From a virus (Duplodnaviria > Caudoviricetes): DNA of 62,327 nucleotides. The DNA lies in the IMG/VR virus record IMGVR_UViG_3300042542_002992, positions 1-62,327 of that record; one strand, written 5' to 3'. Under the pieces are notes generated by a model. The model had not been told where the DNA came from, made no database searches, and saw nothing but the letters and a program-made list of their open reading frames with translations. A program made the translations under genes and the position numbers. Below are positions 1 through 62,327 of the stretch, piece by piece. Position 1 is the first letter of the stretch. Each line of letters begins with the position of its first letter.

Positions 1-1677
1 GATGTTGAGAGTATTGAATTGGGTATGATGACATCATTCGAACGTGATAAATACAAAGAAAAGTCCGAAGAACAAGACCTTGACGAGGATACTTGGGTAA
101 AGAATAAGAAATCGGGTTCAGTTTATCAAGTTAAACAACTAAACCCACAAACTCAAGACCCAGCCACAAAAGATGATGTAGAAAAGGCAAAACAAAAGGG
201 TAAAGAATCAGATAGTTCTGATGAAGTATCTGGAGAACCTGCATCTGAAGAACGTATTATAGCTGGTAAAGATAAAACGTTAATAAAAACAAATTCTTTA
301 GAATCTAAAGCATTTACTCAAGAAATGATTCCGGATGATGCTGAATTTGAAAAGAAAAACGCAAAGTTGGCAAACCCAACTCCACCCGATGCTTTTAAGA
401 TTCCAGACGATTTGGTTTCAAATCCGAAATTTCCAAAACGATATTTGAAAGCGTTAGAACGAATGATGAATACTCGACCTACCGGAGATGCTACAAAGTG
501 GTCTCACTTTAGTGATATTCCTGGTGGTGCTGGTCAAATATCTGCTCAAGCCGGTGAATTGATGACGATGATGGGAACATCCATGTCGAATGACGAATTT
601 ACAAAGTTAACTGACGCATTATCAGCACATGAAACTGCTCTGATTAAAAACAATCCCAGTTTAAAAACCGAGGGTAGCCGCATTGTAACAAAGAGTTGGA
701 TACAAGCTGCTAAAAACAATAGACAGGCAATATTAAATCGTATTAGTTCACAATATCCTGGTGCTGAAATTGTGGCTACATCTTGGGATACTAAAGATGA
801 AGTACAAGCTCTCGGTTTGAAGAATTACAATAAGAACAAAGGATTCTCAAGTGATATGTACGCCAAGATTAAACTTCAAGATGGTAGTGAGATTTTGGAT
901 GAGGTTTCTTTGAAAAAATCAACCATGGTTAACTTTTTGAATTCAGGTGCTGGTAAATTTTCCGAATGGGATACTGACTTACCAGATGAAATCAATCAAA
1001 AGGTATATTCATCAAATCAAAGAAAAGGTTTGAGTGATTTTGGCTCTAAATTCTCAAATGACATTAAAAAATTAATTGATTCAAATGACCCTGCTGCAAA
1101 ATCAGTAATAGATACTATGAAGTCTAAAAAAATATCATTTGATGATGCTTTGAATGATTTAGCAAAGGGTGGTGGTAGTCGTAGCAAAAACAAGGTAGTA
1201 TTGGAAGGTATCAAAGCTCTTGCTGATTCTGGAAATGAAGATGCAAAACAATACATGAAGAATGTTGATGAGACGCATCGTGAGTTTCAAGCCGAATCGG
1301 TTAAAGCTATTGTCACAAATCCAAAAATGAAAGCTGGTATGTTAGAGGAAATTAAGAAAGAGTTTCCTTTAAAATCAGTTTCAGATGGTGAAGAGACCAT
1401 GGCTATCGGTCCAAACTCTTTGGATAAGAAAGTTATGGAAAAAATATTTGGAACATCTGATTTTGAACAAATCAAAGAAAAATTAGTAGCTGAAGATGGC
1501 AATCCACCATACTTGGGATATAAAGCAGACCTTGATGGTAAAGTCATTCCGTTAGCTACAATTGTGGTTCGTGAAGATGGTGTTGGTTATGGTGGTCAGA
1601 TAAAATTTGAAATGCAGTTAGACAAAAGGTTTGCTAAAACCCTTGAAACTGCTAATAAAGACATATATTCAAAATAA
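1..1677 (+). CDS. 5'-truncated large phage protein, probable head-packaged protein with C-terminal PD-(D/E)XK-like nuclease motif
   Basis: Frame is open from base 1, so the true start lies upstream. Acidic N-terminus with DLDE site; AGE...SDMYAK...EVSLKK resembles a restriction-endonuclease-fold E..D..ExK motif. Confidence 0.45.
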   Translation, partial: DVESIELGMMTSFERDKYKEKSEEQDLDEDTWVKNKKSGSVYQVKQLNPQTQDPATKDDVEKAKQKGKESDSSDEVSGEPASEERIIAGKDKTLIKTNSLESKAFTQEMIPDDAEFEKKNAKLANPTPPDAFKIPDDLVSNPKFPKRYLKALERMMNTRPTGDATKWSHFSDIPGGAGQISAQAGELMTMMGTSMSNDEFTKLTDALSAHETALIKNNPSLKTEGSRIVTKSWIQAAKNNRQAILNRISSQYPGAEIVATSWDTKDEVQALGLKNYNKNKGFSSDMYAKIKLQDGSEILDEVSLKKSTMVNFLNSGAGKFSEWDTDLPDEINQKVYSSNQRKGLSDFGSKFSNDIKKLIDSNDPAAKSVIDTMKSKKISFDDALNDLAKGGGSRSKNKVVLEGIKALADSGNEDAKQYMKNVDETHREFQAESVKAIVTNPKMKAGMLEEIKKEFPLKSVSDGEETMAIGPNSLDKKVMEKIFGTSDFEQIKEKLVAEDGNPPYLGYKADLDGKVIPLATIVVREDGVGYGGQIKFEMQLDKRFAKTLETANKDIYSK

Positions 1678-1691
1678 TTACGGAGACATGA

Positions 1692-2081
1692 GTGAGAACG
1701 CAGTTATTGTGTACATTTACAAACGAAAACACATTTGAGGATGTGGTAAACGCTATTCATTCTAAATTTGAGTTGTTTAGTAAAAAAATATTCATATTGA
1801 AATTAGACCCATCTAAAGAGTTAGTTGTTAGTTACAATATTATGCCAACCACCATGAACAAGTTCTTACCAAACACAATCATGGTACATCGTAAAAAGGA
1901 AACCAATACGATGTATACTATAAATGCTCTAAACAAACTTATATTAGACTTAAACAATGGAGTAAGTGATAGCCATTATCAAGTGAATTGGGACGAATAT
2001 AGGAATGCTGTGATTCTGACCGATGGTGATGGGTATAAGATTTTAAAAACAACATTATTCAGAATTATTGACGTTAATTAA
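1692..2081 (+). CDS. conserved hypothetical phage protein
   Basis: 129 aa ORF, GTG start with GGAG 6 nt upstream; HRKKETNTMYTINALN motif; no function recognised. Confidence 0.7.
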   Translation: MRTQLLCTFTNENTFEDVVNAIHSKFELFSKKIFILKLDPSKELVVSYNIMPTTMNKFLPNTIMVHRKKETNTMYTINALNKLILDLNNGVSDSHYQVNWDEYRNAVILTDGDGYKILKTTLFRIIDVN

Positions 2082-2092
2082 CTCTACTCCGA

Positions 2093-2100
2093 TATTTATA
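2093..2100 (+). promoter_or_regulatory. putative phage late-type promoter motif TATTTATA
   Basis: TA(T/C)TTAT recurs in intergenic gaps ahead of at least 9 transcription units. Confidence 0.45.
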
Positions 2101-2167
2101 CCAGTGGGTATAATACCAACGGGTAAACCCCCCAAAACTGAAAAATAAAAAAATATTTTGAAATACA

Positions 2168-2199
2168 TTTGGAATTGTCACCCAAATGTTGTATATTAG
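2168..2199 (+). promoter_or_regulatory. Bacteroidota sigma-A type promoter (-33/-7) for SSB operon
   Basis: TTTG(2168)-N20-TATATTAG(2192). Confidence 0.65.
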
Positions 2200-2238
2200 T
2201 GACAAGTTTAACAATTAACAAATAAAAAAAGGTAAATT

Positions 2239-3012
2239 ATGGCTATTGACTTAAATGCAATCCGAAACCGTCTGAACAGTCTTCAGACGAAAGTAACAAA
2301 GACTGACAACTTGTGGAAACCACAACCTGGTAAACAACAAATTAGGATTCTTCCTTACGTCCACAACTCCGCTAACCCATTTATCGAACTTTACTTCCAC
2401 TTTGACTTTGGTGGTAAAAACGTATTGTCACCCATTTCACATGGTGGTGCTGACCCGTTGGTTGAGTTCGCTGAAAAGTTGAAGGCTACTGGAAATCGTG
2501 ATGATTGGAATCTTTCAAAAAAGTTGACTCCAAAGATGCGTACTTACGTTCCTGTATTGGTTCGTGGTGAAGAATCTGAAGGTGTTAAGTTTTGGGGATT
2601 TGGTAAACAAGTTTATCAAGAATTGTTGGCGTTCTTCGCTGACCCAGATTATGGTGATTTGACTGACCCTGTTAGTGGTCGTGATATCACTGTAGAATTC
2701 AAATCTGCTGCTGATGTGGGTAAATCTTATCCAGAAACCTACATTCGTGTAAAACCAAACACAACTCCAATTTCAGAGGATAAAAACATCCTTGAGTTGT
2801 GTAAAGACCAAATCGATTTGTCGACTATGTTCAAAAAAGTATCTTATGAGGATATGAACAAAATGCTCGAACAATGGTTAGAAACCGGCCAAGTAGCCGA
2901 CTCTGAAGCTGAACCAACCGCTGACGTTCCGGTTCAGTCTGAATCCGCACCAAAATCAGTAAGTGGTGCTGCTAGTGTAAAAGAAGCATTTGACGACCTT
3001 TTTAACGACTAA
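2239..3012 (+). CDS. single-stranded DNA-binding protein (T4 gp32-like)
   Basis: WKP..GK..IRILP, KFWGFGK.VYQ.L, DYGDLTDP..GRDI motifs; acidic tail ending FDDLFND; next to recombinase. Confidence 0.85.
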   Translation: MAIDLNAIRNRLNSLQTKVTKTDNLWKPQPGKQQIRILPYVHNSANPFIELYFHFDFGGKNVLSPISHGGADPLVEFAEKLKATGNRDDWNLSKKLTPKMRTYVPVLVRGEESEGVKFWGFGKQVYQELLAFFADPDYGDLTDPVSGRDITVEFKSAADVGKSYPETYIRVKPNTTPISEDKNILELCKDQIDLSTMFKKVSYEDMNKMLEQWLETGQVADSEAEPTADVPVQSESAPKSVSGAASVKEAFDDLFND

Positions 3013-3014
3013 TT

Positions 3015-4151
3015 ATGGCAGGAAAGAAAGATTCAGTTCGTGATGAACTATCGTCAATCCTTGCTAATAATCTAAACAAGAAATTCAAATCGGCTCACAA
3101 AGTCGCTTTTTTCTTGGATGGTTCGGAACAGACACCCACCGACTTGGATGAGTGGGTGTCTACCGGCTCTCCTATGTTAGATTTGGCAATCTCAAATAGA
3201 CCTCATGGTGGATTACCAGTTGGTCGTATTACGGAGATTACTGGATTAGAAGGTAGTGGTAAATCACTCCTTGCGGCTCATGCTATTGCTGATACGCAAC
3301 AAAAGGGTGGATTGGGTGTTTACATTGACACCGAAAACGCACTTAACCAAGAATTTCTTGAAGCCATTGGAGTTGACATCAAAAAGATGTTGTATGTTCC
3401 CTTGGAAACAGTCGAAGACATCTTTGAAGCCATTGATTCGATTATTGAGTCAGTTCGTGCTGCTGATGGTGACAAAAAGAAATTGGTTACTATTGTAGTA
3501 GACTCCGTTGCAGGTGCTTCTACAAAGGTTGAGATTTCAGCTGACTACGACCAAGCTGGCTACGCAACTCAAAAAGCAATCATCATTTCAAAGGCTATGA
3601 GAAAAGTTACGAACCTAATTGGACGTGAACGAATTTCTCTAATCTTTACAAACCAACTTCGTACTCGATTGGGAGTATCGTTTGGTGACCCTTGGACTAC
3701 AAGTGGTGGTAAGGCAATTGCTTTCCACTCATCATGTAGATTGAGATTGAAACAAATGGGTCAGTTGAAGGCAAAAGTTGGTGGTGTTGAACAAGTAGTT
3801 GGTATCAAAACCCGTGCTCAAGTTATCAAGAACCGAATGGGACCGCCGCTCCGTTCCGTTGACTACGATATCTACTTTGATAGTGGTATTGACAACTACG
3901 GGTCGTGGTTGGAGATGATGAAGACATACAAACTTGTTAACCAAAGTGGTGCTTGGTATACATATGTCAACAAAACTACAGGTGAGGAAATTAAATTCCA
4001 AGCCAAGAATTTTGAAGAAACTCTAAAATCTGACCCTGAACTTAAAGAGACTATTTACCAACAAATTTGTGAGACTTATATCATGTCTTACAAAGAGTCC
4101 AGTGCAGAGTCAAACATTGATAACATTGAAGTAACTGATTTTGATGATTAA
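3015..4151 (+). CDS. recA: RecA/UvsX recombinase
   Basis: GGLPVGRITEITGLEGSGKS Walker A, YIDTE, VVDSVA, TNQLR, TSGGKA, KNR motifs. Confidence 0.95.
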   Translation: MAGKKDSVRDELSSILANNLNKKFKSAHKVAFFLDGSEQTPTDLDEWVSTGSPMLDLAISNRPHGGLPVGRITEITGLEGSGKSLLAAHAIADTQQKGGLGVYIDTENALNQEFLEAIGVDIKKMLYVPLETVEDIFEAIDSIIESVRAADGDKKKLVTIVVDSVAGASTKVEISADYDQAGYATQKAIIISKAMRKVTNLIGRERISLIFTNQLRTRLGVSFGDPWTTSGGKAIAFHSSCRLRLKQMGQLKAKVGGVEQVVGIKTRAQVIKNRMGPPLRSVDYDIYFDSGIDNYGSWLEMMKTYKLVNQSGAWYTYVNKTTGEEIKFQAKNFEETLKSDPELKETIYQQICETYIMSYKESSAESNIDNIEVTDFDD

Positions 4152-5196
4152 TAGGTATAAAGAACTGCTTAAAGAAGTAGAAAAAGAACATAGTGAAGTA
4201 AAAAACGAAGAACTAAATGATAGAGTTCTGATTATAGATGGTCTCAATCAGTTTATTCGAGTCTTTGGTGCAGTTCCTGCCTTAAATGACGATGGTGAAC
4301 ATTGTGGTGGTGTGACAGGGTTTCTCCTGTCCACCGCTGCTACCATCCGAAGCCTTAAACCAACCCGAGTGGTTATTGTGTTTGATGGTAAAGGTGGTTC
4401 TAATCGTAGAAAATCAGTTTATAAAGAATACAAAGAGGGTAGGACTGGTTTGACCAAATTAAATCGTCTTGCCGGTTATGAGGACTTGGAAGACCAGTCA
4501 GCTTCTATGAGAAAACAATTCGCAAGACTAATTGAGTATCTACAAGTTCTTCCTATAACACTAACCTATATTGACCACGTTGAAGCCGATGATATTATAG
4601 CTTATCTTGCGGTACACTATTTTAAAAAGGATGTCACAATCGTTTCTTCAGACAAAGATTTTCTACAATTAGTAAACCCACGAATCAAAGTTTGGGCTTC
4701 TACTAAAAAGAAAATGTATGATGAGTCTTTGGTAAAAGAAGAGTATGGTGTAATTCCTCAAAATTTGGTGTTCTATCGAGTTATAACAGGAGACGCTTCA
4801 GATAACATTTCGGGCGTAAAGGGTATCGGTGAAAAGACAATTTCTCAAAAAATGTCATTTTTAAACAATGGCGAGTTAGACCTTGATGGGTTTTTAGAAA
4901 AATGTTCTACTGACTGTGATGAGAAATTATCAAAAAAACTATTAGAATCGACTGATACGATTACCATGAACTTTAATCTAATGCAATTACGAGACCCTGA
5001 AATTGCATCTTCAATAAAGTCAAACGTTAGGGCTATCATGGATGACCATCAACCAATGCTCGATTTGGTAGAGTTCAAAAAGATGTTCATGTATGATAAA
5101 TTGTACACAGCATTCGCTAATGTGGATTCTTGGTTGAGAAATTCATTCACATCCTTGGAAACAAATTTAAAAAATCACTTTGATAATAGAAAATAA
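4144..5196 (+). CDS. 5'-3' exonuclease / T4 RNase H-like flap nuclease
   Basis: IIDGLN, VFDG, EADDIIA, SSDKDFLQL, GDASDNISGVKGIGEKT. Confidence 0.92.
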   Translation: MINRYKELLKEVEKEHSEVKNEELNDRVLIIDGLNQFIRVFGAVPALNDDGEHCGGVTGFLLSTAATIRSLKPTRVVIVFDGKGGSNRRKSVYKEYKEGRTGLTKLNRLAGYEDLEDQSASMRKQFARLIEYLQVLPITLTYIDHVEADDIIAYLAVHYFKKDVTIVSSDKDFLQLVNPRIKVWASTKKKMYDESLVKEEYGVIPQNLVFYRVITGDASDNISGVKGIGEKTISQKMSFLNNGELDLDGFLEKCSTDCDEKLSKKLLESTDTITMNFNLMQLRDPEIASSIKSNVRAIMDDHQPMLDLVEFKKMFMYDKLYTAFANVDSWLRNSFTSLETNLKNHFDNRK

Positions 5197-5209
5197 ATTC
5201 GTATATTTG
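5179..5209 (+). promoter_or_regulatory. Bacteroidota-type promoter for helicase
   Basis: TTTG(5179)-N19-TATATTTG(5202). Confidence 0.7.
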
Positions 5210-5213
5210 GTTT

Positions 5214-6572
5214 ATGGAAAAATTCGGAACGAAGTTCTCAAACACATTTCAGATAAAAGTTATATCATCCTTACTTGGTGATAGAGTTTTTACCAGACAG
5301 GTGTTTGATATCCTTAAACCACAATATTTCGATTCAGAGGCATCGGAGTGGTTGGTTAAGGAAATAATGTCCTATATGGACACATATGAGACGTTACCAA
5401 CCCTTGATGTACTAAAGGTAAAGATTAATTCGGTTGAGCGTGATGTTTTAAAGACTTCAATTGTTGATACTTTAAAATCCGCTTGGACTAATCTTGAAAG
5501 TGAGGATTTAGACTATGTAAAAGAACAATCGGTAGAGTTTTGTAGAAATCAATCAATCAAGAACGCTATTCTCGATTCAGTATCATTACTTGAACAAGGT
5601 AAATACGATACAATCAAGAAAAAGATTGATGATGCTATGAAGTCAGGTCAATCACAAGATATTGGTCATGATTACAAAACCATGATTGATGTTAGATACG
5701 AAGACACAATTAGAAACGTGGTATCTACTGGTTGGAAAGTGATTGATGATGTTACACAAGGTGGTTTTGGTAAGGGTGAACTTGTAATGTTTGCTGCTCC
5801 TCCGGGAATTGGTAAATCTTGGTCATTGATTAACATTGGTGTTAACGCAATGAAACAAGGTAAGACGGTAGCCCACTATACATTGGAATTAAATGAAGGT
5901 TACGTTGGTCAAAGATACGATGCTGTTTTAACGGGCATACCTGTCGCTAACCTTAAATTTAACCGAGAGGAAGTTGACAAAATGGTCAAATCCGTGAAGG
6001 GTGACCTAATTGTAAAGTATTACCCTACCAAAACTGCTAGTGTGACCTCGTTAAGAGCTCACTTGGATAGAATGATTCTACAAGGAAAACGTCCTGATGT
6101 TGTAATTGTCGACTATGCTGATTTGTTGAGAGGGCCCTCGAAAGAAAAACGACATGAAGAGTTGGAAGAAATTATCGAAGACTTGCGTGGTATGGCCGGT
6201 GAGTATGAAGTACCAATCTACACAGCATCTCAAATCAATCGTAGTGGGGCAGAAGATGACATTATTACAGGTACAAAAATTGCAGGTTCATTCTCTAAAA
6301 TGATGACTGCTGACTTTGTAATCTCATTGTCTCGTAAGATTGAAGACAAGTTAAGTGGTACTGGAAGATGGCACGTTATTAAGAATCGATTTGGGCCTGA
6401 TGGTATGACTTTCCCATCCAAGGCAAACTTCTCAAATGGTCAAATTCAGATATTTGATGACGCTTCCATTGATGGTAAACAAACACAAAAAGAGATGAAA
6501 GGTGGGGAGAGTTTGGTAAGAAAAGAATTGTTACAAAAATATAAAGAAATCAATGGTGGGATGGATTTCTAA
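5214..6572 (+). CDS. DnaB-like replicative helicase (T4 gp41-like)
   Basis: AAPPGIGKS Walker A, TLEL, VDYADL, ASQINR, KNRFG. Confidence 0.93.
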   Translation: MEKFGTKFSNTFQIKVISSLLGDRVFTRQVFDILKPQYFDSEASEWLVKEIMSYMDTYETLPTLDVLKVKINSVERDVLKTSIVDTLKSAWTNLESEDLDYVKEQSVEFCRNQSIKNAILDSVSLLEQGKYDTIKKKIDDAMKSGQSQDIGHDYKTMIDVRYEDTIRNVVSTGWKVIDDVTQGGFGKGELVMFAAPPGIGKSWSLINIGVNAMKQGKTVAHYTLELNEGYVGQRYDAVLTGIPVANLKFNREEVDKMVKSVKGDLIVKYYPTKTASVTSLRAHLDRMILQGKRPDVVIVDYADLLRGPSKEKRHEELEEIIEDLRGMAGEYEVPIYTASQINRSGAEDDIITGTKIAGSFSKMMTADFVISLSRKIEDKLSGTGRWHVIKNRFGPDGMTFPSKANFSNGQIQIFDDASIDGKQTQKEMKGGESLVRKELLQKYKEINGGMDF

Positions 6573-6630
6573 CCACTATATATAATCACCCAATTTATAA
6601 AAATGAAGAAAAAAATAAGGAGAGTTGTAT

Positions 6631-7641
6631 ATGGGACTATTTGATAATCGTATACCATTTAAACCCTTTGAGTATACGGAATACTATACTGAAGGATGGT
6701 TGAAACAAGCACAAGCATTTTGGTTGCATACGGAAATTCCAATGCAAGGAGATGTTAAAGATTGGAATGAAAATTTGTCAGTTTCAGAAAAGAATTTGGT
6801 TGGTAATATCCTTTTAGGATTTGCTCAAACTGAATGTGCTGTATCTGACTATTGGACTGGTATGGTTACCAAGTGGTTTCCTAAACACGAAATTAAACAA
6901 ATGGCTATGATGTTTGGTTCACAAGAAACCATTCATGCTACGGCTTATTCGTACTTAAATGAAACACTCGGACTCGAAGATTTTGAAGCGTTCTTACATG
7001 AGCCCGCTACTGCTGAAAAGTTTGAGGTTTTAATTAACACCAAAGCAGAATATACACCGGAAGATTTAAAGTGGAATTCTGATGCCCGTGAAGATGTGGC
7101 TCGTTCACTTGCTGTGTTCTCGGCATTCGCTGAAGGTGTTTCATTGTATTCATCATTTGCTGTTTTGTATTCGTTCCAAATGAGAAATCTTTTGAAAGGG
7201 ATTGGTCAACAAATGAAATGGTCAGTAAGGGACGAATCATTACACTCAAAAATGGGATGTCAATTATTCAGACATATGTGTGATGAATACCCTGGATTAT
7301 TAGAGAGTGTTAAACCAAAAGTTTACGAAGCTGCTCGACTAATTCAAAAGTTGGAACACAACTATATTGACAAAATGTTTGAAATGGGTGACCTTGAAAA
7401 TCTAAAAAAGGAAGACCTAAAAAACTTTATCAATCAGCGCTTAAATGAGAAATTGGCCGAGCTTGGTTATAATCCATTTGCTGGTGGTAATGATTATTTT
7501 GAATATGATAAAGAATCAGCCGAAAGATTAGAGTGGTTCTACCATTTGACTGGCGGTTTAACACATACTGACTTCTTTGCTCTTCGACCAACCGACTATT
7601 CGAAGGCTGGTGAAGGTGAAGATTGGTCTGATATATTTTAA
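6631..7641 (+). CDS. nrdB: ribonucleotide reductase class Ia beta subunit
   Basis: AFW...EI, QETIHATAY, EGVSLYSSF, RDESLH diiron motifs; DFF...TDY tail. Confidence 0.95.
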   Translation: MGLFDNRIPFKPFEYTEYYTEGWLKQAQAFWLHTEIPMQGDVKDWNENLSVSEKNLVGNILLGFAQTECAVSDYWTGMVTKWFPKHEIKQMAMMFGSQETIHATAYSYLNETLGLEDFEAFLHEPATAEKFEVLINTKAEYTPEDLKWNSDAREDVARSLAVFSAFAEGVSLYSSFAVLYSFQMRNLLKGIGQQMKWSVRDESLHSKMGCQLFRHMCDEYPGLLESVKPKVYEAARLIQKLEHNYIDKMFEMGDLENLKKEDLKNFINQRLNEKLAELGYNPFAGGNDYFEYDKESAERLEWFYHLTGGLTHTDFFALRPTDYSKAGEGEDWSDIF

Positions 7642-7647
7642 TTAGTT

Positions 7648-9432
7648 ATGAAAAATTATGGAGAAGAATTGGGTTGGGAGCTCGGAGTAGACTTTCCAAC
7701 CTGGGGTAATACCGAAATTTATGTTAAAACAATCTCAAAGGGATATCTCCTTGCCGGAGAAACCCCAAAAGACGCTTACTGGCGTGTATCTACCGCAGTT
7801 GCCCGTAGGTTGGGTAAACCTCAACTTGCTAGTAAGTTTTTTGATTATATTTGGCGTGGGTGGCTTAATCTTGCTACTCCTGTCCTTTCCAATACTGGTA
7901 CTGACAGGGGTCTACCGATTTCTTGTTTCGGTATTGATGTCGGTGACTCAATCCAAGAAATAGGTTCAAAGAATCTTGAAATGATGCTACTCGCCAAGCA
8001 TGGTGGTGGTGTTGGTATTGGTGTAAATATGATTAGGTCGGCTGGGTCAAGAATCACCGGAAATGGTACATCTGATGGTGTAGTTCCATTTTGTAAGATT
8101 TATGATTCAACCATTCTTGCTACAAACCAAGGTTCGGTTCGTAGGGGGGCTGCTTCAATCAACCTAAACATTGAACATGGTGACTTTGATGAGTGGATTG
8201 AAATTCGTGAACCAAAGGGTGATGTGAATCGACAATCGCTGAATCTACACCAATGTGTAGTGGTGGGTGATAAGTTTATGAGAAAACTTGAAGAGGGTGA
8301 TGCTGAAGCTCGTAGAAAGTGGGGTAAGGTACTTCAGAAAAGAAAAGCTACTGGCGAACCATATATCATGTTCAAGGGTAATGTAAACAAACAAAATCCA
8401 GAGGCATACAAACAAAATGGATTAAAAGTCTTTATGACTAACATTTGTAGTGAGATTACACTTCACACGGACGAATCACACTCATTTGTATGTTGTTTGT
8501 CATCAGTAAATTTGGCTAAATATGATGAATGGAAAGATACCGACCTTATCTATACAGCCGTTTGGTTCTTGGATGGTGTTCTTGAGGAATTTATCCAAAG
8601 AGCAAAGAATATGAGAGGATTTGAAAATTCAGTTCGTTCGGCTGAAAAGGGTCGTGCTCTTGGTCTTGGAGTTCTTGGATGGCACACATACTTACAACAA
8701 AAAGGTATGTCATTCGAGGGTCTTCCTGCTCAGTTTGAGACTCGTAAGATTTTCTCTCAAATGAAGATTGAGGCTGAACGTGCTTCTCGTGCTATGGCTG
8801 AAGAATATGGTGAACCTTTATGGTGTGTTGGTACTGGTATGAGAAATACTCACTTGATGGCTATTGCTCCAACTGTATCAAACTCAAAATTGAGTGGTAA
8901 TGTTTCTGCTGGAATTGAACCATGGGCTGCAAACGTGTTTACGGAACAAACTGCTAAAGGAACGTTCATCCGTAAGAATTCTGAATTGGAACGAGTTCTT
9001 CGTAAAATTGGAATCAACAATAAAGATACTTGGGATAAGATTCTACAAGATGGTGGTTCGGTACAAGATATCGCGGAGCTTGATAATTGGGGGTTTGTTA
9101 ATGGTAAGTTGACAAATCGTAATGATATGACCGAATCTAATTTTGAAAACAAAGAAATTGATTGGGTAAAAGATGTTTACAAAACATTTAAAGAAATCAA
9201 TCAGTTGGAGTTGGTAAAACAAGCCGGTATCAGACAACAATACGTTGACCAATCAGTATCGTTAAATTTGGCATTCCCAACTCAAGCTACTCCAAAATGG
9301 ATTAATCAAGTACACATGGAAGCATGGAAATCGGGTATCAAAACCCTTTATTATATGAGAACGGAGTCAGTTCTTCGTGGTGATATTGCTACAAAAGCTA
9401 CTGACCCTGATTGTTTAAGTTGTGATGGATAG
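7648..9432 (+). CDS. nrdA: ribonucleotide reductase class Ia alpha subunit (no ATP cone)
   Basis: ATPVLSN, PISCF, TNICSEI, CCLSS, APTVS, DQSVSLN, KTLYY, C-terminal CLSCDG. Confidence 0.95.
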   Translation: MKNYGEELGWELGVDFPTWGNTEIYVKTISKGYLLAGETPKDAYWRVSTAVARRLGKPQLASKFFDYIWRGWLNLATPVLSNTGTDRGLPISCFGIDVGDSIQEIGSKNLEMMLLAKHGGGVGIGVNMIRSAGSRITGNGTSDGVVPFCKIYDSTILATNQGSVRRGAASINLNIEHGDFDEWIEIREPKGDVNRQSLNLHQCVVVGDKFMRKLEEGDAEARRKWGKVLQKRKATGEPYIMFKGNVNKQNPEAYKQNGLKVFMTNICSEITLHTDESHSFVCCLSSVNLAKYDEWKDTDLIYTAVWFLDGVLEEFIQRAKNMRGFENSVRSAEKGRALGLGVLGWHTYLQQKGMSFEGLPAQFETRKIFSQMKIEAERASRAMAEEYGEPLWCVGTGMRNTHLMAIAPTVSNSKLSGNVSAGIEPWAANVFTEQTAKGTFIRKNSELERVLRKIGINNKDTWDKILQDGGSVQDIAELDNWGFVNGKLTNRNDMTESNFENKEIDWVKDVYKTFKEINQLELVKQAGIRQQYVDQSVSLNLAFPTQATPKWINQVHMEAWKSGIKTLYYMRTESVLRGDIATKATDPDCLSCDG

Positions 9433-9436
9433 AAAT

Positions 9437-9673
9437 ATGAGAAACTACATTTATTTTAGTGCTCCGTGGTGTGGACCTTGCAAGATGCTAGGTCCAGTCA
9501 TGGATAGAGTTAATAACACCATTCCGGTTCAAAAAATTATAGTTGATGACTTTCCACAAATTGCTAAACAACATAATGTTAGAAACATACCAACAGTAAT
9601 TTTATTTGAAAATGGTGTAGAAGTAAAACGCTTTGTGGGAGTTAAACCCGAATCTGAATATTTAAATCCATAA
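9437..9673 (+). CDS. trxA: thioredoxin
   Basis: FSAPWCGPCK active site, IPT motif; follows nrdA. Confidence 0.9.
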   Translation: MRNYIYFSAPWCGPCKMLGPVMDRVNNTIPVQKIIVDDFPQIAKQHNVRNIPTVILFENGVEVKRFVGVKPESEYLNP

Positions 9674-9676
9674 GTT

Positions 9677-10816
9677 ATGACAAAACCAAGTATAGTTTTT
9701 GCCACAATGTGCAAAAACGAAGAACATTGTATTCTCCAAACATTGGAGTCTGTTGCTGATTATATTGATTATTGGGTAGTGTGTGATACTGGCTCTACTG
9801 ATAAGACAATTGAGTTAGTAAAAACATTCTTTGAGGAAAGAAATATCCCTGGAGAATTGCATCAAGACGATTGGGTCGGATTTGACCACAATAAAACCCT
9901 TATGATGGATAGAGCCAAAGGTAAAGCTGATTACATTATGCATTTAGATGCTGATGACCTATTGGTGGGTGACTTTTCGTTCGAAGTTTCAGAGCTTGAA
10001 GATGCTTATTTTATTCCTGTAAAACGTGGTACATCTGAATGGAAAGCTCTGATTATGTTTAATGGAAATCACAGTTGGAAGTTTTGTGGTGTAGCTCATA
10101 CTACTATCAAGAATTTGGATAAACCAAATTATACTACAGGTGATTTATCACATCTTGGATACTACATTTCAGGAGAAGGAATTGGGTCACGAGCATTCGA
10201 CCCCAAGAAGTATTTGTATGATGCTGAGCGATTACAAAAACAATTTTGGGATACGTTGATTAATGATCCTGACGAACTGAATAGTCGTTCGGTATTTTAT
10301 ACAGCCCAAAGTTATATGGACTATGGTATGTATCGTGAAGCTTTACAATGGAATCGTTTGTACCTAAAATTAAAAAATGTATGGATTGAAGAAGTTTTTG
10401 AGGCACATATGCGAAGTTCGGTATGTCTTATGAGACTTGATGCTGACTTGAACGAAATCCTTATGGAAATGAATTCTGCTATTAACTTATTTCCAGACCG
10501 AGCTGAACCATATCTAACTTTAGGTGCTTATTTAAATTCAATCAGTAAGTGGGAAATGGGATATGAGTATTTAAGTAAAGCTCGTACTTTAAGTTTAGAT
10601 TTGGCAAAATCAAAATACATTTTATTTATCAACGAAAAGGCATATGGTAAATATATAAATGATGAACTATCAGTTTCATGTTATTGGACAGGTCGATATG
10701 AAGAAGGTCTTGAATACTTGTCTGAAATTTTGAATGATTCTGATTTCGAATCATCCAAAGATAGATTGCTTGATAACTTAAACCATTTCAATAATAGGTT
10801 GGATGAAAAAAACTGA
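9677..10816 (+). CDS. GT2 glycosyltransferase with C-terminal TPR
   Basis: KNEE, DTGSTD, LDADD; helical FY.AQSY and P.RAEP repeats. Confidence 0.85.
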   Translation: MTKPSIVFATMCKNEEHCILQTLESVADYIDYWVVCDTGSTDKTIELVKTFFEERNIPGELHQDDWVGFDHNKTLMMDRAKGKADYIMHLDADDLLVGDFSFEVSELEDAYFIPVKRGTSEWKALIMFNGNHSWKFCGVAHTTIKNLDKPNYTTGDLSHLGYYISGEGIGSRAFDPKKYLYDAERLQKQFWDTLINDPDELNSRSVFYTAQSYMDYGMYREALQWNRLYLKLKNVWIEEVFEAHMRSSVCLMRLDADLNEILMEMNSAINLFPDRAEPYLTLGAYLNSISKWEMGYEYLSKARTLSLDLAKSKYILFINEKAYGKYINDELSVSCYWTGRYEEGLEYLSEILNDSDFESSKDRLLDNLNHFNNRLDEKN

Positions 10817-12035
10817 TGTATTAATAATTGGTGGTGGTGTTACTGGCCTTTCGTTGGCTTCATATTTGTCTAAAAAAGATTATTTGATTTTAGAAAAAGA
10901 CTCTGAAGTTGGTGGGTATTGTAAAACGGAAATTCGAGGTGAATATACTTGGGATTATTCCGGACACTTTTTTCATTTCAAAAATGAAGAAATCAAAAAT
11001 TATATATTAGAAAACATTGAGTGTGAACTATTAGATGTCAAAAAAATAACGGATATTTCATACAAAGATAAAATTATAGATTTCCCATTTCAATATAATA
11101 TACATCAGTTGGATGAGGTTGAATACAATGAATGTCTTGAAGATTTAAAAAATTGTAAGGATGAAGATACGACTACATTTAAATCCTATGTAAAGTCAAC
11201 ATTAGGAGCCGGTATTTGTAACAAATTTGTAATACCATATAATGAAAAACTATACGCCTGTAATCTTGATACATTGGAGTTTGATTCCATGGGTAGGTTT
11301 TTTCCAAAAATGATTAAGCATGAAGATTTATTAAAATCCCAAAATTCTAAATCATATAACGATAATTTCATATATCCAATTGGTGGAAGCTACGAGTATA
11401 TAAAATCAATTCTAAAAAGAATAGATACCTCAAAAATCAGATTAAATGAGGCCGTATCATCGATTGATTTTGAAAATAAAATTGTCACAACAACGTTGGG
11501 GGATACAATTCAATTTGAAAATCTTGTAAGTACAATCCCATTTAATAAGCTTTTAAGTATAAGTGGTAACCCATGTGACTCACTATCTTCAAATAAAGTA
11601 GCCGTATTCAATTTGGGATTTGACAAAGGTACTGATATAAAAACACATTGGAGATATTTTCCAGGAGAAGAAGTATTTTATAGAGTGGGGTTTTATAACA
11701 ACATATTAAATCAAGAAAAAATGAGTTTATATGTTGAAGTGGGGTTGAGTGAACACCAACTTATAGATTCAGGTGTACTATTAAAATGTGTAATTTCAGA
11801 TTTAAAAAAGTGTGGTATTATAACTAACCATGAGTTAGTAGAGCATCAATTTATTCTTATGAATCCTGCGTATGTACACATTACACAAAAATCAAAGGAA
11901 ACCTATAACAAGTGGTGTTCAGAATACAATAAATTGGGCATTTACTCGATAGGAAGATATGGGTCTTGGACATATTGTTCGATTGAAGACAATATCATAG
12001 ATGCCAAAAATTTATCAGAATCTTTGGAAAATTGA
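10803..12035 (+). CDS. FAD-dependent oxidoreductase (UDP-galactopyranose mutase/protoporphyrinogen oxidase-like)
   Basis: IIGGGVTG, LEK..EVGG, D..GH, PYNEK, GRYG.W.Y. Confidence 0.8.
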   Translation: MKKTDVLIIGGGVTGLSLASYLSKKDYLILEKDSEVGGYCKTEIRGEYTWDYSGHFFHFKNEEIKNYILENIECELLDVKKITDISYKDKIIDFPFQYNIHQLDEVEYNECLEDLKNCKDEDTTTFKSYVKSTLGAGICNKFVIPYNEKLYACNLDTLEFDSMGRFFPKMIKHEDLLKSQNSKSYNDNFIYPIGGSYEYIKSILKRIDTSKIRLNEAVSSIDFENKIVTTTLGDTIQFENLVSTIPFNKLLSISGNPCDSLSSNKVAVFNLGFDKGTDIKTHWRYFPGEEVFYRVGFYNNILNQEKMSLYVEVGLSEHQLIDSGVLLKCVISDLKKCGIITNHELVEHQFILMNPAYVHITQKSKETYNKWCSEYNKLGIYSIGRYGSWTYCSIEDNIIDAKNLSESLEN

Positions 12036-12054
12036 AAATAATTTCGTATATTAA
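12023..12054 (+). promoter_or_regulatory. Bacteroidota-type promoter
   Basis: TTTG(12023)-N20-TATATTAA(12047). Confidence 0.55.
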
Positions 12055-12059
12055 TGGTT

Positions 12060-12470
12060 ATGAAAAAGCAATTAGAACAACTGAAAGAATTCCACACCAC
12101 GTTCAACCATCCGATTGAATTGACACCAACCGCTCAATCCGATGAATTGGCTCAATTGAGATACAAACTTGGTAAAGAGGAGTTGGATGAATATCTTGAA
12201 GCAAATCAAAATGATGACCCCGTTGGTATTGCTGATGCTCTGGCTGACCAACTTTACATTCTTTTAGGTACTATGTTAGTACATGGTATGCAAGATGTGA
12301 TTGAAGAGGTCTTTGATGAAGTTCAACGTTCAAATATGTCAAAGTTGGGTGAGGATGGTAAACCCATCTATCGTGAGGATGGTAAGATACTAAAGGGGCC
12401 GAATTATTCGAAACCAGATATTGGTAAGATTATACACAAAAAATGGGAACTCGATTCCCAAAACAAATAG
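12060..12470 (+). CDS. MazG-like nucleoside triphosphate pyrophosphohydrolase (PRA-PH family)
   Basis: EELDE, ADALADQLY, EVQRSNMSK, REDGKILKGPNY. Alternative start at 12054. Confidence 0.88.
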   Translation: MKKQLEQLKEFHTTFNHPIELTPTAQSDELAQLRYKLGKEELDEYLEANQNDDPVGIADALADQLYILLGTMLVHGMQDVIEEVFDEVQRSNMSKLGEDGKPIYREDGKILKGPNYSKPDIGKIIHKKWELDSQNK

Positions 12471-12683
12471 ATGAAAAAATTTAGAATAATGTTAAGAGGA
12501 GAATCACACCCAGCCCATAAACTTACGGAAGACCAAGTGAAGGCTATCCGTAAACTTTGGGCTATTGGCCATAGAAACATTAGAGTTCTTGCCCGTAATA
12601 ACGGAGTTTCTCCTGCTAACATCAGAAAGATTGTTAAGGGGGAAACTTGGACTCATATTCTAAATTGGCCGTATGAAAATTGA
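12471..12683 (+). CDS. small HTH DNA-binding protein (resembles C-terminal domain of HNH homing endonucleases)
   Basis: RGE.HP..KLT..QV..IR and LA..GVS...I..I..G.TW.H pattern. Confidence 0.7.
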   Translation: MKKFRIMLRGESHPAHKLTEDQVKAIRKLWAIGHRNIRVLARNNGVSPANIRKIVKGETWTHILNWPYEN

Positions 12684-13434
12684 AGGTAAAACCTATTCTG
12701 ATATAAGTAAATTTTCGGTTAGACCGATTTCAAAATCCATTGCAAAGGATATTATTGTTAACAACCACTATAGTGGTATTTGGACAAAGGTATCATATGC
12801 TCTTGGATTGTTTTACAAATCAGAAAGTGACCATCAATTTTTTAGTGGTGTAAATGAAGAGTTGGTCGGAGTTGCTACTTATGGAGACCCCATTGGTAGA
12901 CATTCCGGCCAATCCATTTCGCCAATTCTTGATAGAACTGAAGTTTTAGAACTAACACGTTTATTTGTATTTGATGGTTATGGTTGTAACATTGAAAGTT
13001 GGTTTGTAAGTCAAACTTTCAAATGGTTACGAAATAACGCTCCCCACATAAGAGCCCTTGTATCATATTCAGACCCGAAGGTGGGTCATTTGGGGACTGT
13101 ATACCAATCTACAAATTGGATATATCAAGGTAATAGAATTCGACCAAATGATTCGTGGTCATTCAAGTGGAATGAGGACGAGGAGTGGCATCATAGTAGA
13201 ACCTCATTTGTCAGATACGGAACTAACAATCCAAAAAAAATTCAAGAAATGGTGGACAAACCATTTTGGATTAAGAAAGAACCGAGAAAACATAGATATG
13301 TTTATGTTTTGGATAAGTCACAAAAAAGTCGTATATTGAAGACTCTAAAATACCCATCCTTACCATATCCAAAAGTAAGTGAGGTATTCGAAGAAGAGAT
13401 ACATAAATTAGAACCAATTGAAAGAGGAAAATAA
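12673..13434 (+). CDS. Mom-like GNAT DNA-modification protein 1
   Basis: HYS, GVATYG.P, LELTRL, ESWF, SYSD...GH.G.VYQSTNWIYQG, KHRYVY. Confidence 0.8.
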   Translation: MKIEGKTYSDISKFSVRPISKSIAKDIIVNNHYSGIWTKVSYALGLFYKSESDHQFFSGVNEELVGVATYGDPIGRHSGQSISPILDRTEVLELTRLFVFDGYGCNIESWFVSQTFKWLRNNAPHIRALVSYSDPKVGHLGTVYQSTNWIYQGNRIRPNDSWSFKWNEDEEWHHSRTSFVRYGTNNPKKIQEMVDKPFWIKKEPRKHRYVYVLDKSQKSRILKTLKYPSLPYPKVSEVFEEEIHKLEPIERGK

Positions 13435-14212
13435 ACATTATGTAGACACGTCACGAGTTTTTATTCGTGAGATTAACAAAGCAATTGCAAAAGATATGAT
13501 TGTTACATATCACTATTCGCACGCTTGGACTATGTGTAGATACGCATTGGGGGTGTTCTATAAAACTGATGAGAAAGATATTCTTGGGAATGATGAAAAA
13601 CTGATTGGTGTTGCTGTTTATGGATTTCCAGTTGGAAGGTCTGCTGTAACTTCTATTATTGATGGGTTGGGTAATGACCAATGTTTGGAATTAACACGAT
13701 TGTTTATTCACGATGGGTATGGTTCAAATATTGAGTCATACGCATTAGGACAAACATTCAAGTGGTTAAGAGAGAATGCTCCAAACATAAAAATGCTACT
13801 ATCATATTCAGACCCATTCCAAGGTCATTTAGGGGGTATCTATCGTGCTACGAATTGGTTATTTCAAGATACCAACAAAATACAGCTAATGCCGAATTAT
13901 GGAATTTGTTTGGAAAGTGAAGATGGTCAATATATCCATTCACGGACTGTATTCTCAAGATGGGGTAGTCACAACTTGGAACACCTCAAAACTGAAATTG
14001 GCAAGGATGGATACAAAGAGTTCTGGCGTAGAAAGGAGATGTCTAAACTACGATACATTCAGATTCTACCAACCAATAAGTCGGAGAAGAAGCGTTTGCT
14101 TAAAGCTCTGAAACATCCATGTGAAACACCACCATCTGATATCAAAGACATTTTACCGGCAGCCGAAAGGTATGAAACTTACGAGCCCGAAAATAAAGTG
14201 AATTTTTGGTAA
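13418..14212 (+). CDS. Mom-like GNAT DNA-modification protein 2
   Basis: HYS, GVAVYG.P, LELTRL, SYSDP.QGH.GGIYRATNW; clear paralogue of the upstream gene. Confidence 0.8.
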   Translation: MKEENKHYVDTSRVFIREINKAIAKDMIVTYHYSHAWTMCRYALGVFYKTDEKDILGNDEKLIGVAVYGFPVGRSAVTSIIDGLGNDQCLELTRLFIHDGYGSNIESYALGQTFKWLRENAPNIKMLLSYSDPFQGHLGGIYRATNWLFQDTNKIQLMPNYGICLESEDGQYIHSRTVFSRWGSHNLEHLKTEIGKDGYKEFWRRKEMSKLRYIQILPTNKSEKKRLLKALKHPCETPPSDIKDILPAAERYETYEPENKVNFW

Positions 14213-14217
14213 AAGTG

Positions 14218-14249
14218 TTTGTATATATCAAATTAATTTTGTATCTTTG
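14218..14249 (+). promoter_or_regulatory. Bacteroidota-type promoter for GT/DNA polymerase operon
   Basis: TTTG(14218)-N20-TATCTTTG(14242). Confidence 0.75.
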
Positions 14250-14255
14250 TAAAAT

Positions 14256-15383
14256 ATGTTTTGGGATAGTATAGATTATAATAACGCACGTAAAGTGTTG
14301 GTGATACCAAATATTACCAACTCTTCTAATATTGATAAGGACTCGTTTGTAGATGTGATTCATAATCATATTAAAGCACTCGAATCACATGGAGAATACT
14401 TTTGGAATATATTGATGCCGGTTGGTAAGGTCAGTAAAAAGCTTAATTTACCAAATGTAAAACAACATCAAGTTGAGATTCCTGGTGATATGATGAATCA
14501 GAGGTCATTCCCATCACCAAAACTTATAAACCTACTCAAAGACATTGACTATGATGTAATCTACTCACACTTACCAGATTGGCCGCAAGTGGGTAGGTAC
14601 AAGAAATCAATGGACACTAAAATTGTTGGGTATTGTCATTGGTGGGAAATGAAATCTTGTAATGGGCCGGACAATAGAGCTGGAAAGGCAAAGTGGCTGT
14701 GGTTACCCATGGAGATTCTTGGAGTATCACAAATGGATGTGTGTTACCTTAACACCCAAGACCAAAAGAATAGGGTATTGGATGAAGCATTAGAAATATT
14801 TAATGAAGAATTTGTTCAGAAGTTAGATAGTATTTTAAAAGTTTGGAACTTGGGCGTACCTAAAGATAAGGTGGTAACTGACTTGAAGGATACAAAAGAT
14901 AATGTTATTGTATTCAACCACCGAGCAGCAGCATATAAGGGATATCCAAAGTTTATTGAGTTGATGGAAGAATATCGTACACAACGACAAGATTTTACGG
15001 TATGGATTCCACAATTAACAGGTGATTCGCCACATCCTTGGATTGATAATACAAAAGTACCAAAACACGACTACTATAAACGACTTCAGAATTGTAAGGT
15101 GGGTGTTCAGATGCGTCAAACCAACTATGGATGGTCAGTAAGTGGTACTGATTGTATGATGAACGGAACTCCAATGATTTGGCAAGAATCTGATTGTTAT
15201 CGCGAGATTGACCCTAAAGGAATGTTCTTCAAATATAAGAAGGAATTCTTTGAGTATTTGGATAAAATGTTGGATGATGATACTTTCAGAAAAGAACAAG
15301 ACACATTGTCAGTACAACGAGCTATGGAACTATCTTTGAACGAAGATAAAATGATTAAAGAACTACATAAACAATTAAATTAA
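14256..15383 (+). CDS. GT-B fold glycosyltransferase, possibly DNA-modifying
   Basis: YDVIYSH, IVFNHR...YKG, WSVS..D.M..G.P donor-binding region; coupled to polB by TAATG overlap. Confidence 0.7.
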   Translation: MFWDSIDYNNARKVLVIPNITNSSNIDKDSFVDVIHNHIKALESHGEYFWNILMPVGKVSKKLNLPNVKQHQVEIPGDMMNQRSFPSPKLINLLKDIDYDVIYSHLPDWPQVGRYKKSMDTKIVGYCHWWEMKSCNGPDNRAGKAKWLWLPMEILGVSQMDVCYLNTQDQKNRVLDEALEIFNEEFVQKLDSILKVWNLGVPKDKVVTDLKDTKDNVIVFNHRAAAYKGYPKFIELMEEYRTQRQDFTVWIPQLTGDSPHPWIDNTKVPKHDYYKRLQNCKVGVQMRQTNYGWSVSGTDCMMNGTPMIWQESDCYREIDPKGMFFKYKKEFFEYLDKMLDDDTFRKEQDTLSVQRAMELSLNEDKMIKELHKQLN

Positions 15384-17905
15384 TGTATCAAAATGTTTAC
15401 TACGATAAAGAACAAGGTATCATCCATTGTTGGGATGACCAAAAGGGTTATTTTACAAGCAAGTACCGTAGATATGCTTATGTTAGAGATGGTAATGGTA
15501 CTTTTACTTCTATTCACGGAGAGCGTCTTAAAAAGATAAACTTTTGGAAAAAAGAGGATAATCTCAAACTATACGAATCTGATGTAAACGAGGTAACTCG
15601 GTTTCTGATTGATGAATATGGTGATTCGGATGAGGTATCAAAAGGACATACTATTTTAACTTTCGATATTGAGGTCGAAATGAATAGTGGGTTGCCGGAT
15701 GTTAATAAAGCTGAAAACGAAATCACGTCAATAGCCGGACACGACTCCGTGACCAATGATTACTTTGTGTATGTAGTCAGTAAGGGTGGTAATATCAATA
15801 AAAGAATCAAAGGTGCTGAAGTTCGTTCGTTTGATACTGAAGCAGACCTTTTGGTTGCTTTCTTAAATAAATGGCAAGAAATCAATCCTACAATTGTTAC
15901 AGGTTGGAACATTGACTATTTTGATATTACATACTTGTATAATCGATTGAAAAATGTTGTCGGTGAACGTATGGCTAACAAACTTTCTCCGATTGGTAAG
16001 ATTGGGTATAACAAATATCGTAATCGTTACATTATCGCAGGTGTATCTTGTTTGGACTATCTTGCTCTTTACAAAAACTTTACCTACCAAGAATTTCCAA
16101 ACTATCGATTAGACACCATTGCTAATTTGGTATTGGGTCGTGGTAAGATTGAATACAAAGGTAACCTTGACCAATTATTCAGAGATGATATTGAAAAGTT
16201 TATTGAGTATAACTTGGTCGATGTTGAGTTGGTTGTTGAGATGGATAGAAAACTTCAGTTCATCGAACTTGCTCAAGCGATTTGTCATGCCGGTCACGTT
16301 TTCTATGAGGACTTTTTATTCTCATCAAAATGGTTGGAAGGTGCTATCTTGACGTTCTTGCGTAGAAGTGGTCGTGTTGCTCCTGATAAACCAGATAGGG
16401 CTGATAAAAACGAGGATGGAACTGATGGTGAAGAGAAATTTACCGGTGCTTATGTTAAAGAACCCAAACCGGGTCTTTATAAATGGGTTTATGACTTGGA
16501 TTTAACTTCTCTGTACCCATCAATCATTATGACACTCAATGTTAGTCCTGAAACCAAGATTGGTAAGTTGAAGTCATTTTCGTCAGAGGACTACATGAAA
16601 GATACTATTGATTCTTATGTGATAGTCGAAGAGAATGGTACTGAATATCCACCATTAAACAAGGCTCAGTTCCAAAAATTGATTGAAGATTCAAATTATT
16701 CAATTTCATCAAATGGTGTATTGTACACTCAAGATAAAGTTGGTGTTATTCCTGAAATCTTAAATGTGTGGTTTGACAAACGAGTTGAGTACAAAGACTT
16801 GATGAAGAAATATGGTAAAGAAGGTAACAACGAACTTTACAAATTCTATTCACAACGTCAGTTAGTACAAAAGATTATGTTGAACTCGTTGTATGGTGTA
16901 TTGGGATTACCCTCATTCAGATTCTATGATGTGGATAATGCTGAAGCAACTACAATCACGGGTCAGACTGTTATTAAAACTACCGAGAAGATAGCTAACC
17001 AATATTACACCAAAATTATTGGTAGAGATGGTGACTATAATGTGTACACCGATACGGACTCGGTATTCTATCAGGCGCTTCCTTTGGTTCAAGCCAGAAA
17101 CCCAAACATTGACCCCACGTCAGATGAACAAATGGTTCCCGCTATTTTGTCAGTAGCTAAAGAGGTTCAAGAACACATTAATAAGGTTTACGACACTATG
17201 TCGAAAAAACTATTCAATGTTAATTCTCACCGATTTGATATCAAACAAGAAACTATCGCAAAGGGTGGATTTTGGGTATCAAAGAAACGATACGCTCAAT
17301 GGATTATCAATGATAATACCGTACCATGTGATAAGATGGATGTAAAGGGGCTTGATGTTCGTAGGTCTTCTTTTCCAACTTACTTTAAGAAAGTCATGGA
17401 GACTGTACTTTTGGATATTCTAAAGGGTGTTGACAAATCTGAAATCGACACTAAACTGATTGACTTCAAAGACAAAATGTCAGACCAAAACTTCGTTGAT
17501 ATTGCAAAGAATTCCGCTGTAAAGGATATGTCAAAATACATCAAGAAACGTACTGTATATTCTTTGAACGAGTTTGAAAAGGGAACTCCAGCCCACGTTA
17601 AGGCAGCCATAACTTACAATCGATTGTTGAAGTTTTATGATGCACCTTACAAGTATGAACCAATGAAGGATGGTGACAAGATTAAGTGGGTATATCTAAA
17701 ACGAAATCCCATGGGGATTGAAGCCACAGCGTTCACCGGTCACAATGACCCATCTCAAATTGAAGATTTGATTAGACAACACATCGATGTTGACTTGATT
17801 TGGGAAAAGGAGTTAGAAAATAAGATTACCGACTTCTACAACGCAATGGGGTGGGATAAACCAAATCCGAATCTTGCGAAGGCATCACAATTCTTTGGAT
17901 TCTAA
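15383..17905 (+). CDS. family B DNA polymerase (T4 gp43-like)
   Basis: FDIE and GWN..FD exonuclease motifs; DLTSLYPS, KIMLNSLYG, YTDTDS, KKRY polymerase motifs. Confidence 0.97.
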   Translation: MYQNVYYDKEQGIIHCWDDQKGYFTSKYRRYAYVRDGNGTFTSIHGERLKKINFWKKEDNLKLYESDVNEVTRFLIDEYGDSDEVSKGHTILTFDIEVEMNSGLPDVNKAENEITSIAGHDSVTNDYFVYVVSKGGNINKRIKGAEVRSFDTEADLLVAFLNKWQEINPTIVTGWNIDYFDITYLYNRLKNVVGERMANKLSPIGKIGYNKYRNRYIIAGVSCLDYLALYKNFTYQEFPNYRLDTIANLVLGRGKIEYKGNLDQLFRDDIEKFIEYNLVDVELVVEMDRKLQFIELAQAICHAGHVFYEDFLFSSKWLEGAILTFLRRSGRVAPDKPDRADKNEDGTDGEEKFTGAYVKEPKPGLYKWVYDLDLTSLYPSIIMTLNVSPETKIGKLKSFSSEDYMKDTIDSYVIVEENGTEYPPLNKAQFQKLIEDSNYSISSNGVLYTQDKVGVIPEILNVWFDKRVEYKDLMKKYGKEGNNELYKFYSQRQLVQKIMLNSLYGVLGLPSFRFYDVDNAEATTITGQTVIKTTEKIANQYYTKIIGRDGDYNVYTDTDSVFYQALPLVQARNPNIDPTSDEQMVPAILSVAKEVQEHINKVYDTMSKKLFNVNSHRFDIKQETIAKGGFWVSKKRYAQWIINDNTVPCDKMDVKGLDVRRSSFPTYFKKVMETVLLDILKGVDKSEIDTKLIDFKDKMSDQNFVDIAKNSAVKDMSKYIKKRTVYSLNEFEKGTPAHVKAAITYNRLLKFYDAPYKYEPMKDGDKIKWVYLKRNPMGIEATAFTGHNDPSQIEDLIRQHIDVDLIWEKELENKITDFYNAMGWDKPNPNLAKASQFFGF

Positions 17906-18516
17906 TGAGTGTTACCAATTACATAGTAGAACCATGTCCACGAAGTGAAATTGCTAATTTTGTGGAAACACATCACTATTCAAAAAATATGAATGGATTA
18001 CACATTTCATATTGTTTTAAGTTGATGGATGGTAATACTATGATTGGTGCTATGGTGTATGGTTCTTTGGGGATGGTTGGTGTTGCTGAAAAATATACAA
18101 CCAACCCATCAAAACTTTTAGAGTTGAAACGGCTCGTTTGTATTGATGAAACCCCAAAGAATACCGAATCGTATTTTATAGGTTGGACTCTTCGCTGGTT
18201 ACAACGAAATACCGATTTGGAAATGATAATCTCATATGCTGATAAAACATTTGGACACGAAGGTGTTGTGTATAAGGCAACAAACTTCGAGTACAAAGGA
18301 GAGACTTCAGCTGGAAGAGTAATAATGTGGAATGGTCGTAGGTATCATGACAAAACATTGAGAAACAAACACAATGGGAAATTAAAACCCATTGCTATTG
18401 AATTGAAAAACGCATTGGAGAGTGGAGAAGCGACATACGTTGATACCTTGACGAAAAACATCTACGTCTATCGTTTCAAAAAAAGAAAACAAAAAATTCA
18501 CCAATGGTTTGGATAA
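17905..18516 (+). CDS. Mom-like GNAT DNA-modification protein 3
   Basis: HHYS, GAMVYG, LELKRL, NTESYFIG..LRWL, SYAD..FGH.G.VYKATNF.Y.G. Confidence 0.8.
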   Translation: MSVTNYIVEPCPRSEIANFVETHHYSKNMNGLHISYCFKLMDGNTMIGAMVYGSLGMVGVAEKYTTNPSKLLELKRLVCIDETPKNTESYFIGWTLRWLQRNTDLEMIISYADKTFGHEGVVYKATNFEYKGETSAGRVIMWNGRRYHDKTLRNKHNGKLKPIAIELKNALESGEATYVDTLTKNIYVYRFKKRKQKIHQWFG

Positions 18517-18539
18517 TTCAGGATTATTTCGTATATTCG
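18508..18539 (+). promoter_or_regulatory. Bacteroidota-type promoter for sliding clamp operon
   Basis: TTTG(18508)-N20-TATATTCG(18532). Confidence 0.65.
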
Positions 18540-18560
18540 TAACAAATAAAAAATAAAAAC

Positions 18561-19256
18561 ATGAAAAAAAGTTCATTTGAAGGGTTTGTAGCCCGTTACA
18601 ACTTGGGTGGTGAGGTTGAATCCGTAAAAATCAACTCAACCGATGAAGGAATGTCTGTTCGATTCATCTCCGATGACAAAACCCTATTGGGTAGTGTTGA
18701 GACTGAAGAAAAAGAGTTCCCAAATGGTGAGTTTGGTGTTTACACGACATCACAACTAAAAGGTCTGCTTGGCGTTTTGGATTCTAACGTTAAAGTAGAA
18801 CAAGGTGAGGCATCCTTGGTTTTTTCAGACAATGGTACGTCTGTAAACTATATGTTGGCTGACCTTTCGGTTATTCCTGTAGTTCCCGAATTAAAACAAC
18901 TTCCCGATTTTGGTTCATCAGTAACACTTGATGACGAGTTCGTGGCTAAGTTTATTAAATCTAAAGGTGCTTTGAGTGATTCAGACACATTTACATTTAA
19001 GTGTAAAGGAAACAAAGGTGAGGTGATTTTGGGTTACTCTAAAATTAACTCAAACCGAATCTCTATCAATGTCGAGTGCACGTGTGCTTCTGACGTTGAA
19101 CCAATTTCATTCTCCGCCAAATATCTTAAAGAAATCCTCAATGCTAACCGAGGTGCTAAAGCTTCTTCGTTGAAGATTTCGTCTCAAGGTCTGGCTCATG
19201 TTGCTTTTGAACATGATGGGTTTAAGTCAAACTATTATTTGGTAGAGATTAAGTAA
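18561..19256 (+). CDS. DNA polymerase sliding clamp (gp45/PCNA-like)
   Basis: 231 aa; EFGVY, F...YL and ISSQG...F....YYL patterns; lies between polymerase and clamp loader. Confidence 0.8.
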   Translation: MKKSSFEGFVARYNLGGEVESVKINSTDEGMSVRFISDDKTLLGSVETEEKEFPNGEFGVYTTSQLKGLLGVLDSNVKVEQGEASLVFSDNGTSVNYMLADLSVIPVVPELKQLPDFGSSVTLDDEFVAKFIKSKGALSDSDTFTFKCKGNKGEVILGYSKINSNRISINVECTCASDVEPISFSAKYLKEILNANRGAKASSLKISSQGLAHVAFEHDGFKSNYYLVEIK

Positions 19257-20443
19257 TGTTTTGGGATACTGAACCGGCGAAACCGGAATTCAACTACATG
19301 GATGAAAAGAAAAAGTTCATAGATAATATGGACTATCTTTCATCTATGTCAGTAGAAGAACAAACTCTTTACAAAAAATGGGAAGAGTGGAATTCCGACC
19401 TACCATCCTCTATGAAGAGGAAGGCTGCTATGGCTACTTATATTGATTCTTTGTGGATGCCAACTGACATCTACAATAAAGAACAAACCATAAAAGAAGT
19501 CATGGCACTCGAACCCTATGTAGAGATTGTTGATGATTCAAAAGAATCTACTCGTTGGACTGAAATCCGTAAACTCATTCACACCATGGCTTTTTCAGCC
19601 AATCCAGGTCGTAACGTTAAGATTTACGTTAAAGATAGGGTAAGTGGTAAAGTGTTGGGTATGATTTCGCTCGGTTCAGATGTCACCTCTTTGGGTGTTA
19701 GGGATTCCTATATTGGTTGGACTCAAGATAACAAGTATAAAGATGGAAAGTTAAACCACACTACGATTGCAACTACAATCGTATGTACACAACCATTGGG
19801 TTATAACTTTTTGGGTGGTAAACTTATTGCTTGTATGGCCACGTCTCCTATTGTACGACAATATTGGAAAGACAAATATGGTCAGACGTTGATTGCAGTT
19901 GGAACTACATCTTTATATGGAATCCATTCACAATATAATGGAATCCCTCACTTCAAAACACTTGGTGAATCCGCAGGTAAAGTTGCTATTAAACCAGATG
20001 ATTCTGTATATGAAGTATGGCATCATTGGTTAAAGGATAACAAGTCTGAAGAGTACATGAGACAAACTGCCGAAAAGGAGAATGTTGATGGACCTGCTAC
20101 CGGAGTAAAACAAAAAATTATCAATATGATATTCAAAGAACTTGGTATCAAGGCTTCTAAATATCAACATGGATTTAAGAGGGGTGTATACTTTGCTCAA
20201 ATGTATGAAAATGGTAATGAGTTTCTCCGAAACGAAATCACCGAGGACCAGTTGGTATTGAAAGATAAGTTCGCAAAAGGTGACCAATACACTATGGATT
20301 GGTGGAAGAAGAAGGCTGTTTCTCGTTATGAAAAACTACATGATGAGGGTCGTATTAAACCTGAACCATTGTTTTATCTTGATATTATTGGTATGTCTTG
20401 GGAGGCTGCAAAAGAAAAGTATTTAAACGAAGTAGGAAGATGA
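19256..20443 (+). CDS. DUF4338 / Druantia DruA-like protein
   Basis: PGR...V.D..SGKVLG.I.LGS.V..L.VRD.YIGW, P.GYN.LGGKL.A, TTSLYG..SQYN, LGE..G motifs. Confidence 0.75.
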   Translation: MFWDTEPAKPEFNYMDEKKKFIDNMDYLSSMSVEEQTLYKKWEEWNSDLPSSMKRKAAMATYIDSLWMPTDIYNKEQTIKEVMALEPYVEIVDDSKESTRWTEIRKLIHTMAFSANPGRNVKIYVKDRVSGKVLGMISLGSDVTSLGVRDSYIGWTQDNKYKDGKLNHTTIATTIVCTQPLGYNFLGGKLIACMATSPIVRQYWKDKYGQTLIAVGTTSLYGIHSQYNGIPHFKTLGESAGKVAIKPDDSVYEVWHHWLKDNKSEEYMRQTAEKENVDGPATGVKQKIINMIFKELGIKASKYQHGFKRGVYFAQMYENGNEFLRNEITEDQLVLKDKFAKGDQYTMDWWKKKAVSRYEKLHDEGRIKPEPLFYLDIIGMSWEAAKEKYLNEVGR

Positions 20444-21354
20444 GTAATACACTATGGGTTGAAAAATATAGACCCGATACGTTAGAAGGTTATGTTGGTA
20501 ACGAACATATCCTTGAAAAAGTAAAGATTTACATCCAAAATGAGGATGTACCACACTTGTTATTGTATGGTCAAGCCGGTACGGGTAAAACCACATTGGC
20601 TAAAATCATAACAAATCAGATTGATTGTGATGTTATGTACATCAATGCTTCTGATGAAAACAACGTTGACACTGTTCGTGATAAGATTCGAGGTTTCGCA
20701 TCATCCATGGGATTCCGTAAATGGAAAATCATCATCTTGGATGAGTCTGATTACTTGACACCAAACGCACAAGCAGCTCTTCGAAATCTGATGGAAACTT
20801 TTAGTAAGTCGACTCGATTTATTTTGACGTGTAATTATGTTGAAAAAATCATCGACCCAATCCAATCAAGATGTCAGACATTCGCTATCACCCCACCATC
20901 AAAGAAGGATGTTGCAAAACGACTCAATGAAATTCTAAATCAAGAAGGTGTTGAGTTTGAAATGTCAGATTTGGCTGTGATTGTTAATAGTGGATATCCC
21001 GACATTCGTAGGGTATTGAACGCTGCTCAACGACAAGTCATTAATGGTAAGTTGGTAATAGACAAACAATCTACGATTCAAGCAAACTACGCAGAAGAAG
21101 TTGTTAAGGTTCTTCAGAGTAGTAGTGATGCTAAATCTAAATTTGTGAGTATCCGACAAATTATCGCTGATTCCGGCGTCAAGGATTTCACTCCGTTGTA
21201 TCGTTTGTTGTACGACCGAGTTGATGATTATGCTAACAACAAAGTGGGTCAGACTATCTTAAACATCGCAGATGGTCAATACAAAGACACCATGGTAGTG
21301 GACAAAGAAATAAATGTAATGGCGATGATGTTGAATATTATAACAAGTATCTAA
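20440..21354 (+). CDS. clamp loader AAA+ subunit (gp44/RFC small subunit)
   Basis: WVEKYRP, GQAGTGKTT, INASDE, LDESD, QAALR, QSRC. Confidence 0.95.
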   Translation: MSNTLWVEKYRPDTLEGYVGNEHILEKVKIYIQNEDVPHLLLYGQAGTGKTTLAKIITNQIDCDVMYINASDENNVDTVRDKIRGFASSMGFRKWKIIILDESDYLTPNAQAALRNLMETFSKSTRFILTCNYVEKIIDPIQSRCQTFAITPPSKKDVAKRLNEILNQEGVEFEMSDLAVIVNSGYPDIRRVLNAAQRQVINGKLVIDKQSTIQANYAEEVVKVLQSSSDAKSKFVSIRQIIADSGVKDFTPLYRLLYDRVDDYANNKVGQTILNIADGQYKDTMVVDKEINVMAMMLNIITSI

Positions 21355-21356
21355 AA

Positions 21357-21629
21357 ATGGCAAAAGGTAAAGTAATCGAAATGGGTAAGAAATCTAATGA
21401 GGCTATGAAAATGCAATTAGACCCATTTAAACTAAAGACAGTAGAATGTCCTAATTGTGAAGGTATCTTCTTCACCGAGGTAAATATGTTTAAAGAAGTT
21501 CCTGCTTTACAATCACCAACCGGTCAAGCATCACTGCTACCAATTCCCGTTGTGATTTGTAACGAATGTGGAACTGTACATCCTAAATTTACACCGAAAG
21601 AACTATTTGAAAATGGCGAAGAAAAGTGA
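21357..21629 (+). CDS. zinc-ribbon protein
   Basis: CPNC...CNECG. Confidence 0.7.
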   Translation: MAKGKVIEMGKKSNEAMKMQLDPFKLKTVECPNCEGIFFTEVNMFKEVPALQSPTGQASLLPIPVVICNECGTVHPKFTPKELFENGEEK

Positions 21630-22068
21630 TGAAAATGTCGTAAAGGCAAAATCACTTTTTGACCACCTTGGGGGGATTACCTACAAAAAAGATAAGTGGG
21701 AATCCCTCTCCGAGATGGACAAGAAATCCTTTGAGATGTATATGGTCAATCGATTTCTATCTATGAATCTTGACTACCTTGAATTAGTAAATGAGATTCA
21801 ACGCTATACTAATGGTCAGTTGAAACCTCGTGAACTATATAAAGTGTATTTAGATACATTGCCAAAAAAGAAATCGTTCGATAAATACGTCAAGGGTAAG
21901 TCTGAATCGAAGTGGGACAAAAATGTGATAAAGTACCTTTGTCAGTATTACCAAGTATCATCTCGTGAAGTAGAAGACTATCTTGAAATCTTATCAAAGG
22001 ATGAGGTGTTGACAATCATACAAAAATACGGAATCAAAAAAGAAGAAATACAAAAATGGCTGAAGTAA
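21613..22068 (+). CDS. clamp loader accessory subunit (gp62-like)
   Basis: F..YMVNRFLSM, PKKK.F.KY.K, YY.VS.RE..DYL.IL; position after gp44. Confidence 0.75.
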   Translation: MAKKSDENVVKAKSLFDHLGGITYKKDKWESLSEMDKKSFEMYMVNRFLSMNLDYLELVNEIQRYTNGQLKPRELYKVYLDTLPKKKSFDKYVKGKSESKWDKNVIKYLCQYYQVSSREVEDYLEILSKDEVLTIIQKYGIKKEEIQKWLK

Positions 22069-22463
22069 TTAAAGAAGCAAAGACAAAAGTAGAGTGGACT
22101 AAAGAAGAAGTCTTAAATACACCAGATATGAGCGCTCGCTCCTATTGTGAGCAATATTATCCTGAAACTACTGAAGAGTATAAGAGGATTATGTGGGAAC
22201 AATACGAAACCTTTTGTAAAAAACAACGTAACTATGGTCCGGGTAACATCTCGGTTGGTACTGCTCTTGCTACCAAAGATGATGTTAAACTATCTCATAC
22301 CGGATTGTGGTTTAGAATCAATGATAAAGTTCAGAGACTAAAACAAATGATTGTTTTGGGTCAGCCGGATGAGGTTGGAGAATCGGTTCAAGATACATTT
22401 GCTGACCTTTCAGTATATGGTATCATTGCTCAGATTGTTCAGAACGGAAAGTGGGGAAAATAA
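22056..22463 (+). CDS. DUF1599 / nucleotide-modification-associated domain 1 (MazG-like fold)
   Basis: KKQRNYG..NI, FRINDKVQRL, ESVQDTFADLSVYGII. Confidence 0.75.
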   Translation: MAEVIKEAKTKVEWTKEEVLNTPDMSARSYCEQYYPETTEEYKRIMWEQYETFCKKQRNYGPGNISVGTALATKDDVKLSHTGLWFRINDKVQRLKQMIVLGQPDEVGESVQDTFADLSVYGIIAQIVQNGKWGK

Positions 22464-22475
22464 TTTCTCCAAACG

Positions 22476-22507
22476 TTTGGCAGTTTCAAAAAAAATCATT
22501 ATATTTG
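22476..22507 (+). promoter_or_regulatory. Bacteroidota-type promoter
   Basis: TTTG(22476)-N20-TATATTTG(22500). Confidence 0.75.
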
Positions 22508-22512
22508 TGTAG

Positions 22513-23460
22513 ATGAAAAAATCACTTGTTTCCAACATATTCAGTTTTCCAACGTATGAAGAGAAGAAAGAACACTCCAAGGTGTCTTACTCTCAATACA
22601 CCATGTGGGCTAATTGCCCAAAACAATGGAAACTTACATATATGGATGGTCACAAGAAAGATGAGTCATCTATACATTTGATTTTTGGTACTGCTATGCA
22701 CGAGGTTGTTCAAGAATGGCTTAACGTCATTTACAACGATAGTGTTAAATCCGCTGAAGAGATGGACTTAAACACCATGTTACGAGATACCATGGCTTCC
22801 GAGTATAAGAAAGCCATGGCTATCTATGGTGTTAAGTTTACATCACGAGAACAAATGAATGAGTTTTATCAAGATGGTGTTGAGATTCTAAACTTTCTAC
22901 AAAAGAAACGAGGTGAATATTTCAGTACACGTCATTATAAACTTGTTGGTATTGAGTTACCCATCTACCACCCTACCGATACAAATGAAAATGTAATGAT
23001 GAAGGGATTCCTTGATTTGGTATTCGAAGACGTTACAATGAATCGTATTGTAATCTTTGATATCAAAACATCAACTAATGGGTGGAACAAGTACCAAAAG
23101 GCAGATAAAACCAAAACCGCTCAGTTGGTATTGTATAAGAAGTTTTTCTCTAAACAATACGGATATCCGGTGGATAATATCCAAGTTAAATATTTCATCC
23201 TTAAACGTAAGTTATATGAGGAAGTTATGTTTGCTCAAAGTAGAATTCAAGAATTTGAACCTGCTGCTGGGAGTGTGACTTTAAAACAAATATCTACTAA
23301 TTTCGAAACCTTTATCAAGTCAGCGTTTAACGATGATGGTTCTTATAGGACTGATGGTACGTTTCCAGCTATGGCAGGTGATAAAGGTAAGAATTGTAAA
23401 TATTGTCCATTCAAGGATAATCATGACCTTTGTGCAAAAGCAGAGAGGCATAAAGTGTAA
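22513..23460 (+). CDS. PD-(D/E)XK exonuclease (RecB/Cas4-like)
   Basis: SYSQ...CP, FGTAMH, E...GFLD...DIKTS, QL.LY, CKYCPF...C. Confidence 0.88.
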   Translation: MKKSLVSNIFSFPTYEEKKEHSKVSYSQYTMWANCPKQWKLTYMDGHKKDESSIHLIFGTAMHEVVQEWLNVIYNDSVKSAEEMDLNTMLRDTMASEYKKAMAIYGVKFTSREQMNEFYQDGVEILNFLQKKRGEYFSTRHYKLVGIELPIYHPTDTNENVMMKGFLDLVFEDVTMNRIVIFDIKTSTNGWNKYQKADKTKTAQLVLYKKFFSKQYGYPVDNIQVKYFILKRKLYEEVMFAQSRIQEFEPAAGSVTLKQISTNFETFIKSAFNDDGSYRTDGTFPAMAGDKGKNCKYCPFKDNHDLCAKAERHKV

Positions 23461-23476
23461 TCAATAAAACAAACAT

Positions 23477-24043
23477 ATGATTTACAGTTACGACAAAAAA
23501 CGACTACAATTTAAAAAAATCAAACTTGTAAAACCATCGTTGGTTCTATTCGCAGCAATGGTATCCTTAACGATAACTTCATATCTCGTTGGTAGATATC
23601 AGAATATCAAAAGTCTTTCACAATTTGAAAAAAATGTAGTTTTGGTTAACATGAATTCAGAACCATTCAATGAAGAAGAGTTGGTGGTGTTGATGAAAGA
23701 ATTGAAAATAAAGTTTCCACATATTGTTATGGCGCAATCTATCTTGGAAACTGGTGATTTTAAATCTCATATTTTTAAAGAAAATCATAACTTATTTGGT
23801 ATGAAACAGGCGATGTCTCGTGTAAATACCGCAAAAGGTACTAAAAACAACCACGCTTATTATGATACATGGGAAGAGTCGGTTTACGATTACGCATTTT
23901 ACCAATGTAGATTTTTAGGTGGTATTGGTAGTGAAGAGGATTATTTTAAATATTTAGGAAATAGTTACGCTGAAGCTGGAAACTACGTTGTTATGTTGAA
24001 GAAAGTTATTGAGGACCGTAAATTAAAAGAAAAGTTTCAATGA
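23477..24043 (+). CDS. glucosaminidase (GH73/FlgJ-like) with N-terminal TM segment
   Basis: AQSILETG, HNLFGMK, YDTWEESV.DY, YAE..NY. Confidence 0.85.
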   Translation: MIYSYDKKRLQFKKIKLVKPSLVLFAAMVSLTITSYLVGRYQNIKSLSQFEKNVVLVNMNSEPFNEEELVVLMKELKIKFPHIVMAQSILETGDFKSHIFKENHNLFGMKQAMSRVNTAKGTKNNHAYYDTWEESVYDYAFYQCRFLGGIGSEEDYFKYLGNSYAEAGNYVVMLKKVIEDRKLKEKFQ

Positions 24044-24501
24044 TAAGAAAACCAAAAAGTTCAGTAAGAGTGAAGATTAACTATAGGTTTAAAAAGGACA
24101 AGGGCATGAAAGTAGCATTAATTGGGAGCGAGAGATATGAGACTCGTGGTGAATTAAAAGAAATGCTATTCAAATTAAAACAAAAATACGCAGATGATTT
24201 AATCATTATTAGTAGAGGAAACCAAGATGGTATAGAAAAGTGGGTTCGTAAGTTTAGTTTAGAAATGGGTATCAAATATATTGAATACAACCCAGCACAT
24301 ACGCCAATGAATTTATATAGTGGGATGACTGAAGAATACTACGAAAAACCATTTCACCCTACACAAAAACTACATCAGTATGACACTATAGTTTGGAATG
24401 CTGATAAGATAATTTACTTTGGAGAAATACCTCGAAGTGAATTCAATCACTTTAAACGTGTATTGGAAAGAAACAACAAAAAAGCAACATTTATACAATA
24501 A
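24040..24501 (+). CDS. SLOG/DprA-like (YspA/DUF2493-type) protein
   Basis: KVALIGS, IISRG...GIE, IV..AD.IIYF. Real start may be the downstream MKVAL ATG. Confidence 0.6.
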   Translation: MIRKPKSSVRVKINYRFKKDKGMKVALIGSERYETRGELKEMLFKLKQKYADDLIIISRGNQDGIEKWVRKFSLEMGIKYIEYNPAHTPMNLYSGMTEEYYEKPFHPTQKLHQYDTIVWNADKIIYFGEIPRSEFNHFKRVLERNNKKATFIQ

Positions 24502-24509
24502 TACTTCTA

Positions 24510-24535
24510 TATTTATTAGAAATAGAGTTACGATA
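24510..24535 (+). promoter_or_regulatory. late-type TATTTAT motif plus leader, near-duplicate of 59071-59096
   Basis: TATTTATTAGAAATAGAGTTACGATA vs TATTTATTATAAATGGAGTTACGATA, 24/26 identical. Confidence 0.55.
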
Positions 24536-25953
24536 TGCAAGAATTAAAATTACCTAAACTTAAAAAGGTAGACCCAAATCGTCCAAAAAAGAAGAAGATT
24601 CTTTTATTGTCAGATGACTTGAGACTACATAGCGGAATCGCTACACAATCCAAAGAGATTGTTATTTCAACATTACATAAATACGATTGGGTACAATTAG
24701 GCGCTGCCTTAAAACATCCTGACCATGGTAAAGTTTTTGATGTATCTGAAGATGCTTCAAAAGAAGCTGGTATTGAAGATGGTAGTGTTAAGATTTATGC
24801 ACATACGGGATATGGTAATCCCGAAGTTTTACGAGAATTGATAAACGTTGAAAAGCCAGATGCTATCATGCACTTCACCGACCCTCGTTTTTGGGGATGG
24901 TTATATGACATGGAGCTTGAGGTTCGTCAATTCTTACCTATTATTTACTACAATATTTGGGACGATTTACCAGACCCAATGTGGAATGCTCCGTTCTATG
25001 CAAGTTGTGACCAATTGATTTCGATTTCAAAACAAACATATGGTATCAACAAAAGAGTTTTGGAAAAGTATGGTATGCCAAAAGAAGATTGGTGTTACAA
25101 GTATATTCCACATGGTGTATCAAAGATGTTCTATCCATTACCATCAGATGATTCAAATCTTGTTAACTTTAAGAAACAATATGGTCTTGACAAGTATGAC
25201 TTTGTAGTTTTATGGAATAATAGAAACATTCGTAGAAAATCTCCAGGTGACGTAGTTCTTGCATTCAATGAGTTTGCCAAACGTAACCAAGATAAGAAAG
25301 TTTGTTTATTCATGCACACCGAACGTGTTTCAGAACATGGTACTGATATACCTGAAGTAATCAAAATGAATGGTGAGTTTGGTGATTACAAGTTTACAAA
25401 CGGCCCCATGTCAACTCAAGACCTAAATCTATATTATAATTCGGGTGACATCATTCTAAATGTTGGTTCTAACGAGGGATTTGGTTTGGCTTCGTGTGAA
25501 GCTCTACGAGCCGGAACTCCTATTATCGTTAACATTACTGGTGGATTACAAGACCAGTGTGGTTTCGAATTATTTGGATTACCATTGGGTGCCGAAAATT
25601 ATGTAGAGATTGGGTCATTACACAATGATAGAGAATGGAAGGGTTCAAGTGACTTATCTTCAGGTGTATGGTCGTTTCCAGTATGGCCGAGTAATAGGTC
25701 ATTACAAGGGTCTCCGATGACTCCTTATATTTTTGATGACCGATGTGATTATTACGATGTTGCTCTTGAACTTCAAAATGCATTTGAGATGGGTAGAGAG
25801 AAATTAGAAATCTATGGCCAAAAAGGACATGAGTGGGTTATTGGTGATGGTGATATGGCATCTGAAACCATGGGTCTGAAGTTTATTGACGCATTTGAGG
25901 ATTGTTTTAAAAATTGGACACCTCGTAAACGATTTGATATTTATAAAGCATGA
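24535..25953 (+). CDS. GT4 glycosyltransferase
   Basis: IPHG, NRNIRRK, NEGFGL..CEA..AGTPII...TGGL.DQ. Confidence 0.9.
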   Translation: MQELKLPKLKKVDPNRPKKKKILLLSDDLRLHSGIATQSKEIVISTLHKYDWVQLGAALKHPDHGKVFDVSEDASKEAGIEDGSVKIYAHTGYGNPEVLRELINVEKPDAIMHFTDPRFWGWLYDMELEVRQFLPIIYYNIWDDLPDPMWNAPFYASCDQLISISKQTYGINKRVLEKYGMPKEDWCYKYIPHGVSKMFYPLPSDDSNLVNFKKQYGLDKYDFVVLWNNRNIRRKSPGDVVLAFNEFAKRNQDKKVCLFMHTERVSEHGTDIPEVIKMNGEFGDYKFTNGPMSTQDLNLYYNSGDIILNVGSNEGFGLASCEALRAGTPIIVNITGGLQDQCGFELFGLPLGAENYVEIGSLHNDREWKGSSDLSSGVWSFPVWPSNRSLQGSPMTPYIFDDRCDYYDVALELQNAFEMGREKLEIYGQKGHEWVIGDGDMASETMGLKFIDAFEDCFKNWTPRKRFDIYKA

Positions 25954-27227
25954 AAAAGTTATGTATAGTTAGTTGCCCGATTGCAACTCGAAGTGGTTAT
26001 GGTTCTCGAGCGCGAGATTTTGTACGTTCACTAATCCAAGTAAAGGGAGAGGAGTGGGACATCAAAATCCTACCTCAACGATGGGGTAATACACCACAAA
26101 CTGCGTTGACTGATGGTATTGATAATGACTTGATTTCACGATTGACAACATCGGTTACACAAAAGCCGGATGTTTGGATTCAGATTACAATCCCCAATGA
26201 GTTTCAACCGGTTGGTAATTTTAATATTGGAATTAGTGCGGTAATCGAAACTGATGCGGCAAGTCCTGCGTTCATCGAAGGTTGTAATAGAATGGACTTA
26301 ACAATTGTATCATCAAATCACTCCAAGAAAACTCTCGAAGTAAGTTATGATAAGTTGGATGAAAATACAAAACAAAAAATTGGTGAGTTAAAATTACAAA
26401 AGCCGGTCGAAGTTTTATTTGAGGGATTTGATGAGAATGTATATGATAATACCAAACCAATTCACAAGTCGGTTAATGATACACTGTCTTCAGTAAAAGA
26501 AGATTTTGCATTCTTATTTGTAGGTCATTGGTTACCAGGTGAGTTGATGCAAGATAGAAAGAACGTGAGTGGTTTGATTAAAACATTCCTTGAAAGTTTC
26601 AAGAATAAAACTAAAAAGCCCGCTCTGATTCTAAAGACATCAATTGTATCACCATCAATCACAAATGTACATGAAATCAAAAAACGTATAGATTTGATTA
26701 AATCTACGGTTGATTCAAAAAATCTACCTAACATTTATATTTTGGATGGTGACCTTTCAGATGATGAAATGAATTCACTATATAACCATTCGAAGGTTAA
26801 GGCTCATGTTTCATTGACGAGAGGTGAGGGTTTTGGTAGACCTCTATTAGAAGCTTGTATTAGTGGTAAACCCATTTTGGCATCAAATTGGAGTGGTCAT
26901 TTAGATTTCCTACATAAAGACTATAATTTCCTTGTTGGTGGTAATCTTGAACAAGTACACCCATCTGCTGCAAATGATTGGATTTTGAAAGAATCTAATT
27001 GGTTTACAATCAATTATAATGAGGTTTCGAACACAATGAAATATATTTATGAAAATCATAACAAGTGTTTGGAAATGTCAAGAAAAAATCGTAAATTTGT
27101 TAAAGACAATTTTACATTTAATAAGATGACCGAACGGCTTGGTGAGATATTAAATAATACAAATGCAGGTAAGGGGCCTCAACAAATGACCCTACAATTG
27201 CCTAAATTAAAGAAAATGAATGGCTGA
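25950..27227 (+). CDS. GT4 glycosyltransferase
   Basis: SGYG, FLFVG.W...DRKN, RGEGFGRPLLEA...GKP...WSGHLDF. Confidence 0.9.
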   Translation: MKKLCIVSCPIATRSGYGSRARDFVRSLIQVKGEEWDIKILPQRWGNTPQTALTDGIDNDLISRLTTSVTQKPDVWIQITIPNEFQPVGNFNIGISAVIETDAASPAFIEGCNRMDLTIVSSNHSKKTLEVSYDKLDENTKQKIGELKLQKPVEVLFEGFDENVYDNTKPIHKSVNDTLSSVKEDFAFLFVGHWLPGELMQDRKNVSGLIKTFLESFKNKTKKPALILKTSIVSPSITNVHEIKKRIDLIKSTVDSKNLPNIYILDGDLSDDEMNSLYNHSKVKAHVSLTRGEGFGRPLLEACISGKPILASNWSGHLDFLHKDYNFLVGGNLEQVHPSAANDWILKESNWFTINYNEVSNTMKYIYENHNKCLEMSRKNRKFVKDNFTFNKMTERLGEILNNTNAGKGPQQMTLQLPKLKKMNG

Positions 27228-27675
27228 TTTTAAAAGTCAACATAGGGTAAGAATGACCGACCCCACTCCGATTTCTAAAAGTAAATTGGAGAGGGGTATG
27301 GTTGCTAAAGTCAGATACAAAAAAGTATCAGGTGACATAGAAGAATATTTTGTATTTGTTCTACAACCAAAGTATATGGATTATTTCCATTGTATCGACT
27401 TGAAATACATCAAACCTAATGTATTTGAAAAGTTAGCGGAAGAATATCCCGAGATAAAAAGTACAAGTTCGAAGGTAAAGAAATTAGATTTAACAAAACT
27501 TCAGATAAACGAGAGTTCAAAACAATTCTACATGGCCGAAATCAAACGTAAAAAGTTGAGTGAAGGTTATAGAACTTTTGTAGAACGTAACATCACATCT
27601 ATAATTGTATTCAATTACAAATATGGTAAGTTTGATAGAATCGCACCCGAACAAGAACGAGAACAAATAGATTAA
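27220..27675 (+). CDS. hypothetical protein, weakly T4 gp2 (DNA end protector)-like
   Basis: Basic 151 aa; VFVL...FHCIDLKYI and YRTF resemble the gp2 family only loosely. Confidence 0.35.
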   Translation: MADFKSQHRVRMTDPTPISKSKLERGMVAKVRYKKVSGDIEEYFVFVLQPKYMDYFHCIDLKYIKPNVFEKLAEEYPEIKSTSSKVKKLDLTKLQINESSKQFYMAEIKRKKLSEGYRTFVERNITSIIVFNYKYGKFDRIAPEQEREQID

Positions 27676-27679
27676 GATT

Positions 27680-28306
27680 ATGAAAATTAGTTACGCAGTT
27701 ACGGTTTGCAATGAATTGGTGGAGATTCAAACTTTACTACCATTTTTGATAGCATCTAAACAACAACAAGACGAGATTGTTGTATTATTTGATAGTAAGA
27801 ACGGAACTCAAGAAGTAAAAGAATATCTTGAGTCCATGTCGACTCCATCATCGAAATTAAAATGGTTTTCTTATGACTTCGATGGTCATTTTGCAAACAT
27901 GAAAAATCGATTGACACAAGAATGTAGTGGTGATTACATTTTTCAGATTGACGCAGATGAAATCCCACAAGTAGATTTGATGGACAATCTTCATGAAATC
28001 CTAAACATAAATGATATTGATGTAATTCTTGTACCAAGGGTGAACACGGTAGAAGGGTTGACTCAAGAACATATTCAGAAATGGAGATGGAACGTCAATG
28101 AACAAGGGTGGGTCAATTGGCCGGATTACCAATGGAGAATCTATAAGAATTCAGATTCCATTCGTTGGGAAAACAAGGTACACGAAAAACTCGTTGGATT
28201 CGATACAATTTCAAATTTACCAATGGTAGAACAATTATCACTACAACACTCAAAAACTATTGATAGACAAGAACGACAAAATTCGTATTACGAAACCCTA
28301 TCGTGA
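27680..28306 (+). CDS. GT2 glycosyltransferase
   Basis: CNE, FA..KN, QIDADE, PDYQ.R, W..KVHE. Confidence 0.88.
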   Translation: MKISYAVTVCNELVEIQTLLPFLIASKQQQDEIVVLFDSKNGTQEVKEYLESMSTPSSKLKWFSYDFDGHFANMKNRLTQECSGDYIFQIDADEIPQVDLMDNLHEILNINDIDVILVPRVNTVEGLTQEHIQKWRWNVNEQGWVNWPDYQWRIYKNSDSIRWENKVHEKLVGFDTISNLPMVEQLSLQHSKTIDRQERQNSYYETLS

Positions 28307-28358
28307 ACGAACGTTTTGGAGACGAAACGTGTGTCATAAAGAAAATTTTTAATTTCCT

Positions 28359-30050
28359 ATGTTATTAGATTGTACATTAAGAGATGGTGGTTACTACACC
28401 AATTGGAACTTTGACATTCAAATGGTCAAAGACATGATTCAAGCCCTTGACGCTGCTAGCGTTGATGTGATTGAATTGGGATACAAATCACCCGTAAAAG
28501 GTGGTAAGTTCCGAAAGTGTAACGATAGGTTTATTTGGGAACTCTTGGAATATAGAAAGCCCACAACTTCTCAATTGGCGTTCATGATTGATGCCAAAGA
28601 TTTTATCAAAGGTGGTGATGTTGATTATTCTCTTATTGATGATGTGATTCACCCAAAACGTGAATCTCCATTTTCAATTTGTAGATTGGCTATCAAACAT
28701 TCCGAAATTGACTTATCTTTAAAAATTGGAGAATACGTCAAATCAAAAGGATATGACCTTGCGGTAAACCTAATGGGTATTTCACTTTTAAGTGATGAAC
28801 AAATTAACGAGTTTGGGGTGTTCTCAAAATTAAACCCTATCGCACTTTACTTTGCGGATTCTTATGGAAATCTTGAACCAACACGAACCTGTGAGTTGGT
28901 ATCTTTATTTAAAACTTTTGGGTGTTCGGTTGGGGTTCATACACACGACAACCTTGGACTTGCGTTTGCGAATTGTTTGTCTGCTATGGAAGAAGGAGCC
29001 GAGTGGATTGATGGAACTCTTCTTGGTATGGGTCGTGGTGTTGGTAATGTAAAAACCGAACAATTGATTACCTACCTATATTGGAGACGTGGGTTGTACC
29101 CAAACTCAAAACAAGTTCAGAGAATCGTAACACATTGGATGGCTCCTCTTCAACAAATTCACCAATGGGGATTCACACACAACTACATGGTGAGTGGTTT
29201 AAATCACATTCACCCACTTTATCCACAAGAATTACAATCTTCTATTATAAGTCCAAACCGAATCGAAGATATTCTTTGTTCTATTGAAGACTCGGTTTCG
29301 TATGATTTTTCAAAGATTGAATCACATCTGATTCCAAAGGTGGCTGTTGTGATTCCTGCACGATACAAATCATCAAGATTTCCTGGTAAACCACTTGCCA
29401 AAATCAAGGGTAAGGAAATGATTATTTGGGTTGCTGAAATTGCTGAAAAAGCGGTTGGTCGTGACAATGTTTATATTGCTACTGAAAATGAAGAGATTGT
29501 TGATGTGGTTAAGGGGAACGGGTACAAGGTGGTACTGACTTCAGATTCATGTCCTACCGGAACTGACCGAGTGGCTGAAGCGGCTTTGGAAATTGATGCT
29601 GATATTATTATTAACATTCAAGGTGATGAACCTATGTTGAATCCAAGTGATATCACAAAAGTTATTCAAGAAAAAATTAAACACCCAAATCACGTTATAA
29701 ATTGTATGGCTTATTTGAGTGCCGGTGAAAACGTTGAAGATAAAAAGATTCCAAAAGTTATCACTTCGTTGACCGATGAGTTGATTTATATATCACGAAA
29801 TCCAATTCCTGGAACAAAAACTGGAAATGGAGCAGCTCCTAAAAAGCAAGTTTGTATTTACGGGTTTAATAGAAACGAATTAAAAAAGTTTTCTGATATG
29901 GGTGAAAAAACACCACTCGAATTCGAAGAGGATATTGAAATTATCAGATTTATAGAAATGGGTGTAAAAGTAAAAATGGTTATGTTGAATAGTCAGTCAT
30001 ATGCTGTAGATTACCCAGAGGATATTAATATAGTAGAACGAAATTTATGA
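28359..30050 (+). CDS. fusion: DRE-TIM pyruvate aldolase (HMGL-like) + CMP-Kdo synthetase (KdsB-like)
   Basis: N-half DCTLRDGGY, ADSYG, HTHDNLGLA, GMGRG.GN; C-half IPARYKSSRFPGKPL, TGTDR, NIQGDEP, LE..E.IE..R. Confidence 0.88.
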   Translation: MLLDCTLRDGGYYTNWNFDIQMVKDMIQALDAASVDVIELGYKSPVKGGKFRKCNDRFIWELLEYRKPTTSQLAFMIDAKDFIKGGDVDYSLIDDVIHPKRESPFSICRLAIKHSEIDLSLKIGEYVKSKGYDLAVNLMGISLLSDEQINEFGVFSKLNPIALYFADSYGNLEPTRTCELVSLFKTFGCSVGVHTHDNLGLAFANCLSAMEEGAEWIDGTLLGMGRGVGNVKTEQLITYLYWRRGLYPNSKQVQRIVTHWMAPLQQIHQWGFTHNYMVSGLNHIHPLYPQELQSSIISPNRIEDILCSIEDSVSYDFSKIESHLIPKVAVVIPARYKSSRFPGKPLAKIKGKEMIIWVAEIAEKAVGRDNVYIATENEEIVDVVKGNGYKVVLTSDSCPTGTDRVAEAALEIDADIIINIQGDEPMLNPSDITKVIQEKIKHPNHVINCMAYLSAGENVEDKKIPKVITSLTDELIYISRNPIPGTKTGNGAAPKKQVCIYGFNRNELKKFSDMGEKTPLEFEEDIEIIRFIEMGVKVKMVMLNSQSYAVDYPEDINIVERNL

Positions 30051-30643
30051 AGGTTTATTTTGACGTAGGAGCTCATGATGGTAGAGATGGGTTCGGTTCT
30101 TTAATTGGTGCTAAATATCAAAAGTGTTATGCTTTTGAAATTGATAAAAGAATGATTGATAAAATCAAAGGTAGTTCAAAAGTATGGGGGGGCCAATATG
30201 TACTTATTGAAAAAGCGGTTGGTTCTAAAAACGAAACCATGCGTTATACGTCATTCAAAAAATCAAATGTTGGTTCACTTTATGATGTGAATTCCGAATC
30301 TATAAAAGGTAGAGACCCACGGGATTTTGAAATAGTAGATGAATATGATGTTGAAGTTATAACTTTAGCTGATTTCTGTAAAGAAAATAATATAGAGTGT
30401 ATTGACCATTTACACATAGATACCCAAGGAAATGATTATGAGGTAATACTTGGACTTGGGGATTATATTAATATTGTACAATCGGGTGAACTTGAGTGTT
30501 ATGATACTACACAAAACAATTTGTATAGAAACACAACAAACACATTAGAAAATTGTAAAACATATTTAGAAGCTGCTGGATTTGAATGTAGTTTTGAAAG
30601 ACAATCGAACCATGATGGTAATTTAAAATTTAAAAGATTATGA
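30047..30643 (+). CDS. FkbM-family methyltransferase
   Basis: DVGAHDG, AFE, TL.DF, LHIDTQG.D. Confidence 0.85.
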   Translation: MKVYFDVGAHDGRDGFGSLIGAKYQKCYAFEIDKRMIDKIKGSSKVWGGQYVLIEKAVGSKNETMRYTSFKKSNVGSLYDVNSESIKGRDPRDFEIVDEYDVEVITLADFCKENNIECIDHLHIDTQGNDYEVILGLGDYINIVQSGELECYDTTQNNLYRNTTNTLENCKTYLEAAGFECSFERQSNHDGNLKFKRL

Positions 30644-31434
30644 AACAAAAAACAATAGAGTTACAAAACCAAATCCAACAATTTGAATATGTCCATGAGA
30701 GACTTGAATTGTTAAAAAATCAATATGAAGGTGAGACTGCTTATATCATTGCAGCTGGACCATCTTTAAACAATTATTCGATTAATCAATTGAAAAAAAC
30801 ATTGGGTGATAAGTTGGTGTTATGTATCAAACAACCCTACCACAATCTAAAAGATATCACCGACTTTTTGTTTTTGAATTTTACAAACCTATCACCATAT
30901 CAGTTTCAACAAGATACCATCGTATCGTGGGCCTTTTGGTTTAAAAATCATCCCGAAGCAATAGCTCAACAGGGGTGGAAAGCTGATTTGTTATTTCCTA
31001 TTTTTAGGAATGAAAACATTGATAATAAAATCTCACAATCAATAGCATATCAAGGTGATTTTGATAATATTACTTTTGAAAAAAGTTTACCGAGACCATG
31101 GGGACCTGGACTCATGTATGAACTTGCAATCCCAATGGCTTTACATTTGGGGTGTAAAGAAATTGTCACTATTGGTTGGGATATTGGTGATATAAATTTA
31201 TGGAAAAATCCAAATGATGAAGAAGAACGTCATTTTGTAGAACATTTCTATTCACCGGAAACTCCAATGTATGATAAGTTTAAAATGGATGCTGAAGAAG
31301 TAAAGTTGATTACAAAGTCAGTTTCAGACATGAACGCTTATTTAAATTCACAAGGAGTATCGTTCAAGATTGTATCGGATAGAAATCCAGCCGATTTGTC
31401 AGTCCCACGAATTAACTTGGAAGATATAAAATGA
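30640..31434 (+). CDS. DUF115/Maf-like (MptE-like) putative ulosonic acid transferase
   Basis: GETAYIIAAGPSL, A.HLGCKEI..IG.D, HFY. Confidence 0.7.
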   Translation: MKQKTIELQNQIQQFEYVHERLELLKNQYEGETAYIIAAGPSLNNYSINQLKKTLGDKLVLCIKQPYHNLKDITDFLFLNFTNLSPYQFQQDTIVSWAFWFKNHPEAIAQQGWKADLLFPIFRNENIDNKISQSIAYQGDFDNITFEKSLPRPWGPGLMYELAIPMALHLGCKEIVTIGWDIGDINLWKNPNDEEERHFVEHFYSPETPMYDKFKMDAEEVKLITKSVSDMNAYLNSQGVSFKIVSDRNPADLSVPRINLEDIK

Positions 31435-31823
31435 AAATAGAAGACTACAACAATCTACAAGGATTTGAAAATGAGACCCAAATTGCTGTAGACTTCGATG
31501 GTGTTATTCATAGAAATTCCAAAGGATTTCATGATGGCACAATATACGATACTCCAATTGATGGTTCTTTGGATGCTATAAAAGAATTACATGACATGGG
31601 TTATACTATCGTAATATTCACGGCAAAGGCAAAAAAAGACAGACCACTCGTAAATGGTAAGACTGGAGAAGAGTTGATTTGGGAGTGGTTGGTAAAACAT
31701 GGTATTTCACAATACGTTAAAGAAGTAACTTCAGAAAAACCAAGGGCAAAGTATTATATAGATGATAATGGTATCAGATTTACAAGTTGGACTGACACTT
31801 TAAATTTGGTTTTATCAAAATAA
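31431..31823 (+). CDS. HAD-superfamily phosphatase
   Basis: VDFDGVI, IFTA, KP.A..YIDD. Confidence 0.85.
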   Translation: MKIEDYNNLQGFENETQIAVDFDGVIHRNSKGFHDGTIYDTPIDGSLDAIKELHDMGYTIVIFTAKAKKDRPLVNGKTGEELIWEWLVKHGISQYVKEVTSEKPRAKYYIDDNGIRFTSWTDTLNLVLSK

Positions 31824-31836
31824 TTTTGTATATTAG
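31805..31836 (+). promoter_or_regulatory. Bacteroidota-type promoter inside glycan island
   Basis: TTTG(31805)-N20-TATATTAG(31829). Confidence 0.65.
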
Positions 31837-31851
31837 TAAAAATAAATCGTT

Positions 31852-33036
31852 ATGAGAGAACAAATTCCTTTATTTAAAGTGTTTATGAGTCCTACCGCAA
31901 AAGACGAGGTGGGTAAAGTGTTGGATAGTGGTTTCATTGGGCAAGGTGCTGTAGTGGAAAGGTTTGAAAAAGATTTGAGTGAATTTCTTGAAAATGACCG
32001 AGTTTTAACTTTAAACTCCGGAACATCAGGTCTTCATTTGGCGTTACATCTATTAAAAGCTCCAAAGAAATCAACGCAAGTATACCATGGTGTAGCTTCA
32101 GTTGATTCCTATTGGCCTGGATTAGAAGATGGTGATGAGGTATTAGCTACCTCTTTGACCTGTACCGCTTCCAACTTTCCAATTTTGGCTAATAATCTGA
32201 AAATCAAATGGGTTGATATTGACCCAACTACTTTGAATATTGATTTGGATGATTTGGAAAGAAAGTTGAGTCCAAAGACCAAAGTTATTATGTTAGTACA
32301 TTGGGGTGGATATCCAAACGACTTGAATCGTATAAAACAAATTCAAGAAAAATGCCAACGTATGTATGGGTTTAAACCTGCTGTGATTGAGGATGGGGCA
32401 CATTCATTTGGTTCAAAATACATGAATAAACCATTGGGTAATCATGGTAATATCGTAATGCACTCATTACAAGCAATTAAACATATTACTTCAGTCGATG
32501 GTGGTGTTTTGATTTTACCACATCAAGAATTATACAATAGAGGTAAGTTGCTTCGTTGGTATGGTATTGACCGAGATTCGAATAGAAAAGATTTTAGATG
32601 TGAGGCTGATATTACGGAATGGGGTTTCAAGTTTCATATGAATGATGTGAACGCTGCTGTTGGTATTGAAAATTTAAAACACGCAAAAAATATTATTTCG
32701 TCACATAAATCAAACGCAAAGTTTTATGATGACTCTCTGAATGATGTTGCCGGATTGACCACACTAACCCGACACACAGGCCATGATTCAGCATTTTGGA
32801 TTTACTCAATGTTAGTTGATGACCGAGATAGATTTATGAAGTGGATGAAAGAGTGTAATATTATTGTATCACAAGTACACGAACGAAATGACAAACACAC
32901 TTGTGTCCGTGAACATATGTCAGCATTACCACAACTTGATAGAACTATTGGTAAAGTTGTATCCATTCCTGTTGGTTGGTGGGTTAATGACGAACAAAGA
33001 GAATATATTGTTGATTGTATCAAAAAAGGTTGGTAA
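31852..33036 (+). CDS. DegT/DnrJ/EryC1/StrS sugar aminotransferase
   Basis: NSGTSGLHLA, VHWGG, IEDGAH, SLQAIKHITS.DGG (PLP lysine). Confidence 0.92.
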   Translation: MREQIPLFKVFMSPTAKDEVGKVLDSGFIGQGAVVERFEKDLSEFLENDRVLTLNSGTSGLHLALHLLKAPKKSTQVYHGVASVDSYWPGLEDGDEVLATSLTCTASNFPILANNLKIKWVDIDPTTLNIDLDDLERKLSPKTKVIMLVHWGGYPNDLNRIKQIQEKCQRMYGFKPAVIEDGAHSFGSKYMNKPLGNHGNIVMHSLQAIKHITSVDGGVLILPHQELYNRGKLLRWYGIDRDSNRKDFRCEADITEWGFKFHMNDVNAAVGIENLKHAKNIISSHKSNAKFYDDSLNDVAGLTTLTRHTGHDSAFWIYSMLVDDRDRFMKWMKECNIIVSQVHERNDKHTCVREHMSALPQLDRTIGKVVSIPVGWWVNDEQREYIVDCIKKGW

Positions 33037-33626
33037 TGTATATAGAACCAAAAATAGAATCTTCTTACTATTGTAGTAACAAGGGAGCTCATCCAAGTAG
33101 AAACTTATTACCATACTTTTATCCAAAAATTGGTAAAGCTATTTATGATGTGATTATGGATAAAAAACCAAAAATTGTTGTAGAGTTTGGTGTATTGAAC
33201 GGATTCTCAACAGTGTGTATTGCACAAGCTCTTCGTGACCTTGGTGGTGGTAAACTTTATTCATATGACCTTTGGGAGAACTACCCATACAAACGTGGTA
33301 ACAAACAAATCGTTTCTGAAAATTTGGAAAAATATGGATTAACCGAATTTGTAGAATTATGTGATGGTGACTTTAACGATTGGTGTTCCGAAAAACATGA
33401 ATGTGACTTACTTCACCTTGACATCAATAATGATGGTAATATTATATCGATGGTCAGTTCTAATATCGATTGGTGTGATGTTCTATTTGAAGGTGGTACT
33501 TATGAACGTGATACTTGTTGGTGGATGGAAGAGTTTAATCGTAGACCAATTACCGATGTCAAAGAAGCAGTTGGTTATAAAGTATTAGTAGAAGAATTTC
33601 CGGGATTGTCAATTATAGAAAGATAA
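33036..33626 (+). CDS. class I SAM-dependent methyltransferase
   Basis: VEFGVLNGFST, SYDLW, DLLHLD. Confidence 0.8.
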   Translation: MYIEPKIESSYYCSNKGAHPSRNLLPYFYPKIGKAIYDVIMDKKPKIVVEFGVLNGFSTVCIAQALRDLGGGKLYSYDLWENYPYKRGNKQIVSENLEKYGLTEFVELCDGDFNDWCSEKHECDLLHLDINNDGNIISMVSSNIDWCDVLFEGGTYERDTCWWMEEFNRRPITDVKEAVGYKVLVEEFPGLSIIER

Positions 33627-33627
33627 T

Positions 33628-34530
33628 ATGCCACGTTTTTTTAGAATGTATGGTGAGTCAATCTTTGACCTTGGTGATGTAGAAAGACTTGGGTTTCCAA
33701 TAACTGATGGTTATCAAATTCCAGATGAATATATTGAGTCTGGTAATTTTTTGATAATGAGATTATGTAATGGTTTTGGTGATTGGGGTATAATTTCAGC
33801 ATTACCTCGAAAACTAAAAGAAAAATATCCAAATTGTAAGGTATATGTACCCAGCGTCACTTTGATTAAAAAGATATTTGGGGATTCACATCAATGGAAA
33901 CATTGGCCGAATCCGGAGTTGAATTGTGAACGTGTTTTTGTAAATAATCCATACGTTGATGGCTTTGTTGATACTATTGATGAGGTTGATGTTTTTCATG
34001 ACCACTATAGGGTGTATGACCCTAATAATGAAAACGTATCATTGGTAAAACAAATGATGCTATTTTGGGGATTTTCTGATTCGGAGTGTGTTGACTATTT
34101 GCCGGAATTGTATTTTGACAAAGATGAAATTGAACATGGTGATTCTTTGATTAAAGAATACTTTGGTGATTCCGAATTCGGTGGGTTTATAGCTACAAGT
34201 AGTCAGTTATCAAATGGTAAGTTTTTTGACGACTATAGAAATAAATTAATCATTGATGAGCTAAAAAAACATAATTTAAAGTATGTTTACTATGGTGGGG
34301 TTGATATAAAAGATACACCATTTGCAGACTATGTACAAGTTGGTTTAGATTTTGCAAAAGTCACAACACCACTACGAGTTCAACTTTACATACGTTCAAA
34401 GGCTAAAACAAATATTGGATATCAGAGTTCCATACATGAATTAATTTGTAGATATTCACCAATCGTTTGTACTGAAATGGATGGTGGTCCTCGTGAAAAC
34501 TATTTTGATAATATAACTTATTTGAAATGA
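33628..34530 (+). CDS. GT9-like (heptosyltransferase-type) glycosyltransferase
   Basis: R...GFGD...SALPR.LK.KYP, NNPYVD, PELYF. Confidence 0.6.
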   Translation: MPRFFRMYGESIFDLGDVERLGFPITDGYQIPDEYIESGNFLIMRLCNGFGDWGIISALPRKLKEKYPNCKVYVPSVTLIKKIFGDSHQWKHWPNPELNCERVFVNNPYVDGFVDTIDEVDVFHDHYRVYDPNNENVSLVKQMMLFWGFSDSECVDYLPELYFDKDEIEHGDSLIKEYFGDSEFGGFIATSSQLSNGKFFDDYRNKLIIDELKKHNLKYVYYGGVDIKDTPFADYVQVGLDFAKVTTPLRVQLYIRSKAKTNIGYQSSIHELICRYSPIVCTEMDGGPRENYFDNITYLK

Positions 34531-35579
34531 AAATAAATAACAAATATATCATAGGAACACATACGATGTTCTATGAAATTGAGATTTTACCGGAGTTTAT
34601 TGACTCTTTAATACAATGCTCAAATGAAGTTGAGAATCCTGAAAACATAACATATGACTTCATATTCAACATTAGCGAATACCTTGAAGGGGTCGATACT
34701 ACACAAACAACAAAGGATAAATTAGTATCAAGATTTGAGTCGGAAATGGTAAGACTATCCAATACAGGTGTTAATGTTAGATACAATGTGTATTCCGATG
34801 ATTCTAAATTATATAGTATAGCAGATTATCGTAGGGATTTCAACTACCACAATTGTTCAGACCATGATTATTTGATTTGGGGTGAAACTGATTCGTTGTT
34901 TCCAAAACAATTGTTTGACTCATTGGAAAGTATTAAAAACTACGCAAATAGTCAGAACATTCACAGATACACTGTTTGGTTTGCTGAACGTAAAATGTGG
35001 GATGCTTCGTGGGCTCCGTTGGAACACATCGACTTTGAAAAGGAAAAATACATCTCGATTAAAGATTTTGCAAACGAAGATGACTACAAAAAGAAAATTG
35101 CAGAGTCTCCACATAGTATTCGATATGTGATGAATCTTGATGAAATGAACGAAATAAATGACCGATATGATGACCTTAACGTTCAGATTTTACAATACCC
35201 AAAATTCAATGGATGTGGTCTTGTAATGAGTTCTGATTTTGTTAAAGCCGGTGTTAATATCCCTCGTGGTATTTTTGGAGTAGTTGCCGAGGATACTGCT
35301 ATGATGATATCCGCTCAGCAGGTCATGGGTAAGGCGTATATTCAGTTCGTAGTCAAAAACATATTGTTGGTTCATAATAGAGAACACACTCGTAAACGTA
35401 TGTATTGTGTTGACAAAGAAACTCATTCGGAAAGTGGGATGGGTGACTCATACCAACATGGAAAAGGAAAGTGGTTTGATAGAATTCTTGATATGTGTAA
35501 ACAAAACGTAAATTTGTTAGGATATAGACAAGACCGATTCTTTACTATTAAGGATTTTGAAAATGAAAATAGAGCTTGA
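34527..35579 (+). CDS. putative GT-A glycosyltransferase
   Basis: WGETD (DxD-like) and EDT motifs; glycan island context. Confidence 0.5.
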   Translation: MKINNKYIIGTHTMFYEIEILPEFIDSLIQCSNEVENPENITYDFIFNISEYLEGVDTTQTTKDKLVSRFESEMVRLSNTGVNVRYNVYSDDSKLYSIADYRRDFNYHNCSDHDYLIWGETDSLFPKQLFDSLESIKNYANSQNIHRYTVWFAERKMWDASWAPLEHIDFEKEKYISIKDFANEDDYKKKIAESPHSIRYVMNLDEMNEINDRYDDLNVQILQYPKFNGCGLVMSSDFVKAGVNIPRGIFGVVAEDTAMMISAQQVMGKAYIQFVVKNILLVHNREHTRKRMYCVDKETHSESGMGDSYQHGKGKWFDRILDMCKQNVNLLGYRQDRFFTIKDFENENRA

Positions 35580-36333
35580 TTATATAGTTCCCGAACCAAG
35601 TAGAACAGCACCAAACCTAATAGCGGATTTGGATGTATCCGCTAACTATATTGTAGATTTATATAATCAATCAAACATCAATAGACAATACAACGATTTT
35701 CTGAAGGGTAAGTCGGTTGTTATTGTAGGACCTGCTTCTTATTTGGAAGGTAGGGGTTTGGGTGAATTTTTTGATAGCTTTGATGTTGTTGTAAGATTGA
35801 ATCGTTCATTTCCGGTTACCAACACCAATGATTATGGAACAAGATGTGACATCAGATACCATAACATGAGTCAGAATAATGCTCAGGGCGGCCCGTTGGA
35901 TATTGATTTGATGCTCTCATTGGGTGTAAAATATGTTAGTTCACCATTTCCAAAACACATGGATTATTTTCACAATGACATAGTTGAATGTGAACGCCAG
36001 TTAAGTGGTAGTGGTATTGAATTTCACCATTGGTCTGATTTAGAACAATTTTTGACATTTCATATGTTGTTGAATACTCGACCAAACATTGGAACGTGTG
36101 CTATACTTGATTTGTTAAATTATGATATTAAATCATTACACGTTTCTGGAATTACATTTTTTAAAGATGGGTATAATTCACAATATAGTGATAGAGATGA
36201 TGACCTCGTTCCAGCATATCATGCAAATGGAGTTGCTAATCATGCTCAAAAACCACAAAAACAATTAATAAAACTCATTGGAGAATTTGATTCAAGAATC
36301 ACATTTGATGATGAAGTGAAAGATTCTTTATGA
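35563..36333 (+). CDS. GT29 sialyltransferase-like protein
   Basis: Sialylmotif L-like VVIVGPASYL...G..FDSFDVVVRLN...DYGTRCD; motif S-like PNIG..AI; G.TFF; C-terminal H. Confidence 0.78.
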   Translation: MKIELDYIVPEPSRTAPNLIADLDVSANYIVDLYNQSNINRQYNDFLKGKSVVIVGPASYLEGRGLGEFFDSFDVVVRLNRSFPVTNTNDYGTRCDIRYHNMSQNNAQGGPLDIDLMLSLGVKYVSSPFPKHMDYFHNDIVECERQLSGSGIEFHHWSDLEQFLTFHMLLNTRPNIGTCAILDLLNYDIKSLHVSGITFFKDGYNSQYSDRDDDLVPAYHANGVANHAQKPQKQLIKLIGEFDSRITFDDEVKDSL

Positions 36334-37286
36334 AAATAGCATTTTTTAGTGAGATGGGGTTTGATGGTAAGATTCCAAGAACTCATACAAACATGAGAGT
36401 TGAGTTTGCTCAAATGTGTGCACTTGGAGCTGACCACTATCCTATGTTAAAAATCCAACAAGTGCAACAAGAATATGATGTTGCTGTACTTTTAGTTGGT
36501 AAGTCCACGAATTTCAGAAATCAAATAGCAAATATTGATGTTGTAAATGAAGCACGCAGATTTGCTAAGAAAGTCCTTTGGATGCAGGAAGGTCCTCATT
36601 GGGTTTTCCAAGATATGCCATTGGAACACCAGTTCTGGCACTACAATGTTCTTGCATCTGCTGATGGATTATTGACTGAAAATAAAACCGACATACCTTA
36701 CTTTAAAGGAATTATGGGTGATGATAAGTGGGTTGTGGATATTCCAAGTTTGATGATTACCGACCTTGTTAATGATGTAGAGTATGCTAATAAAGAAGAA
36801 AAAATAATTATCGGTGGTAATTTTTGCCGATGGTATGGTGGGTTTGATTCATATATTTGTGCCAGAGATTTGGAGATTCCAATTTGGGCGCCATCTATGG
36901 GTAGAAAGATTGAAAACGAAGACCACATTGAGGATATGAACTACTTTCCTTACATGGAGTGGGTCGATTGGATTAAAACTCTATCGTCTTTTAAATACGC
37001 AATCCATTTAATGCCGACCACAGGCGCTGGAACATTTCCAATGAATTGTGCATACTTGGGAATCCCGTGTGTTGCATACAATGATTTGGATACTCAAATT
37101 AATTTACATCCAGACTTATCAGTAAATCCAGGTGATGTTCAGAGTGCTAGAAAACTTTTGAACAAATTAAAGAATGACCCTATCTTTTATAAAGATATGA
37201 GTGATAAAAGTAGATATTTATATAAACAATACCATTCAGAAGAATCGTTTCTATCTGATATTAAAAAGAAGTTACAAACATTATGA
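36330..37286 (+). CDS. GT-B glycosyltransferase
   Basis: KIAFFSE, WYGG, AGTF..NCAYLG.PC. Confidence 0.65.
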   Translation: MKIAFFSEMGFDGKIPRTHTNMRVEFAQMCALGADHYPMLKIQQVQQEYDVAVLLVGKSTNFRNQIANIDVVNEARRFAKKVLWMQEGPHWVFQDMPLEHQFWHYNVLASADGLLTENKTDIPYFKGIMGDDKWVVDIPSLMITDLVNDVEYANKEEKIIIGGNFCRWYGGFDSYICARDLEIPIWAPSMGRKIENEDHIEDMNYFPYMEWVDWIKTLSSFKYAIHLMPTTGAGTFPMNCAYLGIPCVAYNDLDTQINLHPDLSVNPGDVQSARKLLNKLKNDPIFYKDMSDKSRYLYKQYHSEESFLSDIKKKLQTL

Positions 37287-38470
37287 TTACAAAAAGCGAT
37301 ATTAGTTTTATCCAACCATCAAGAAACAATTTAAAATACTTAAAATGGTCTTACGATGCTATTCGTAAAAATGCCGGAAGTGAACCTCACATTTGTGTAG
37401 CGGATGATTTTAGTAATGATGGTACTTGGGAGTGGTGTCAAGAAATGATGTCAACCGACCCAAACTTTCACGCAATCCGTAACGAAGGACCTACTCGATT
37501 GGGGCATACTATTTTATATGACCGATTAATCAATGAGGTTGCACCTACAAAGATTGTTGGTATTTATCACGCTGATATGTGGTTGTGTCCTGGTGCTCTT
37601 GAGTCGGTGTTAGAACACATCAAACCTATGACTGTGGTATCATTAACTCGTATTGAACCTGACTTACACCCACCGGGACCGGAGAAGGTATTGATTAACA
37701 ATGCCCCAACCGAGCCGGAGAATTTTGATGAAGATTGGTTCATGGAATTCTTTAACAATTACTTACCAACGGTTAAGAACAAAATAACTGATGGTATATT
37801 TGCTCCTTGGTTTTTATTCAAAGAAGATTTTCAATCTATCGGCGGCCATGACCCATTGTATGCTCCGCAATCAAAAGAGGATTCAGATATCTTTAATCGA
37901 TTTTTACTAAATGGATATCAGTTTGTTCAAACTTGGGAAGGGTGTGTGTTTCATTTGACTTGTAGGGGTTCACGATTTAATCCAACATTGACTACTCCAG
38001 GTACCAACTCCAATGAGTGGGAAGCTCAGAATATTCGTTCAAGTCGTAACTTTATTCGTAAGTGGGGGCATTTTGTAAAACACGATGTTCAATTAAAACC
38101 AATCATTCCTCACAAATATGATATCGAATTTGAAGTAGCAAATTGTAATCTCAAGATGATTGAAGCATTAGAACCTTGGTGTGATAGAATGACACTTGAT
38201 TGTTCTCAAGAAGTTATTAATAGTTACATTCAAAGTGAACAACCAAACACTAAATTTGATTTATCAAAGAAGTTCAATACGAATGATAAATCAGACATTA
38301 TAGTACAATTTGACGCACAACGAATGACAAATCAGTCATTTCAGTTTATCCAAAATATGTCAGAAATATTTGATTTCAATCAATTTGAGATTGGTCAGTA
38401 CGAATTCGACATATTTAATATTAAGGTAAATCGTATAAAACACTACGAAGACGCCCTTATAAAATTATGA
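37283..38470 (+). CDS. GT2 glycosyltransferase
   Basis: DDFSNDGT, HADM, GGHD, EDSD..NR, H...R.SR. Confidence 0.88.
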   Translation: MITKSDISFIQPSRNNLKYLKWSYDAIRKNAGSEPHICVADDFSNDGTWEWCQEMMSTDPNFHAIRNEGPTRLGHTILYDRLINEVAPTKIVGIYHADMWLCPGALESVLEHIKPMTVVSLTRIEPDLHPPGPEKVLINNAPTEPENFDEDWFMEFFNNYLPTVKNKITDGIFAPWFLFKEDFQSIGGHDPLYAPQSKEDSDIFNRFLLNGYQFVQTWEGCVFHLTCRGSRFNPTLTTPGTNSNEWEAQNIRSSRNFIRKWGHFVKHDVQLKPIIPHKYDIEFEVANCNLKMIEALEPWCDRMTLDCSQEVINSYIQSEQPNTKFDLSKKFNTNDKSDIIVQFDAQRMTNQSFQFIQNMSEIFDFNQFEIGQYEFDIFNIKVNRIKHYEDALIKL

Positions 38471-38712
38471 GATACTTTATATTACTACCAGATGATACCG
38501 AGAAAGATGTTGATTATTCAACCAACATATTAGGAGAGGTATCGTTTAAGAATTTCTGGGCTGACCATGGTTTTGAAATACTTATCCGATTGGTAGAAAA
38601 GTATCCTGATACGCTGGAAACAGTGATTATCAAAGATGAAAAAAACAAATCTTATTCCGTAGAAGAATTCTTGGACGTTATTAAAAAGCTGAAAGTAATC
38701 CGACATGGCTAA
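38467..38712 (+). CDS. hypothetical protein
   Basis: 81 aa, ATGA-coupled to upstream gene. Confidence 0.65.
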   Translation: MRYFILLPDDTEKDVDYSTNILGEVSFKNFWADHGFEILIRLVEKYPDTLETVIIKDEKNKSYSVEEFLDVIKKLKVIRHG

Positions 38713-38717
38713 ACTTA

Positions 38718-38948
38718 ATGTTAATCAATTCGATTTTAGTGAAATTCAACACGCTGGTTATGAAAAATTTAAACCCAAAAAGAAAAATAAAGTTAAAGAA
38801 GACATTCTCGAATCATCGGGGAAGTCTGATAGAGGGGGAAAAAGTGACTCTCATATCAGTAAACGAACTAAAGCAAGAAGGTAAGGTAGAAGACCCATTC
38901 GGAGTAGAGTGGGTCTTACCTTTGGACTTTTTGGATACATCCTTATAG
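38718..38948 (+). CDS. hypothetical protein (SH3-like barrel possible)
   Basis: ORF fills the gap; alternative start at 38760. Confidence 0.5.
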   Translation: MLINSILVKFNTLVMKNLNPKRKIKLKKTFSNHRGSLIEGEKVTLISVNELKQEGKVEDPFGVEWVLPLDFLDTSL

Positions 38949-38949
38949 T

Positions 38950-38956
38950 TATTTAT
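38950..38956 (+). promoter_or_regulatory. late-type TATTTAT motif before lysis cassette
   Basis: Recurrent intergenic motif. Confidence 0.5.
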
Positions 38957-39014
38957 ATAGATAGTAGATGGAAGTGGTGACATATTGTGACCACATATAT
39001 TTTAGAGGAGTACG

Positions 39015-39203
39015 ATGGATACAACTTCAGTACAACCAACCGCCCCTGATTTTGGGGTATTCAATCAGTTAGGTGATTATGGTCCGTTAGGATTGGCAGC
39101 ACTTGCTCTTGGATATGTGGCTTGGATGTTTTTAAAGCGCCAGTGGGCTGAAAAAGACAGATTAAAAGAAGAATTAAATAACACAAAAAAAAATAAGAAG
39201 TAA
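39015..39203 (+). CDS. single-TM holin-like protein A
   Basis: One TM segment, basic tail, GAGGAG upstream; paralogous to next gene. Confidence 0.6.
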   Translation: MDTTSVQPTAPDFGVFNQLGDYGPLGLAALALGYVAWMFLKRQWAEKDRLKEELNNTKKNKK

Positions 39204-39448
39204 TGTCATTTGGTCCCTTTGAAGTATTAACTCAATATGGTGTATTGGGTTTTGCTGTTTTAGGATTGGGTTACTTGTGTTGGGTATTTCTAAACAAACT
39301 CATGCAAAGTGAAGAAGACTATCGAAAACGATTAGAGCAATTAGAAGGTGAGTATCGTGACGAGTTAGAATCTAAACTGACAGAGAGTACCGAAAGTTCT
39401 AAAAGCTTAAAAGAAATTGTTCTTATGTTTTTGAGTGGTAAAAAATGA
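39203..39448 (+). CDS. single-TM holin-like protein B (BhlA-like)
   Basis: LTQYGVLGFAV TM followed by coiled coil. Confidence 0.6.
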   Translation: MSFGPFEVLTQYGVLGFAVLGLGYLCWVFLNKLMQSEEDYRKRLEQLEGEYRDELESKLTESTESSKSLKEIVLMFLSGKK

Positions 39449-39822
39449 AAAAAAAGATACTCATAGTAATAATTTCATTTGTAGCATTGGTTTGTTTACA
39501 AATATTTTCAAGTGGGCATGGTCACGTTGTCGTGGTGGAAGAAAATGTACAACTGACAGATGAAAATAAACAATTAACAACTGCCAATAAATCATTGCGT
39601 AGTACTGTTTCTAAATTAGAAACTAAAAACGAAGAACTTGTTGAAGAGAAACAAAATCTCGAAACGATGGTTTCCGAGGTGATTGGTGATTTAGATAGTA
39701 CAAGAGCTGTTGTTAAAAATATCAAGAAAGAGTTGAAAGATGAGAGGACTGTTAATAGCATTAATAATGGTCGGGAATTTGAGTTTCAGCCAATCAAGTT
39801 ACCCGATTCAGAAGGTAATTGA
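39445..39822 (+). CDS. TM + coiled-coil protein, i-spanin-like
   Basis: N-terminal TM, long heptad region, 3' end overlapped by next gene. Confidence 0.5.
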   Translation: MKKKILIVIISFVALVCLQIFSSGHGHVVVVEENVQLTDENKQLTTANKSLRSTVSKLETKNEELVEEKQNLETMVSEVIGDLDSTRAVVKNIKKELKDERTVNSINNGREFEFQPIKLPDSEGN

Positions 39823-40309
39823 TGGCGATACTTTTGTTATTCTGACAAAGGGGCAAGCTGATACAATTAATAGTATTTTTGAAAGTCAGAAAGCCAAAAT
39901 TGCAAAATACAAAGAGGAAACTAAAATCAAAGATTCTATAATCTCAATACGAGATACGTTATTGGTGTATTATACAAATAGAATCATAGAATATCATACA
40001 ATCATAGATAAAGAGATTGAACGTGTTGATAGACTTGATACTTTATCAGATTGGTTATACAAACGTGCGGTAGAAGGCGCTTGGTTATATTATTCGTATA
40101 AGAACCAATCTGTTGTTGCTGTGGATTTATCAAAATATGTAGTTCGTAAAGACGACTATACCGGTGACTTACTGTTTTATAGAATGACCGAGGATTGTAA
40201 TCCAAATGATAAACATGATAAAGAACCACCTTTGTATTGGCAAAATGATATAGCATTACCATCTCGACCTAAATTGAATATATTGAAATTAAAAGAAACC
40301 GAAAGGTAA
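39740..40309 (+). CDS. secreted protein overlapping the spanin-like gene
   Basis: Signal peptide MRGLLIALIMVGNLSFS|Q; 83 nt overlap in the +1 frame. Confidence 0.6.
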   Translation: MRGLLIALIMVGNLSFSQSSYPIQKVIDGDTFVILTKGQADTINSIFESQKAKIAKYKEETKIKDSIISIRDTLLVYYTNRIIEYHTIIDKEIERVDRLDTLSDWLYKRAVEGAWLYYSYKNQSVVAVDLSKYVVRKDDYTGDLLFYRMTEDCNPNDKHDKEPPLYWQNDIALPSRPKLNILKLKETER

Positions 40310-40356
40310 GAATTCAACATATTTATTATAAATTATTTATAAAATGGGAGTTGTCG

Positions 40357-40968
40357 ATGAGTTTAAAATCGTTACAAACTAAAATTGGTGTAGCAGCAGA
40401 TGGTGCTTTTGGACCTGGAACTTTAAAAGCTGCTATGGCTTATTACAAATTTACACCAGAAAGAGCCGCTCACTTCTTTGCTCAAACATCACACGAAACT
40501 GGTGGATTCAAAGCATTTTCTGAAAACCTAAATTATTCAGCACAAGGATTGCAAGGAATCTTTGGAAAGTATTTTCCTGGAAACTTGGAAGAATCTTATG
40601 CTCGTCAACCTGAAAAAATTGCCAATAGAGTTTATGCTGATAGGATGGGTAATGGAAATGAAGCATCTGGTGATGGTTGGAAATATAGAGGTCGGGGTGC
40701 TCTACAATTAACAGGTAAGGCTAACTATGAAGCATTTTCAAAACACTTGGCTAAGCCCGAAATAATTACAAATCCGGATTTAGTAGCAAATGAACTTGCT
40801 TTTGAATCAGCAATGTTTTTCTTTGATAGAAATAAATTGTGGGATATTTGTGATAAAGGTGTCAACAAAGATACCATTCTTGCATTAACAAAAAGAATCA
40901 ATGGTGGAACTCATGGGTTAGCCGACCGTGAGGAAAAAACACTTAAATATTATGGTTGGTTAAAATAA
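40357..40968 (+). CDS. GH19 endolysin with short peptidoglycan-binding N-terminus
   Basis: ADG.FGPGT; FFAQTSHETGGF...ENLNYS; DGWKYRGRGALQLTG; TKRINGG..GL.DR. Confidence 0.92.
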   Translation: MSLKSLQTKIGVAADGAFGPGTLKAAMAYYKFTPERAAHFFAQTSHETGGFKAFSENLNYSAQGLQGIFGKYFPGNLEESYARQPEKIANRVYADRMGNGNEASGDGWKYRGRGALQLTGKANYEAFSKHLAKPEIITNPDLVANELAFESAMFFFDRNKLWDICDKGVNKDTILALTKRINGGTHGLADREEKTLKYYGWLK

Positions 40969-40981
40969 GGAGATTACTAAC

Positions 40982-41581
40982 ATGGCAAAGTACACAAAAG
41001 AACAAGTTGAAAAAGCTGTAAAAGCTAAAGGTTATGTATGGTTTGAAGACGCTGCTAACAAAGGTTTTGATTTAAATATCGTTGGTATCAGAAACTCTGC
41101 TACCGGAACTAAAGTTACCAATGTATTTGATGATGCTATTTCAGTATCATACAAAGAAAATGGTGTTTGGATTTACAAGGAGTGGGTAAACACTACTGAT
41201 CCTGGAACTAAAGGTGTTAAAGAATATCACAACGCTGCAGGAGTTGCTCGTTTGGTTCCCGGTCAATATCGTGGGTCTCATACGTTAGGTCTTCACCAAG
41301 GTAAGTACGAAGCTTTGAAACAACAAAAGCCGGTAAAAGTATATCGTGATGCTAATCGTGATATGAACTATGATGAAACTAAAATCCAAGAAGGTGTATT
41401 TGGTATTAACATTCACAAGGCTGGTGCTGATTCTACTTATGTAGAGAACTGGTCTGAAGGATGTCAAGTATTCAAAAAAGCAGCTGACTTTGAAGAGTTC
41501 ATGGCTATCTGTAGAAAAGCTGGTGCTATTCATGGTAAGTCATTTACTTATACATTGATTGAATCAAAAGATATCGTTTAA
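40982..41581 (+). CDS. L,D-transpeptidase-fold peptidoglycan enzyme
   Basis: GINIH...WSEGCQ (H-x-S-x-G-C catalytic motif of the YkuD-like fold). Confidence 0.7.
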   Translation: MAKYTKEQVEKAVKAKGYVWFEDAANKGFDLNIVGIRNSATGTKVTNVFDDAISVSYKENGVWIYKEWVNTTDPGTKGVKEYHNAAGVARLVPGQYRGSHTLGLHQGKYEALKQQKPVKVYRDANRDMNYDETKIQEGVFGINIHKAGADSTYVENWSEGCQVFKKAADFEEFMAICRKAGAIHGKSFTYTLIESKDIV

Positions 41582-41604
41582 TATTTGATAAGATACCTAT
41601 AAAC

Positions 41605-41638
41605 AAACCCTCCGAAAATCACGGAGGGTTTCTTTTTA
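41605..41638 (+). terminator. rho-independent terminator
   Basis: AAACCCTCCG-7 nt loop-CGGAGGGTTT perfect 10 bp stem followed by CTTTTT. Confidence 0.85.
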
Positions 41639-41646
41639 TATGGGTA

Positions 41647-41653
41647 TATTTAT
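41647..41653 (+). promoter_or_regulatory. late-type TATTTAT motif before envelope operon
   Basis: Immediately after terminator, 52 nt before the AGGAG-led ATG. Confidence 0.5.
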
Positions 41654-41705
41654 ATTGGAATTAGTTTTGAATTTGTTATGAGCCGTTAATAAAGGAGAAA
41701 CAACT

Positions 41706-41954
41706 ATGGCATTTTGGGACATTTTCAAAGACAAAAATGATTTTAACGAGAAAACTATCGTAGGTTTTCTATCATTCACAGTAATGGCTATTTTCGCCGG
41801 AGCTGACATCGTAACTGGTATTATGGGTAATCAACTCATCATTAGCGACACGATTTTTAATTCGTTCGTAATGATTACCTTGGGTGCTTTTGGTATCGCT
41901 GAAGCTGGTAAGATTTTCGGTGGTAAAAAGAACAACGAAGAATCAGAGGGATAA
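41706..41954 (+). CDS. small two-TM membrane protein
   Basis: Two hydrophobic segments; AGGAG upstream. Confidence 0.7.
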   Translation: MAFWDIFKDKNDFNEKTIVGFLSFTVMAIFAGADIVTGIMGNQLIISDTIFNSFVMITLGAFGIAEAGKIFGGKKNNEESEG

Positions 41955-41958
41955 TTTC

Positions 41959-43860
41959 ATGAAAAAATTACTCGTATTGTTAACTACAATATGGGTGAGT
42001 GTGTCAGCGTTTGGGCAGAATGGTAAGAACGAAGTTCTCCCTGCCCCCGCTTCGAGCTCTCCATATTTCTTGATTGATACAACGTTTGTTCAAGGTTCAA
42101 AACTTGAAGATACAACTGTTGTTTATGTTCACTTTAACAATCCAACATCAAATAAAATCACCGGTATTCAGGTTAGATTCTTTTATGATAATGTTAACTT
42201 CAAAACTCCGATTGTAAAGTGGGGTCCGGTTGCTACAGCAGTATCGTCAAAGTATGGTGCTTACTATTCATCTTCAGATTGGGTGAACGTGAACTTAATT
42301 TATACCGGAAACTCATCTACATTCGGATGGTCTAATGGTGCTATATTCATGGTAAAGTTACCACATAAATCAACCTTTGACCCTGCTACTGTAGATTCTT
42401 TGATGGTGACCGGTACTACTACATACAATAACCTTGCTACCACAAGTGCCGGTATTGACGTTAGTTTAGGTATGTTTTCATATGGTGGTGCTTTCTTACA
42501 ACCTACTTTGAAATTCCCATTCATTGTTAAAAACGTTCAGAACGGAGCTACAAAAGGAATTACCGCTAAATACCACTACAAAAAGAAGGCAGCTTCAACT
42601 TGGTCTGCTGGAACTTCATTTAGGACCGATTCTACCGGTAAAGCTATTATTGAAATCCCATACGACACATCATACTACAATGTTAAGTTGACTATTGCTA
42701 CTGATTCATTAAAAGATGGTAGTGCTATTTCTATTGTAGACGCATATAGATTGGCTGATATTGCAGTACAATCCGATACCGCAACTTCATACGAATATCA
42801 AGAAGGTGATATCAACCGCAGTGGTACGTTAACAACATCTGACGCATTCTTGGTATTTAATCGTTTAGCAAAAATGGATACTACTTGGAATGTTCTTGTA
42901 TCGGGTGAACACAACGTTAAATTATTAAGAAAAACTGAATATGATTCTATCGTTGCTACTCCATCTACATTCTTAACATCAAAAGTTGGTGTATACACAA
43001 TCGACAAATCTATCAATGGTTTGGATTCATTAAAATATCATTCTTACGTTTTGGGTGATGTAACTTCTACTGGTTATAATACCACATCATTCTTGGTAGC
43101 TAAAATTGCTCAAGGTGGAAGTGGTACACAATATGTTCTTGACCAACAAAGAATGATTCAACACATCGATGATTCAGTTCAGTTTGTGATTCCTAAACTA
43201 AACGTATCAGGTGATAACACCGCTACCATTCCTGTAACCTTGGTTACTCATGGTAACTCTATTGGTGCTGCACAAATTGGTCTTGAGTTTGATACAAATA
43301 TCTTTGAATTCGAATCATTGGATATGGGTGAGACTATGAGTCGTTGGACATCATTCCTTGCTAATCAAGATGGTAAGATTTTGTGGGGTGGTCATGAATC
43401 TCAAATGGACCCTGCTCTTGTAACTGGCACAACTAACGTATTTACTTTCAAGTTTAGAATCAAATCTACAAACTGGGAAGAAAGTCCTATTAGAGTATTC
43501 TCAAAGGCTGCTGGTGATGAGACTGCAAGTGATTTAAATATTATTAGAACTCCTGTAGATGCTACTGTTGTCTATAGAAGAGGTAAGAGTGAATTGTTGG
43601 ACGAGTTAGTAGATGGATTTAGAACATTCCCTAACCCAGCCACCGATTATATCTTGGTTGATTACTACATGGCTGAACAACACAAATTGTCAAGTGGATT
43701 ATTCACACTTGATGGTCAGTTGTTACAACATAACGAGGTTATCAATCAGGGTGGTGTTACAAGCACCAAATATGATTTGACAAAATTACCTACCGGTGTG
43801 TATGTGTTAATGATGTCAACTGATACAAAAACCAAATTTTACAAAATCGTTAAATATTAA
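41959..43860 (+). CDS. T9SS type A sorting-domain protein with cohesin-like and dockerin-like domains
   Basis: Signal peptide ..SAFG|Q; cohesin-like ITGIQVRFFYD and IGAAQIGLEFD; dockerin-like GDINRSGTLTTSDA; CTD FPNPATD...LPTGVYVL...KFYKIVKY. Confidence 0.85.
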   Translation: MKKLLVLLTTIWVSVSAFGQNGKNEVLPAPASSSPYFLIDTTFVQGSKLEDTTVVYVHFNNPTSNKITGIQVRFFYDNVNFKTPIVKWGPVATAVSSKYGAYYSSSDWVNVNLIYTGNSSTFGWSNGAIFMVKLPHKSTFDPATVDSLMVTGTTTYNNLATTSAGIDVSLGMFSYGGAFLQPTLKFPFIVKNVQNGATKGITAKYHYKKKAASTWSAGTSFRTDSTGKAIIEIPYDTSYYNVKLTIATDSLKDGSAISIVDAYRLADIAVQSDTATSYEYQEGDINRSGTLTTSDAFLVFNRLAKMDTTWNVLVSGEHNVKLLRKTEYDSIVATPSTFLTSKVGVYTIDKSINGLDSLKYHSYVLGDVTSTGYNTTSFLVAKIAQGGSGTQYVLDQQRMIQHIDDSVQFVIPKLNVSGDNTATIPVTLVTHGNSIGAAQIGLEFDTNIFEFESLDMGETMSRWTSFLANQDGKILWGGHESQMDPALVTGTTNVFTFKFRIKSTNWEESPIRVFSKAAGDETASDLNIIRTPVDATVVYRRGKSELLDELVDGFRTFPNPATDYILVDYYMAEQHKLSSGLFTLDGQLLQHNEVINQGGVTSTKYDLTKLPTGVYVLMMSTDTKTKFYKIVKY

Positions 43861-43873
43861 AAAAGGATTCGAA

Positions 43874-44278
43874 ATGAGTGAAGAAGTAAAAGAAGGAATG
43901 TCTAGCATCACCAAAACAGTGATTGGTGCTGTTACTACAATTGTAACTGTAGTTTCCGGTTATGTTGTTACAAATGTTGAGAAAATATTTGGTACTGATG
44001 AAAAAGAAGAGAAAACCGAACAAGTATCACAACAGGGTGGTGCTCAAGGTCAATCTGCTACTCCAGCGCCAGTTGTAATCAACATGACAAACAATAATAC
44101 ACAACAACAAACAAATTCCAATGGTGGTGGTAGAACTATCATTAAGGAAACTGTTCGTGAAGTTCCCGCTAACCAACCTGCAGCTGCTACTCCAGCACCA
44201 GAACCTAAAAAGGAAACTGTTGCTGAAAGAATGGCAAGATTGAAAGCCGAAAAAGCTGCGGCCGGAGAAGGAAAATAA
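43874..44278 (+). CDS. membrane-anchored low-complexity protein
   Basis: N-terminal TM, then Q/N/P/A-rich disordered tail. Confidence 0.7.
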   Translation: MSEEVKEGMSSITKTVIGAVTTIVTVVSGYVVTNVEKIFGTDEKEEKTEQVSQQGGAQGQSATPAPVVINMTNNNTQQQTNSNGGGRTIIKETVREVPANQPAAATPAPEPKKETVAERMARLKAEKAAAGEGK

Positions 44279-44281
44279 CCT

Positions 44282-45022
44282 ATGGAAAATCGTAAAGATA
44301 ATTTCATATCAACATTGTTTAGTGTTGTTGGTATTATAGTAATGATTGTCGGATTCGCTCTAATTTCGTCTGCTATAACTGGATGTAAATCTACAATATC
44401 TACTCAACAATATCAAGCTGAATTTGAAAAGGCTGCTCCTTTGGAAACATTACCACCATACACTGGTGAAAAACAAGTGGTTCAACTTGCTACTTTGAAT
44501 GTAAATAAAGAATTGTGGGAATCTTTTCCTGAACTTCGTGAGAAGAGACTTGGAATGGGTGTTTCGAATAGAATTATTGAAAACTTCGAAACCACAAATA
44601 GATTTATTTACGCTGAAGAAAAAGAAGCTATTGTAAATCAAATGTTGGATGCTTGGGAGAAAGATGCACAAGGTCTTGGTGATGGTAAAACTAAAATCAA
44701 GATGGAAGGTATCGCTCTACCAAAATTCATAGTGTATGCTGAAATATATGACTTTTCAGTTTCTTATGCTGAAAAATATGACAAGGGTAAATTACAAAAG
44801 ACAAACACAACAATTATCGGTATTCAAATCAGAATGGTGAATGTTGACAATTCACAATACATCGTAGCCTCTGGTCAGGGTACATCCACTCAAATTGGTG
44901 AAGGTTACTTCAAAAACCCAAGTATGTCTTTTGACCAATCTACAGTCGGAATTGCTACTCAAAGAGCTTTAGAGGTTGCTACAATGAACCTTATGAAGCG
45001 AATGAGTACAAATGGCTGGTAA
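44282..45022 (+). CDS. CsgG/HfaB-family outer-membrane lipoprotein
   Basis: Lipobox ITG|C; GMGV...E..TNRF...E; AEIYDF; IQIRMVNV.N...SG.G. Confidence 0.75.
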   Translation: MENRKDNFISTLFSVVGIIVMIVGFALISSAITGCKSTISTQQYQAEFEKAAPLETLPPYTGEKQVVQLATLNVNKELWESFPELREKRLGMGVSNRIIENFETTNRFIYAEEKEAIVNQMLDAWEKDAQGLGDGKTKIKMEGIALPKFIVYAEIYDFSVSYAEKYDKGKLQKTNTTIIGIQIRMVNVDNSQYIVASGQGTSTQIGEGYFKNPSMSFDQSTVGIATQRALEVATMNLMKRMSTNGW

Positions 45023-46469
45023 ACAATTCATATTACTAACTTTATTTTTAAGTGGACTGTCCCTATATGGGCAGTCCACTTATCGTTATATAGACCCGTG
45101 TACGGGTCAACAAAAGACGATAAATTTACCACCAAATGGTACTGGCACACTTATGAACTATGCGGGTCAAACTCGTATATTTAGTTGGGCTGAACTACAA
45201 ACCGGTGCTTATGAAGCATGGGTAGCATCTATTAATGCTCAATTCCCACCGGGAGTTGACCCATGTGCCGGTCAAGGTGAAACAGTAACAAATAACTTTA
45301 ATACACAACTTGGTTCACAATCAGCAAACAATGTGGCTTCTATAACCGGCATTGTGAGTATGGCAGCGTCCATGGGTAGTTCAATGTCAGGTGCAGCTTC
45401 TACCGCAGGTGGTGTTGGTAGTTCAATGTCAGGTGGTTCTTCAAGTGGGGGCTCTAACTCCAACGATAATGGTGAGGGTGGTGAATCTGGCGAAGGTGGG
45501 TCTAACAATTCCAATAATAATAGTGGGTCTAAACCACCAAGTGGTGGTAGTAGTGGTAGTGGTGGTAGTGGTGGTTCGGGAGGCTCGGGTGGCAGCGGAG
45601 GCTCCGGTGGTGGTTCTACTGGTGGCTCTGGTGGAAGTGGTGGTGGTTCTACCGGCAGTTCTGAAGGTCAACCACAAGGACAACCTCAAGGTGAAAACAC
45701 ATCGGAGACTACTACAAGTGAGGGTGGTGGCACGAGTCAAACAAATGCGTCTGCTACGGGAGGTGAATCTGAATCCGATAATGGTGGGGGTGGTTCTTCC
45801 GGTGGTAACAAATCTAAATCAAAACAAGAAAAGGTTGGACGTGGTGCATTAATTGGTGCTGGTGATATTGTTATTATTAGAAATTCGGAAGACATAAAAG
45901 AAACCGGTTCTGATAACTTTAAGATAAACGTATCAATGACTCATTTGAATACTAAACAAACTTTTATTAAGGGTATAAACGTAAACTATCAGACTGGTGA
46001 AAATGTTACAAACGTAACACTATATGGTTCTTTAAAAAAGAATGGGTACATGGGTATATTCTCAAACTCATTTATGACAAACTTTAAAACCGATTGGTTC
46101 AATACATCATCACTATTGAATGCTCAAAAGACCGGACCTGTAACTTGGATGTTGGGGGGTAATTTCACCTATGGTTATCTTGGTAAGGGTCAATTTAAAA
46201 ACTTTTCGTTAGTTGGTGGTGGATTTACTAATTTTAAAGGTGGAAAATCTATCGGAGCTAACGTATTATTGTTGTCAGTATATTCCCCATACATATTTTA
46301 TTATGAGGGTCAATGGTATAAGAGTGGGTTCTTGATGGTGCCTATGATTAATACCGACTTTAAAGTTACGGATAAGTTCAAATGGAGCATAAGTTTTGCA
46401 GGAGTGTATCAACTAAATCAGTCAGTTCTAAACTGGCAATTAATGACAGGTACAAAAATATTATTATGA
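45012..46469 (+). CDS. secreted protein with Gly/Ser-rich linker and C-terminal beta-barrel-like domain
   Basis: Signal ..SLYG|Q; two Cys in the N-domain; about 150 aa G/S/N linker; alternating amphipathic strands to the C-terminus. Confidence 0.7.
   Translation: MAGKQFILLTLFLSGLSLYGQSTYRYIDPCTGQQKTINLPPNGTGTLMNYAGQTRIFSWAELQTGAYEAWVASINAQFPPGVDPCAGQGETVTNNFNTQLGSQSANNVASITGIVSMAASMGSSMSGAASTAGGVGSSMSGGSSSGGSNSNDNGEGGESGEGGSNNSNNNSGSKPPSGGSSGSGGSGGSGGSGGSGGSGGGSTGGSGGSGGGSTGSSEGQPQGQPQGENTSETTTSEGGGTSQTNASATGGESESDNGGGGSSGGNKSKSKQEKVGRGALIGAGDIVIIRNSEDIKETGSDNFKINVSMTHLNTKQTFIKGINVNYQTGENVTNVTLYGSLKKNGYMGIFSNSFMTNFKTDWFNTSSLLNAQKTGPVTWMLGGNFTYGYLGKGQFKNFSLVGGGFTNFKGGKSIGANVLLLSVYSPYIFYYEGQWYKSGFLMVPMINTDFKVTDKFKWSISFAGVYQLNQSVLNWQLMTGTKILL
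45375..45812 (+). repeat. low-complexity Gly/Ser coding repeat
   Basis: GGS/GGT-rich runs; 19 bp direct repeat GGTAGTTCAATGTCAGGTG at 45375 and 45417. Confidence 0.8.
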
Positions 46470-48151
46470 AACAGTTTATTTTAACTCCAATTTTTGTACT
46501 ATTAGTACAAGTTTACGGATATTCTCAAACCTTTACTCATTCTGGCAAAGTGATGACGGATTCAAGTATTGGTATTTCAGGAGTAACTGTTAAGTTATAT
46601 GAGAGAACAACACCAACCTTAACCGGATTCACATCACAAACAAATTATAATGGTCACTCATATTATCGTTCCACATCCAGCGCAACTTGGACTGATGCAA
46701 AAGCTGCTTGTGAAAATATGGGTGGACACTTGGTAACAATCTCCAACTCGTCCGAAAACTCATTTGTATACAATACATGGCCCAGTGGTTGGATTGGGTA
46801 TTATCAAGATAAGAATGGGGCATTTTATTCAGAACCAAACGCGGGGTGGAGATGGACACAACCATACACCACATCTGGTCAAATTGCAGATTATGAAGTT
46901 CAAAATTATACAACCGGAAGTACACTTACTGATATCAAATCGAGTATAAATGCTACATTATTTAATACGCCTACGTTAACGAGTACAGGTGGAAAATACT
47001 TGACTTTTAATGGGTCAACTCAATACGCAATGACCGGTGATTTATCGGGCAAGTTTTCGGGTGGGTCTGAAGTTACAACTTTAATACTTTGGGTATATCC
47101 AACAGATGCTGGTGTGTTGGTATCTGAAAAGGGAAGTGCTTCGTTATCATCAACATGGCACGAATCAAACATAGAGATAACAAATGTTTCGGGAAGTAGT
47201 GGTACATTGAGATTGGGGTTGTGGAATACGAGTAGTGCTATATCACAAATTAGTACAACTATTGCAATCAATAGGTGGAATATGATTGCTCTCACTTACG
47301 ATGGTAGTACCATGAAAGGATATCTGAATGGGGTGTACTTTAATTCGATTACGTTCAATCGTGATGCTCCATATAATAATAGTAATGGATTGTATTATGC
47401 TTTATTCTCATCAGAGAGTACAAACATGGGTGATGGTACATATGCTGCTGGTAGGTTGGGTGATTTCCAAGTATACAACACAGCACTAACCGCTGATGAG
47501 ATTGATAGAAATTATATGTCAACCGCTTGGAGATTTGGCGTCTATCCATATTCAAACTGGAATGGGGGAGAGCCCAACAATGCAGGTAGTGAGGATTACA
47601 TACAATTTGTGTCCGGTGGTAGGTGGAACGATTTACCAAATAATTCCTTACCTTACGTTTTAGAATTTGATTATATTGTTACTACAAGTTCGTGGTCATT
47701 ACTGACATCCACAACCACAAATTCAAGTGGTGCTTATTCGTTTAGTGTGTCTACGAATCCATCCAAAGAATATTATATAGAAGTAGTAACCCCAACGGTT
47801 TCAACAAACATATCAACAACCGACTTGATTGGTATTGGCGATGTTTCTCTTCAAAAACTACCTACGAAATCATACCACTATCATAAGTTTGACATAAATC
47901 TTGATTCTAAAATAACAATATCAGATATGCAGTATATAATGGATATTATAAATGGTACTCGGTCATTTACCAAAACCACACTATTGTTTACCTCAAGTCA
48001 ATGGTCAAGTTTATCAAGTGGTACTTCTAATTTAAAATCTACGATTCCAGGAATCACTACAAATTATACATTTACACCTACATCGGGTGGAACTACAAAC
48101 TTCTATTTATTATCACCCGGTTACACAAACCAATCCAAACTAACATATTAA
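46466..48151 (+). CDS. secreted C-type lectin / LamG / dockerin-like protein
   Basis: Signal ..YGYS|Q; CTL halves YNGHSYY..TW.DAK.AC..MGGHLVTI..WIG and NW..GEPNN..ED..WND; LamG WNMIALTYDG..YLNG..YN.AL; dockerin-like DINLDSKITISD. Confidence 0.85.
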   Translation: MKQFILTPIFVLLVQVYGYSQTFTHSGKVMTDSSIGISGVTVKLYERTTPTLTGFTSQTNYNGHSYYRSTSSATWTDAKAACENMGGHLVTISNSSENSFVYNTWPSGWIGYYQDKNGAFYSEPNAGWRWTQPYTTSGQIADYEVQNYTTGSTLTDIKSSINATLFNTPTLTSTGGKYLTFNGSTQYAMTGDLSGKFSGGSEVTTLILWVYPTDAGVLVSEKGSASLSSTWHESNIEITNVSGSSGTLRLGLWNTSSAISQISTTIAINRWNMIALTYDGSTMKGYLNGVYFNSITFNRDAPYNNSNGLYYALFSSESTNMGDGTYAAGRLGDFQVYNTALTADEIDRNYMSTAWRFGVYPYSNWNGGEPNNAGSEDYIQFVSGGRWNDLPNNSLPYVLEFDYIVTTSSWSLLTSTTTNSSGAYSFSVSTNPSKEYYIEVVTPTVSTNISTTDLIGIGDVSLQKLPTKSYHYHKFDINLDSKITISDMQYIMDIINGTRSFTKTTLLFTSSQWSSLSSGTSNLKSTIPGITTNYTFTPTSGGTTNFYLLSPGYTNQSKLTY

Positions 48152-48160
48152 GGAAAGATT

Positions 48161-48559
48161 ATGAACACACTCATTTGTTACTTCGTTGCAGCAGTTACAT
48201 CATTAGCCAGTATGAATGGAGTTGATGAAAAGAAATTAACGTATGGTATCAGACAAATTACTGAAGACATGATACAGGAAAAATATCAATTATGTCCTGA
48301 TGGTAAACCAATCGAAGTAGTTATTTTATCAATCGAAGCACCAACTCAAGGATTAAGAATCGGTCCTTTTGAATTTAAATCAAAAAAAACAATAGTTAAG
48401 AGTAAGGTGACTATTGATGGTAAAGAGTATTTTGGAACTGGAACCGCTAAAACAACTGTAGGTGCTACATTATTACAATTACAAGATGATAATTTACCAT
48501 TTGAAAGAACTGAATTCAGCATTGCAGTGAAAAAATCATTGGAAGATGCTTTAAACTAA
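48161..48559 (+). CDS. small alpha/beta protein, CsgG/FlgO-like half-domain
   Basis: YGIRQITED, G.G.AK, FE.TE.S.AVKK.L parallels FDQSTVG.A..RAL of the CsgG-like ORF. Confidence 0.5.
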   Translation: MNTLICYFVAAVTSLASMNGVDEKKLTYGIRQITEDMIQEKYQLCPDGKPIEVVILSIEAPTQGLRIGPFEFKSKKTIVKSKVTIDGKEYFGTGTAKTTVGATLLQLQDDNLPFERTEFSIAVKKSLEDALN

Positions 48560-48566
48560 TACTTAT
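48560..48566 (+). promoter_or_regulatory. late-type TACTTAT motif
   Basis: Variant of the recurrent motif, 4 nt before ATG. Confidence 0.4.
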
Positions 48567-48570
48567 TATT

Positions 48571-49398
48571 ATGAAGAAAGATATCCAAATCAATGAGTGT
48601 ATTGTCGTTGGTAAACGAGTAGGAGATACACTTGTCATGGCTAAAAACCGAGACAGAGCTTACAATCCAGAATTAGAGATTGTTCACGAGCTAGTTGATG
48701 GTGTTGAAGTAGCATATCTTCGTGATATGGTTACCGATTGGTCAGAGGGTATAAACGAATACGGAATTGGTATTCTTAATACAGCCCTAATGGTTGGGTA
48801 TGATGAAAACGAAAAGAAGATTGTAAAGAAGGGTGGTAAACCCTCAAAAGATGGTGCTAGGATTAGAAAAGCATTAACAAAGACTACAATCGCTGATGCT
48901 GTTACAAGTGTGGTAAAAGTAGATGGTGGTGTAAAAGGACATACCTTGGTATCGAATCCACAAACTGCTGTTTCGATTGAGATGACATCAAAACACAATC
49001 CAAAAATAGAAATCAGAGATATTAACAATTCCAATTTTGTCAGAACAAATCATGGATATGATTATCCTGATGCTGGTTATACGAAGGGACCTGACTACCT
49101 TTCTTCAAAGATGAGAAAGATGTCTGCTGAAAAAGTCATAGAGCCGGTTAAGGATGACCCGATTGGTATATTAAAGAATTTAAGAAAACAGTTATATAAG
49201 CAAGACAGTCCATTGAATATGAGACGTGATACTCCTAAAATGAGTACATCATCACAACTCATGTTGAATTTGACTGATAGAGTTTTGACATTACATTATT
49301 TTAAATCAAAAGTGGAAAAGTTCAATGGGGTGGTAAATAGACTGCCCGAAAACTATGTTCCGAAAATTAAAATTGAGGTTGAAGAGATTGACCTCTAA
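48571..49398 (+). CDS. Ntn-hydrolase (C45/choloylglycine hydrolase-like) with 9 aa propeptide
   Basis: INE|CIVVG...AKNRDR, EGINE.GI, RTNH. Confidence 0.75.
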   Translation: MKKDIQINECIVVGKRVGDTLVMAKNRDRAYNPELEIVHELVDGVEVAYLRDMVTDWSEGINEYGIGILNTALMVGYDENEKKIVKKGGKPSKDGARIRKALTKTTIADAVTSVVKVDGGVKGHTLVSNPQTAVSIEMTSKHNPKIEIRDINNSNFVRTNHGYDYPDAGYTKGPDYLSSKMRKMSAEKVIEPVKDDPIGILKNLRKQLYKQDSPLNMRRDTPKMSTSSQLMLNLTDRVLTLHYFKSKVEKFNGVVNRLPENYVPKIKIEVEEIDL

Positions 49399-49413
49399 TT
49401 AGGAGATTCGAAA

Positions 49414-49554
49414 ATGGCAAAACCAAAAGCTTCGACAATTAACGTTATCGAAAAAAAAGAAATTAGTAGACCTGGTATTCACGCTAAAACCAAAACGTCT
49501 AAAAACAAAAATTCAAAGAATTACAAAAAACCATATCGTGGTCAGGGTAGATAA
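49414..49554 (+). CDS. 46 aa basic protein (not in ORF track)
   Basis: AGGAG at 49401; MAKPK...KNYKKPYRGQGR*. Confidence 0.75.
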   Translation: MAKPKASTINVIEKKEISRPGIHAKTKTSKNKNSKNYKKPYRGQGR

Positions 49555-49555
49555 G

Positions 49556-49678
49556 ATGGCAACTTCTCAAAAGAAAAGAATATCCGGTGTTAAAGGTAAG
49601 AGTAGAAAGTCCCAACTAAAATTCCAGAAACGAATGGAAGAGAATAATCGTATATTGAAATCACTTCAAGAAAAATAA
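49556..49678 (+). CDS. 40 aa basic protein (not in ORF track)
   Basis: MATSQKKRISGVKGKSRKSQLKFQKRMEENNRILKSLQEK*, starts 1 nt after the previous stop. Confidence 0.65.
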   Translation: MATSQKKRISGVKGKSRKSQLKFQKRMEENNRILKSLQEK

Positions 49679-49683
49679 TTTTA

Positions 49684-49690
49684 TATTTAT
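49684..49690 (+). promoter_or_regulatory. late-type TATTTAT motif
   Basis: 5 nt before ATG at 49696. Confidence 0.45.
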
Positions 49691-49695
49691 ATCAT

Positions 49696-51024
49696 ATGGC
49701 ACTAAAAGTTACTAAACGGCAAATACAAAGACAGGCGATTGATGCTATCAACAATCCGCCTAAAGCTACTGATAAGGTCCGTGTTAGTAAAGATAACCAA
49801 GTTGAAAAACAAAAAATGGTTCATGACTTGATTCCATTTTTAATGATGTTATATAAAAAACACATGGATGCCGAAATCACCGAATCTCAATTAAATGAAG
49901 GTCCAAAGGCCGGAATCTACAAGGGGTTTGTGAAAATATCAAATCAAAAAGTTCCTGTAGAAGTAGAATTGTATGGTGTTGATAATAAGAAGCGTATGTA
50001 TCTCACTCGTATATTACACGCACCAAAACAACATGGTTCTATTTTAAGAGTTGGTAATATTCTACCAATCCCAGCAAGATTGTTTACAGGACCAGGTGGT
50101 GGTTGGGTTAGAGTAAATACCAAAGGTCAATTTGAAAATACAAATGAAGACCTGCGTAATTGGTTTGGTAAAGGTAAAACTGGCTCAAACGATGGTGGTG
50201 GTTGGGATAGATATGGAACTGATGGTCAGAAATTGGGTAAGTGTGGTGATGGTGATGATGGCGATGCATATGCGGCTTGTTTATCCAAAGAAAAGGCTGC
50301 TAAACTTGGACCTGAAGGTAGAGCCGCTTTTGTAAGAAGAAAACGAGCTGACCAAAAGAAGGCAGGTGATGCCAAAAAGGGTGGTGAACAAAAGAAGGGT
50401 CAAAAACCTACGTTCTCAAAAACAGGTGCTAGTGAAAGTATCAAAGAAACCATTAAAAAAATTGATGGTAAATATGTAGTATATCCAAAATCGGGTGGTG
50501 ATAGATTGGGAACTCATGATACATATGAGGATGCTCTAAATCAATTACAGGCAATTGAAGCTAGTAAAGCTCGTAACGAGGATTGGAGTCAGAAATATAA
50601 ACGCTCTATAGATTGTAACAATCCAAAAGGATTCTCTCAAAAAGCACATTGTCAAGGTAGAAAGAAAAACGAATCTACAATCAATGAAATCCCAATGGAT
50701 GATTTGAAAGATGTGGATAGGGTTGCTGATAAGTTTTTAAATCCGGTTGATGTTGTAATCACCGACAAACATTTCTTTGATAGATTGAATGACCCTCGGA
50801 ATGGTAAAGAGATTTCACAAGCCGAATTGATTGGGTTTTTTAAAAGATTATCAAAGTACAAGAAACAATTCATGGAATTCCTTGAGAAGTACGAACAAAT
50901 GGTAGCTTTTGATAATAGAACAAACATCAATATTCCATTCATGAAGCAAGCTAACAAAGCTATTGCTAAAACCATCATGAGAAAAAAAGATTTTAAATCA
51001 TCGACTCCAAAGTTGGAAATATAA
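49696..51024 (+). CDS. modular head-packaged polyprotein-like protein
   Basis: Distinct short modules separated by LNE, TNE, IKE, RNE, INE sites. Confidence 0.6.
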   Translation: MALKVTKRQIQRQAIDAINNPPKATDKVRVSKDNQVEKQKMVHDLIPFLMMLYKKHMDAEITESQLNEGPKAGIYKGFVKISNQKVPVEVELYGVDNKKRMYLTRILHAPKQHGSILRVGNILPIPARLFTGPGGGWVRVNTKGQFENTNEDLRNWFGKGKTGSNDGGGWDRYGTDGQKLGKCGDGDDGDAYAACLSKEKAAKLGPEGRAAFVRRKRADQKKAGDAKKGGEQKKGQKPTFSKTGASESIKETIKKIDGKYVVYPKSGGDRLGTHDTYEDALNQLQAIEASKARNEDWSQKYKRSIDCNNPKGFSQKAHCQGRKKNESTINEIPMDDLKDVDRVADKFLNPVDVVITDKHFFDRLNDPRNGKEISQAELIGFFKRLSKYKKQFMEFLEKYEQMVAFDNRTNINIPFMKQANKAIAKTIMRKKDFKSSTPKLEI

Positions 51025-51043
51025 ACTAAATTTCGTATATTTG
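51012..51043 (+). promoter_or_regulatory. Bacteroidota-type promoter
   Basis: GTTG(51012)-N20-TATATTTG(51036). Confidence 0.6.
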
Positions 51044-51045
51044 TA

Positions 51046-51804
51046 ATGAATCTAAAAAAGCTCATATTAGAAGGAATGTACGATAAACTCACAGGTGAGA
51101 TTAACAAGGCTGTCTTTATTACTATGAAGAACGCCATGAAGGGGTCGGGTACTCAAGAATCACCCAAGAAGTATAAGGGTTATGAAGTTCGTAAAGACCC
51201 AATGCCACTTACCGATATGCAAACGTTATTCAATAATGAAGATAGAACTTTGTATGTAGGTGAGTTTTCAGATTCAGTATCGGGCGTTGATGTTGAAGTA
51301 CATTTAAAGTTTGCTGTTACTGAAGATGGTGTTGAAGTTGGTAAATTTTTTATAGATGGTCACGCTGAAGCTGACTCTGATTATCCATCAATCGAAGTAA
51401 ACGTTGCTGTACATCCAAATGATGGTGAGAAAGTATTTTCTAAAATACAACCGGTACTTCGTGATTTAGTACGCCATGAAATAGAACACCTAACACATGG
51501 TAGAGATTCAGCTGCTGCTAAATTCTCAAAAATATTAAGAGGCGATGAGGCTATGAGAGCCAAGATTCGTCAGAACCCCGAATTGTTCTACAAATATTTC
51601 TTGCTACCAAAAGAAGTAGATGCTAATATCCATGGTCTATATTCAAAGGCAAAGACAATGAAAAAGCCATATCAAAATGTGGTTGATGATTATTTGGATT
51701 CATTGGTGGATGATGGTGTAATAACTCCACAAACTCGTAAGAAGATATACAACACATGGAAAGCCCGAATACCAAAAATTGGTGGTATTCCCAATCTCAA
51801 ATAA
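51046..51804 (+). CDS. HExxH zinc metallopeptidase-like protein
   Basis: HEIEH followed by Y...P.E.DA; N-terminal LKKLILE propeptide-like segment. Confidence 0.7.
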   Translation: MNLKKLILEGMYDKLTGEINKAVFITMKNAMKGSGTQESPKKYKGYEVRKDPMPLTDMQTLFNNEDRTLYVGEFSDSVSGVDVEVHLKFAVTEDGVEVGKFFIDGHAEADSDYPSIEVNVAVHPNDGEKVFSKIQPVLRDLVRHEIEHLTHGRDSAAAKFSKILRGDEAMRAKIRQNPELFYKYFLLPKEVDANIHGLYSKAKTMKKPYQNVVDDYLDSLVDDGVITPQTRKKIYNTWKARIPKIGGIPNLK

Positions 51805-51826
51805 TGTTAATAACTTGTTGATAAAT

Positions 51827-51882
51827 TTAACAATTATTTAACATAAAAGGCTTGTTTATTCCAAAACGTATGCGTACCTTTA
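51827..51882 (+). promoter_or_regulatory. promoter with upstream TTAACA direct repeats
   Basis: TTAACA at 51827 and 51838; CTTG(51851)-N20-TACCTTTA(51875). Confidence 0.55.
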
Positions 51883-51889
51883 CTCTGTA

Positions 51890-52015
51890 ATGAGAGAGAT
51901 AAAGATAGTTTTGATTTTGATTCTGATTTTCACTGGTAATGAGTGTAGGATGCGAGCTAACTCCATCGAATTGGAAAATCTCCCTAAAGTAGAAATGTTA
52001 AATAAACCTTTATAA
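51890..52015 (+). CDS. 41 aa ORF with hydrophobic N-terminus (not in ORF track)
   Basis: MREIKIVLILILIFTGNEC... directly after a promoter; ends 2 nt before the next ATG. Confidence 0.45.
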   Translation: MREIKIVLILILIFTGNECRMRANSIELENLPKVEMLNKPL

Positions 52016-52017
52016 TA

Positions 52018-52260
52018 ATGAAAAATATTCGTCCTTACAAAATCGAGTTGGCTGGTCGCCAGATTAATGGTCAAGAAGTTTACAATGTTATTCTTCGTAA
52101 TAAATTGTTAAAAACATTCCTTGGGTATGAAAATGCTGAAAAGTTTGTAAATTCACATCGAATTGAGAAGTTGGAAGAGAAGTTACTCAATCCTAAAAAG
52201 GTAGCAAAGGACTTGGCTGACCTACACTTGTCGTTTTCAAATTCAGAAATATACATCTAA
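52018..52260 (+). CDS. hypothetical protein
   Basis: 80 aa ORF. Confidence 0.65.
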   Translation: MKNIRPYKIELAGRQINGQEVYNVILRNKLLKTFLGYENAEKFVNSHRIEKLEEKLLNPKKVAKDLADLHLSFSNSEIYI

Positions 52261-52286
52261 ATCGTGTTTTAGATATGAAATAGTAA

Positions 52287-52293
52287 TATTTAT
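52287..52293 (+). promoter_or_regulatory. late-type TATTTAT motif
   Basis: 4 nt before ATG at 52298. Confidence 0.45.
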
Positions 52294-52297
52294 TTAC

Positions 52298-52867
52298 ATG
52301 GGTAAAACATTAAGAGTTTTCGATTTCGATGACACGCTAGCAAAAAGTGTGTCATATATTTATATAAGACATGCGGATGGTAGTCAAAGTACCCTTGACC
52401 CCGCAGAATACGCAGTTTATGAACCAAAACCTGGTGATAGTTTTGACTTTCGTGATTTTAATAGAATGTTAAACAATCCAAAGGTTATAAAAAAGAATGT
52501 GGATTTGTTACGAAGAATGATTTCAAGTCCCGAAAAAAAGGTTACAATTCTTACCGCCCGTAAATTAGGATTCCCCGTAAAGTATTGGTTTAAGAAAAAC
52601 TTGGGAATTGATGTATATGTTGTAGCATTGGGTGACGCAAACCCACAAGCCAAAGCTGATTGGATTGAACAACATATTAAAAAGGGTTATACCGACATTG
52701 CATTCATGGATGACTCCATAAAAAATGTAAAAGCCGTTGGTTCATTACAAAAAAAATATCCTGATATTCGAGTTAAATCAGTTCTGGCTGTAGAACATTT
52801 AACAACTAATGAAAGAAAAGAATTGCTTGAGCAATACTATTCTGATAAATTCAAAGAACTTTTGTAA
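52298..52867 (+). CDS. HAD-superfamily phosphatase
   Basis: FDFDDTL, LTAR, K, FMDDS.KN. Confidence 0.85.
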   Translation: MGKTLRVFDFDDTLAKSVSYIYIRHADGSQSTLDPAEYAVYEPKPGDSFDFRDFNRMLNNPKVIKKNVDLLRRMISSPEKKVTILTARKLGFPVKYWFKKNLGIDVYVVALGDANPQAKADWIEQHIKKGYTDIAFMDDSIKNVKAVGSLQKKYPDIRVKSVLAVEHLTTNERKELLEQYYSDKFKELL

Positions 52868-52885
52868 ACCAAGTATAGGAAACCT

Positions 52886-53269
52886 ATGGCTACTACGAAA
52901 ACGCAGGCTCAAATATTAGAGAGTATCTTAAAAGAAATCTCCGAAATGAAAACAAAACTCCCAAATGGTGAGTTAAAACGCATGGAAGAATCCATCAAGG
53001 AGATGAGAGAAAATTATGTAGATATCAAGGAAGATATCTCTGACATTAAATTCACATTACTAAACCCCGAAAATGGTGTTATAGTTCGTGTAAATAAAAA
53101 TACGGAATTTCGAATGGAAAAAGAACGTAAAGAAGAATACTACGAAAGCCGTATAAAAGAATTAGAAAAGATATTGGATTGGAAAGATGGTGTTAATAAG
53201 GCACTTTGGATTCTATTTACATCAGTAATAGGATTAATTTTCTTATCAGTTCAAACCATTTTGTTTTAA
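52886..53269 (+). CDS. coiled-coil protein with C-terminal TM
   Basis: Heptad-rich body, hydrophobic C-terminus. Confidence 0.7.
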   Translation: MATTKTQAQILESILKEISEMKTKLPNGELKRMEESIKEMRENYVDIKEDISDIKFTLLNPENGVIVRVNKNTEFRMEKERKEEYYESRIKELEKILDWKDGVNKALWILFTSVIGLIFLSVQTILF

Positions 53270-53289
53270 TAAGTTTAATTTTCATACTT

Positions 53290-53508
53290 ATGGGTATAGA
53301 TTTCAAACATAAAGCAATGGATGAGGTGTACTATATTTTATTACACAACCCAAGCAATGTGGATGATATCGTTAAGAAAAACCTAATTAGTAACTTGACT
53401 GAATATTACACATCAGAAGAGGAGTATGAAAAATGTGTTCATCTTCAAGAATTGCTAAAGGTTATGGAGAAGAACAATGAAAATAATAATCAAACGAGTT
53501 GGTGGTGA
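53290..53508 (+). CDS. small protein with UVR-like motif
   Basis: EEEYEKCVHLQELL; start uncertain (53290 or 53317). Confidence 0.55.
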   Translation: MGIDFKHKAMDEVYYILLHNPSNVDDIVKKNLISNLTEYYTSEEEYEKCVHLQELLKVMEKNNENNNQTSWW

Positions 53509-53665
53509 AGTTGAATCCATTAATAAACCATTTATCATCTATGTTATGAATGATGATGGTAGACCTGTTGTAGCTGAAATTGCAAATGAAGTTGAACTTC
53601 CAATCTACATCAGTAAATTTAAATCGGAATACAATACAACTGAAACCATAATATATGACATTTAA
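53477..53665 (+). CDS. hypothetical protein
   Basis: 62 aa, coupled to neighbours. Confidence 0.6.
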   Translation: MKIIIKRVGGEVESINKPFIIYVMNDDGRPVVAEIANEVELPIYISKFKSEYNTTETIIYDI

Positions 53666-53907
53666 TGAAATCTAAACTATATTTATTAAATGATGACGTA
53701 CACTCATTCCAAGATGTCATATTCACATTGAAACGTTATTTGGGTTATACCTTGATACACGGATGTTCAATTGCTGATATTACTCATAGAGTGGGTAGAT
53801 GTGAAATAAAAAGTGGTGATATTTCGGAGATTGAAGACCTCTATGAAATTCTCACCAAAGATGGATTTAAATTAGAGATAAAAGAAAATGGAAACGAATC
53901 AATCTAA
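53665..53907 (+). CDS. clpS: ClpS-like N-degron adaptor
   Basis: LYLLNDDVHSF..VI..L, A...H..G.C.IK.G. Confidence 0.8.
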   Translation: MKSKLYLLNDDVHSFQDVIFTLKRYLGYTLIHGCSIADITHRVGRCEIKSGDISEIEDLYEILTKDGFKLEIKENGNESI

Positions 53908-54067
53908 AGGACTTGGTGATACCATAGCAAAAATAACATCAGCTACAAAGTTAGACGCTTTGGCTGAAAGTATTGCAAAAGCAGTTGGAGCTCAAGATTG
54001 TGGTTGTGCTGCTAGACAACAAACCCTCAATAAAATATTTCCATATAAAACCAAGGAAACGAAATGA
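53888..54067 (+). CDS. 59 aa conserved-looking phage protein (not in ORF track)
   Basis: SKGLGDTIAK...DCGC..RQ..LN..FPY; ATGA-coupled to next gene. Confidence 0.75.
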   Translation: METNQSKGLGDTIAKITSATKLDALAESIAKAVGAQDCGCAARQQTLNKIFPYKTKETK

Positions 54068-54984
54068 AATTCCCAAACTTACGAAAATTTATATTTGAGG
54101 TAATCAAAGAAGAACAACTTGATGAAAAATTAATCACATATGGTAATAGAAAACCATATGGTCAAGTTGTGTTCCTTGCTGGTGGTGCTGGTAGTGGTAA
54201 GGGTTGGGCTATCGATAATTTTATTGATTCCGCTGGATTTAAGGTTCGTGATGTTGATGCTATGAAGAGTAGTATTCAGAAATTAAATCGTCTTAAAAAA
54301 GTATCATTAAATGATATCCTAAAAAAATATGGAAAAAACATTTCTCCATCCGATATGGAGAAAATACAATTAGTAAAAGATAAAGGTGTTCCGTTCTACA
54401 AATGGGATATGAGAAAGCCGGAGAATGTGTACGCACTACATACGATTGTAGATGCAATGGGCTTGAAGGATAAGACATTAACTGCTCTATTGGCTGGTAA
54501 AGATAATCCCGAAGTATTACCGAACATCTTATTTGATATTACAGCAAAAAAGGTTAGTTCAATCACCGAGTATATGGTTGAGTTGGAATCTGCTGGTTAT
54601 AAGCCGGAGAACATTCACTTGACATGGGTATTGACAAACTACAATATTGCTCTTAAAAATAACAAAGGTCGTTCACGAGTTGTGCCTGAAGATATTCTTT
54701 TGGGAACTCATGAAGGTGCTGCCAACACAGTATGGGGACTTGTTACCAAAGCAATGCCAAAAGGTATGAATGGTAGAGTTGACGTGATTCTGAACAACCC
54801 ACAACATACTGTATATTATTATGATTCTCAAGGTAACCAATTAAGTGGTGCTACCAAAGGGTTCTTATCTCTACCATTGAAAAAAGCAGGTGGTTCTATT
54901 CTGCCAGAAAAACTTTGGAAAGATACCCTTTTCAATTGGATTAAAGACAACGCTCCTGATACAATCACAGCAAACATGAAATAA
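54064..54984 (+). CDS. P-loop kinase (zeta toxin/AAA_33-like) with propeptide-like N-terminus
   Basis: FLAGGAGSGKG, DVD, FD.T, N..R.RVVP; QLDE site before the domain. Confidence 0.75.
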   Translation: MKFPNLRKFIFEVIKEEQLDEKLITYGNRKPYGQVVFLAGGAGSGKGWAIDNFIDSAGFKVRDVDAMKSSIQKLNRLKKVSLNDILKKYGKNISPSDMEKIQLVKDKGVPFYKWDMRKPENVYALHTIVDAMGLKDKTLTALLAGKDNPEVLPNILFDITAKKVSSITEYMVELESAGYKPENIHLTWVLTNYNIALKNNKGRSRVVPEDILLGTHEGAANTVWGLVTKAMPKGMNGRVDVILNNPQHTVYYYDSQGNQLSGATKGFLSLPLKKAGGSILPEKLWKDTLFNWIKDNAPDTITANMK

Positions 54985-55001
54985 ACAAACCAAAATTAGT
55001 T

Positions 55002-55586
55002 ATGCAAATATCAGCTTATATTATCGATGATTTTTATTCAGATGTAGATGTAGTTAGAGAGTTCGCTCTCCAACAAGACTTTTCCGTTCGTGGAAATTAT
55101 CCAGGACCAAGAACTCAAACATTCCTAAACGATTCTATGAAAACTACAATAGAGTCAATAGTAAAACCCATGTATGGTAGTGTGGCATATTGGTCTGAAG
55201 AACAATATACCGGTGCTTATCAATATACAACCTCACGAGATAGGAGTTGGATTCATGCTGACCAAACTACAAAATGGGCGGCTGTTTGTTATTTAACACC
55301 AAATGCACCTTTGAGTGCTGGAACTGGTTTATTTAAACACAAACCAACCGGATGTACCATGGCTCCAAAAAATGAAGATGGTACTTATAACGAAGAATTA
55401 CTAAAAGAAATTTACAAAGATTCACAAGACATGACAAAGTGGGAATTGGTAGATAGATTAGCCAACGTGTATAATCGATTGGTTATGTATCGTGGTGACC
55501 ACTTTCATATGTCATTGGATTATTTTGGACAAGATTTATACGATGGTAGATTGTTTCAGACATTCTTCTTCGATACCGAGCTTTAA
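55002..55586 (+). CDS. 2OG-Fe(II) oxygenase (DUF6445-like)
   Basis: IIDDFY, YPG.R, WIHAD, YL.P..GT, YNRL..Y...FH, RL.Q.FF. Confidence 0.8.
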   Translation: MQISAYIIDDFYSDVDVVREFALQQDFSVRGNYPGPRTQTFLNDSMKTTIESIVKPMYGSVAYWSEEQYTGAYQYTTSRDRSWIHADQTTKWAAVCYLTPNAPLSAGTGLFKHKPTGCTMAPKNEDGTYNEELLKEIYKDSQDMTKWELVDRLANVYNRLVMYRGDHFHMSLDYFGQDLYDGRLFQTFFFDTEL

Positions 55587-56239
55587 TGAATTATTCACAT
55601 AAATACAAATTTGTCTGGCACTGTCCGCCAAAGGTTGCCAGTAGAAGTACAGCTGACGTATTTAGAACTCATTGTGATTTAAATCCACACATAAAATCAC
55701 CAATCCCACCAAGCAATTGGCCTGTATTTTCTCATGAAAATATGTGGCCCGAGGTGTGTCCTAAAGATTACTTACATATTGTTTCGGTAAGACATCCTTA
55801 CTATAGATGGATTTCTTATTGGAAACATGACCAGTGGGATGGTACTGAATTACCAAAGGGAACTACAGACCCGCTGGATGGTCTCAAGAAGTTTCCAATC
55901 GAAAGGTGTGATGCTTTGTCACAGTGGAGAGTGATTACTCAATTTGAATCACGAATTGATTACATAATCCATGCTGAAAATTGGTTAAGTGATATTAAAA
56001 ACTTACCATTTATTTCGGACGATATGGAAATTAAAAATCCAAATAGGGGTAGGTTGTTAATTCCAAATGGTGTTACTTGGGATGAAGATGAACTCCGCGA
56101 GTTGGTATATCAGAGATTCAGACAAGACTATGATAATTTGGGTTATGGTAAGTGGGATAATTTTGACCATCTTTGGGATTCCAAACCAAACACAACACCC
56201 AATACTTTTTCAAATATTTTTCCAAAAAAATCAAAATAA
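55586..56239 (+). CDS. sulfotransferase family 2 protein
   Basis: PKVASRS (5'-PSB), VRHPY.R.ISYW (3'-PB), D...LGY. Confidence 0.75.
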   Translation: MNYSHKYKFVWHCPPKVASRSTADVFRTHCDLNPHIKSPIPPSNWPVFSHENMWPEVCPKDYLHIVSVRHPYYRWISYWKHDQWDGTELPKGTTDPLDGLKKFPIERCDALSQWRVITQFESRIDYIIHAENWLSDIKNLPFISDDMEIKNPNRGRLLIPNGVTWDEDELRELVYQRFRQDYDNLGYGKWDNFDHLWDSKPNTTPNTFSNIFPKKSK

Positions 56240-56240
56240 A

Positions 56241-56272
56241 TTTGGCATTCTCAAAATAGTTTCGTATCTTTA
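56241..56272 (+). promoter_or_regulatory. Bacteroidota-type promoter
   Basis: TTTG(56241)-N20-TATCTTTA(56265). Confidence 0.65.
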
Positions 56273-56290
56273 CATAGTAAGATTGAGACT

Positions 56291-56473
56291 ATGAGTTGGA
56301 TTCAGAAATACCGAGAAATGGGTTCCCGTGACAAAAAGACCGGAAAACTCAAATACTACATCGTGACTTCATATGAACACAAATCGTTCAGCTGTGAATG
56401 TCCCGCTGGTCAATTCCGTAGATATTCGGAATGTAAACACATCAAACGACTTCGTGAAAAATTGTGTATTTAA
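56291..56473 (+). CDS. SWIM zinc-finger protein
   Basis: Y.V...SCECP...CKHI. Confidence 0.8.
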   Translation: MSWIQKYREMGSRDKKTGKLKYYIVTSYEHKSFSCECPAGQFRRYSECKHIKRLREKLCI

Positions 56474-56526
56474 CATAAACTTAACATTGAAATGCTTGTT
56501 TGTTTGAAAAATAATTTGTATATTTG
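56470..56526 (+). promoter_or_regulatory. promoter with upstream TTAACA direct repeats
   Basis: TTAACA at 56470 and 56481; CTTG(56495)-N20-TATATTTG(56519). Confidence 0.6.
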
Positions 56527-56547
56527 TTAGTAATGATTGAGAGAAAT

Positions 56548-56901
56548 ATGAAACCCAAAACCATTTTTAGTGACATTGACGGTACTTTGGTTCACCAAGT
56601 ACGATTTGAAGAAATTGACCCTTATAGTAGTGTGGCTTTGCCCGGTGCTGTTGAGAAAATGAACCAATGGTACAACGAAGGTCATCATATTGTGTTAACC
56701 ACCGCTCGACCAGAATATCTACGAAATACCACTGTTCTTGAGATGGCGTTGTTAGGTATCCCATTCCACCAATTGGTCATGGGTATCGGACGAGCTGAAC
56801 GAATCCTAATCAACAATGCTAGTGAGGAACGACCTGAAGAGAAAAGGGCTATCGCTTTTCAAGTAGAAAAAAATGGTGGTCTCGAAAACGTAAATATCTA
56901 A
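56548..56901 (+). CDS. HAD-superfamily phosphatase
   Basis: DIDGTL, LTTAR, R.LINN. Confidence 0.82.
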   Translation: MKPKTIFSDIDGTLVHQVRFEEIDPYSSVALPGAVEKMNQWYNEGHHIVLTTARPEYLRNTTVLEMALLGIPFHQLVMGIGRAERILINNASEERPEEKRAIAFQVEKNGGLENVNI

Positions 56902-56902
56902 T

Positions 56903-57283
56903 ATGTTTAGAATGAAACGATTCATCAAACGTGTACGAAATTTAATTAGATGGGCTCCTATCATTTGGAGAGACCAAGATTGGGATTATTACTATGTTTA
57001 TGAGATTATTGAAACAAAAATCAAACATCAAATTGAACATTTAAAGTATGGTGAAAAGTTTTCGGAGATTGATGATATTAGATATCAAAGAGCTCAAACC
57101 ATATTAAAATTAATCGATAGGGTTCAAAACGAATACTACATAGAATTGCTATTTGAAACAACGTCAACGGGTGACCTTGTTGAAGACCGAAATACAATTG
57201 AATATTACTACAACCAACACGCTAAAGCTAAAAGAGTATTATTCAAAATGTTAGAACATAATATTGAATATTGGTGGTCATGA
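56903..57283 (+). CDS. hypothetical phage protein
   Basis: W.P.IW.D.DWD and C-terminal WW pattern. Confidence 0.7.
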   Translation: MFRMKRFIKRVRNLIRWAPIIWRDQDWDYYYVYEIIETKIKHQIEHLKYGEKFSEIDDIRYQRAQTILKLIDRVQNEYYIELLFETTSTGDLVEDRNTIEYYYNQHAKAKRVLFKMLEHNIEYWWS

Positions 57284-57723
57284 GTAAAGATTCAACCCTA
57301 CCCAAAGTCAGAAACGTAAATAAAGATAAACGTAGACGTAAGAAACATCAGTACAAACCATATGAACCAATTGCTATAAAATGGTTTGGTGTAAAAGAGT
57401 TAGCTTATGTTGAAAAGTTAGAATTCTCTAAAGATGGATATGCTACATATAGAGTTAGGTCTGTTACTACAATTGGATGTATATATTATGACATTGAGTT
57501 AGATGACCCACGAGACCCGTATTGTTATGTATCGTCAACGCTTACAAAAAGTTTAACTGAAGCTGAACGAACTCGTATCCTCAATGAGATTCAGAGGTCT
57601 AAACCAAAGACTCAATATTACGAGAATAAACCTAAAAAACAAACTTTATCTGAATTGGAAAAGGTGTCGTTAAAAAAACAAACAAAACGTCAAAAAGACT
57701 TTGTAAACGGAAATTTTTGGTAA
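57280..57723 (+). CDS. hypothetical basic protein
   Basis: ATGA-coupled ORF ending NFW. Confidence 0.65.
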   Translation: MSKDSTLPKVRNVNKDKRRRKKHQYKPYEPIAIKWFGVKELAYVEKLEFSKDGYATYRVRSVTTIGCIYYDIELDDPRDPYCYVSSTLTKSLTEAERTRILNEIQRSKPKTQYYENKPKKQTLSELEKVSLKKQTKRQKDFVNGNFW

Positions 57724-57744
57724 ACTAAATTAATTATATTTAAC

Positions 57745-57996
57745 ATGAGCATTTCAATTGATATTGACATTGATGACATACTTTGGAATATGTCAGACCG
57801 AGAAAAGCAAGAACTCGTAGATGATTTGTATGAAGATGGGTATCGACCAAAACAAGTCGGTGGGTCATCAGACTCTAATAACATATTAGATGAAGCTTGG
57901 GAAGTAACTTTGTCTAAACTTTCAAAGGGTAGACTTATGCTGACCACGGATGAGGAAGAATTAATTCACAAAATTGCAAATCGATTACCATATTGA
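57745..57996 (+). CDS. acidic hypothetical protein
   Basis: 83 aa, IDIDIDD N-terminus. Confidence 0.65.
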   Translation: MSISIDIDIDDILWNMSDREKQELVDDLYEDGYRPKQVGGSSDSNNILDEAWEVTLSKLSKGRLMLTTDEEELIHKIANRLPY

Positions 57997-58028
57997 TTTG
58001 GATAATTCAAAAATTTGTTGTATATTTG
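57997..58028 (+). promoter_or_regulatory. Bacteroidota-type promoter for groES
   Basis: TTTG(57997)-N20-TATATTTG(58021). Confidence 0.75.
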
Positions 58029-58047
58029 TTAAAAATAAAGGAAAGTT

Positions 58048-58332
58048 ATGAACTATAAACCATTAAACGATTACGTTTTAGTAAAAGTCATCAAAGAAGA
58101 TGAGAAAACAAAGGGTGGATTGTATAGACCCGAATCCGTTAAGGAACAAATGAGAGGTGAAGTTATTTCAGTTGGACCTGGAATTTACACCCAAAATGGA
58201 ACTCTTATTCAAATGACATTGAAGGTTGGGGATGTGATTATTGTACCTAACACCGGAATTCAATTGAAGATTGATGGTGAAAAATACAATCTATATCGTG
58301 AAGGTGAAATCTTAATGGTAGAAGTAAAATGA
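58048..58332 (+). CDS. groES: co-chaperonin GroES
   Basis: KPLND.VLV, KTKGGL, GEVISVGPG, KVGD, RE.EIL. Confidence 0.93.
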   Translation: MNYKPLNDYVLVKVIKEDEKTKGGLYRPESVKEQMRGEVISVGPGIYTQNGTLIQMTLKVGDVIIVPNTGIQLKIDGEKYNLYREGEILMVEVK

Positions 58333-58478
58333 GTATAACAAAACGTTGGTTTGAAGAATTACGTCAAGCGGACATCACGGATGAGTCTGAAGATTATATC
58401 GATGACGCATATCATTATGAATCGTGGTTAAAAGAAAAACAAACCACGGAATTTGAATACGAAAACTACGAAGATTGA
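58329..58478 (+). CDS. 49 aa acidic protein (not in ORF track)
   Basis: ATGA overlap with groES stop and TTGA overlap with next start; 16/49 D+E. Confidence 0.65.
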   Translation: MSITKRWFEELRQADITDESEDYIDDAYHYESWLKEKQTTEFEYENYED

Positions 58479-58819
58479 GAAACCTCATTATAGGAATGAT
58501 ATTAATGCTAATGGGTCAAACATTAGTATGGGTTCAGACAAATGGACAATTTGTTTGGGAATGGTTTAGACGAAATCCCATCACGTTGTCCATTGTGTTT
58601 GGAAGTATACTATCATATCTATTCATCACATCCAGCCGTTACATGGTTCTATATTTTGATGGAGAATTGTGGCCGGTGAGATTTATTGGATTTGGTTTGG
58701 GTATTTTATCATTTACTATAATGACTTACATTTTTATGAATGAAGGAATAACCATGAAAACCATGGTATCTTTGGGGCTTTCCCTTATTATTTTATTAAT
58801 TCAAATCTTATGGAAGTAA
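58475..58819 (+). CDS. 4-TM DMT/SMR-like membrane protein
   Basis: Four hydrophobic helices in 114 aa; F..E.IT.K..V.L.L ending. Confidence 0.6.
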   Translation: MRNLIIGMILMLMGQTLVWVQTNGQFVWEWFRRNPITLSIVFGSILSYLFITSSRYMVLYFDGELWPVRFIGFGLGILSFTIMTYIFMNEGITMKTMVSLGLSLIILLIQILWK

Positions 58820-59064
58820 CAGCAGAACGATACACATCTAACAAAATACTAAACAATCTATTAGTAAATGAATTAAGTAGACACATTCGAATTTTTGAGA
58901 GTGTTAAGTTTTACGCATACATGAATGATAGGATTTTATATGGAATTCCAGCATACTATGACCGAAAAGGATTGTATGACTTGGATAAAAAGCTTAATAA
59001 AAATGGTCTATTGTTGGATAATATAGATTTCGAATTTTTACAAACTATAATCCGAAAATATTAA
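58810..59064 (+). CDS. hypothetical protein
   Basis: 84 aa ORF. Confidence 0.6.
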   Translation: MEVTAERYTSNKILNNLLVNELSRHIRIFESVKFYAYMNDRILYGIPAYYDRKGLYDLDKKLNKNGLLLDNIDFEFLQTIIRKY

Positions 59065-59070
59065 ATCTTG

Positions 59071-59096
59071 TATTTATTATAAATGGAGTTACGATA
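59071..59096 (+). promoter_or_regulatory. late-type TATTTAT motif plus leader, near-duplicate of 24510-24535
   Basis: 24/26 identity with the 24510 element. Confidence 0.55.
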
Positions 59097-59097
59097 A

Positions 59098-59709
59098 ATG
59101 AAAAAAGGTCACAAATTACCTAATGGTTATGTTCTTGGAATGGGCAGAACCCCACTAAACTTTACGGAGGCTCAGATTCGTTATGCGATGAAGAACTCTA
59201 AAAGTAATAGTGGTGCTGCTAGATTCTTGAACATATCATTAACGACCTATGAAAAATATTCAAAATCGTACATAGACGAATCCACCGGTAAAAATCTTTG
59301 GGATTTACATAAAAATCAAAAAGGTGAGGGTGTAAAAAAACCATATAACATAGACAAAGGTAGATACGCACTCCAAGATATTTTGGATGGTAAATACCCC
59401 GACTATTCAGTACATCTCTTAAAAAAGAGACTAATCAACAACGCTGATAAATTGGAAGACTTTCCACATGGGTGTCACAATTGTGGATACAATGAAAAAA
59501 GATTGTCTGACAATACAATTCCATTGGTGTTGGACCACATGGATGATGACTGGCACAATCATACACGAGAGAATTTAAGATTCTTGTGTTACAATTGCTT
59601 CCATAATCTCCGTGGAAATCTCCGTGGTAAACAGCCCGAGTGGAGAGCCGAACAAATAACAATCGCAAAAGAACAAAGTAAGTATAACAAAAACAAAAAG
59701 GAAGAATAA
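59098..59709 (+). CDS. HTH + HNH endonuclease-like protein
   Basis: AARFLNIS..TY HTH; CHNC...LDH.D....N...ENLRFLCYNC. Confidence 0.75.
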   Translation: MKKGHKLPNGYVLGMGRTPLNFTEAQIRYAMKNSKSNSGAARFLNISLTTYEKYSKSYIDESTGKNLWDLHKNQKGEGVKKPYNIDKGRYALQDILDGKYPDYSVHLLKKRLINNADKLEDFPHGCHNCGYNEKRLSDNTIPLVLDHMDDDWHNHTRENLRFLCYNCFHNLRGNLRGKQPEWRAEQITIAKEQSKYNKNKKEE

Positions 59710-61980
<2,271 letters not shown>

Positions 61981-61984
<4 letters not shown>

Positions 61985-62327
61985 ACAGATTAGACCACCA
62001 ATATCAAATGATGCTTTGGTCTCTTTTACAAAGCAAAACCGAGAAATCCGATAGGACTGGAACTGGAACTTTATCTAAATTTGGTATGCAAATTCGGCAT
62101 AATATGAAAGATGGGTTTCCGTTGTTAACAACCAAGAAAATGGCATTCAAAACCATGGTAACCGAGTTGTTATGGTTTCTTCGTGGTGATACAAACATCA
62201 AGTTCCTTGTTGAAAATGGATGTCATATTTGGGATGGAGATTGTTATAAAGCGTATATTAAAAGATATAATAAAGGTGAATATGTTGGTAAAACCAAATT
62301 ATTAGAAAATTCTAAGAAAAATAGAAC
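61981..62327 (+). CDS. thyA: thymidylate synthase, 3'-truncated by window edge (not in ORF track)
   Basis: [31 protein letters not shown]...IW. Confidence 0.93.

Follow-up and report, generated by a model that had tools for sequence, protein, structure and literature searches.

Organization of the Locus

The window considered here is a stretch of 62,327 nucleotides from an uncultured virus (Caudoviricetes; IMG/VR record IMGVR_UViG_3300042542_002992). Between positions 12054 and 22463, it carries three Mom-family genes, a DruA/DUF4338 gene, a gene for a GT-B glycosyltransferase and a single clear MazG gene amid those for a family-B DNA polymerase (PolB), a sliding clamp and a clamp loader (Table 1), all on the plus strand in the ORF list. 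The modification and replisome genes are interleaved through overlaps of 1 to 17 nt. The overlap is 1 nt at three junctions (GT-B/PolB, PolB/Mom3 and clamp/DruA) and longer at HTH70/Mom1 (11 nt), Mom1/Mom2 (17 nt) and gp62/DUF1599-like (13 nt). PolB, the clamp, gp44 and gp62 have clear family matches.

Table 1. Genes of the analysed region, with positions in the window
Gene	Position	Strand	Assignment and evidence
MazG1	12054-12470	+	MazG/PRA-PH-type nucleotide pyrophosphohydrolase; PF01503 E 1e-16, phrog_671 E 1.8e-42
HTH70	12471-12683	+	70-aa helix-turn-helix protein; weak HTH_28/HTH_38
Mom1	12673-13434	+	Mom-family GNAT; PF25680 E 5.4e-46
Mom2	13418-14212	+	Mom-family GNAT; PF25680 E 3.3e-47
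GT-B	14256-15383	+	GT4-like glycosyltransferase; predicted fold (AF2 + Foldseek), Pfam GT4 below cut-off
PolB	15383-17905	+	Family-B DNA polymerase (gp43-like); PF00136/PF03104, phrog_262 E 3e-192
Mom3	17905-18516	+	Mom-family GNAT; PF25680 E 1.7e-35, phrog_1384 E 2.5e-54
Clamp	18561-19256	+	Sliding clamp (gp45-like); phrog_223 E 1.1e-11
DruA-like	19256-20443	+	DUF4338 family; PF14236 E 4.9e-25, PADLOC DruA E 1.5e-24
gp44	20398 (or ATG 20440)-21354	+	Clamp loader; phrog_168 E 3e-82
orf90	21357-21629	+	ORF list
gp62	21568-22068	+	PF16790, phrog_225
DUF1599-like	22056-22463	+	Small protein; PF07659 21.4 bits (sub-threshold), phrog_1485
PD-(D/E)XK	22513-23460		Backbone gene; Mel-JY01 counterpart 47% identical

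The nearest cultured relative is Microcystis phage Mel-JY01, in which no Mom and no DruA match was found. Its backbone order is identical, including gp44-orf90-gp62 and a gene in the clamp position, flanked by those for PolB and the clamp loader, and the extra genes of the present locus are insertions into this order. The region as a whole is best explained, with about even confidence, as the replication module of a T4-like myophage into which accessory DNA-modification genes have been inserted. The complete genome of this phage is about 180 kb, and its host is probably a member of Bacteroidota.

Of the small genes, HTH70 matches PHROG families (E 7e-5 to 4e-4) that represent the DNA-binding portion at the C-terminus of HNH endonucleases. 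Two pyrophosphatases had been proposed in the first-pass annotation of this DNA. This holds for MazG1 (61.5 bits for PRA-PH, cut-off 21.3), which is an accessory gene seen only in the closest relatives (by tblastn in L006, L008, L016 and L021 among loci of at least 12 kb). The second candidate, at 22056, stays below the 25-bit cut-off of PF07659, and its PHROG is one of unknown function. A homolog with 52% identity follows gp62 in Mel-JY01, which lacks Mom and DruA; thus the DUF1599-like gene is part of the backbone and not of the modification set in which it had been placed.

Three Mom Paralogs

The genes at 12673, 13418 and 17905, suspected from the beginning to be Mom-like, fall into the same Pfam family as Mom of phage Mu (PF25680; PDB 8BV8), with 157, 161 and 123 bits for Mom1, Mom2 and Mom3, respectively (cut-off 27.1). 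They are the only PF25680 matches in the whole 62-kb record, and Mom1 also matches 8bv8 itself (E 1e-12). Mu Mom is responsible for tRNA-dependent modification of adenine at N6, giving 6-NcmdA; the glycine of Gly-tRNAGly is moved onto double-stranded DNA after replication, only at A in the S-A-S context, or about 20% of A (PMC13219725). The first-pass annotation took acetyl-CoA as the donor and would have counted the lack of an acetyl-CoA pocket against a DNA-modifying role. Since Mu Mom uses Gly-tRNAGly instead, the former view is outdated and the latter point is moot. In the same report, tRNA dependence is established for Mu Mom alone, and two homologs mined from metagenomes are called active (PMC13219725).

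The paralogs are just 24-29% identical to Mu Mom, but the alignment places the GNAT core and the helical insertion region in all of them, together with the Mu residues H58, Y59, R111, S124 and Y159, on which catalysis by Mu Mom depends. In Mom1, these five as well as N121, E123 and D149 are conserved in 24/24 unique orthologs. In Mom2, R111, S124 and Y159 are conserved in 34/34 and D149 in 31/34, two gaps at positions 58/59 being the only exceptions to the invariant residues, and the catalytic residues of Mom3 are conserved in 8/8 unique sequences. By contrast, R151, which is essential in Mu Mom (R151A is dead; PMC13219725), is not conserved in any paralog: the position holds K (22) or V (2) in the Mom1 orthologs, G (28), F (5) or E (1) in the Mom2 orthologs, and T in Mom3. 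Likewise, the alignment shows no conservation of W48, the dimer residue of Mu Mom.

Mom1 and Mom2 are 46% identical to each other. Mom1 ends with a conserved ..IHKLEPI.. motif and has no aromatic tail, whereas Mom2 bears an acidic C-terminal extension of about 30 aa terminating in ..NFW. Mom3 belongs to a widespread Mom subfamily, sharing 52-57% identity with Mom-like genes in phages of Bacillus, Corynebacterium, Enterococcus and Synechococcus, and carries an added basic tail with the terminus ..IHQWFG; it is a separate, later addition from this subfamily.

It had been stated that Mom normally occurs as one gene, and indeed a single Mom place was found in 315/315 and 313/313 records of cultured phages. 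Thus, the presence of multiple Mom genes in one phage is real and unusual. The locus also differs from that of Mu in its lytic T4-like setting beside replisome genes, in the conserved HTH70 upstream of Mom1 instead of a Com-type zinc-finger regulator, and in the aromatic tails of Mom2 and Mom3. Mom-family enzymes are known from other large lytic phages: in jumbo phages, Mom is fused to or paired with a restriction endonuclease, suggesting a restriction-modification-like use (PMC7824862), and cyanophage DSL-LC03 is annotated with such a fusion or pair. Here, in contrast, the Moms have neither a fused nuclease nor a specific nuclease partner, and the nearby PD-(D/E)XK gene belongs to the backbone.

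DruA-like Protein and GT-B Glycosyltransferase

The gene at 19256 was correctly recognized as DUF4338-like (PF14236 88.7 bits, cut-off 27). It resembles DruA of type I Druantia in matching both the Pfam and the PADLOC DruA models at E of about 1e-24. However, neither a DruE/YprA-type helicase nor any other Druantia model was found in the ORFs scanned (19-38470), and this DruA is encoded by a phage and coupled to GT-B and Mom genes, whereas Druantia is encoded by the host. The AF2 model (pLDDT 94.7) has a GNAT-fold core at about residues 80-342 with helical N- and C-terminal flanks. Of 48,161 PDB chains, the closest in structure is chain 8bv8_B of Mu Mom (Z 10.0, rmsd 3.9, 167 aligned), which leads the next matches, all GNATs (Z 8.8-7.4), by just 1.2 Z units; comparison of the DruA and Mom profiles gave no significant similarity (hhalign probability 0.2-0.5%). 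DUF4338 has also been named a GNAT domain (PMC10853773). As modelled, the DruA-like protein is a fourth Mom-shaped enzyme, whose predicted GNAT fold is nearest to Mom among solved structures. DruA homologs are fused to ParB_N, UDG, DUF3102 and LAGLIDADG, of which ParB_N and UDG are DNA-linked domains.

The glycosyltransferase at 14256 stood as a fold but not as a Pfam member, as the GT4 score of 23.7 bits is under the cut-off of 28.5. Its AF2 model (pLDDT 85.3) has a predicted GT-B/GT4-like fold, with MshA, BshA, PglA and sucrose-phosphate synthase leading the Foldseek matches (E 7e-12 to 1e-10). A glycosyltransferase chain of phage HY126 (9iqz_A), a phage reported to have arabinosylated 5-hydroxycytosine (PMC13326640), is at rank 15. 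The locus resembles those for phage DNA glycosylation, namely by T4 alpha/beta-GT on 5hmC and by the arabinosyl-5-hydroxycytosine systems of RB69/HY126, in having a GT-B-fold enzyme that adjoins replication genes. Against this likeness, generic GT4 enzymes outscore the HY126 chain, and neither a base hydroxylase nor a hydroxymethylase was found. The thymidylate-synthase-family gene of the relatives passes the ThyA equivalog cut-offs and is a true thymidylate synthase, and ThyX is absent, so that there is no hydroxymethylase route to the classic sugar acceptor. Seven or more further glycosyltransferases are encoded in the window, along with a sugar-nucleotide cluster, so GT-B may serve glycans instead of DNA.

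Conservation in Related Phages

The first-pass annotation proposed a synteny survey, and it was carried out on 80 related viral contigs, with adjacencies counted on non-redundant loci. The genes do travel together. The strictly conserved unit across the clade is HTH70-Mom1-Mom2, with HTH70 directly upstream of Mom1 in 22/22 loci and Mom1 adjoining Mom2 in 21/22. The Mom1+Mom2 tandem is present in all five relatives with near-complete genomes (94-100%), and two of these have Mom3 as well. Mom2 lies immediately upstream of DruA in 11/29 loci. GT-B directly adjoins DruA in 11/29, in either order and frequently across a spacer of 1 nt, whereas in 16/29 no GT-B lies within 3 kb of DruA. In most relatives, HTH70-Mom1-Mom2-DruA(-GT-B) forms a single block upstream of PolB, contiguous and tightly packed with GT-B in, for example, L044, L068, L063 and L057. 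Therefore, the interleaving with replisome genes emphasized earlier is genuine here but specific to this sub-lineage. The modification genes move as blocks while the backbone order is unchanged, and the adjacencies survive rearrangements and PolB divergence down to about 54% identity.

The set can also be divided. In some relatives, such as G003, the Mom pair is about 20 kb from DruA-GT-B. DruA and Moms are found without GT-B in the flank in L038, L040, L041, L050, L079 and L080, and L048 has HTH70-DruA with no Mom within 10 kb. DruA-like genes without Mom or this glycosyltransferase are present in L086-L095 as well as in pelagiphages and cyanophages; in pelagiphage Mosig, a MazG gene is directly 3' of the DUF4338 gene, and in Synechococcus phage S-SCSM2R the DruA-like gene is located between gp44 and gp62, which suggests an insertion hot spot. 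Mom2 occurs without Mom1 in L065 and L074, which speaks for separate specificities and against an obligate pair.

C-terminal Aromatic Tails

PolB extends beyond the thumb region, which aligns to residues 722-887 of the 903 of RB69 gp43, into a tail ending in ..KASQFFGF, and the FFxF terminus is found in 21/22 unique PolB tails of the relatives. Mom2 ends in [FY]W in 15/15 unique tails despite a variable preceding linker, and Mom3 in WF[GV] in 5/6, whereas an aromatic pair is seen in 0/20 unique Mom1 tails. Two adjacent aromatics within the last five residues are carried by just 5/77 ORFs of the window, and the 10-aa tail of Mom3 is absent from the cyanophage homologs of S-SSM7 and DSL-LC03. 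The residue before the aromatics agrees between PolB and Mom2 (K/K in 11, Q/N in 4, mixed in 4, one unscorable), but this agreement tracks phylogeny and is not independent evidence.

In sequence, the conserved C-termini of Mom2 and Mom3 resemble the tail of PolB, a T4-type clamp-binding epitope, and this gives the suggested replisome link a concrete basis. The reading is built on short motifs picked post hoc, and binding of the clamp by Mom2 and Mom3 is putative. In T4, the clamp ligands gp43, gp55 and gp33 have common hydrophobic and acidic C-termini preceded by divergent linkers (PMC2988020). The likeness lies in the extreme C-terminal hydrophobic motif, the variable acidic linker and its sharing by the polymerase with other proteins of the same phage; the difference is that the putative carriers here are DNA base-modifying enzymes. 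Eukaryotic DNMT1-PCNA is a functional analogue of such a clamp-tethered DNA-modifying enzyme. Binding of T4 alpha-glucosyltransferase to gp45 was claimed earlier but, according to a preprint, not reproduced (10.64898/2025.12.06.692756).

Possible Roles of the Gene Set

The best reading, to which we give middling confidence, is that the phage has several Mom-type adenine modifiers, two of them clamp-tethered, and a separable DruA-like/GT-B module. By analogy with Mu Mom and Gly-tRNAGly, each Mom would act on adenine in the double-stranded DNA of the phage, with a charged tRNA donating an amino acid to the exocyclic amine of the base. The paralogs would not share one sequence context, and the donor or base might vary as well; jointly they would reach more of an AT-rich genome than a single enzyme limited by context. 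Mom2 and Mom3 would ride the sliding clamp via their tails and modify the new duplex right behind the fork, ahead of host nucleases. The DruA-like GNAT and GT-B would form the second DNA-directed module, with MazG1 as an optional helper at the nucleotide pool and the DUF1599-like protein left to the backbone.

A single multi-step pathway, in which the DruA-like protein and GT-B acylate or glycosylate an aminoacyl-derived adduct placed on a purine by a Mom paralog and MazG1 clears a competing nucleotide, is close to the acyl/glycosyl scheme first proposed for all seven genes, and it fits the contiguous five-gene blocks, the frequent neighborhood of DruA with Mom2 or GT-B, the Mom-like fold predicted for DruA and the MazG gene of Mosig. 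We consider it unlikely, because DruA-like genes exist without Mom and this glycosyltransferase, the Mom pair can be remote from DruA-GT-B, DruA and Moms can lack a flanking GT-B, a hydroxymethylase route is missing, and the Mu adduct terminates in an amide without an obvious glycosyl acceptor as described (PMC13219725). More distant still is the idea that Mom1 and Mom2 are an obligate heterodimer, one being catalytic and the other providing DNA/tRNA specificity or clamp tethering. Mu Mom is a tight homodimer whose monomeric W48A form is nearly inactive (PMC13219725), the two genes adjoin and overlap in 21/22 loci, and of the pair only Mom2 has the aromatic tail. However, both proteins possess the full catalytic set, W48 is conserved in neither, and Mom2 can occur alone, so that this arrangement appears quite improbable.

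Doubtful, too, is the view that unrelated accessory genes have gathered in insertion-tolerant gaps of the early/replication cluster. On this view, the Moms would modify DNA like any other Mom, the DruA-like protein would have a role in counter-defence or in acetylating a protein, GT-B would be part of the large glycan-modification repertoire of the phage, and the aromatic tails would be unrelated to the clamp. The Mel-JY01-like backbone with its inserted genes, the possible hot spot in S-SCSM2R, the many other glycosyltransferases nearby and the 16/29 loci with GT-B remote from DruA are in line with it. On the other hand, the adjacencies persist across rearrangements and PolB divergence, the [FY]W terminus of Mom2 is kept while its linker varies, and the fusion partners of DruA are DNA-directed domains.

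Thus, what was first observed at this locus is confirmed, and its interpretation is partly supported. Three Moms, two of them with polymerase-like tails, a DruA-like protein and GT-B suggest a DNA modification that is new to description and may be coupled to replication.

Mom paralogs and their chemistry

The genes listed by the first-pass annotation were recovered at its positions by ORF and family searches, and the stop/start overlaps that it described with the genes of PolB (the family-B polymerase), the clamp and gp62 amount to 1-17 nt. All three Mom-like genes score far above the threshold of the Mom family PF25680 (157.2 bits for Mom1, 161.2 for Mom2 and 123.0 for Mom3, against a gathering cut-off of 27.1), and they are the only matches in the record.

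Features of the replication and modification region, and side observations, with their coordinates
Feature	Sequence	Coordinates	Remark
GT2, then FAD amine-oxidase/PRK07208-like oxidoreductase	window	9677-12035	just 5' of MazG1; GT2 a weak match to SunS-type peptide S-glycosyltransferase
MazG1	window	12054-12470	
HTH70	window	12471-12683	upstream of Mom1
Mom1	window	12673-13434	
Mom2	window	13418-14212	
GT-B	window	14256-15383	
PolB	window	15383-17905	
Mom3	window	17905-18516	
Clamp	window	18561-19256	
DruA-like (DUF4338)	window	19256-20443	
gp44, orf90, gp62	window	20398-22068	clamp-loader stretch
DUF1599-like ORF	window	22056-22463	
Glycan cluster	window	24535-38470	
658-aa protein	window	41884-43860	cohesin domain and type-IX-secretion C-terminal sorting domain (Por_Secre_tail, E 5.5e-8)
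Small ORF, 126 aa	window	56903-57283	tail ..IEYWWS
Small ORF, 150 aa	window	57271-57723	tail ..NGNFW; overlaps the preceding ORF
HNH endonuclease gene, then GroEL	window	59098-61320	phage-encoded chaperonin (phrog_5725, E 1e-162)
Second DruA-like match	L016 (related viral locus)	~3200-4780	25% identical; between Mom2 and GT-B
DUF4338 gene, then MazG-domain gene	L083 (Pelagibacter phage Mosig)	6896-8591	4 nt apart
Mom3-like gene and upstream gene	L101 (Synechococcus phage DSL-LC03)	1924-3094	genes overlap; upstream gene annotated type II restriction endonuclease

According to the accessible part of PMC13219725 (2026), phage Mu Mom acts after replication and on double-stranded DNA, where it moves glycine from Gly-tRNAGly onto adenine N6 in the context S-A-S, covering ~20% of A, and the transfer is followed by a rearrangement on the base. 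The acetyl-CoA chemistry first ascribed to Mom is outdated because of this glycine transfer. The same partial text gives R111, S124 and R151 as essential (R151A is inactive) and D149, H58, Y59 and Y159 as important, and the abstract singles out two residues as essential, R111 and S124, picked partly by metagenome-wide sequence conservation. The enzyme is described there as a tight W48-dependent dimer, the activity of which requires a helical (HTH-like) insertion in the GNAT fold at residues 175-209. Within that accessible text, the aminoacyl-tRNA donor and the dsDNA adenine acceptor are established for Mu Mom only.

Most of these residues recur in the phage under study. When the three paralogs were aligned with Mu Mom, the sequence of which was taken from the Mu record, H58, Y59, R111, N121, E123, S124, D149 and Y159 (Mu Mom numbering) were invariant. 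The catalytic residues R111, S124, D149, H58, Y59 and Y159 are also kept among the unique orthologs (24 of Mom1, 34 of Mom2 and 8 of Mom3), except that D149 is N in 3/34 and positions 58/59 are gapped in 2/34 of the Mom2 proteins. R151 is not kept, the position being K or V in Mom1, G, F or E in Mom2 and T in Mom3, and the dimer residue W48 is replaced by S, N, D or A. Across the region of the Mu helical insertion, all three paralogs can be aligned in sequence throughout if indels are allowed, H183 and T186 being invariant. The window was searched for tRNA genes, which might have indicated what the donor of Mom is, and none was found.

Mom1 and Mom2 are 46% identical to each other, and Mom3 is 24-27% identical to either. 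The best cultured match of Mom1 is in Polaribacter phage P12002L (43.7%; others at most 34%). Mom3 has 52-57% identity to Bacillus, Geobacillus, Corynebacterium, Enterococcus, Staphylococcus and two Synechococcus phage genes, and is a member of a widespread Mom subfamily. In a collection of 50,697 phage records, each matching record has a single Mom place (315/315 with Mom1 and 313/313 with Mom3), and Microcystis phage Mel-JY01 has no Mom match. NCBIfam holds no family for any of the Mom, DruA, GT-B or MazG proteins. The overlapping Mom3-like and annotated restriction endonuclease genes of DSL-LC03 resemble pairs from jumbo phages in the accessible part of PMC7824862.

Gene order among relatives

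Searching IMG/VR with the DruA-like protein yielded 104 candidate stretches with 102 relatives, and 80 were kept. Among the 36 IMG/VR loci of at least 12 kb, the backbone always reads PolB-clamp-gp44-(orf90)-gp62, and the accessory genes shift as blocks. The order Trx-HTH70-Mom1-Mom2-DruA(-GT-B)-PolB is that of a large sub-clade with ~54% PolB identity. Loci L028-L030 and L069 have PolB-clamp-DruA-GT-B-gp44, the Mom pair lying ~20 kb away in the genome to which L030 belongs (G003), and L075 and L076 have PolB-clamp-Mom-like-Mom2-GT-B-DruA-gp44. Mom3 stands between PolB and clamp in the window and in only 3/36 loci (L006, L013 and L016). The Mom1-Mom2 tandem is found in all five near-complete relatives, two of which also have Mom3.

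HTH70 is adjacent to Mom1 in 22/22 non-redundant loci, and Mom1 to Mom2 in 21/22. Mom2 is kept without Mom1 in L065 and L074, and L048 has HTH70-DruA with no Mom in 10 kb. For GT-B and DruA, 29 non-redundant loci with at least 3 kb on both sides were counted: GT-B is directly beside DruA in 11 (7 downstream, 4 upstream), within 3 kb and non-adjacent in 2, and absent from within 3 kb in 16. Directly downstream GT-B genes often follow after a spacer of 1 nt, and those upstream are of a 28-32%-identical type. Some Mom lies within 3 kb of DruA in 19/29 non-redundant loci. The multi-Mom arrangement is real, conserved and unusual, and a Mom-fold DruA-family GNAT and a GT-B are its frequent partners.

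Two pyrophosphatases had also been assigned to the system. MazG1 is a clear MazG/PRA-PH pyrophosphohydrolase (PF01503, 61.5 bits; phrog_671), found only in the closest relatives, but the other gene reaches only 21.4 bits for DUF1599 against a cut-off of 25 bits, and otherwise matches phrog_1485, a PHROG without assigned function. Since a counterpart with 52% identity occupies the equivalent position in Mel-JY01, this DUF1599-like gene belongs to the backbone, and a role for it in the modification system is not supported. Among loci of at least 12 kb, the FAD oxidoreductase upstream of MazG1 recurs in L006 only.

The DruA-like protein

The DUF4338 assignment held in both Pfam (PF14236, 88.7 bits against a cut-off of 27) and PADLOC (PDLC00002, E 1.5e-24). 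Druantia type I (DruA-E) has the DruA domain in common with this protein, but no model match to DruB-D or to the DruE (YprA-like) helicase was found among the ORFs Pfam-scanned across 19-38470 of the window, and the neighbours of the gene are replication and glycan genes. It is a solitary phage DruA-family gene, with no Druantia system. Its homologs number 2,974 at E ≤0.001 in 90% clusters, with 1,138 representatives at 50%. Six of ten longer representatives are fusions, with ParB_N (three), UDG of the uracil-DNA-glycosylase superfamily, DUF3102 and LAGLIDADG (one each), and these partners point to a generally DNA-directed role of the DruA domain. In the fused proteins (P0246, P0254, P0255, P0271, P0260 and P0386) the partner domain is N-terminal.

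The AF2 model of the DruA-like protein (pLDDT 94.7, from a 45-row alignment) was compared with 48,161 PDB representatives by VIA-align. The top match is Mu Mom (8bv8_B; Z 10.0, rmsd 3.9 over 167 residues, model residues 80-327), followed by 49 GNAT or GNAT-related acetyl-/acyltransferase chains (Z 8.8-7.4, model residues ~80-342), so the structural lead of Mu Mom over other GNATs is small. Foldseek gave weak p300/CBP and GNAT chain matches (E 2e-4 to 1e-2), and a PDB sequence search a single chance match (E 0.73). By this modelling, the core of the protein is predicted to be a GNAT fold. Its relation to Mom is at the level of fold, because hhalign comparison of DruA and Mom profiles was not significant (probability 0.2% with a 4-sequence and 0.5% with a 16-sequence profile). 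A nearly invariant Q179-P-x-G182...G187-G188-K189 comes after the strand at 169-177 and can be read as a GNAT motif-A-like loop, which does not identify the donor.

DUF4338 has already been termed a GNAT domain in the accessible part of PMC10853773, and a DruA-like CDS is reported from six Synechococcus phages in the Phold preprint. Our literature search found no paper joining Mom, DUF4338 and phage, and none on DruA with GNAT. In the record of S-SCSM2R, the DruA-like gene is annotated as 'methylcarbamoylase mom' and lies between gp44 and gp62. Neither Mom nor GT-B is a neighbour of the gene in the pelagiphages Mosig and HTVC008M or in the distant loci L086-L095; in Mosig, 2OG-Fe(II) oxygenase genes are immediately upstream of it. 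Complex prediction for DruA with GT-B scored 0.00 against a mark of 0.32, a result that, without controls, is uninformative either way.

The glycosyltransferase and the sugar question

For the putative glycosyltransferase, the fold was borne out: its AF2 model (pLDDT 85.3) has the two-Rossmann GT-B fold, and Foldseek placed it near the retaining GT4 enzymes MshA, BshA and PglA (probability 1.00, TM 0.6-0.69). However, its Pfam GT4 and GT1 scores are below cut-offs, and a PDB sequence search gave 0 matches. No DNA glycosyltransferase stands out in the fold search, and the chain of the glycosyltransferase from phage HY126 comes at rank 15 amid generic GT4 matches. HY126 DNA carries arabinosylated 5-hydroxycytosine, according to the accessible part of PMC13326640.

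A hydroxymethyl-pyrimidine was considered as the sugar acceptor and rejected. A thymidylate-synthase-family gene is present in 4/5 near-complete relatives; the one checked (L097) passes the ThyA equivalog cut-offs, and ThyX is absent in 5/5. GT-B may have a role outside DNA modification, and at least seven other glycosyltransferases and a sugar-nucleotide cluster of nonulosonic-acid type are encoded in the window. The large glycan cluster contains two GT1-type glycosyltransferases, GT2s, an FkbM and another methyltransferase, an MptE-like protein, a DegT aminotransferase, a fusion of HMGL-like and CMP-sugar cytidylyltransferase domains and a GT29 sialyltransferase-like protein, and it looks like one for nonulosonic-acid synthesis and transfer. 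Its GT1 pair is common to the window and Mel-JY01.

C-terminal tails and the sliding clamp

PolB terminates in ..KASQFFGF, with an FFxF end in 21/22 unique tails of relatives, and this tail lies past the last thumb residues alignable to RB69 gp43 (query 183 = chain 887 of 903). In RB69, the peptide that was crystallised on the clamp consists of the 11 C-terminal residues of gp43. Mom2 terminates in ..PENKVNFW, and all 15 unique tails have an [FY]W end after a variable acidic stretch. Mom3 terminates in ..KRKQKIHQWFG, with a WF[GV] end in 5/6 unique tails; the one that departs from this belongs to the Mom-like gene of L075/L076 (28% identical), and the homologs of S-SSM7 and DSL-LC03 are without the 10-residue Mom3 tail. 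None of 20 unique Mom1 tails is aromatic, ..IHKLEPI.. being kept instead, and the Mom1 orthologs share a C-terminal ..E-I-(H/Y)-K-L-(E/D)-P-I.. motif. In the window as a whole, an adjacent aromatic pair occurs within the last five residues of 5/77 ORFs, namely Mom2, PolB, Mom3 and two small unassigned ORFs.

In its accessible part, PMC2988020 reports the RB69 clamp co-crystallised with 11 C-terminal polymerase residues and describes the C-termini of T4 gp43, gp55 and gp33 as hydrophobic and acidic, behind divergent linkers. Mom2 and Mom3 likewise end in a polymerase-like hydrophobic motif behind a variable linker. Clamp-riding modification enzymes have a disputed precedent in the claim that T4 alpha-glucosyltransferase binds gp45, which was not reproduced with C-terminally tagged enzymes according to the accessible part of a 2025 preprint (10.64898/2025.12.06.692756). 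The tails are new evidence, in the form of a post hoc motif argument from sequence, that Mom2 and Mom3 may be tethered to the clamp.

The two small overlapping ORFs belong to no known family and gave no match in a PHROG search; they are candidates for further clamp ligands, e.g., late-transcription factors. Querying with Mosig gp55 (late sigma), intended as an independent guide to the clamp epitope of this clade, gave no match in five relatives, an empty result that is not evidence of absence.

The phage and its host

The window of 62,327 bases is an entire IMG/VR virus record, the completeness of which is estimated at 34%. Measured per 2 kb, GC content ranges from 31 to 41%; the + strand carries nearly all of the genes, and a promoter/terminator scan gave counts at chance level. 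The T4-type replication set comprises gp32-like, RecA/UvsX, 5'-3' exonuclease, DnaB-like helicase, family-B polymerase, clamp and gp44/gp62 proteins, and both subunits of ribonucleotide reductase and a thioredoxin are also encoded. Mel-JY01 is the closest cultured phage by PolB (48.5% identity; remaining matches ~31-33%). The Por_Secre_tail protein, the affinity of Mom1 to a Polaribacter phage and the low GC together suggest a Bacteroidota host. Beside the GroEL of the window, it was observed that a GroEL fragment adjoins ThyA in G001, the genome of a relative.

Joint reading and implications

The initial interpretation is borne out in part, but the single seven-gene acyl/glycosyl pathway proposed at first is not supported. 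A broader scheme would be that a widespread uncultured T4-like clade makes several Mom-type aminoacyl-tRNA-derived DNA adducts, or one adduct in several contexts, coupled to the fork via polymerase-like tails on the clamp, and that the DruA-family GNAT and the GT4-type enzyme elaborate this adduct or add a second, glycosylated and undescribed purine adduct. Taken as a whole, we regard this scheme as improbable. If it were true, it would give the first functional clue to the DruA component of Druantia. For this uncharacterised defence-system component, nucleic-acid acylation may be hypothesised, on the grounds of the Mom-like shape of the protein, its fusions elsewhere to ParB and UDG domains and its coupling with a glycosyltransferase in phages that are abundant.

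Mom has only recently been recognised as a tRNA-dependent DNA aminoacyl-transferase, and three diverged paralogs with their catalytic residues kept in one genome make a natural panel for the specificity of donor, base and sequence context. The polymerase-like tails of Mom2 and Mom3 bear on the old and disputed idea that the sliding clamp carries the DNA-modifying enzymes of phages. Such DNA modifications affect the evasion of restriction and CRISPR, and they can bias the sequencing-based detection of these phages.

Follow-up and report, generated by a model that had tools for sequence, protein, structure and literature searches.

The window, a stretch of 62,327 nucleotides, comes from a large T4-like lake phage with a Flavobacterium-type host and represents part of its genome (IMGVR_UViG_3300042542_002992, estimated completeness 34%). 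Seven open reading frames, g1 to g7, are tightly packed on the plus strand at 41706-48559, with intergenic gaps of 4, 13, 3, -11, -4 and 9 nt. They follow two endolysin-like genes on the same strand, the GH19/chitinase-like lysA (40351-40968) and lysB (40982-41581), with matches to phrog_181 (3.9e-65), phrog_3000 (5.8e-37), phrog_33083 (1.5e-11) and Glyco_hydro_19 (2.4e-10). The endolysin genes are closed by an intrinsic-terminator-like hairpin (41605..41631, plus strand; 10 pairs, 6 of them GC, loop of 7, then CTTTTTAT). An 11-mer containing TATTTAT, TATATTTATAT, lies at 41645..41655 (plus strand) and has exact copies at 41645, 49682 and 52355. Of the upstream border proposed in the earlier note, a terminator with a TATTTAT motif, the strong hairpin stands; the motif is a possible promoter element without statistical support, its eight matches with at most one mismatch comparing with 5.69 +/- 2.53 expected by chance and being reached in 23 of 100 shuffles. 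The downstream border placed at 48559 had to be given up. The hairpin scan revealed no terminator 3' of g7, the 11-mer does not recur until 49682, and the tight spacing continues after 11 nt into d1 (48571..49398, plus strand). This cytoplasmic C45/Ntn-hydrolase-like gene (NF040521, 1.3e-8, under its cut-off) is present only in L003 and L004 among the compared loci; it is lineage-specific and outside the conserved module.

The first gene, g1 (41706..41954, plus strand), encodes 82 amino acids with two hydrophobic segments and is holin-like or antiholin-like. Its product shares 47% identity (E 9e-20) with gp79 of the cultured phage immuto, which is encoded directly 5' of the endolysin gp80 and the holin gp81. 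In immuto, this cassette is located at 43.4-44.8 kb and the homologues of the other genes at 10.5-16.4 kb, about 27 kb apart. An endolysin match lies within 700 bp of g1 in 18 of 28 g1-bearing loci, and in L005 g1 is 96% identical as against 38-72% for the module genes. Cassette position, endolysin proximity and discordant identity led to the rejection of g1 as a module member; it is a lysis-cassette gene. The seven-gene operon postulated initially thus consists of seven real, tightly spaced frames, one of which travels with the endolysin, and the borders of the unit had been misdrawn. A recurrent linkage of the module to lysis genes had escaped the earlier note: of 83 loci, 50 have an endolysin-like gene no more than 8 kb away, whose position varies (upstream, downstream, opposite strand), and the other 33, some of which end at contig edges, have no lysis gene within that distance.

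By eye and with a hydropathy scan, a signal peptide or membrane helix was assigned to each of g2 to g6, the N-terminus of g7 being ambiguous, and all six immuto homologues of the module carry a clear signal peptide or membrane helix, in agreement with the earlier description of a block of exported and membrane proteins.

The secreted scaffold g2 (41959..43860, plus strand) comprises a signal peptide, an N-domain (residues ~21-195), a beta-sandwich with a dockerin-like region, here called the chassis (~200-370), a cohesin (407-535) and a type IX secretion system (T9SS) type-A sorting domain (557-631). Cohesin (34.9 bits, cut-off 24.1), Por_Secre_tail (33.5, cut-off 27) and TIGR04183 (29, cut-off 23) exceed their thresholds, while Dockerin_1 remains below (14.2 versus 22.9), so that the earlier label of a T9SS-sorted cohesin/dockerin protein is confirmed for sorting domain and cohesin and not for the dockerin. 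Among 24 scanned homologues, Por_Secre_tail was found in 24, Cohesin in 22 and Dockerin_1, weakly, in four. A comparison with cohesins did not identify the N-domain as a second one (hhalign probability 6.8% over 25 columns). The protein contains no cysteine. The sorting domain implies passage across the outer membrane. Flavobacterium cargo with type-A domains may be released instead of anchored.

Downstream of the scaffold, g3 (43874..44278, plus strand; 134 aa) has a single membrane helix at the N-terminus, and its exported tail is of low complexity and rich in Q/N and Pro/Ala. It occurs in 61 of 83 loci, gave no match in family searches and is probably an inner-membrane tether. The adjacent g4 (44282..45022, plus strand) encodes an outer-membrane lipoprotein with the lipobox ITGC (Cys35), which is absent from the immuto homologue. 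On its own, g4 yields no Pfam match. Its family profile matches E. coli CsgG (E 2.6e-5), and among 44 homologues 20 match Pfam CsgG (best 1.9e-25) and nine also Pfam LpoB. The AF2 model (pLDDT 86.3) has the long hairpins of membrane-inserted CsgG and finds CsgG 6l7a_A as top Foldseek match (E 4e-8); the language-model neighbours are CsgG clusters (0.94). By profile, homologues and predicted fold, g4 belongs to the CsgG family, as had been proposed. A similar proposal for g7 (48161..48559, plus strand; 132 aa) fared less well. Alignment to the g4 family reached an hhalign probability of 74% (E 2.8e-5, 117 columns), a search of solved structures gave no match, and the 30 nearest clusters were all viral hypotheticals. 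By hhalign only, g7 appears weakly CsgG-like, possibly a minimal CsgG/LpoB-like core devoid of the membrane hairpins.

The stalked outer-membrane barrel protein g5 (45012..46469, plus strand) was described by alignment, AF2 model and structural comparison. A signal peptide is followed by a small N-domain with a conserved cysteine pair (C30, C85), a helix of low confidence (pLDDT 52-61), ~150 aa of disordered G/S linker and, at the C-terminus, a barrel modelled with 12 strands over residues 279-484 (pLDDT 77-88). The barrel looks most like autotransporter translocators, the NalP translocator (Z 23.9, rmsd 2.8, 226 residues aligned) being followed by EstA (Z 22.4), EspP (21.5), KdgM (17.9) and FapF (17.0). 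Barrel and linker had been predicted from the sequence, and the model bears this out.

The secreted lectin cargo g6 (46466..48151, plus strand) carries a LamG domain (183-346) nested within a C-type lectin domain, followed by a chassis (405-561) homologous to the middle region of g2. Laminin_G_3 (58.3 bits) and Lectin_C (33.9 bits) exceed the Pfam cut-offs. The motifs EPN (369-371) and WND (386-388), which in C-type lectins bear on sugar binding, were read directly from the sequence. The dockerin-like region shows a single canonical Ca-loop, DINLDSKITISD in g6 and DINRSGTLTTSD in g2. Compared with solved structures, the chassis profile hit X-module-dockerin or dockerin chains in five of nine chains listed, all sub-threshold (E 0.032-0.23), and Dockerin_1 matched eight of 25 chassis sequences (best E 0.0016). 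The proposed lectin-dockerin protein is therefore a lectin above cut-off joined to a dockerin assignment below every curated threshold. The g6 protein contains one cysteine and a Sec signal and lacks a T9SS sorting domain. As CsgG-type channels are known solely for unfolded amyloid subunits, this lectin of ~560 aa may fail to cross the outer membrane and remain periplasmic. No other gene of the block evolves as fast as g6. The variable slot that it occupies holds 76 frames in 53 loci, grouped into 23 clusters; 20 scanned cluster representatives contained PA14 (four), Lectin_C (two), LamG (one) and GEVED (one).

Of 83 related viral loci, 60 contain the core g2 to g7 in conserved order, as does immuto, and g4 relatives occur on at least 578 viral contigs. 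Purifying selection acts on the core, with dN/dS between the window and L003 at 0.21 for g6 and 0.04-0.10 for the other five genes. In a sample of 301 host-family genomes, the g5 profile was found in two and the g4 profile in three, on small contigs; bacterial g4 relatives stand in unrelated CsgG-pair contexts. The synteny search suggested in the earlier note thus came out in favour of a phage-restricted gene order. A lake DNA contig from another run covers 41513-51090 with seven differences, bridging both borders, and a further one covers 36000-41410. Two RNA libraries also yielded contigs over parts of g1-g5, a weak hint of expression, as such libraries can contain DNA.

The preferred reading, held at about even confidence, is that g2 to g7 form a phage-specific, co-transcribed envelope module, all products of which leave the cytoplasm and which displays exchangeable lectins. 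Lectin display on the outer membrane of the infected cell is plausible from the domain architecture. The host T9SS would export g2 via its type-A sorting domain, and g2 would serve as a surface cohesin scaffold. Proteins of the g6 type would dock on it through the common chassis, presenting varying heads: a C-type lectin with EPN/WND, LamG, PA14 or GEVED. The outer-membrane and periplasmic part would consist of g4, g7, the stalked barrel g5 and the tether g3, and would either anchor the assembly or move the lectin, which is exported by Sec and nearly devoid of cysteine, through the outer membrane. The lectins may bind the surface glycans of the host itself, masking receptors; if so, progeny would be spared from loss on debris and rival phages excluded. 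Alternatively, glycans on neighbouring cells or particles would be bound, leading to the capture of new hosts.

It is unlikely, though worth weighing, that the module acts as an envelope complex linked to lysis, part of or accessory to the lysis machinery. The g3 tether, a g4/g7 lipoprotein ring and g5, joined by another barrel in some loci, would then span the periplasm and assist in breaching or depolarising the envelope, or in setting the time of lysis, lectin and cohesin being secondary. Besides the frequent, variously arranged endolysin neighbours, this is favoured by the position of g1 between g2 and g4 in eight loci and by the window itself, where the two endolysin genes and g1 run closely spaced into the block. 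Order and topology of g3 and g4 correspond to an inner-membrane/outer-membrane lipoprotein pair, and PHROGs recognised no spanin near the lysis genes. The available text of PMC9004378 puts forward the CsgGF of phage Melnitz as a gated lysis-timing pore. Against it, immuto, the sole cultured carrier, keeps module and cassette apart and has a g4 lacking the lipobox, and the 33 loci without a nearby lysis gene, some cut by contig ends, show no such linkage. The T9SS-sorted cohesin scaffold and the fast-evolving, swappable lectin slot would be left unexplained.

That the proteins remodel the periplasm or outer membrane without ever arriving at the cell surface is regarded as quite improbable. They might then, for example, bind precursors of peptidoglycan or lipopolysaccharide, or block the secretion or gliding machinery of the host, excluding phages whose receptors are T9SS-dependent surface proteins. 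Gliding and T9SS mutations give Flavobacterium phage resistance, according to the available text of PMC9804748. The Sec signal of g6 without a sorting domain would fit, as would the occurrence of the CsgG/LpoB fold in periplasmic regulators, given the nine LpoB-matching g4 homologues. However, a bona fide sorting domain is found in every scanned g2 homologue, the g4 model has membrane-insertion hairpins, and g5 is predicted as an integral outer-membrane barrel.

Very little speaks for the lectin and cohesin proteins as virion components, for example decoration or fibre proteins. Residues 72-359 of g6 match phrog_8510, annotated as 'virion structural protein' (6.6e-10), and lectin-type domains are frequent on phage fibres. 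Virions of tailed phages are assembled in the cytoplasm, whereas the module proteins carry signal peptides or membrane helices, one of them a lipobox and another a T9SS sorting domain; the block is surrounded by replication, sugar-metabolism and lysis genes, away from the structural genes. A host-derived insert or assembly chimera, a concern of the earlier note, can practically be dismissed, as the slight GC rise to 0.407 at 44-46 kb is caused by the G/S-linker codons of g5, and the shared order in independent viral loci and a cultured phage, the lake contigs and the near-absence from host-family genomes all contradict it.

The claim that no comparable phage system had been described does not hold: the available text of PMC7029224 and PMC9004378 reports CsgG/CsgF clusters in pelagimyophages (HTVC008M group) and the Methylophilales phage Melnitz, with sibling capture and lysis timing as hypotheses. 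As far as that text goes, these clusters are likewise blocks of large myophages, absent from the host, that combine a CsgG-family channel with small exported proteins. They differ in host phylum (Pseudomonadota versus Bacteroidota), and profile searches of the present stretch found no CsgF or CsgE match. A tblastn search with g4 in 50,697 phage records retrieved only four immuto records and no pelagimyophage or Melnitz match. Beyond such elements, the present module has a cohesin scaffold sorted by the T9SS, lectins with a dockerin-like chassis, a 12-strand barrel on a stalk and a tether in the membrane; the literature search found no paper on the cohesin/T9SS/lectin combination.

With E. coli CsgG (PDB 4uv3, 6l7a, 6si7), g4 shares the predicted fold, profile, N-terminal lipobox and long hairpins, but lies itself below Pfam detection. 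The CsgG constriction YPASNF aligns with FPELREKR in g4, a charged loop instead of Tyr/Asn/Phe. Unlike in curli, no amyloid subunit gene was recognised. In g5, the 12-strand barrel, modelled lumen helix and preceding N-terminal domain resemble Type Va translocators (NalP 1uyn, EstA 3kvn, EspP), although FapF and KdgM are 12-strand matches as well. It differs in having no sequence-family match, a 'passenger' of only ~60-100 aa and the disordered linker between helix and first strand. The sorting domain of g2, above its cut-offs in all 24 scanned homologues as well, is that of T9SS type-A cargo in Bacteroidota (TIGR04183/PF18962), the cargo here being phage-encoded. Cohesin-dockerin assemblies, cellulosomal or not, offer a parallel in the predicted pairing of a cohesin anchor with several beta-sandwich/dockerin-like proteins bearing different heads, and the best solved-structure match of the chassis profile is the X-module-dockerin chain of C. 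thermocellum CipA, solved with the SdbA cohesin (PDB 2b59). In the cellulosome, the heads are enzymes and anchoring employs SLH or sortase; in the module, the heads are lectins, anchoring would use a T9SS sorting domain, the dockerin stays under family thresholds with one clear Ca-loop, and all of it belongs to the genome of a lytic phage.

The six genes g2 to g7, which follow one another on the plus strand, form a module that is real, conserved and phage-specific. It is very common, since a relative of g4, the gene of its CsgG-family lipoprotein, was found by a pattern scan on at least 578 viral contigs. The best 80 of these at least 578 were taken, and the 83 related viral loci compared are those of highest similarity rather than randomly sampled ones, several being cut by contig ends. 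Searches with tblastn (E up to 1e-4) detected g4 in 83 of the loci, g5 in 80, g2 in 73, g6 in 63, g7 in 62 and g3 in 61, counts that can miss distant members. The synteny search proposed in an earlier note on this DNA has been run and supports the six-gene core: g2, g4, g5, g6 and g7 are all present and in the same order in 60/83 viral loci. Between the window and the viral locus L003, dN/dS amounts to 0.04-0.10 for g2-g5 and g7, and to 0.21 for g6 (dN 0.31). An independent DNA run from a lake yielded one contig that matches 36000-41410 without any difference and another that matches 41513-51090 with 7 differences; the second spans both borders suggested by the note, whose coverage check, made here by contigs, came out in favour of the assembly. 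Near-identical contigs in two RNA libraries from two studies extend over parts of the endolysin-like genes lysA and lysB and of g1-g5, with DNA carry-over possible. They barely cover g6 and g7 (46.2-48.6 kb) and indicate neither absence nor level.

The window, of 62,327 bases, is a fragment from a virus record whose completeness is estimated at 34%, and its plus strand holds all large ORFs. PHROGs identify a T4-like replication set, comprising SSB, a UvsX-like recombinase, a DnaB-like helicase, RNR, a family-B DNA polymerase, clamp and clamp loader. Three DNA-modification paralogues of the Mom-like type, glycosyltransferases and GroEL were likewise assigned by PHROGs. The Mom-like paralogues (12673-13434, 13418-14212 and 17905-18516; phrog_1384, E 1e-42 to 1e-54) lie on either side of the DNA polymerase gene. 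Immuto-type phages have been cited in a preprint concerning 7-deazaguanine modifications of DNA. The chaperonin GroEL is encoded at 59713-61320 (phrog_5725, 1.3e-162); immuto carries both GroES and GroEL. Genes for glycosyltransferases and aminotransferases, together with unassigned ones, form a long stretch at 24535-38470, 5' of the lysis genes and the module, which resembles a sugar or polysaccharide pathway carried by the phage. A search for cultured relatives found the Flavobacterium phages vB_FspM_immuto alone (160 kb; host Flavobacterium sp. LMO8). Immuto holds all six core genes, with the lectin gene, gp13, in first position and g2 split into two genes, gp14 and gp15. Comparison of the region and its flank with cultured phages by blastn and megablast yielded nothing, or a partial match to the immuto lectin gene only.

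Upstream of the module, two endolysin-like genes are located on the plus strand, lysA at 40351-40968 (phrog_181 at 3.9e-65; Glyco_hydro_19) and lysB at 40982-41581 (phrog_3000, phrog_33083), followed at their 3' side by a strong terminator-like hairpin on the same strand (41605-41631). Just 5' of them lies an ORF for a 189-aa protein with signal peptide (39740-40309), which is kept only in the closest loci and has no family match. Seven plus strand ORFs, g1 to g7, occupy 41706-48559 with spacings of 4, 13, 3, -11, -4 and 9 nt, and the earlier note counted all seven as one operon. The first of them, g1 (41706-41954), follows the endolysin and not the module. In the viral loci L005-L008, g1 is 92-96% identical to the window copy and adjoins the endolysin, 3' of the module, whereas the module genes are 38-72% identical to those of the window. 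The g1 homologue of immuto is gp79 (47% identity, E 9e-20), directly 5' of the chitinase-like endolysin gp80 and the holin gp81. Thus, g1 is outside the module.

The borders proposed in the note were given up as well. Its TATTTAT motif is part of TATATTTATAT at 41645, of which exact copies also occur at 49682 (4 nt 5' of the ATG at 49696) and at 52355. Allowing a single mismatch gave 8 occurrences versus 5.69 +/- 2.53 in shuffled sequences, and 23/100 shuffles contained at least 8. The count lies within the shuffle range, and therefore the motif has no statistical support; TATATTTATAT as a shared promoter was rejected for a frequency not above chance. No terminator was found 3' of g7, and a C45-like cytoplasmic gene begins 11 nt past it; therefore, the downstream border is no border. 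Two very small, highly basic ORFs (49415-49678) lie between this gene and the second copy of TATATTTATAT. The parts list of the note holds for the most part; its borders and gene count do not, with g1 removed and no border after g7.

The proximity of lysis genes supports the main rival explanation, a lysis-linked role of the module. They are situated within 8 kb of it in 50/83 loci, in varied arrangements, and 8 loci have g1 within the module. However, the immuto module (gp13-gp19, 10.5-16.4 kb) is about 27 kb away from the lysis cassette (gp79-gp81, 43.4-44.8 kb).

The first core gene, g2 (41959-43860, plus strand), encodes a protein with an N-terminus read as a Sec signal peptide (MKKLLVLL...AFGQ). 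A Cohesin domain (PF00963) on residues 407-535 scores 34.9 bits versus a cut-off of 24.1 and covers profile positions 1-135 of 139. The T9SS type-A sorting domain on residues 557-631 exceeds the cut-offs of both PF18962 (33.5 vs 27 bits) and TIGR04183 (29 vs 23). Among g2 homologues, Por_Secre_tail was detected in 24/24, Cohesin in 22/24 and Dockerin_1 in 4/24. A dockerin match in g2 at about 250-305 is sub-threshold, with 14.2 bits versus the gathering score of 22.9 for PF00404. As a second cohesin, the N-domain of g2 is not supported, with an hhalign probability of 6.8% over 25 columns.

The product of g6 (46466-48151, plus strand) combines Lectin_C and Laminin_G_3 domains with a C-terminal dockerin-like chassis. 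Lectin_C (PF00059) matches residues 72-129 with 33.9 bits (cut-off 22.6); an uninterrupted g6 form of 329 aa in L005 reaches 63.4 bits. Read against this form, the LamG domain is nested within the C-type lectin domain, which resumes at about residue 360 with EPN (369-371) and WND (386-388) kept. EPN and WND are the sugar-binding motifs of C-type lectins, and from EPN, ligands of the mannose/GlcNAc type are predicted. The chassis comprises the last 157 residues (405-561), a beta-sandwich and an EF-hand-like loop, and recurs in 70 proteins from 53 loci as well as in the middle of g2. Its profile matched solved structures weakly, with X-module-dockerin and dockerin chains on top (E 0.032-0.23). 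A dockerin match at E up to 1 was obtained for 8/25 chassis sequences (best 0.0016). A single canonical calcium-binding loop is seen, and the first F-hand segment is degenerate. Given the sub-threshold scores and the lone canonical loop, the g6 chassis is classed from its sequence as dockerin-like, not as a filed member of the dockerin family nor as a proven dockerin. Cysteines are absent from g2 and number one in g6, a paucity which, as weak evidence, is compatible with passage in an unfolded state.

The slot between g5 and g7 contains 76 ORFs of at least 150 aa from 53 loci, which fall into 23 clusters. Twenty representatives were scanned: PA14 domains were found in four, Lectin_C in two, and LamG, GEVED and Ig_7 in one each; two are secreted non-specific nucleases, one is an IS605 OrfB/TnpB insertion, and 9/20 are without a Pfam match. 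The insertion, a gene with a Cas12f1-like TNB domain (1.2e-24), is located between two cargo genes on one viral contig (L037, 11898-12827). A secreted Endonuclease_NS with signal peptide is encoded in or beside the module in 9/91 loci (L001 8253-8831; L065 9677-10261; L077 11173-11754; others), and the non-specific nuclease gene of immuto lies directly 5' of its module. The secreted nuclease may be a further exported cargo of the slot.

The remaining genes encode putative envelope parts. In the product of g3 (43874-44278, plus strand), a single membrane helix at the N-terminus is followed by a low-complexity tail in which short motifs are conserved. No match to g3, g5 or g7 was obtained in Pfam, PHROGs or NCBIfam. 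The g4 protein (44282-45022, plus strand) alone gave no Pfam match at E up to 0.1. The profile of its family (44 members) aligned to E. coli CsgG with an E of 2.6e-5; PF03783 (CsgG) was detected in 20/44 homologues (best 1.9e-25) and LpoB in 9/44. An AF2 model (pLDDT 86.3, pTM 0.74) displays a CsgG fold with long membrane hairpins. All top 10 Foldseek matches were CsgG chains (E 4e-8 to 3.9e-7, TM about 0.44-0.49), and the language-model neighbours are CsgG clusters. The lipobox ITGC with Cys35 follows a hydrophobic segment, and its GC is kept in the alignment consensus; the immuto homologue is without the lipobox cysteine. Profile, fold and lipobox agree with the CsgG-like lipoprotein named in the note. 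For the product of g7 (48161-48559, plus strand), an alignment with the g4 family core (hhalign probability 74%, E 2.8e-5, 117 columns) is the sole support for a likeness to CsgG. The g7 profile matched nothing below E 0.42 among solved structures, and the atlas neighbours of g7 are without any family. CsgE, CsgF and CsgA families gave no match in g1-g7.

In the g5 protein (45012-46469, plus strand), a signal peptide and a small N-domain that carries a conserved pair of cysteines precede a helix of low model confidence; a disordered G/S stretch of about 150 residues then leads to a barrel of 12 strands. In a recheck of the Foldseek matches to the barrel, translocators of autotransporters ranked first, with Z values of 23.9 for NalP, 22.4 for EstA and 21.5 for EspP, ahead of 17.9 for KdgM and 17.0 for FapF. 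Neither g5 nor its barrel alone matched a Pfam or NCBIfam family at E up to 1, the autotransporter beta-domain included. A second barrel gene occurs in 11/83 loci.

Of 301 genomes from the family that surrounds a Flavobacterium MAG, 2 matched the g5 profile and 3 the g4 profile, one of them on a 2.6-kb contig. Seven contigs from genomes matched g4; two carry the module (L090, L091), and the other five are bacterial. The 254-kb contig of L090 also carries split phage-type PolB pieces. On this contig (G001:C291, binned as Bacteroidetes), the two pieces of the family-B DNA polymerase are about 40 kb apart, and the contig probably represents a jumbo phage whose polymerase is split. A UvsX-like query matched another contig in genome G227, where the hit may be RecA. 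The five bacterial contigs have paired CsgG-like genes beside unrelated large caspase, transglutaminase-like or CarboxypepD_reg-repeat proteins. Tandem pairs on four of the MAG contigs (L086-L089) adjoin large exported proteins, e.g. a caspase-domain protein and a transglutaminase-like protein with CHASE2-cyclase; one neighbour with CarboxypepD_reg repeats exceeds 1,600 aa and is open-ended. This bacterial tandem-CsgG system appears to be uncharacterised so far.

Lectin display by an exported assembly is the best functional reading of the module and a plausible one. The T9SS would deliver the cohesin scaffold g2, which would hold exchangeable lectins at the cell surface via their dockerin-like chassis. 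The part of conduit or anchor would fall to a CsgG-type ring, the small CsgG-like protein, the stalked barrel and a membrane tether. We tentatively propose, at somewhat below an even chance, that large lytic phages which infect Bacteroidota equip the infected cell with a cellulosome-style outer-membrane display of their own, composed of a T9SS-delivered cohesin scaffold, interchangeable dockerin-tagged lectins, a CsgG-type channel and an autotransporter-like stalked barrel. The phage would in this way change what the dying cell and its debris adhere to. A lysis-linked role has a precedent in the CsgGF pore of the Methylophilales phage Melnitz, for which a function in lysis timing has been proposed in print, but it has no use for a sorted cohesin scaffold and a swappable lectin slot.

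If the display reading is true, the module would represent a new class of surface machinery encoded by phages, with a specificity slot that is hot-swappable. Flavobacteria abundant in fresh and marine waters would then have their surface remodelled, once infected, by a multi-protein assembly that belongs to their lytic phages. It would bear on how phages adsorb in nature, including the loss of progeny on debris, superinfection and aggregation on particles, and on the unexplained CsgG clusters in SAR11 and OM43 phages, and might offer a natural set of cohesin-dockerin tools whose lectins can be exchanged. The cultured pair of immuto and Flavobacterium sp. LMO8 carries the module, so its function is directly testable.

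A literature search, judged by titles and abstracts, found no paper describing a cohesin/T9SS/lectin module. Phage CsgG/CsgF clusters have been described for pelagimyophages and Melnitz (PMC7029224, PMC9004378). CsgG itself is a nonameric 36-strand channel acting with CsgE/CsgF and an amyloid substrate; the likeness of g4 to the CsgG family concerns profile and predicted fold. With the type Va autotransporters, g5 shares the modelled 12-strand barrel (NalP, Z 23.9); its putative lumen helix is predicted with a pLDDT of 52-61 and is separated from strand 1 by the 150-aa linker.

Follow-up and report, generated by a model that had tools for sequence, protein, structure and literature searches.

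Phages alter the surface of their hosts mostly through enzymes or single blocking proteins. Cohesin-like modules also occur widely outside cellulosomes, for the most part with no identified partner. The closest phage precedent is Cryophage: its genes with type A T9SS sorting domains belong to phages of Bacteroidota-type hosts, and the authors propose that the host system is hijacked and that the cell surface or superinfection is altered as a result (Bellas et al. 2020, PMC7468147). Here we describe a phage protein that combines a T9SS type A C-terminal sorting domain (CTD) with two cohesin-fold modules and a dockerin-like module, and that heads a conserved cassette of proteins predicted to be exported. 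Our preferred reading, to which we assign a probability of about 0.5, is that the protein is a T9SS-exported scaffold that recruits the lectin-type proteins of the cassette to the envelope of the infected cell.

The window, that is, the whole stretch of 62,327 nucleotides analysed here (IMG/VR record IMGVR_UViG_3300042542_002992), is a virus record estimated to be 34% complete. All of its genes lie on one strand, and they include UvsX, DnaB, RNR, a family B polymerase, a clamp, a clamp loader and GroEL/ES; the window is a fragment of a large T4-like phage. We regard this phage as a large freshwater phage of Flavobacterium-like bacteria, the genus being named only through a distant isolate (28% identity). 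The open reading frame of interest, at 41959–43860 on the + strand, encodes 633 amino acids from an ATG, which was preferred to an alternative GTG start at 41884 because the latter would run into the upstream gene and the homologues align from the ATG. Upstream in the window come genes for a GH19 endolysin, for another endolysin-like protein and for a small membrane protein of 82 amino acids, and the cassette sits among replication, nucleotide and lysis genes, not structural genes. No family match was found for the 82-aa protein; because it accompanies lysis genes in other phages, it may be holin-like. A terminator-like hairpin follows the preceding gene (Table 1), and a new transcription unit that takes in the gene of the 633-aa protein probably starts there. 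A sigma-70 scan, whose model is unsuited to Bacteroidota promoters, returned 50 sites against 40.6 expected. Two freshwater RNA libraries contain contigs that cover the gene and its neighbours in part and leave stretches uncovered (for example 46406–47339), which are uninformative; neither strand nor level is shown by these contigs and, because DNA was possibly present in the libraries, we do not count them as proof of transcription.

Table 1. Features of the 633-aa protein, of its cassette and of the flanking region (positions in the window; residues are those of the 633-aa protein).
Feature	Residues	Positions	Strand	Basis
Terminator-like hairpin after preceding gene		41605..41631	+	10-pair stem then T run; consensus match only
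82-aa small membrane protein, directly upstream		41706..41954	+	ORF; position varies among loci
Sec signal peptide (predicted)	1–19	41959..42015	+	Read from sequence: MKK, hydrophobic run, AFG, then Q20
D1, cohesin-fold beta-sandwich	30–180	42046..42498	+	Structure comparison only
D2, small Ig/prealbumin-like beta-sandwich	183–247	42505..42699	+	Model; generic match
D3, dockerin-like module	250–310	42706..42888	+	Sub-cut-off Dockerin_1 and family profile
D3b, no domain assigned	311–401	42889..43161	+	Low pLDDT; first part within the module shared with lectin-type proteins
D4, cohesin domain	402–539	43162..43575	+	PF00963 and fold
D5, T9SS type A C-terminal sorting domain	557–633	43627..43857	+	PF18962, TIGR04183 and fold
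Gene 2, 134-aa protein with N-terminal hydrophobic segment		43874..44278	+	Directly 3' of the 633-aa protein gene in related loci
Gene 3, 246-aa lipoprotein-like protein		44282..45022	+	Found in 44 of 49 loci; contig ends cut the remaining 5
Gene 4, 485-aa protein with signal peptide and Gly/Ser-rich stretch		45012..46469	+	Synteny
Variable slot, 563-aa exported protein (predicted)		46460..48151	+	Lectin_C, Laminin_G_3
Last cassette gene, 132-aa protein		48161..48559	+	Follows the variable slot in 42 of 49 loci

A preliminary description of this DNA, made from the letters alone, had read the protein as a signal peptide, a cohesin-like region, an Ig/prealbumin-like region, a dockerin-like region, a second cohesin-like region and a type A CTD, had seen in it a complete T9SS sorting signal with a scaffoldin-like layout, and had recognised no catalytic domain. 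Both ends were upheld. D5 scored 33.5 bits against PF18962 (cut-off 27; residues 557–631) and 29 bits against TIGR04183 (cut-off 23; residues 557–632 of 633), which places the sorting domain at the very C-terminal end. Its model is an Ig-like beta-sandwich with a pLDDT of 73–87, in which the CTD fold is seen over residues 558–633, and VIA-align matched it to the CTDs of mirolase (8qb1_A; Z 9.6, rmsd 2.1, 71 aligned residues) and PorU (6za2_A; Z 9.4). At the other end, the N terminus reads as a Sec signal peptide with predicted cleavage before Gln20, and its sequence fits the Bacteroidota Q-rule (PMC5837995).

The two cohesin-like regions were both upheld, on different evidence. D4 matched PF00963 with 34.9 bits (Pfam cut-off 24.1; residues 407–535) and aligned with the cohesin 6kgd_A (Z 14.1, rmsd 2.6, 135 residues). 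D1, for which there was no Pfam match at E ≤ 1, belongs with the cohesins by fold alone (Z 13.0, rmsd 2.8 and 136 aligned residues to 5nrk_A; Z 12.8 to 1aoh_B); in global mode, hhalign detected no profile similarity of D1 to D4 (probability 0.04), to D2 or to D5. For D2, modelled by AlphaFold2 at a pLDDT of 59–78 in whole-protein and domain-only runs, the best VIA-align scores were Z 6.1–5.4, with transthyretins among them at Z 5.8–5.4. The Ig/prealbumin-like label thus fits the modelled beta-sandwich, though the match is generic, and a PDB sequence search with the profile of residues 181–404 returned only transthyretin-like proteins at a non-significant E of 0.8. The domain-only model of residues 181–404 has a mean pLDDT of 45.6 and is usable over its first 67 residues only; the whole-protein model (pTM 0.35) lacks confident inter-domain packing, and in it the dockerin-like module is itself poorly modelled. 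Searches of Pfam, NCBIfam and PHROGs found neither a catalytic domain, in agreement with the earlier reading, nor a carbohydrate-binding module, and assigned the protein to no PHROG family.

The dockerin-like label was borne out by sequence profiles but not by structure. In D3, Dockerin_1 (PF00404) scored 14.2 bits (E 0.051; residues 257–303), below its cut-off of 22.9, and 9 of the 25 family members matched the same profile at E ≤ 1, the best at 4.2e-4. Run against 1.84 billion proteins, a family profile (positions 230–279) matched two true dockerin proteins, P0113 (E 2.4e-6) and P0124 (E 6.2e-5), which themselves score 83.5 and 180 bits, respectively, with Dockerin_1. The second calcium-loop-like motif reads D284-x-N286-x-S-...-D295, and D284, N286 and D295 are invariant across the 25 aligned homologues. 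The first loop is degenerate and keeps only D261, also invariant; more distant members of the family carry the canonical D-V-N-G-D loop. The pLDDT of D3 is around 30 in both AlphaFold2 models, so that fold prediction returned cohesin folds for D1 and D4 and no confident dockerin fold; from its sequence we call the module dockerin-like.

The family comprises 60 homologues at 32–99% identity, and relatives of the protein occur on 48 viral loci. Both the Cohesin and the Por_Secre_tail matches are retained in all 25 homologues scanned, and Q20, N21 and G22 are invariant in all 25 that were aligned. Within the CTD region, F554, P558, P560, G586, G613 and Y615 are invariant; overall, no domain is less conserved than the CTD, which averages 29% identity to the window protein. 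This conservation of the CTD and of the signal-peptide glutamine argues well for the use of the host secretion system that had been proposed, and we infer from it that the protein is secreted. A profile of the N-terminal 384 residues was matched by only 75 of the 1.84 billion proteins. Among prokaryotes, a pattern scan of one genome per species found 40 pattern-matching stretches, none of which encodes a relative, the patterns having been built from the dockerin-like region, so that distant cellular relatives could escape them. A megablast of positions 41000–45000 against phage records gave no match. The top match in BFVD was A0A6J5M064 (E 8.2e-47, 636 aa, 25% identity); Big-domain proteins of tails or capsids account for many of the BFVD matches.

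Downstream of the 633-aa protein, the order of small membrane protein, lipoprotein and Gly/Ser-rich protein is kept in 44 of 49 loci, the remaining 5 being cut by contig ends, and a variable slot of one to three ORFs comes next in 41 of the 42 loci that reach that far. Nearly all of the slot ORFs begin with signal-peptide-like N termini. Gene 2 had no family match, even among Pfam hits at E ≤ 10. The lipoprotein-like gene 3 is the most conserved member of the cassette, with a nearly invariant Cys35; it matched nothing in Pfam, nor in the PDB by single sequence or profile, and its language-model feature similarity (Atlas) of 0.94 to CsgG clusters, with 179–181 shared features, serves as a lead only towards a CsgG/HfaB-like relationship. 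In gene 4, which has no Pfam match, Atlas features resemble a Bacteroidota 'transporter' cluster and OmpK/Tsx at 0.92–0.93, a lead that its C-terminal part may be an outer-membrane barrel. The 132-aa protein at the end of the cassette had no family match, and Pfam searches at E ≤ 10 with the cassette unknowns and with two slot proteins of other loci returned nothing meaningful.

The protein in the variable slot of the window carries a C-terminal module homologous to D2–D3 (hhalign probability 95.2%, E 2.9e-8, 124 columns; alignment reaching approximately residue 345 of the 633-aa protein), and it is also matched by the D3 profile (E 2.8e-5) and the A2 profile (E 1.2e-6). In a small local database, the profile of residues 181–404 matched 17 slot, lectin or gp013 proteins at E < 1e-3, and the same module ends other proteins that bear legume-lectin, LamG, GEVED, Big_1 or Mtd_N domains. 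Comparison of the slot module with D5, D4 and D1 by hhalign detected no similarity. The lectin-type proteins of the cassette have a signal peptide and lack a T9SS tail. The idea of a hidden T9SS signal in their conserved C-terminal tail was dropped on the strength of these hhalign results and of the CTD profile, which was negative against the slot proteins.

We modelled D1, D4 and two calcium ions together with the lectin-protein module. The complex scored 0.56, with 0.14 for the best control; the tool's own calibration rates such a score as weak and 'more often wrong than right unless the guess was likely beforehand'. Replacing D1 lowered the score to 0.01; the partner had a pLDDT of at least 68, and at least 93% of contacts were common to the runs. 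Of 80 solved complexes, 58 attained the pass mark, as did 2 of 110 mismatched pairs, and passes with a score of 0.60 or below comprised only 7 of the 80 solved complexes together with both mismatches. The pass may also reflect memory of solved cohesin–dockerin complexes. As modelled, the prediction weakly suggests that the lectin module binds the N-terminal cohesin, D1.

A natural split of the protein occurs in Flavobacterium phage immuto, an isolate phage of Flavobacterium sp. LMO8 and the distant relative mentioned above. Here the N-terminal half and the cohesin-plus-CTD half are separate genes, gp014 and gp015, each with its own signal peptide, and gp015 is annotated as 'cohesin domain-containing protein'. 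Two further clusters (363 and 368 aa) terminate at the same motif as the split N-terminal half, and other BFVD matches of 363 aa and 243 aa equal the immuto halves in length. The immuto cassette likewise sits among replication, nucleotide and lysis genes and outside the structural genes. Flavobacterium has a T9SS, and the cultured pair of immuto and its host, with this natural split form, makes the proposal directly testable.

In the sequence of events that we propose, the Sec machinery would export the protein and the signal peptide would be cut before Gln20, after which the type A CTD would carry the folded protein through the host T9SS, to be released or fixed to the outer surface. The two cohesin-fold modules would hold the dockerin-like modules of the lectin-type cassette proteins, and possibly the protein's own module too, and the envelope of the infected cell would thereby acquire a phage-specified lectin layer. 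Such a layer may alter the adhesion or the surface display of the infected cell or of its debris, for example by hiding receptors, which would counter superinfection or the loss of progeny, or by binding glycans. Surface display is not assured, because type A cargo can be released instead of anchored. For the scaffold role put forward in the preliminary description, the module shared with lectin-type proteins, the immuto split and, weakly, the complex score speak in favour, but the likeness to scaffoldins extends to layout only. Against it stand the sub-cut-off, poorly modelled dockerin-like module with its degenerate first loop, the lack of sequence similarity between D1 and known cohesins, and the unexplained route to the surface of partners that have no tail. 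In the periplasm these partners could bind the cohesins of the scaffold and leave as a folded complex on its single CTD, so that a miniature cohesin–dockerin system of the phage would smuggle proteins without a T9SS signal through the host T9SS, or they could leave by way of the putative CsgG-like or barrel proteins of the cassette. Either route would give the cell an exchangeable lectin coat that alters adhesion, superinfection or the fate of progeny; we consider this specific extension improbable.

The same evidence can be read with the protein acting alone, as a T9SS-secreted adhesin or spacer whose modules are a generic stalk or bind glycans, have no partner and leave the neighbouring proteins to act independently. 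D1 is cohesin-like in fold only, the dockerin-like module scores below threshold and lacks a confident fold, the support from the modelled complex is weak and cohesin-like modules of this general kind are common outside cellulosomes, all of which suit such a protein. That the beta-sandwich and dockerin-like module recurs on lectin-type proteins of the cassette, that gene order is strictly conserved and that the split leaves a minimal protein of signal peptide, cohesin and CTD, which makes little sense unless that cohesin has a binding role, make this alternative unlikely, if the most serious one. Self-polymerisation, also raised by the preliminary description, would have the protein's own dockerin-like module bind a cohesin of a second copy and build chains or a lattice on or around the cell. 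It draws on the presence of both module types on one chain and on the immuto genes, where the dockerin-like N-terminal half may dock on the cohesin-plus-CTD half; the lack of confident inter-domain packing in the model speaks against it, weakly, as the module is poorly modelled, and we hold self-polymerisation to be doubtful.

Two further explanations were weighed. One is an accessory of lysis or egress that breaches or reorganises the outer membrane late in infection, in a spanin-like or outer-membrane-disrupting manner. The position of the gene in the window, just after the endolysin genes and the 82-aa membrane protein, and the presence of a lipoprotein and a membrane-anchored protein in the cassette point that way, but the lysis genes of other loci are found beyond the opposite end of the cassette or on the other strand, and we know of no part played in lysis by lectin, cohesin or T9SS domains. 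Known outer-membrane spanins are, moreover, far smaller than the 246-aa lipoprotein, and a lysis function is accordingly rated very unlikely. In the other, the protein would be a virion decoration or fibre, its beta-sandwich modules sitting on the capsid or tail and its export signals being vestigial. Ig-like and lectin-like domains are indeed common on virions, the neighbouring lectin protein matches phrog_8510, labelled as a virion structural protein (E 4.8e-10), and the Big-domain proteins among the BFVD matches are in keeping with this. Virions, however, are assembled in the cytoplasm, the cassette stands outside any recognised structural module, the 633-aa protein has no PHROG counterpart, and the Q-rule glutamine and the CTD motif residues have remained invariant across the whole span of identity in the family, which together leave virion decoration barely credible.

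If it is a recruiting scaffold, as we favour, this case suggests a modular and exchangeable system, in which the constant part, a scaffold, is directed to the T9SS, a system specific to Bacteroidota, and the lectin modules that appear to fit onto it vary. Should the binding prove real, it would be the first natural cohesin–dockerin system described in a virus, as far as the literature searched extends, as well as a tractable model of how phages of freshwater Flavobacteria, which are abundant, reshape adhesion, aggregation or superinfection, and a ready-made T9SS-compatible scaffold for surface display.

Set beside known systems, the protein resembles the scaffoldins of Clostridia (for example CipA and ScaB; cohesins 1aoh, 5nrk and 6kgd) in that a single non-catalytic chain bears multiple cohesin folds, adaptor scaffoldins in carrying a dockerin-like module on the same chain, and scaffoldins in ending with a C-terminal module for surface attachment. 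Unlike cellulosomal scaffoldins it has no carbohydrate-binding module, dockerin-bearing glycoside hydrolases were not found, and its candidate partners are of lectin type (lectin, LamG, GEVED and Big) instead of enzymes. Anchoring would be by a T9SS CTD in a Gram-negative host, not by SLH modules or sortase. Its first cohesin lacks sequence similarity to Pfam Cohesin and its binding is putative; at most it works like a scaffoldin, and we do not class it as one. With the non-cellulosomal cohesins of Archaeoglobus fulgidus (2xdh) and of the Clostridium perfringens toxin complex (2jh2, 2vo8 and 2w1n) it shares a cohesin fold outside cellulose breakdown (VIA-align Z 12.5 to 2xdh, 12.3 to 2jh2 and 2vo8, and 12.0 to 2w1n), but those are cellular proteins, whereas its own family was found on viral contigs only. 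Cellular type A cargo such as RgpB of P. gingivalis, mirolase of T. forsythia and PorU has the same plan of signal peptide, passenger and Ig-like CTD of about 75 residues; the present protein differs from it in being encoded by a virus and in having a passenger free of enzymes.

Other members of this protein family are already on record under automatic names only, namely A0A6J5M064 ('Secretion system C-terminal sorting domain [uncultured Caudovirales phage]') and immuto gp014/gp015, and our search of the literature found no analysis of the layout, cassette or split of this A0A6J5M064/immuto family. The likeness to Cryophage lies in a phage-encoded type A T9SS cargo in phages of Bacteroidota-type hosts. 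The Cryophage cargoes are an endoglucanase, a GH39 and a PA14 protein, whereas the present one consists of non-enzymatic cohesin and dockerin-like modules; in Cryophage the cargo itself varies between phage variants, whereas here the cargo is conserved and the neighbours vary; and, unlike those cargoes, it stands at the head of a fixed cassette of predicted envelope proteins. Phage T9SS cargo as such has thus already been published (PMC7468147), and what is new here is a non-enzymatic cargo of cohesin and dockerin-like modules together with its cassette.

The gene at 41959-43860 (+ strand) encodes a protein of 633 residues, hereafter the target, which begins with a signal peptide (residues 1-19: MKK, a hydrophobic stretch, AFG) followed by Gln20. 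None of the 25 aligned homologues departs from Gln20, Asn21 or Gly22, which, together with a reading of the residues themselves, argues for the signal peptide claimed in the preliminary description; a Gln after the signal peptide is the Bacteroidota 'Q-rule' (PMC5837995). At the other end, residues 557-632 match the C-terminal sorting domain (CTD) models PF18962 (33.5 bits, cut-off 27) and TIGR04183 (29, cut-off 23), and VIA-align places the fold close to the CTDs of mirolase (Z 9.6) and PorU (Z 9.4). The Por secretion tail profiles thus confirm the type A CTD that had been proposed, and Pfam, NCBIfam and PHROGs recognised no catalytic domain in the target, as had also been stated.

Pfam gave no match in the target before residue 257. 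In the AlphaFold2 model (mean pLDDT 63.9; 70-85 in the N-terminal cohesin-like region), residues 30-180 align with solved cohesins (5nrk_A: Z 13.0, rmsd 2.8, 136 aligned; 1aoh_B: Z 12.8), whereas profile comparison found no similarity between this domain and the second cohesin. The first cohesin-like domain of the preliminary description therefore stands as a predicted cohesin in fold, but without detectable sequence kinship. Residues 183-247 form a small beta-sandwich (best Z 6.1 in a structure search against representatives), with transthyretin and transthyretin-like proteins at Z 5.8-5.4 amid pilin, macroglobulin and phage neck domains, so that the earlier Ig/prealbumin-like label is acceptable though unspecific. 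The second cohesin scores 34.9 bits in Pfam (cut-off 24.1) and aligns with 6kgd_A (VIA-align Z 14.1, rmsd 2.6, 135 aligned).

In the dockerin-like module, Pfam Dockerin_1 matches residues 257-303 at 14.2 bits, below the cut-off of 22.9, and reaches E<=1 in 9 of 25 homologues (best 4.2e-4). The second loop, D284-I-N286-R-S-G-T-L-T-T-S-D295, has invariant D, N and D and is followed by a helix; in the first repeat D261 is kept and most loop positions are gone. The canonical D-V-N-G-D loop is present in more distant family members. When a profile of residues 21-404 was run against 1.84 billion representatives, two true dockerins (Pfam 83.5 and 180 bits) were matched through profile positions 230-279 at E 2.4e-6 and 6.2e-5. 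AlphaFold2 nevertheless modelled the region at pLDDT ~30, in whole-protein and domain-only runs alike. The claimed module is thus related to dockerins in sequence, yet its fold is unconfirmed.

A word-indexed protein search retrieved 60 homologues (32-99% identity, nearly all 623-648 residues), with precomputed matches to Cohesin in all 60 and to Por_Secre_tail in 54; in a direct scan of 25 of these, every one carried both. Of all the domains the CTD varies most (29% mean identity to the target), and despite this F554, P558, P560, G586, G613 and Y615 in the CTD region are unchanging among aligned homologues, a pattern that would be expected from selection on a sorting signal. In four related virus records and in Flavobacterium phage vB_FspM_immuto, the target's orthologue gives the top CTD match; just one other match, in a single record, exceeds the cut-off. 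One family member in BFVD is automatically named 'Secretion system C-terminal sorting domain [uncultured Caudovirales phage]', so pipelines had already picked up the sorting signal. The viral collection contains 48 loci with a relative, the longest contig measuring 227 kb. When prokaryote genomes, one for each species, were scanned with patterns, no relative came up, and in an exhaustive search with a profile of the N-terminal 384 residues just 75 proteins reached E<=1e-3. Taken together, these results point to phages.

The record itself, 34% complete by CheckV, has a G+C content of 31-41% and every sizeable open reading frame (ORF) on the + strand. Its sole named relatives are three isolates of immuto (160 kb; host Flavobacterium sp. 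LMO8), in which the target's counterpart shows 28% identity across 96% of its length. With this relative, the virus record and the phage replication genes (see the table), the label 'phage protein' is borne out, and the source is a large freshwater phage with a Bacteroidota-type host. Fourteen DNA runs with the label lake water metagenome contain DNA near-identical to the target gene, each with at least 0.86 of the sampled words, and two of these runs are possibly the window's own source; positions 45533-45580 were skipped as a repeat when reads were compared. Parts of the target are also covered, with few differences, by contigs from two RNA libraries of freshwater origin (for example 42161-42660, 41682-42203, 43270-43550 and 43668-43904), which is not proof of transcription because such libraries can hold DNA. 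The terminator-like hairpin before the target suggests that a new transcription unit begins just upstream of it. A paper on 7-deazaguanine DNA modifications (PMC10516641) includes the immuto phages.

Features of the window and their positions
Feature	Position	Remarks
Mom-like DNA modification protein, three paralogues	12673-13434, 13418-14212, 17905-18516	PHROG 1384; flank DNA polymerase gene
Cell-wall hydrolase-like genes, three separate	23477-24043, 40351-40968, 40982-41581	glucosaminidase; GH19 endolysin; PHROG 3000/endolysin-like
Sugar-modifying genes, ~14 kb	24535-38470	directly upstream of lysis and cassette region; GT1, GT2 and GT4 glycosyltransferases, MptE-like, DegT-type aminotransferase, FkbM-type and other methyltransferases, weak GT29 sialyltransferase-like match
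Fused HMGL-like/cytidylyltransferase	28359-30050	
Terminator-like hairpin	41605-41631	
Gly/Ser-rich low-complexity stretch	45390-45760	GGS-type repeats, inside 485-aa protein
Slot protein	46460-48151	one protein; C-type lectin and LamG domains
Sulfotransferase-like gene	55586-56239	
GroES; HNH endonuclease gene directly before groEL; GroEL	58048-58332, 59098-59709, 59713-61320	phage-encoded
T4-like replication genes		PHROGs: SSB, UvsX-like recombinase, DnaB-like helicase, family B polymerase, clamp, clamp loader
Nucleotide genes		PHROGs: ribonucleotide reductase, thymidylate synthase, MazG
Other genes		PHROGs: several glycosyltransferases and endolysins; GroES, GroEL

The target heads a cassette of fixed order. 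Behind it, 44 of 49 loci encode orthologues of three proteins in turn, namely a membrane protein of 134 aa, a lipoprotein-like one of 246 aa and a Gly/Ser-rich one of 485 aa, and in the remaining five the contig ends at the target or just past it; immuto gave no BLAST match for the 134-aa gene and has an ORF at the same position. A 132-aa protein is the last member in 42 loci, and in 41 of these a slot of variable content, with one to three ORFs, separates it from the others. The lipoprotein is the best-conserved member, at 68-78% identity versus 38-50% for the target. Language-model searches place it near CsgG/HfaB lipoproteins (0.94; Pfam and PDB sequence searches were blank) and the C-terminal part of the Gly/Ser-rich protein near a Bacteroidota 'transporter' cluster and OmpK/Tsx (0.92-0.93); we take the CsgG-like and barrel-like labels as leads only. 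The repeat-rich stretch of the Gly/Ser-rich protein gives rise to spurious ORFs, both in its alternative frames and on the opposite strand.

Nearly all slot proteins have a signal-peptide-like start ending in Gln. Gln also directly follows such a segment in 39740-40309 (SFS then Q) and 45012-46469 (LYG then Q), suggesting that this phage's secreted proteins may be generally adapted to the Q-rule. A third slot type of ~270 aa, the first slot ORF in six loci (L030, L031, L034, L036, L046 and L048; for example L031 12595-13413), combines a signal peptide with an N-Y-D-F ending at the C-terminus, lacks both the dockerin-like module and a Pfam match, and looks like a small outer-membrane barrel. 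At locus L007 the slot is interrupted by an ORF (14234-15163) with no signal peptide and a Cys-rich C-terminal part, which may resemble an IS200/IS605-type TnpB fragment.

The slot links back to the target through a shared module. The C-terminal 165 residues of the window's slot protein and its counterparts form a conserved module homologous to target residues ~211-345, that is, the end of the beta-sandwich, the dockerin-like part and slightly beyond (hhalign probability 95.2%, E 2.9e-8, 124 columns). A profile built from residues 181-404 of the target, run on a small local database, matched 17 proteins of the slot, lectin or gp013 kind at E<1e-3, and elsewhere the module ends proteins with legume-lectin and LamG, GEVED, Big_1 or Mtd_N domains. 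Profile comparisons found no similarity between slot proteins and the CTD. Complex prediction, in which the module of the lectin protein was the partner of both cohesin folds (21-182 and 400-541) with two calcium ions, gave 0.56 (runs 0.51, 0.56 and 0.61). The best control scored 0.14, and replacing the first cohesin lowered the score to 0.01; partner pLDDT never fell below 68, and run-to-run contact agreement was at least 93%. This counts as weak support: of 80 solved complexes 58 reached the pass mark, as did 2 of 110 mismatches, but at scores <=0.60 only 7 of the 80 and both mismatches did so, in a calibration set that, unlike our prediction, had no accompanying ligand or custom alignments. 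Solved structures include many cohesin-dockerin complexes, so the pass may reflect likeness instead of binding. To us the result is no more than a hint of a preference of the lectin module for the N-terminal cohesin fold.

In immuto, the target counterpart is naturally divided into gp014 (363 aa) and gp015 (243 aa; both within L001 8001-9825), with identical coordinates in all three isolates. gp014 carries the signal peptide, first cohesin fold, beta-sandwich, dockerin-like module and the counterpart of target residues 311-401, which carry no domain assignment, ending just past a conserved L-G-D-x-x-G-T-G motif. Only one base separates it from gp015, which opens with a signal peptide of its own (ending in Gln) and otherwise consists of cohesin and CTD alone. 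That second signal peptide rules out a frameshift error and marks a true split into two exported proteins. Two further clusters (363 and 368 residues), one possibly immuto's own, stop at the same motif. From its layout, so minimal a protein makes sense as an anchor for a docking partner, for which the dockerin-like module of the other half would be the obvious candidate.

Cargo that combines a Sec signal with a type A CTD first passes the inner membrane and adopts its fold in the periplasm before it leaves via the T9SS; the CTD is then cut off and the cargo freed or attached to the surface. For the target, the analysis establishes the layout and its conservation, the confinement to viral contigs, the cassette and the module in common with slot proteins. 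Beyond this, we propose that the target is an exported scaffold whose two cohesin folds would bind the lectin-type proteins of the cassette through their dockerin-like modules, and perhaps also the scaffold's own module. The infected cell envelope, or debris after lysis, would gain a phage-specified lectin layer, which might, speculatively, mask receptors against superinfection or progeny loss, or bind glycans. Partners without a CTD might cross the outer membrane by riding on the scaffold, pass via the lipoprotein or barrel-like proteins, or join only after lysis. The sugar genes look as if they make and transfer a sugar of the nonulosonic-acid type, and may be related to the lectin cassette.

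A stand-alone secreted adhesin that binds no partner would fit the weak dockerin and complex evidence, but leaves the shared module, the fixed gene order and the immuto split unexplained, and we consider it unlikely. Putative self-polymerisation of the target, raised in the preliminary description, is improbable. A lysis accessory seems decidedly improbable: the GH19 endolysin, an endolysin-like gene and a small membrane protein adjoin the cassette here, whereas in other loci the lysis genes lie on its other side or on the other strand. Decoration of the virion is very improbable, given the invariant export signals and a cassette set amid replication and nucleotide genes in the window and immuto alike.

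Cohesin and dockerin-like modules occur outside cellulosomes, and solved non-cellulosomal cohesins are among the target's structure-alignment matches. In Bellas et al. 2020 (PMC7468147), three variable 'Cryophage' genes, for an endoglucanase, a GH39 protein and a PA14 protein, carry type A sorting domains, an occurrence that the authors call unique and for which they propose hijack of the host system; Q-rule-obeying phage proteins are known for Porphyromonas gingivalis phages (PMC10367356). Full-text searches, mostly of literature outside subscription journals, found no description of a phage cohesin-dockerin system, the target family or the cassette, and the papers mentioning immuto concern other topics. 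Immuto and its host offer a cultured pair in which the idea is directly testable. The T9SS cargo route of phages and the modules themselves are known; their combination and its conserved context are new.
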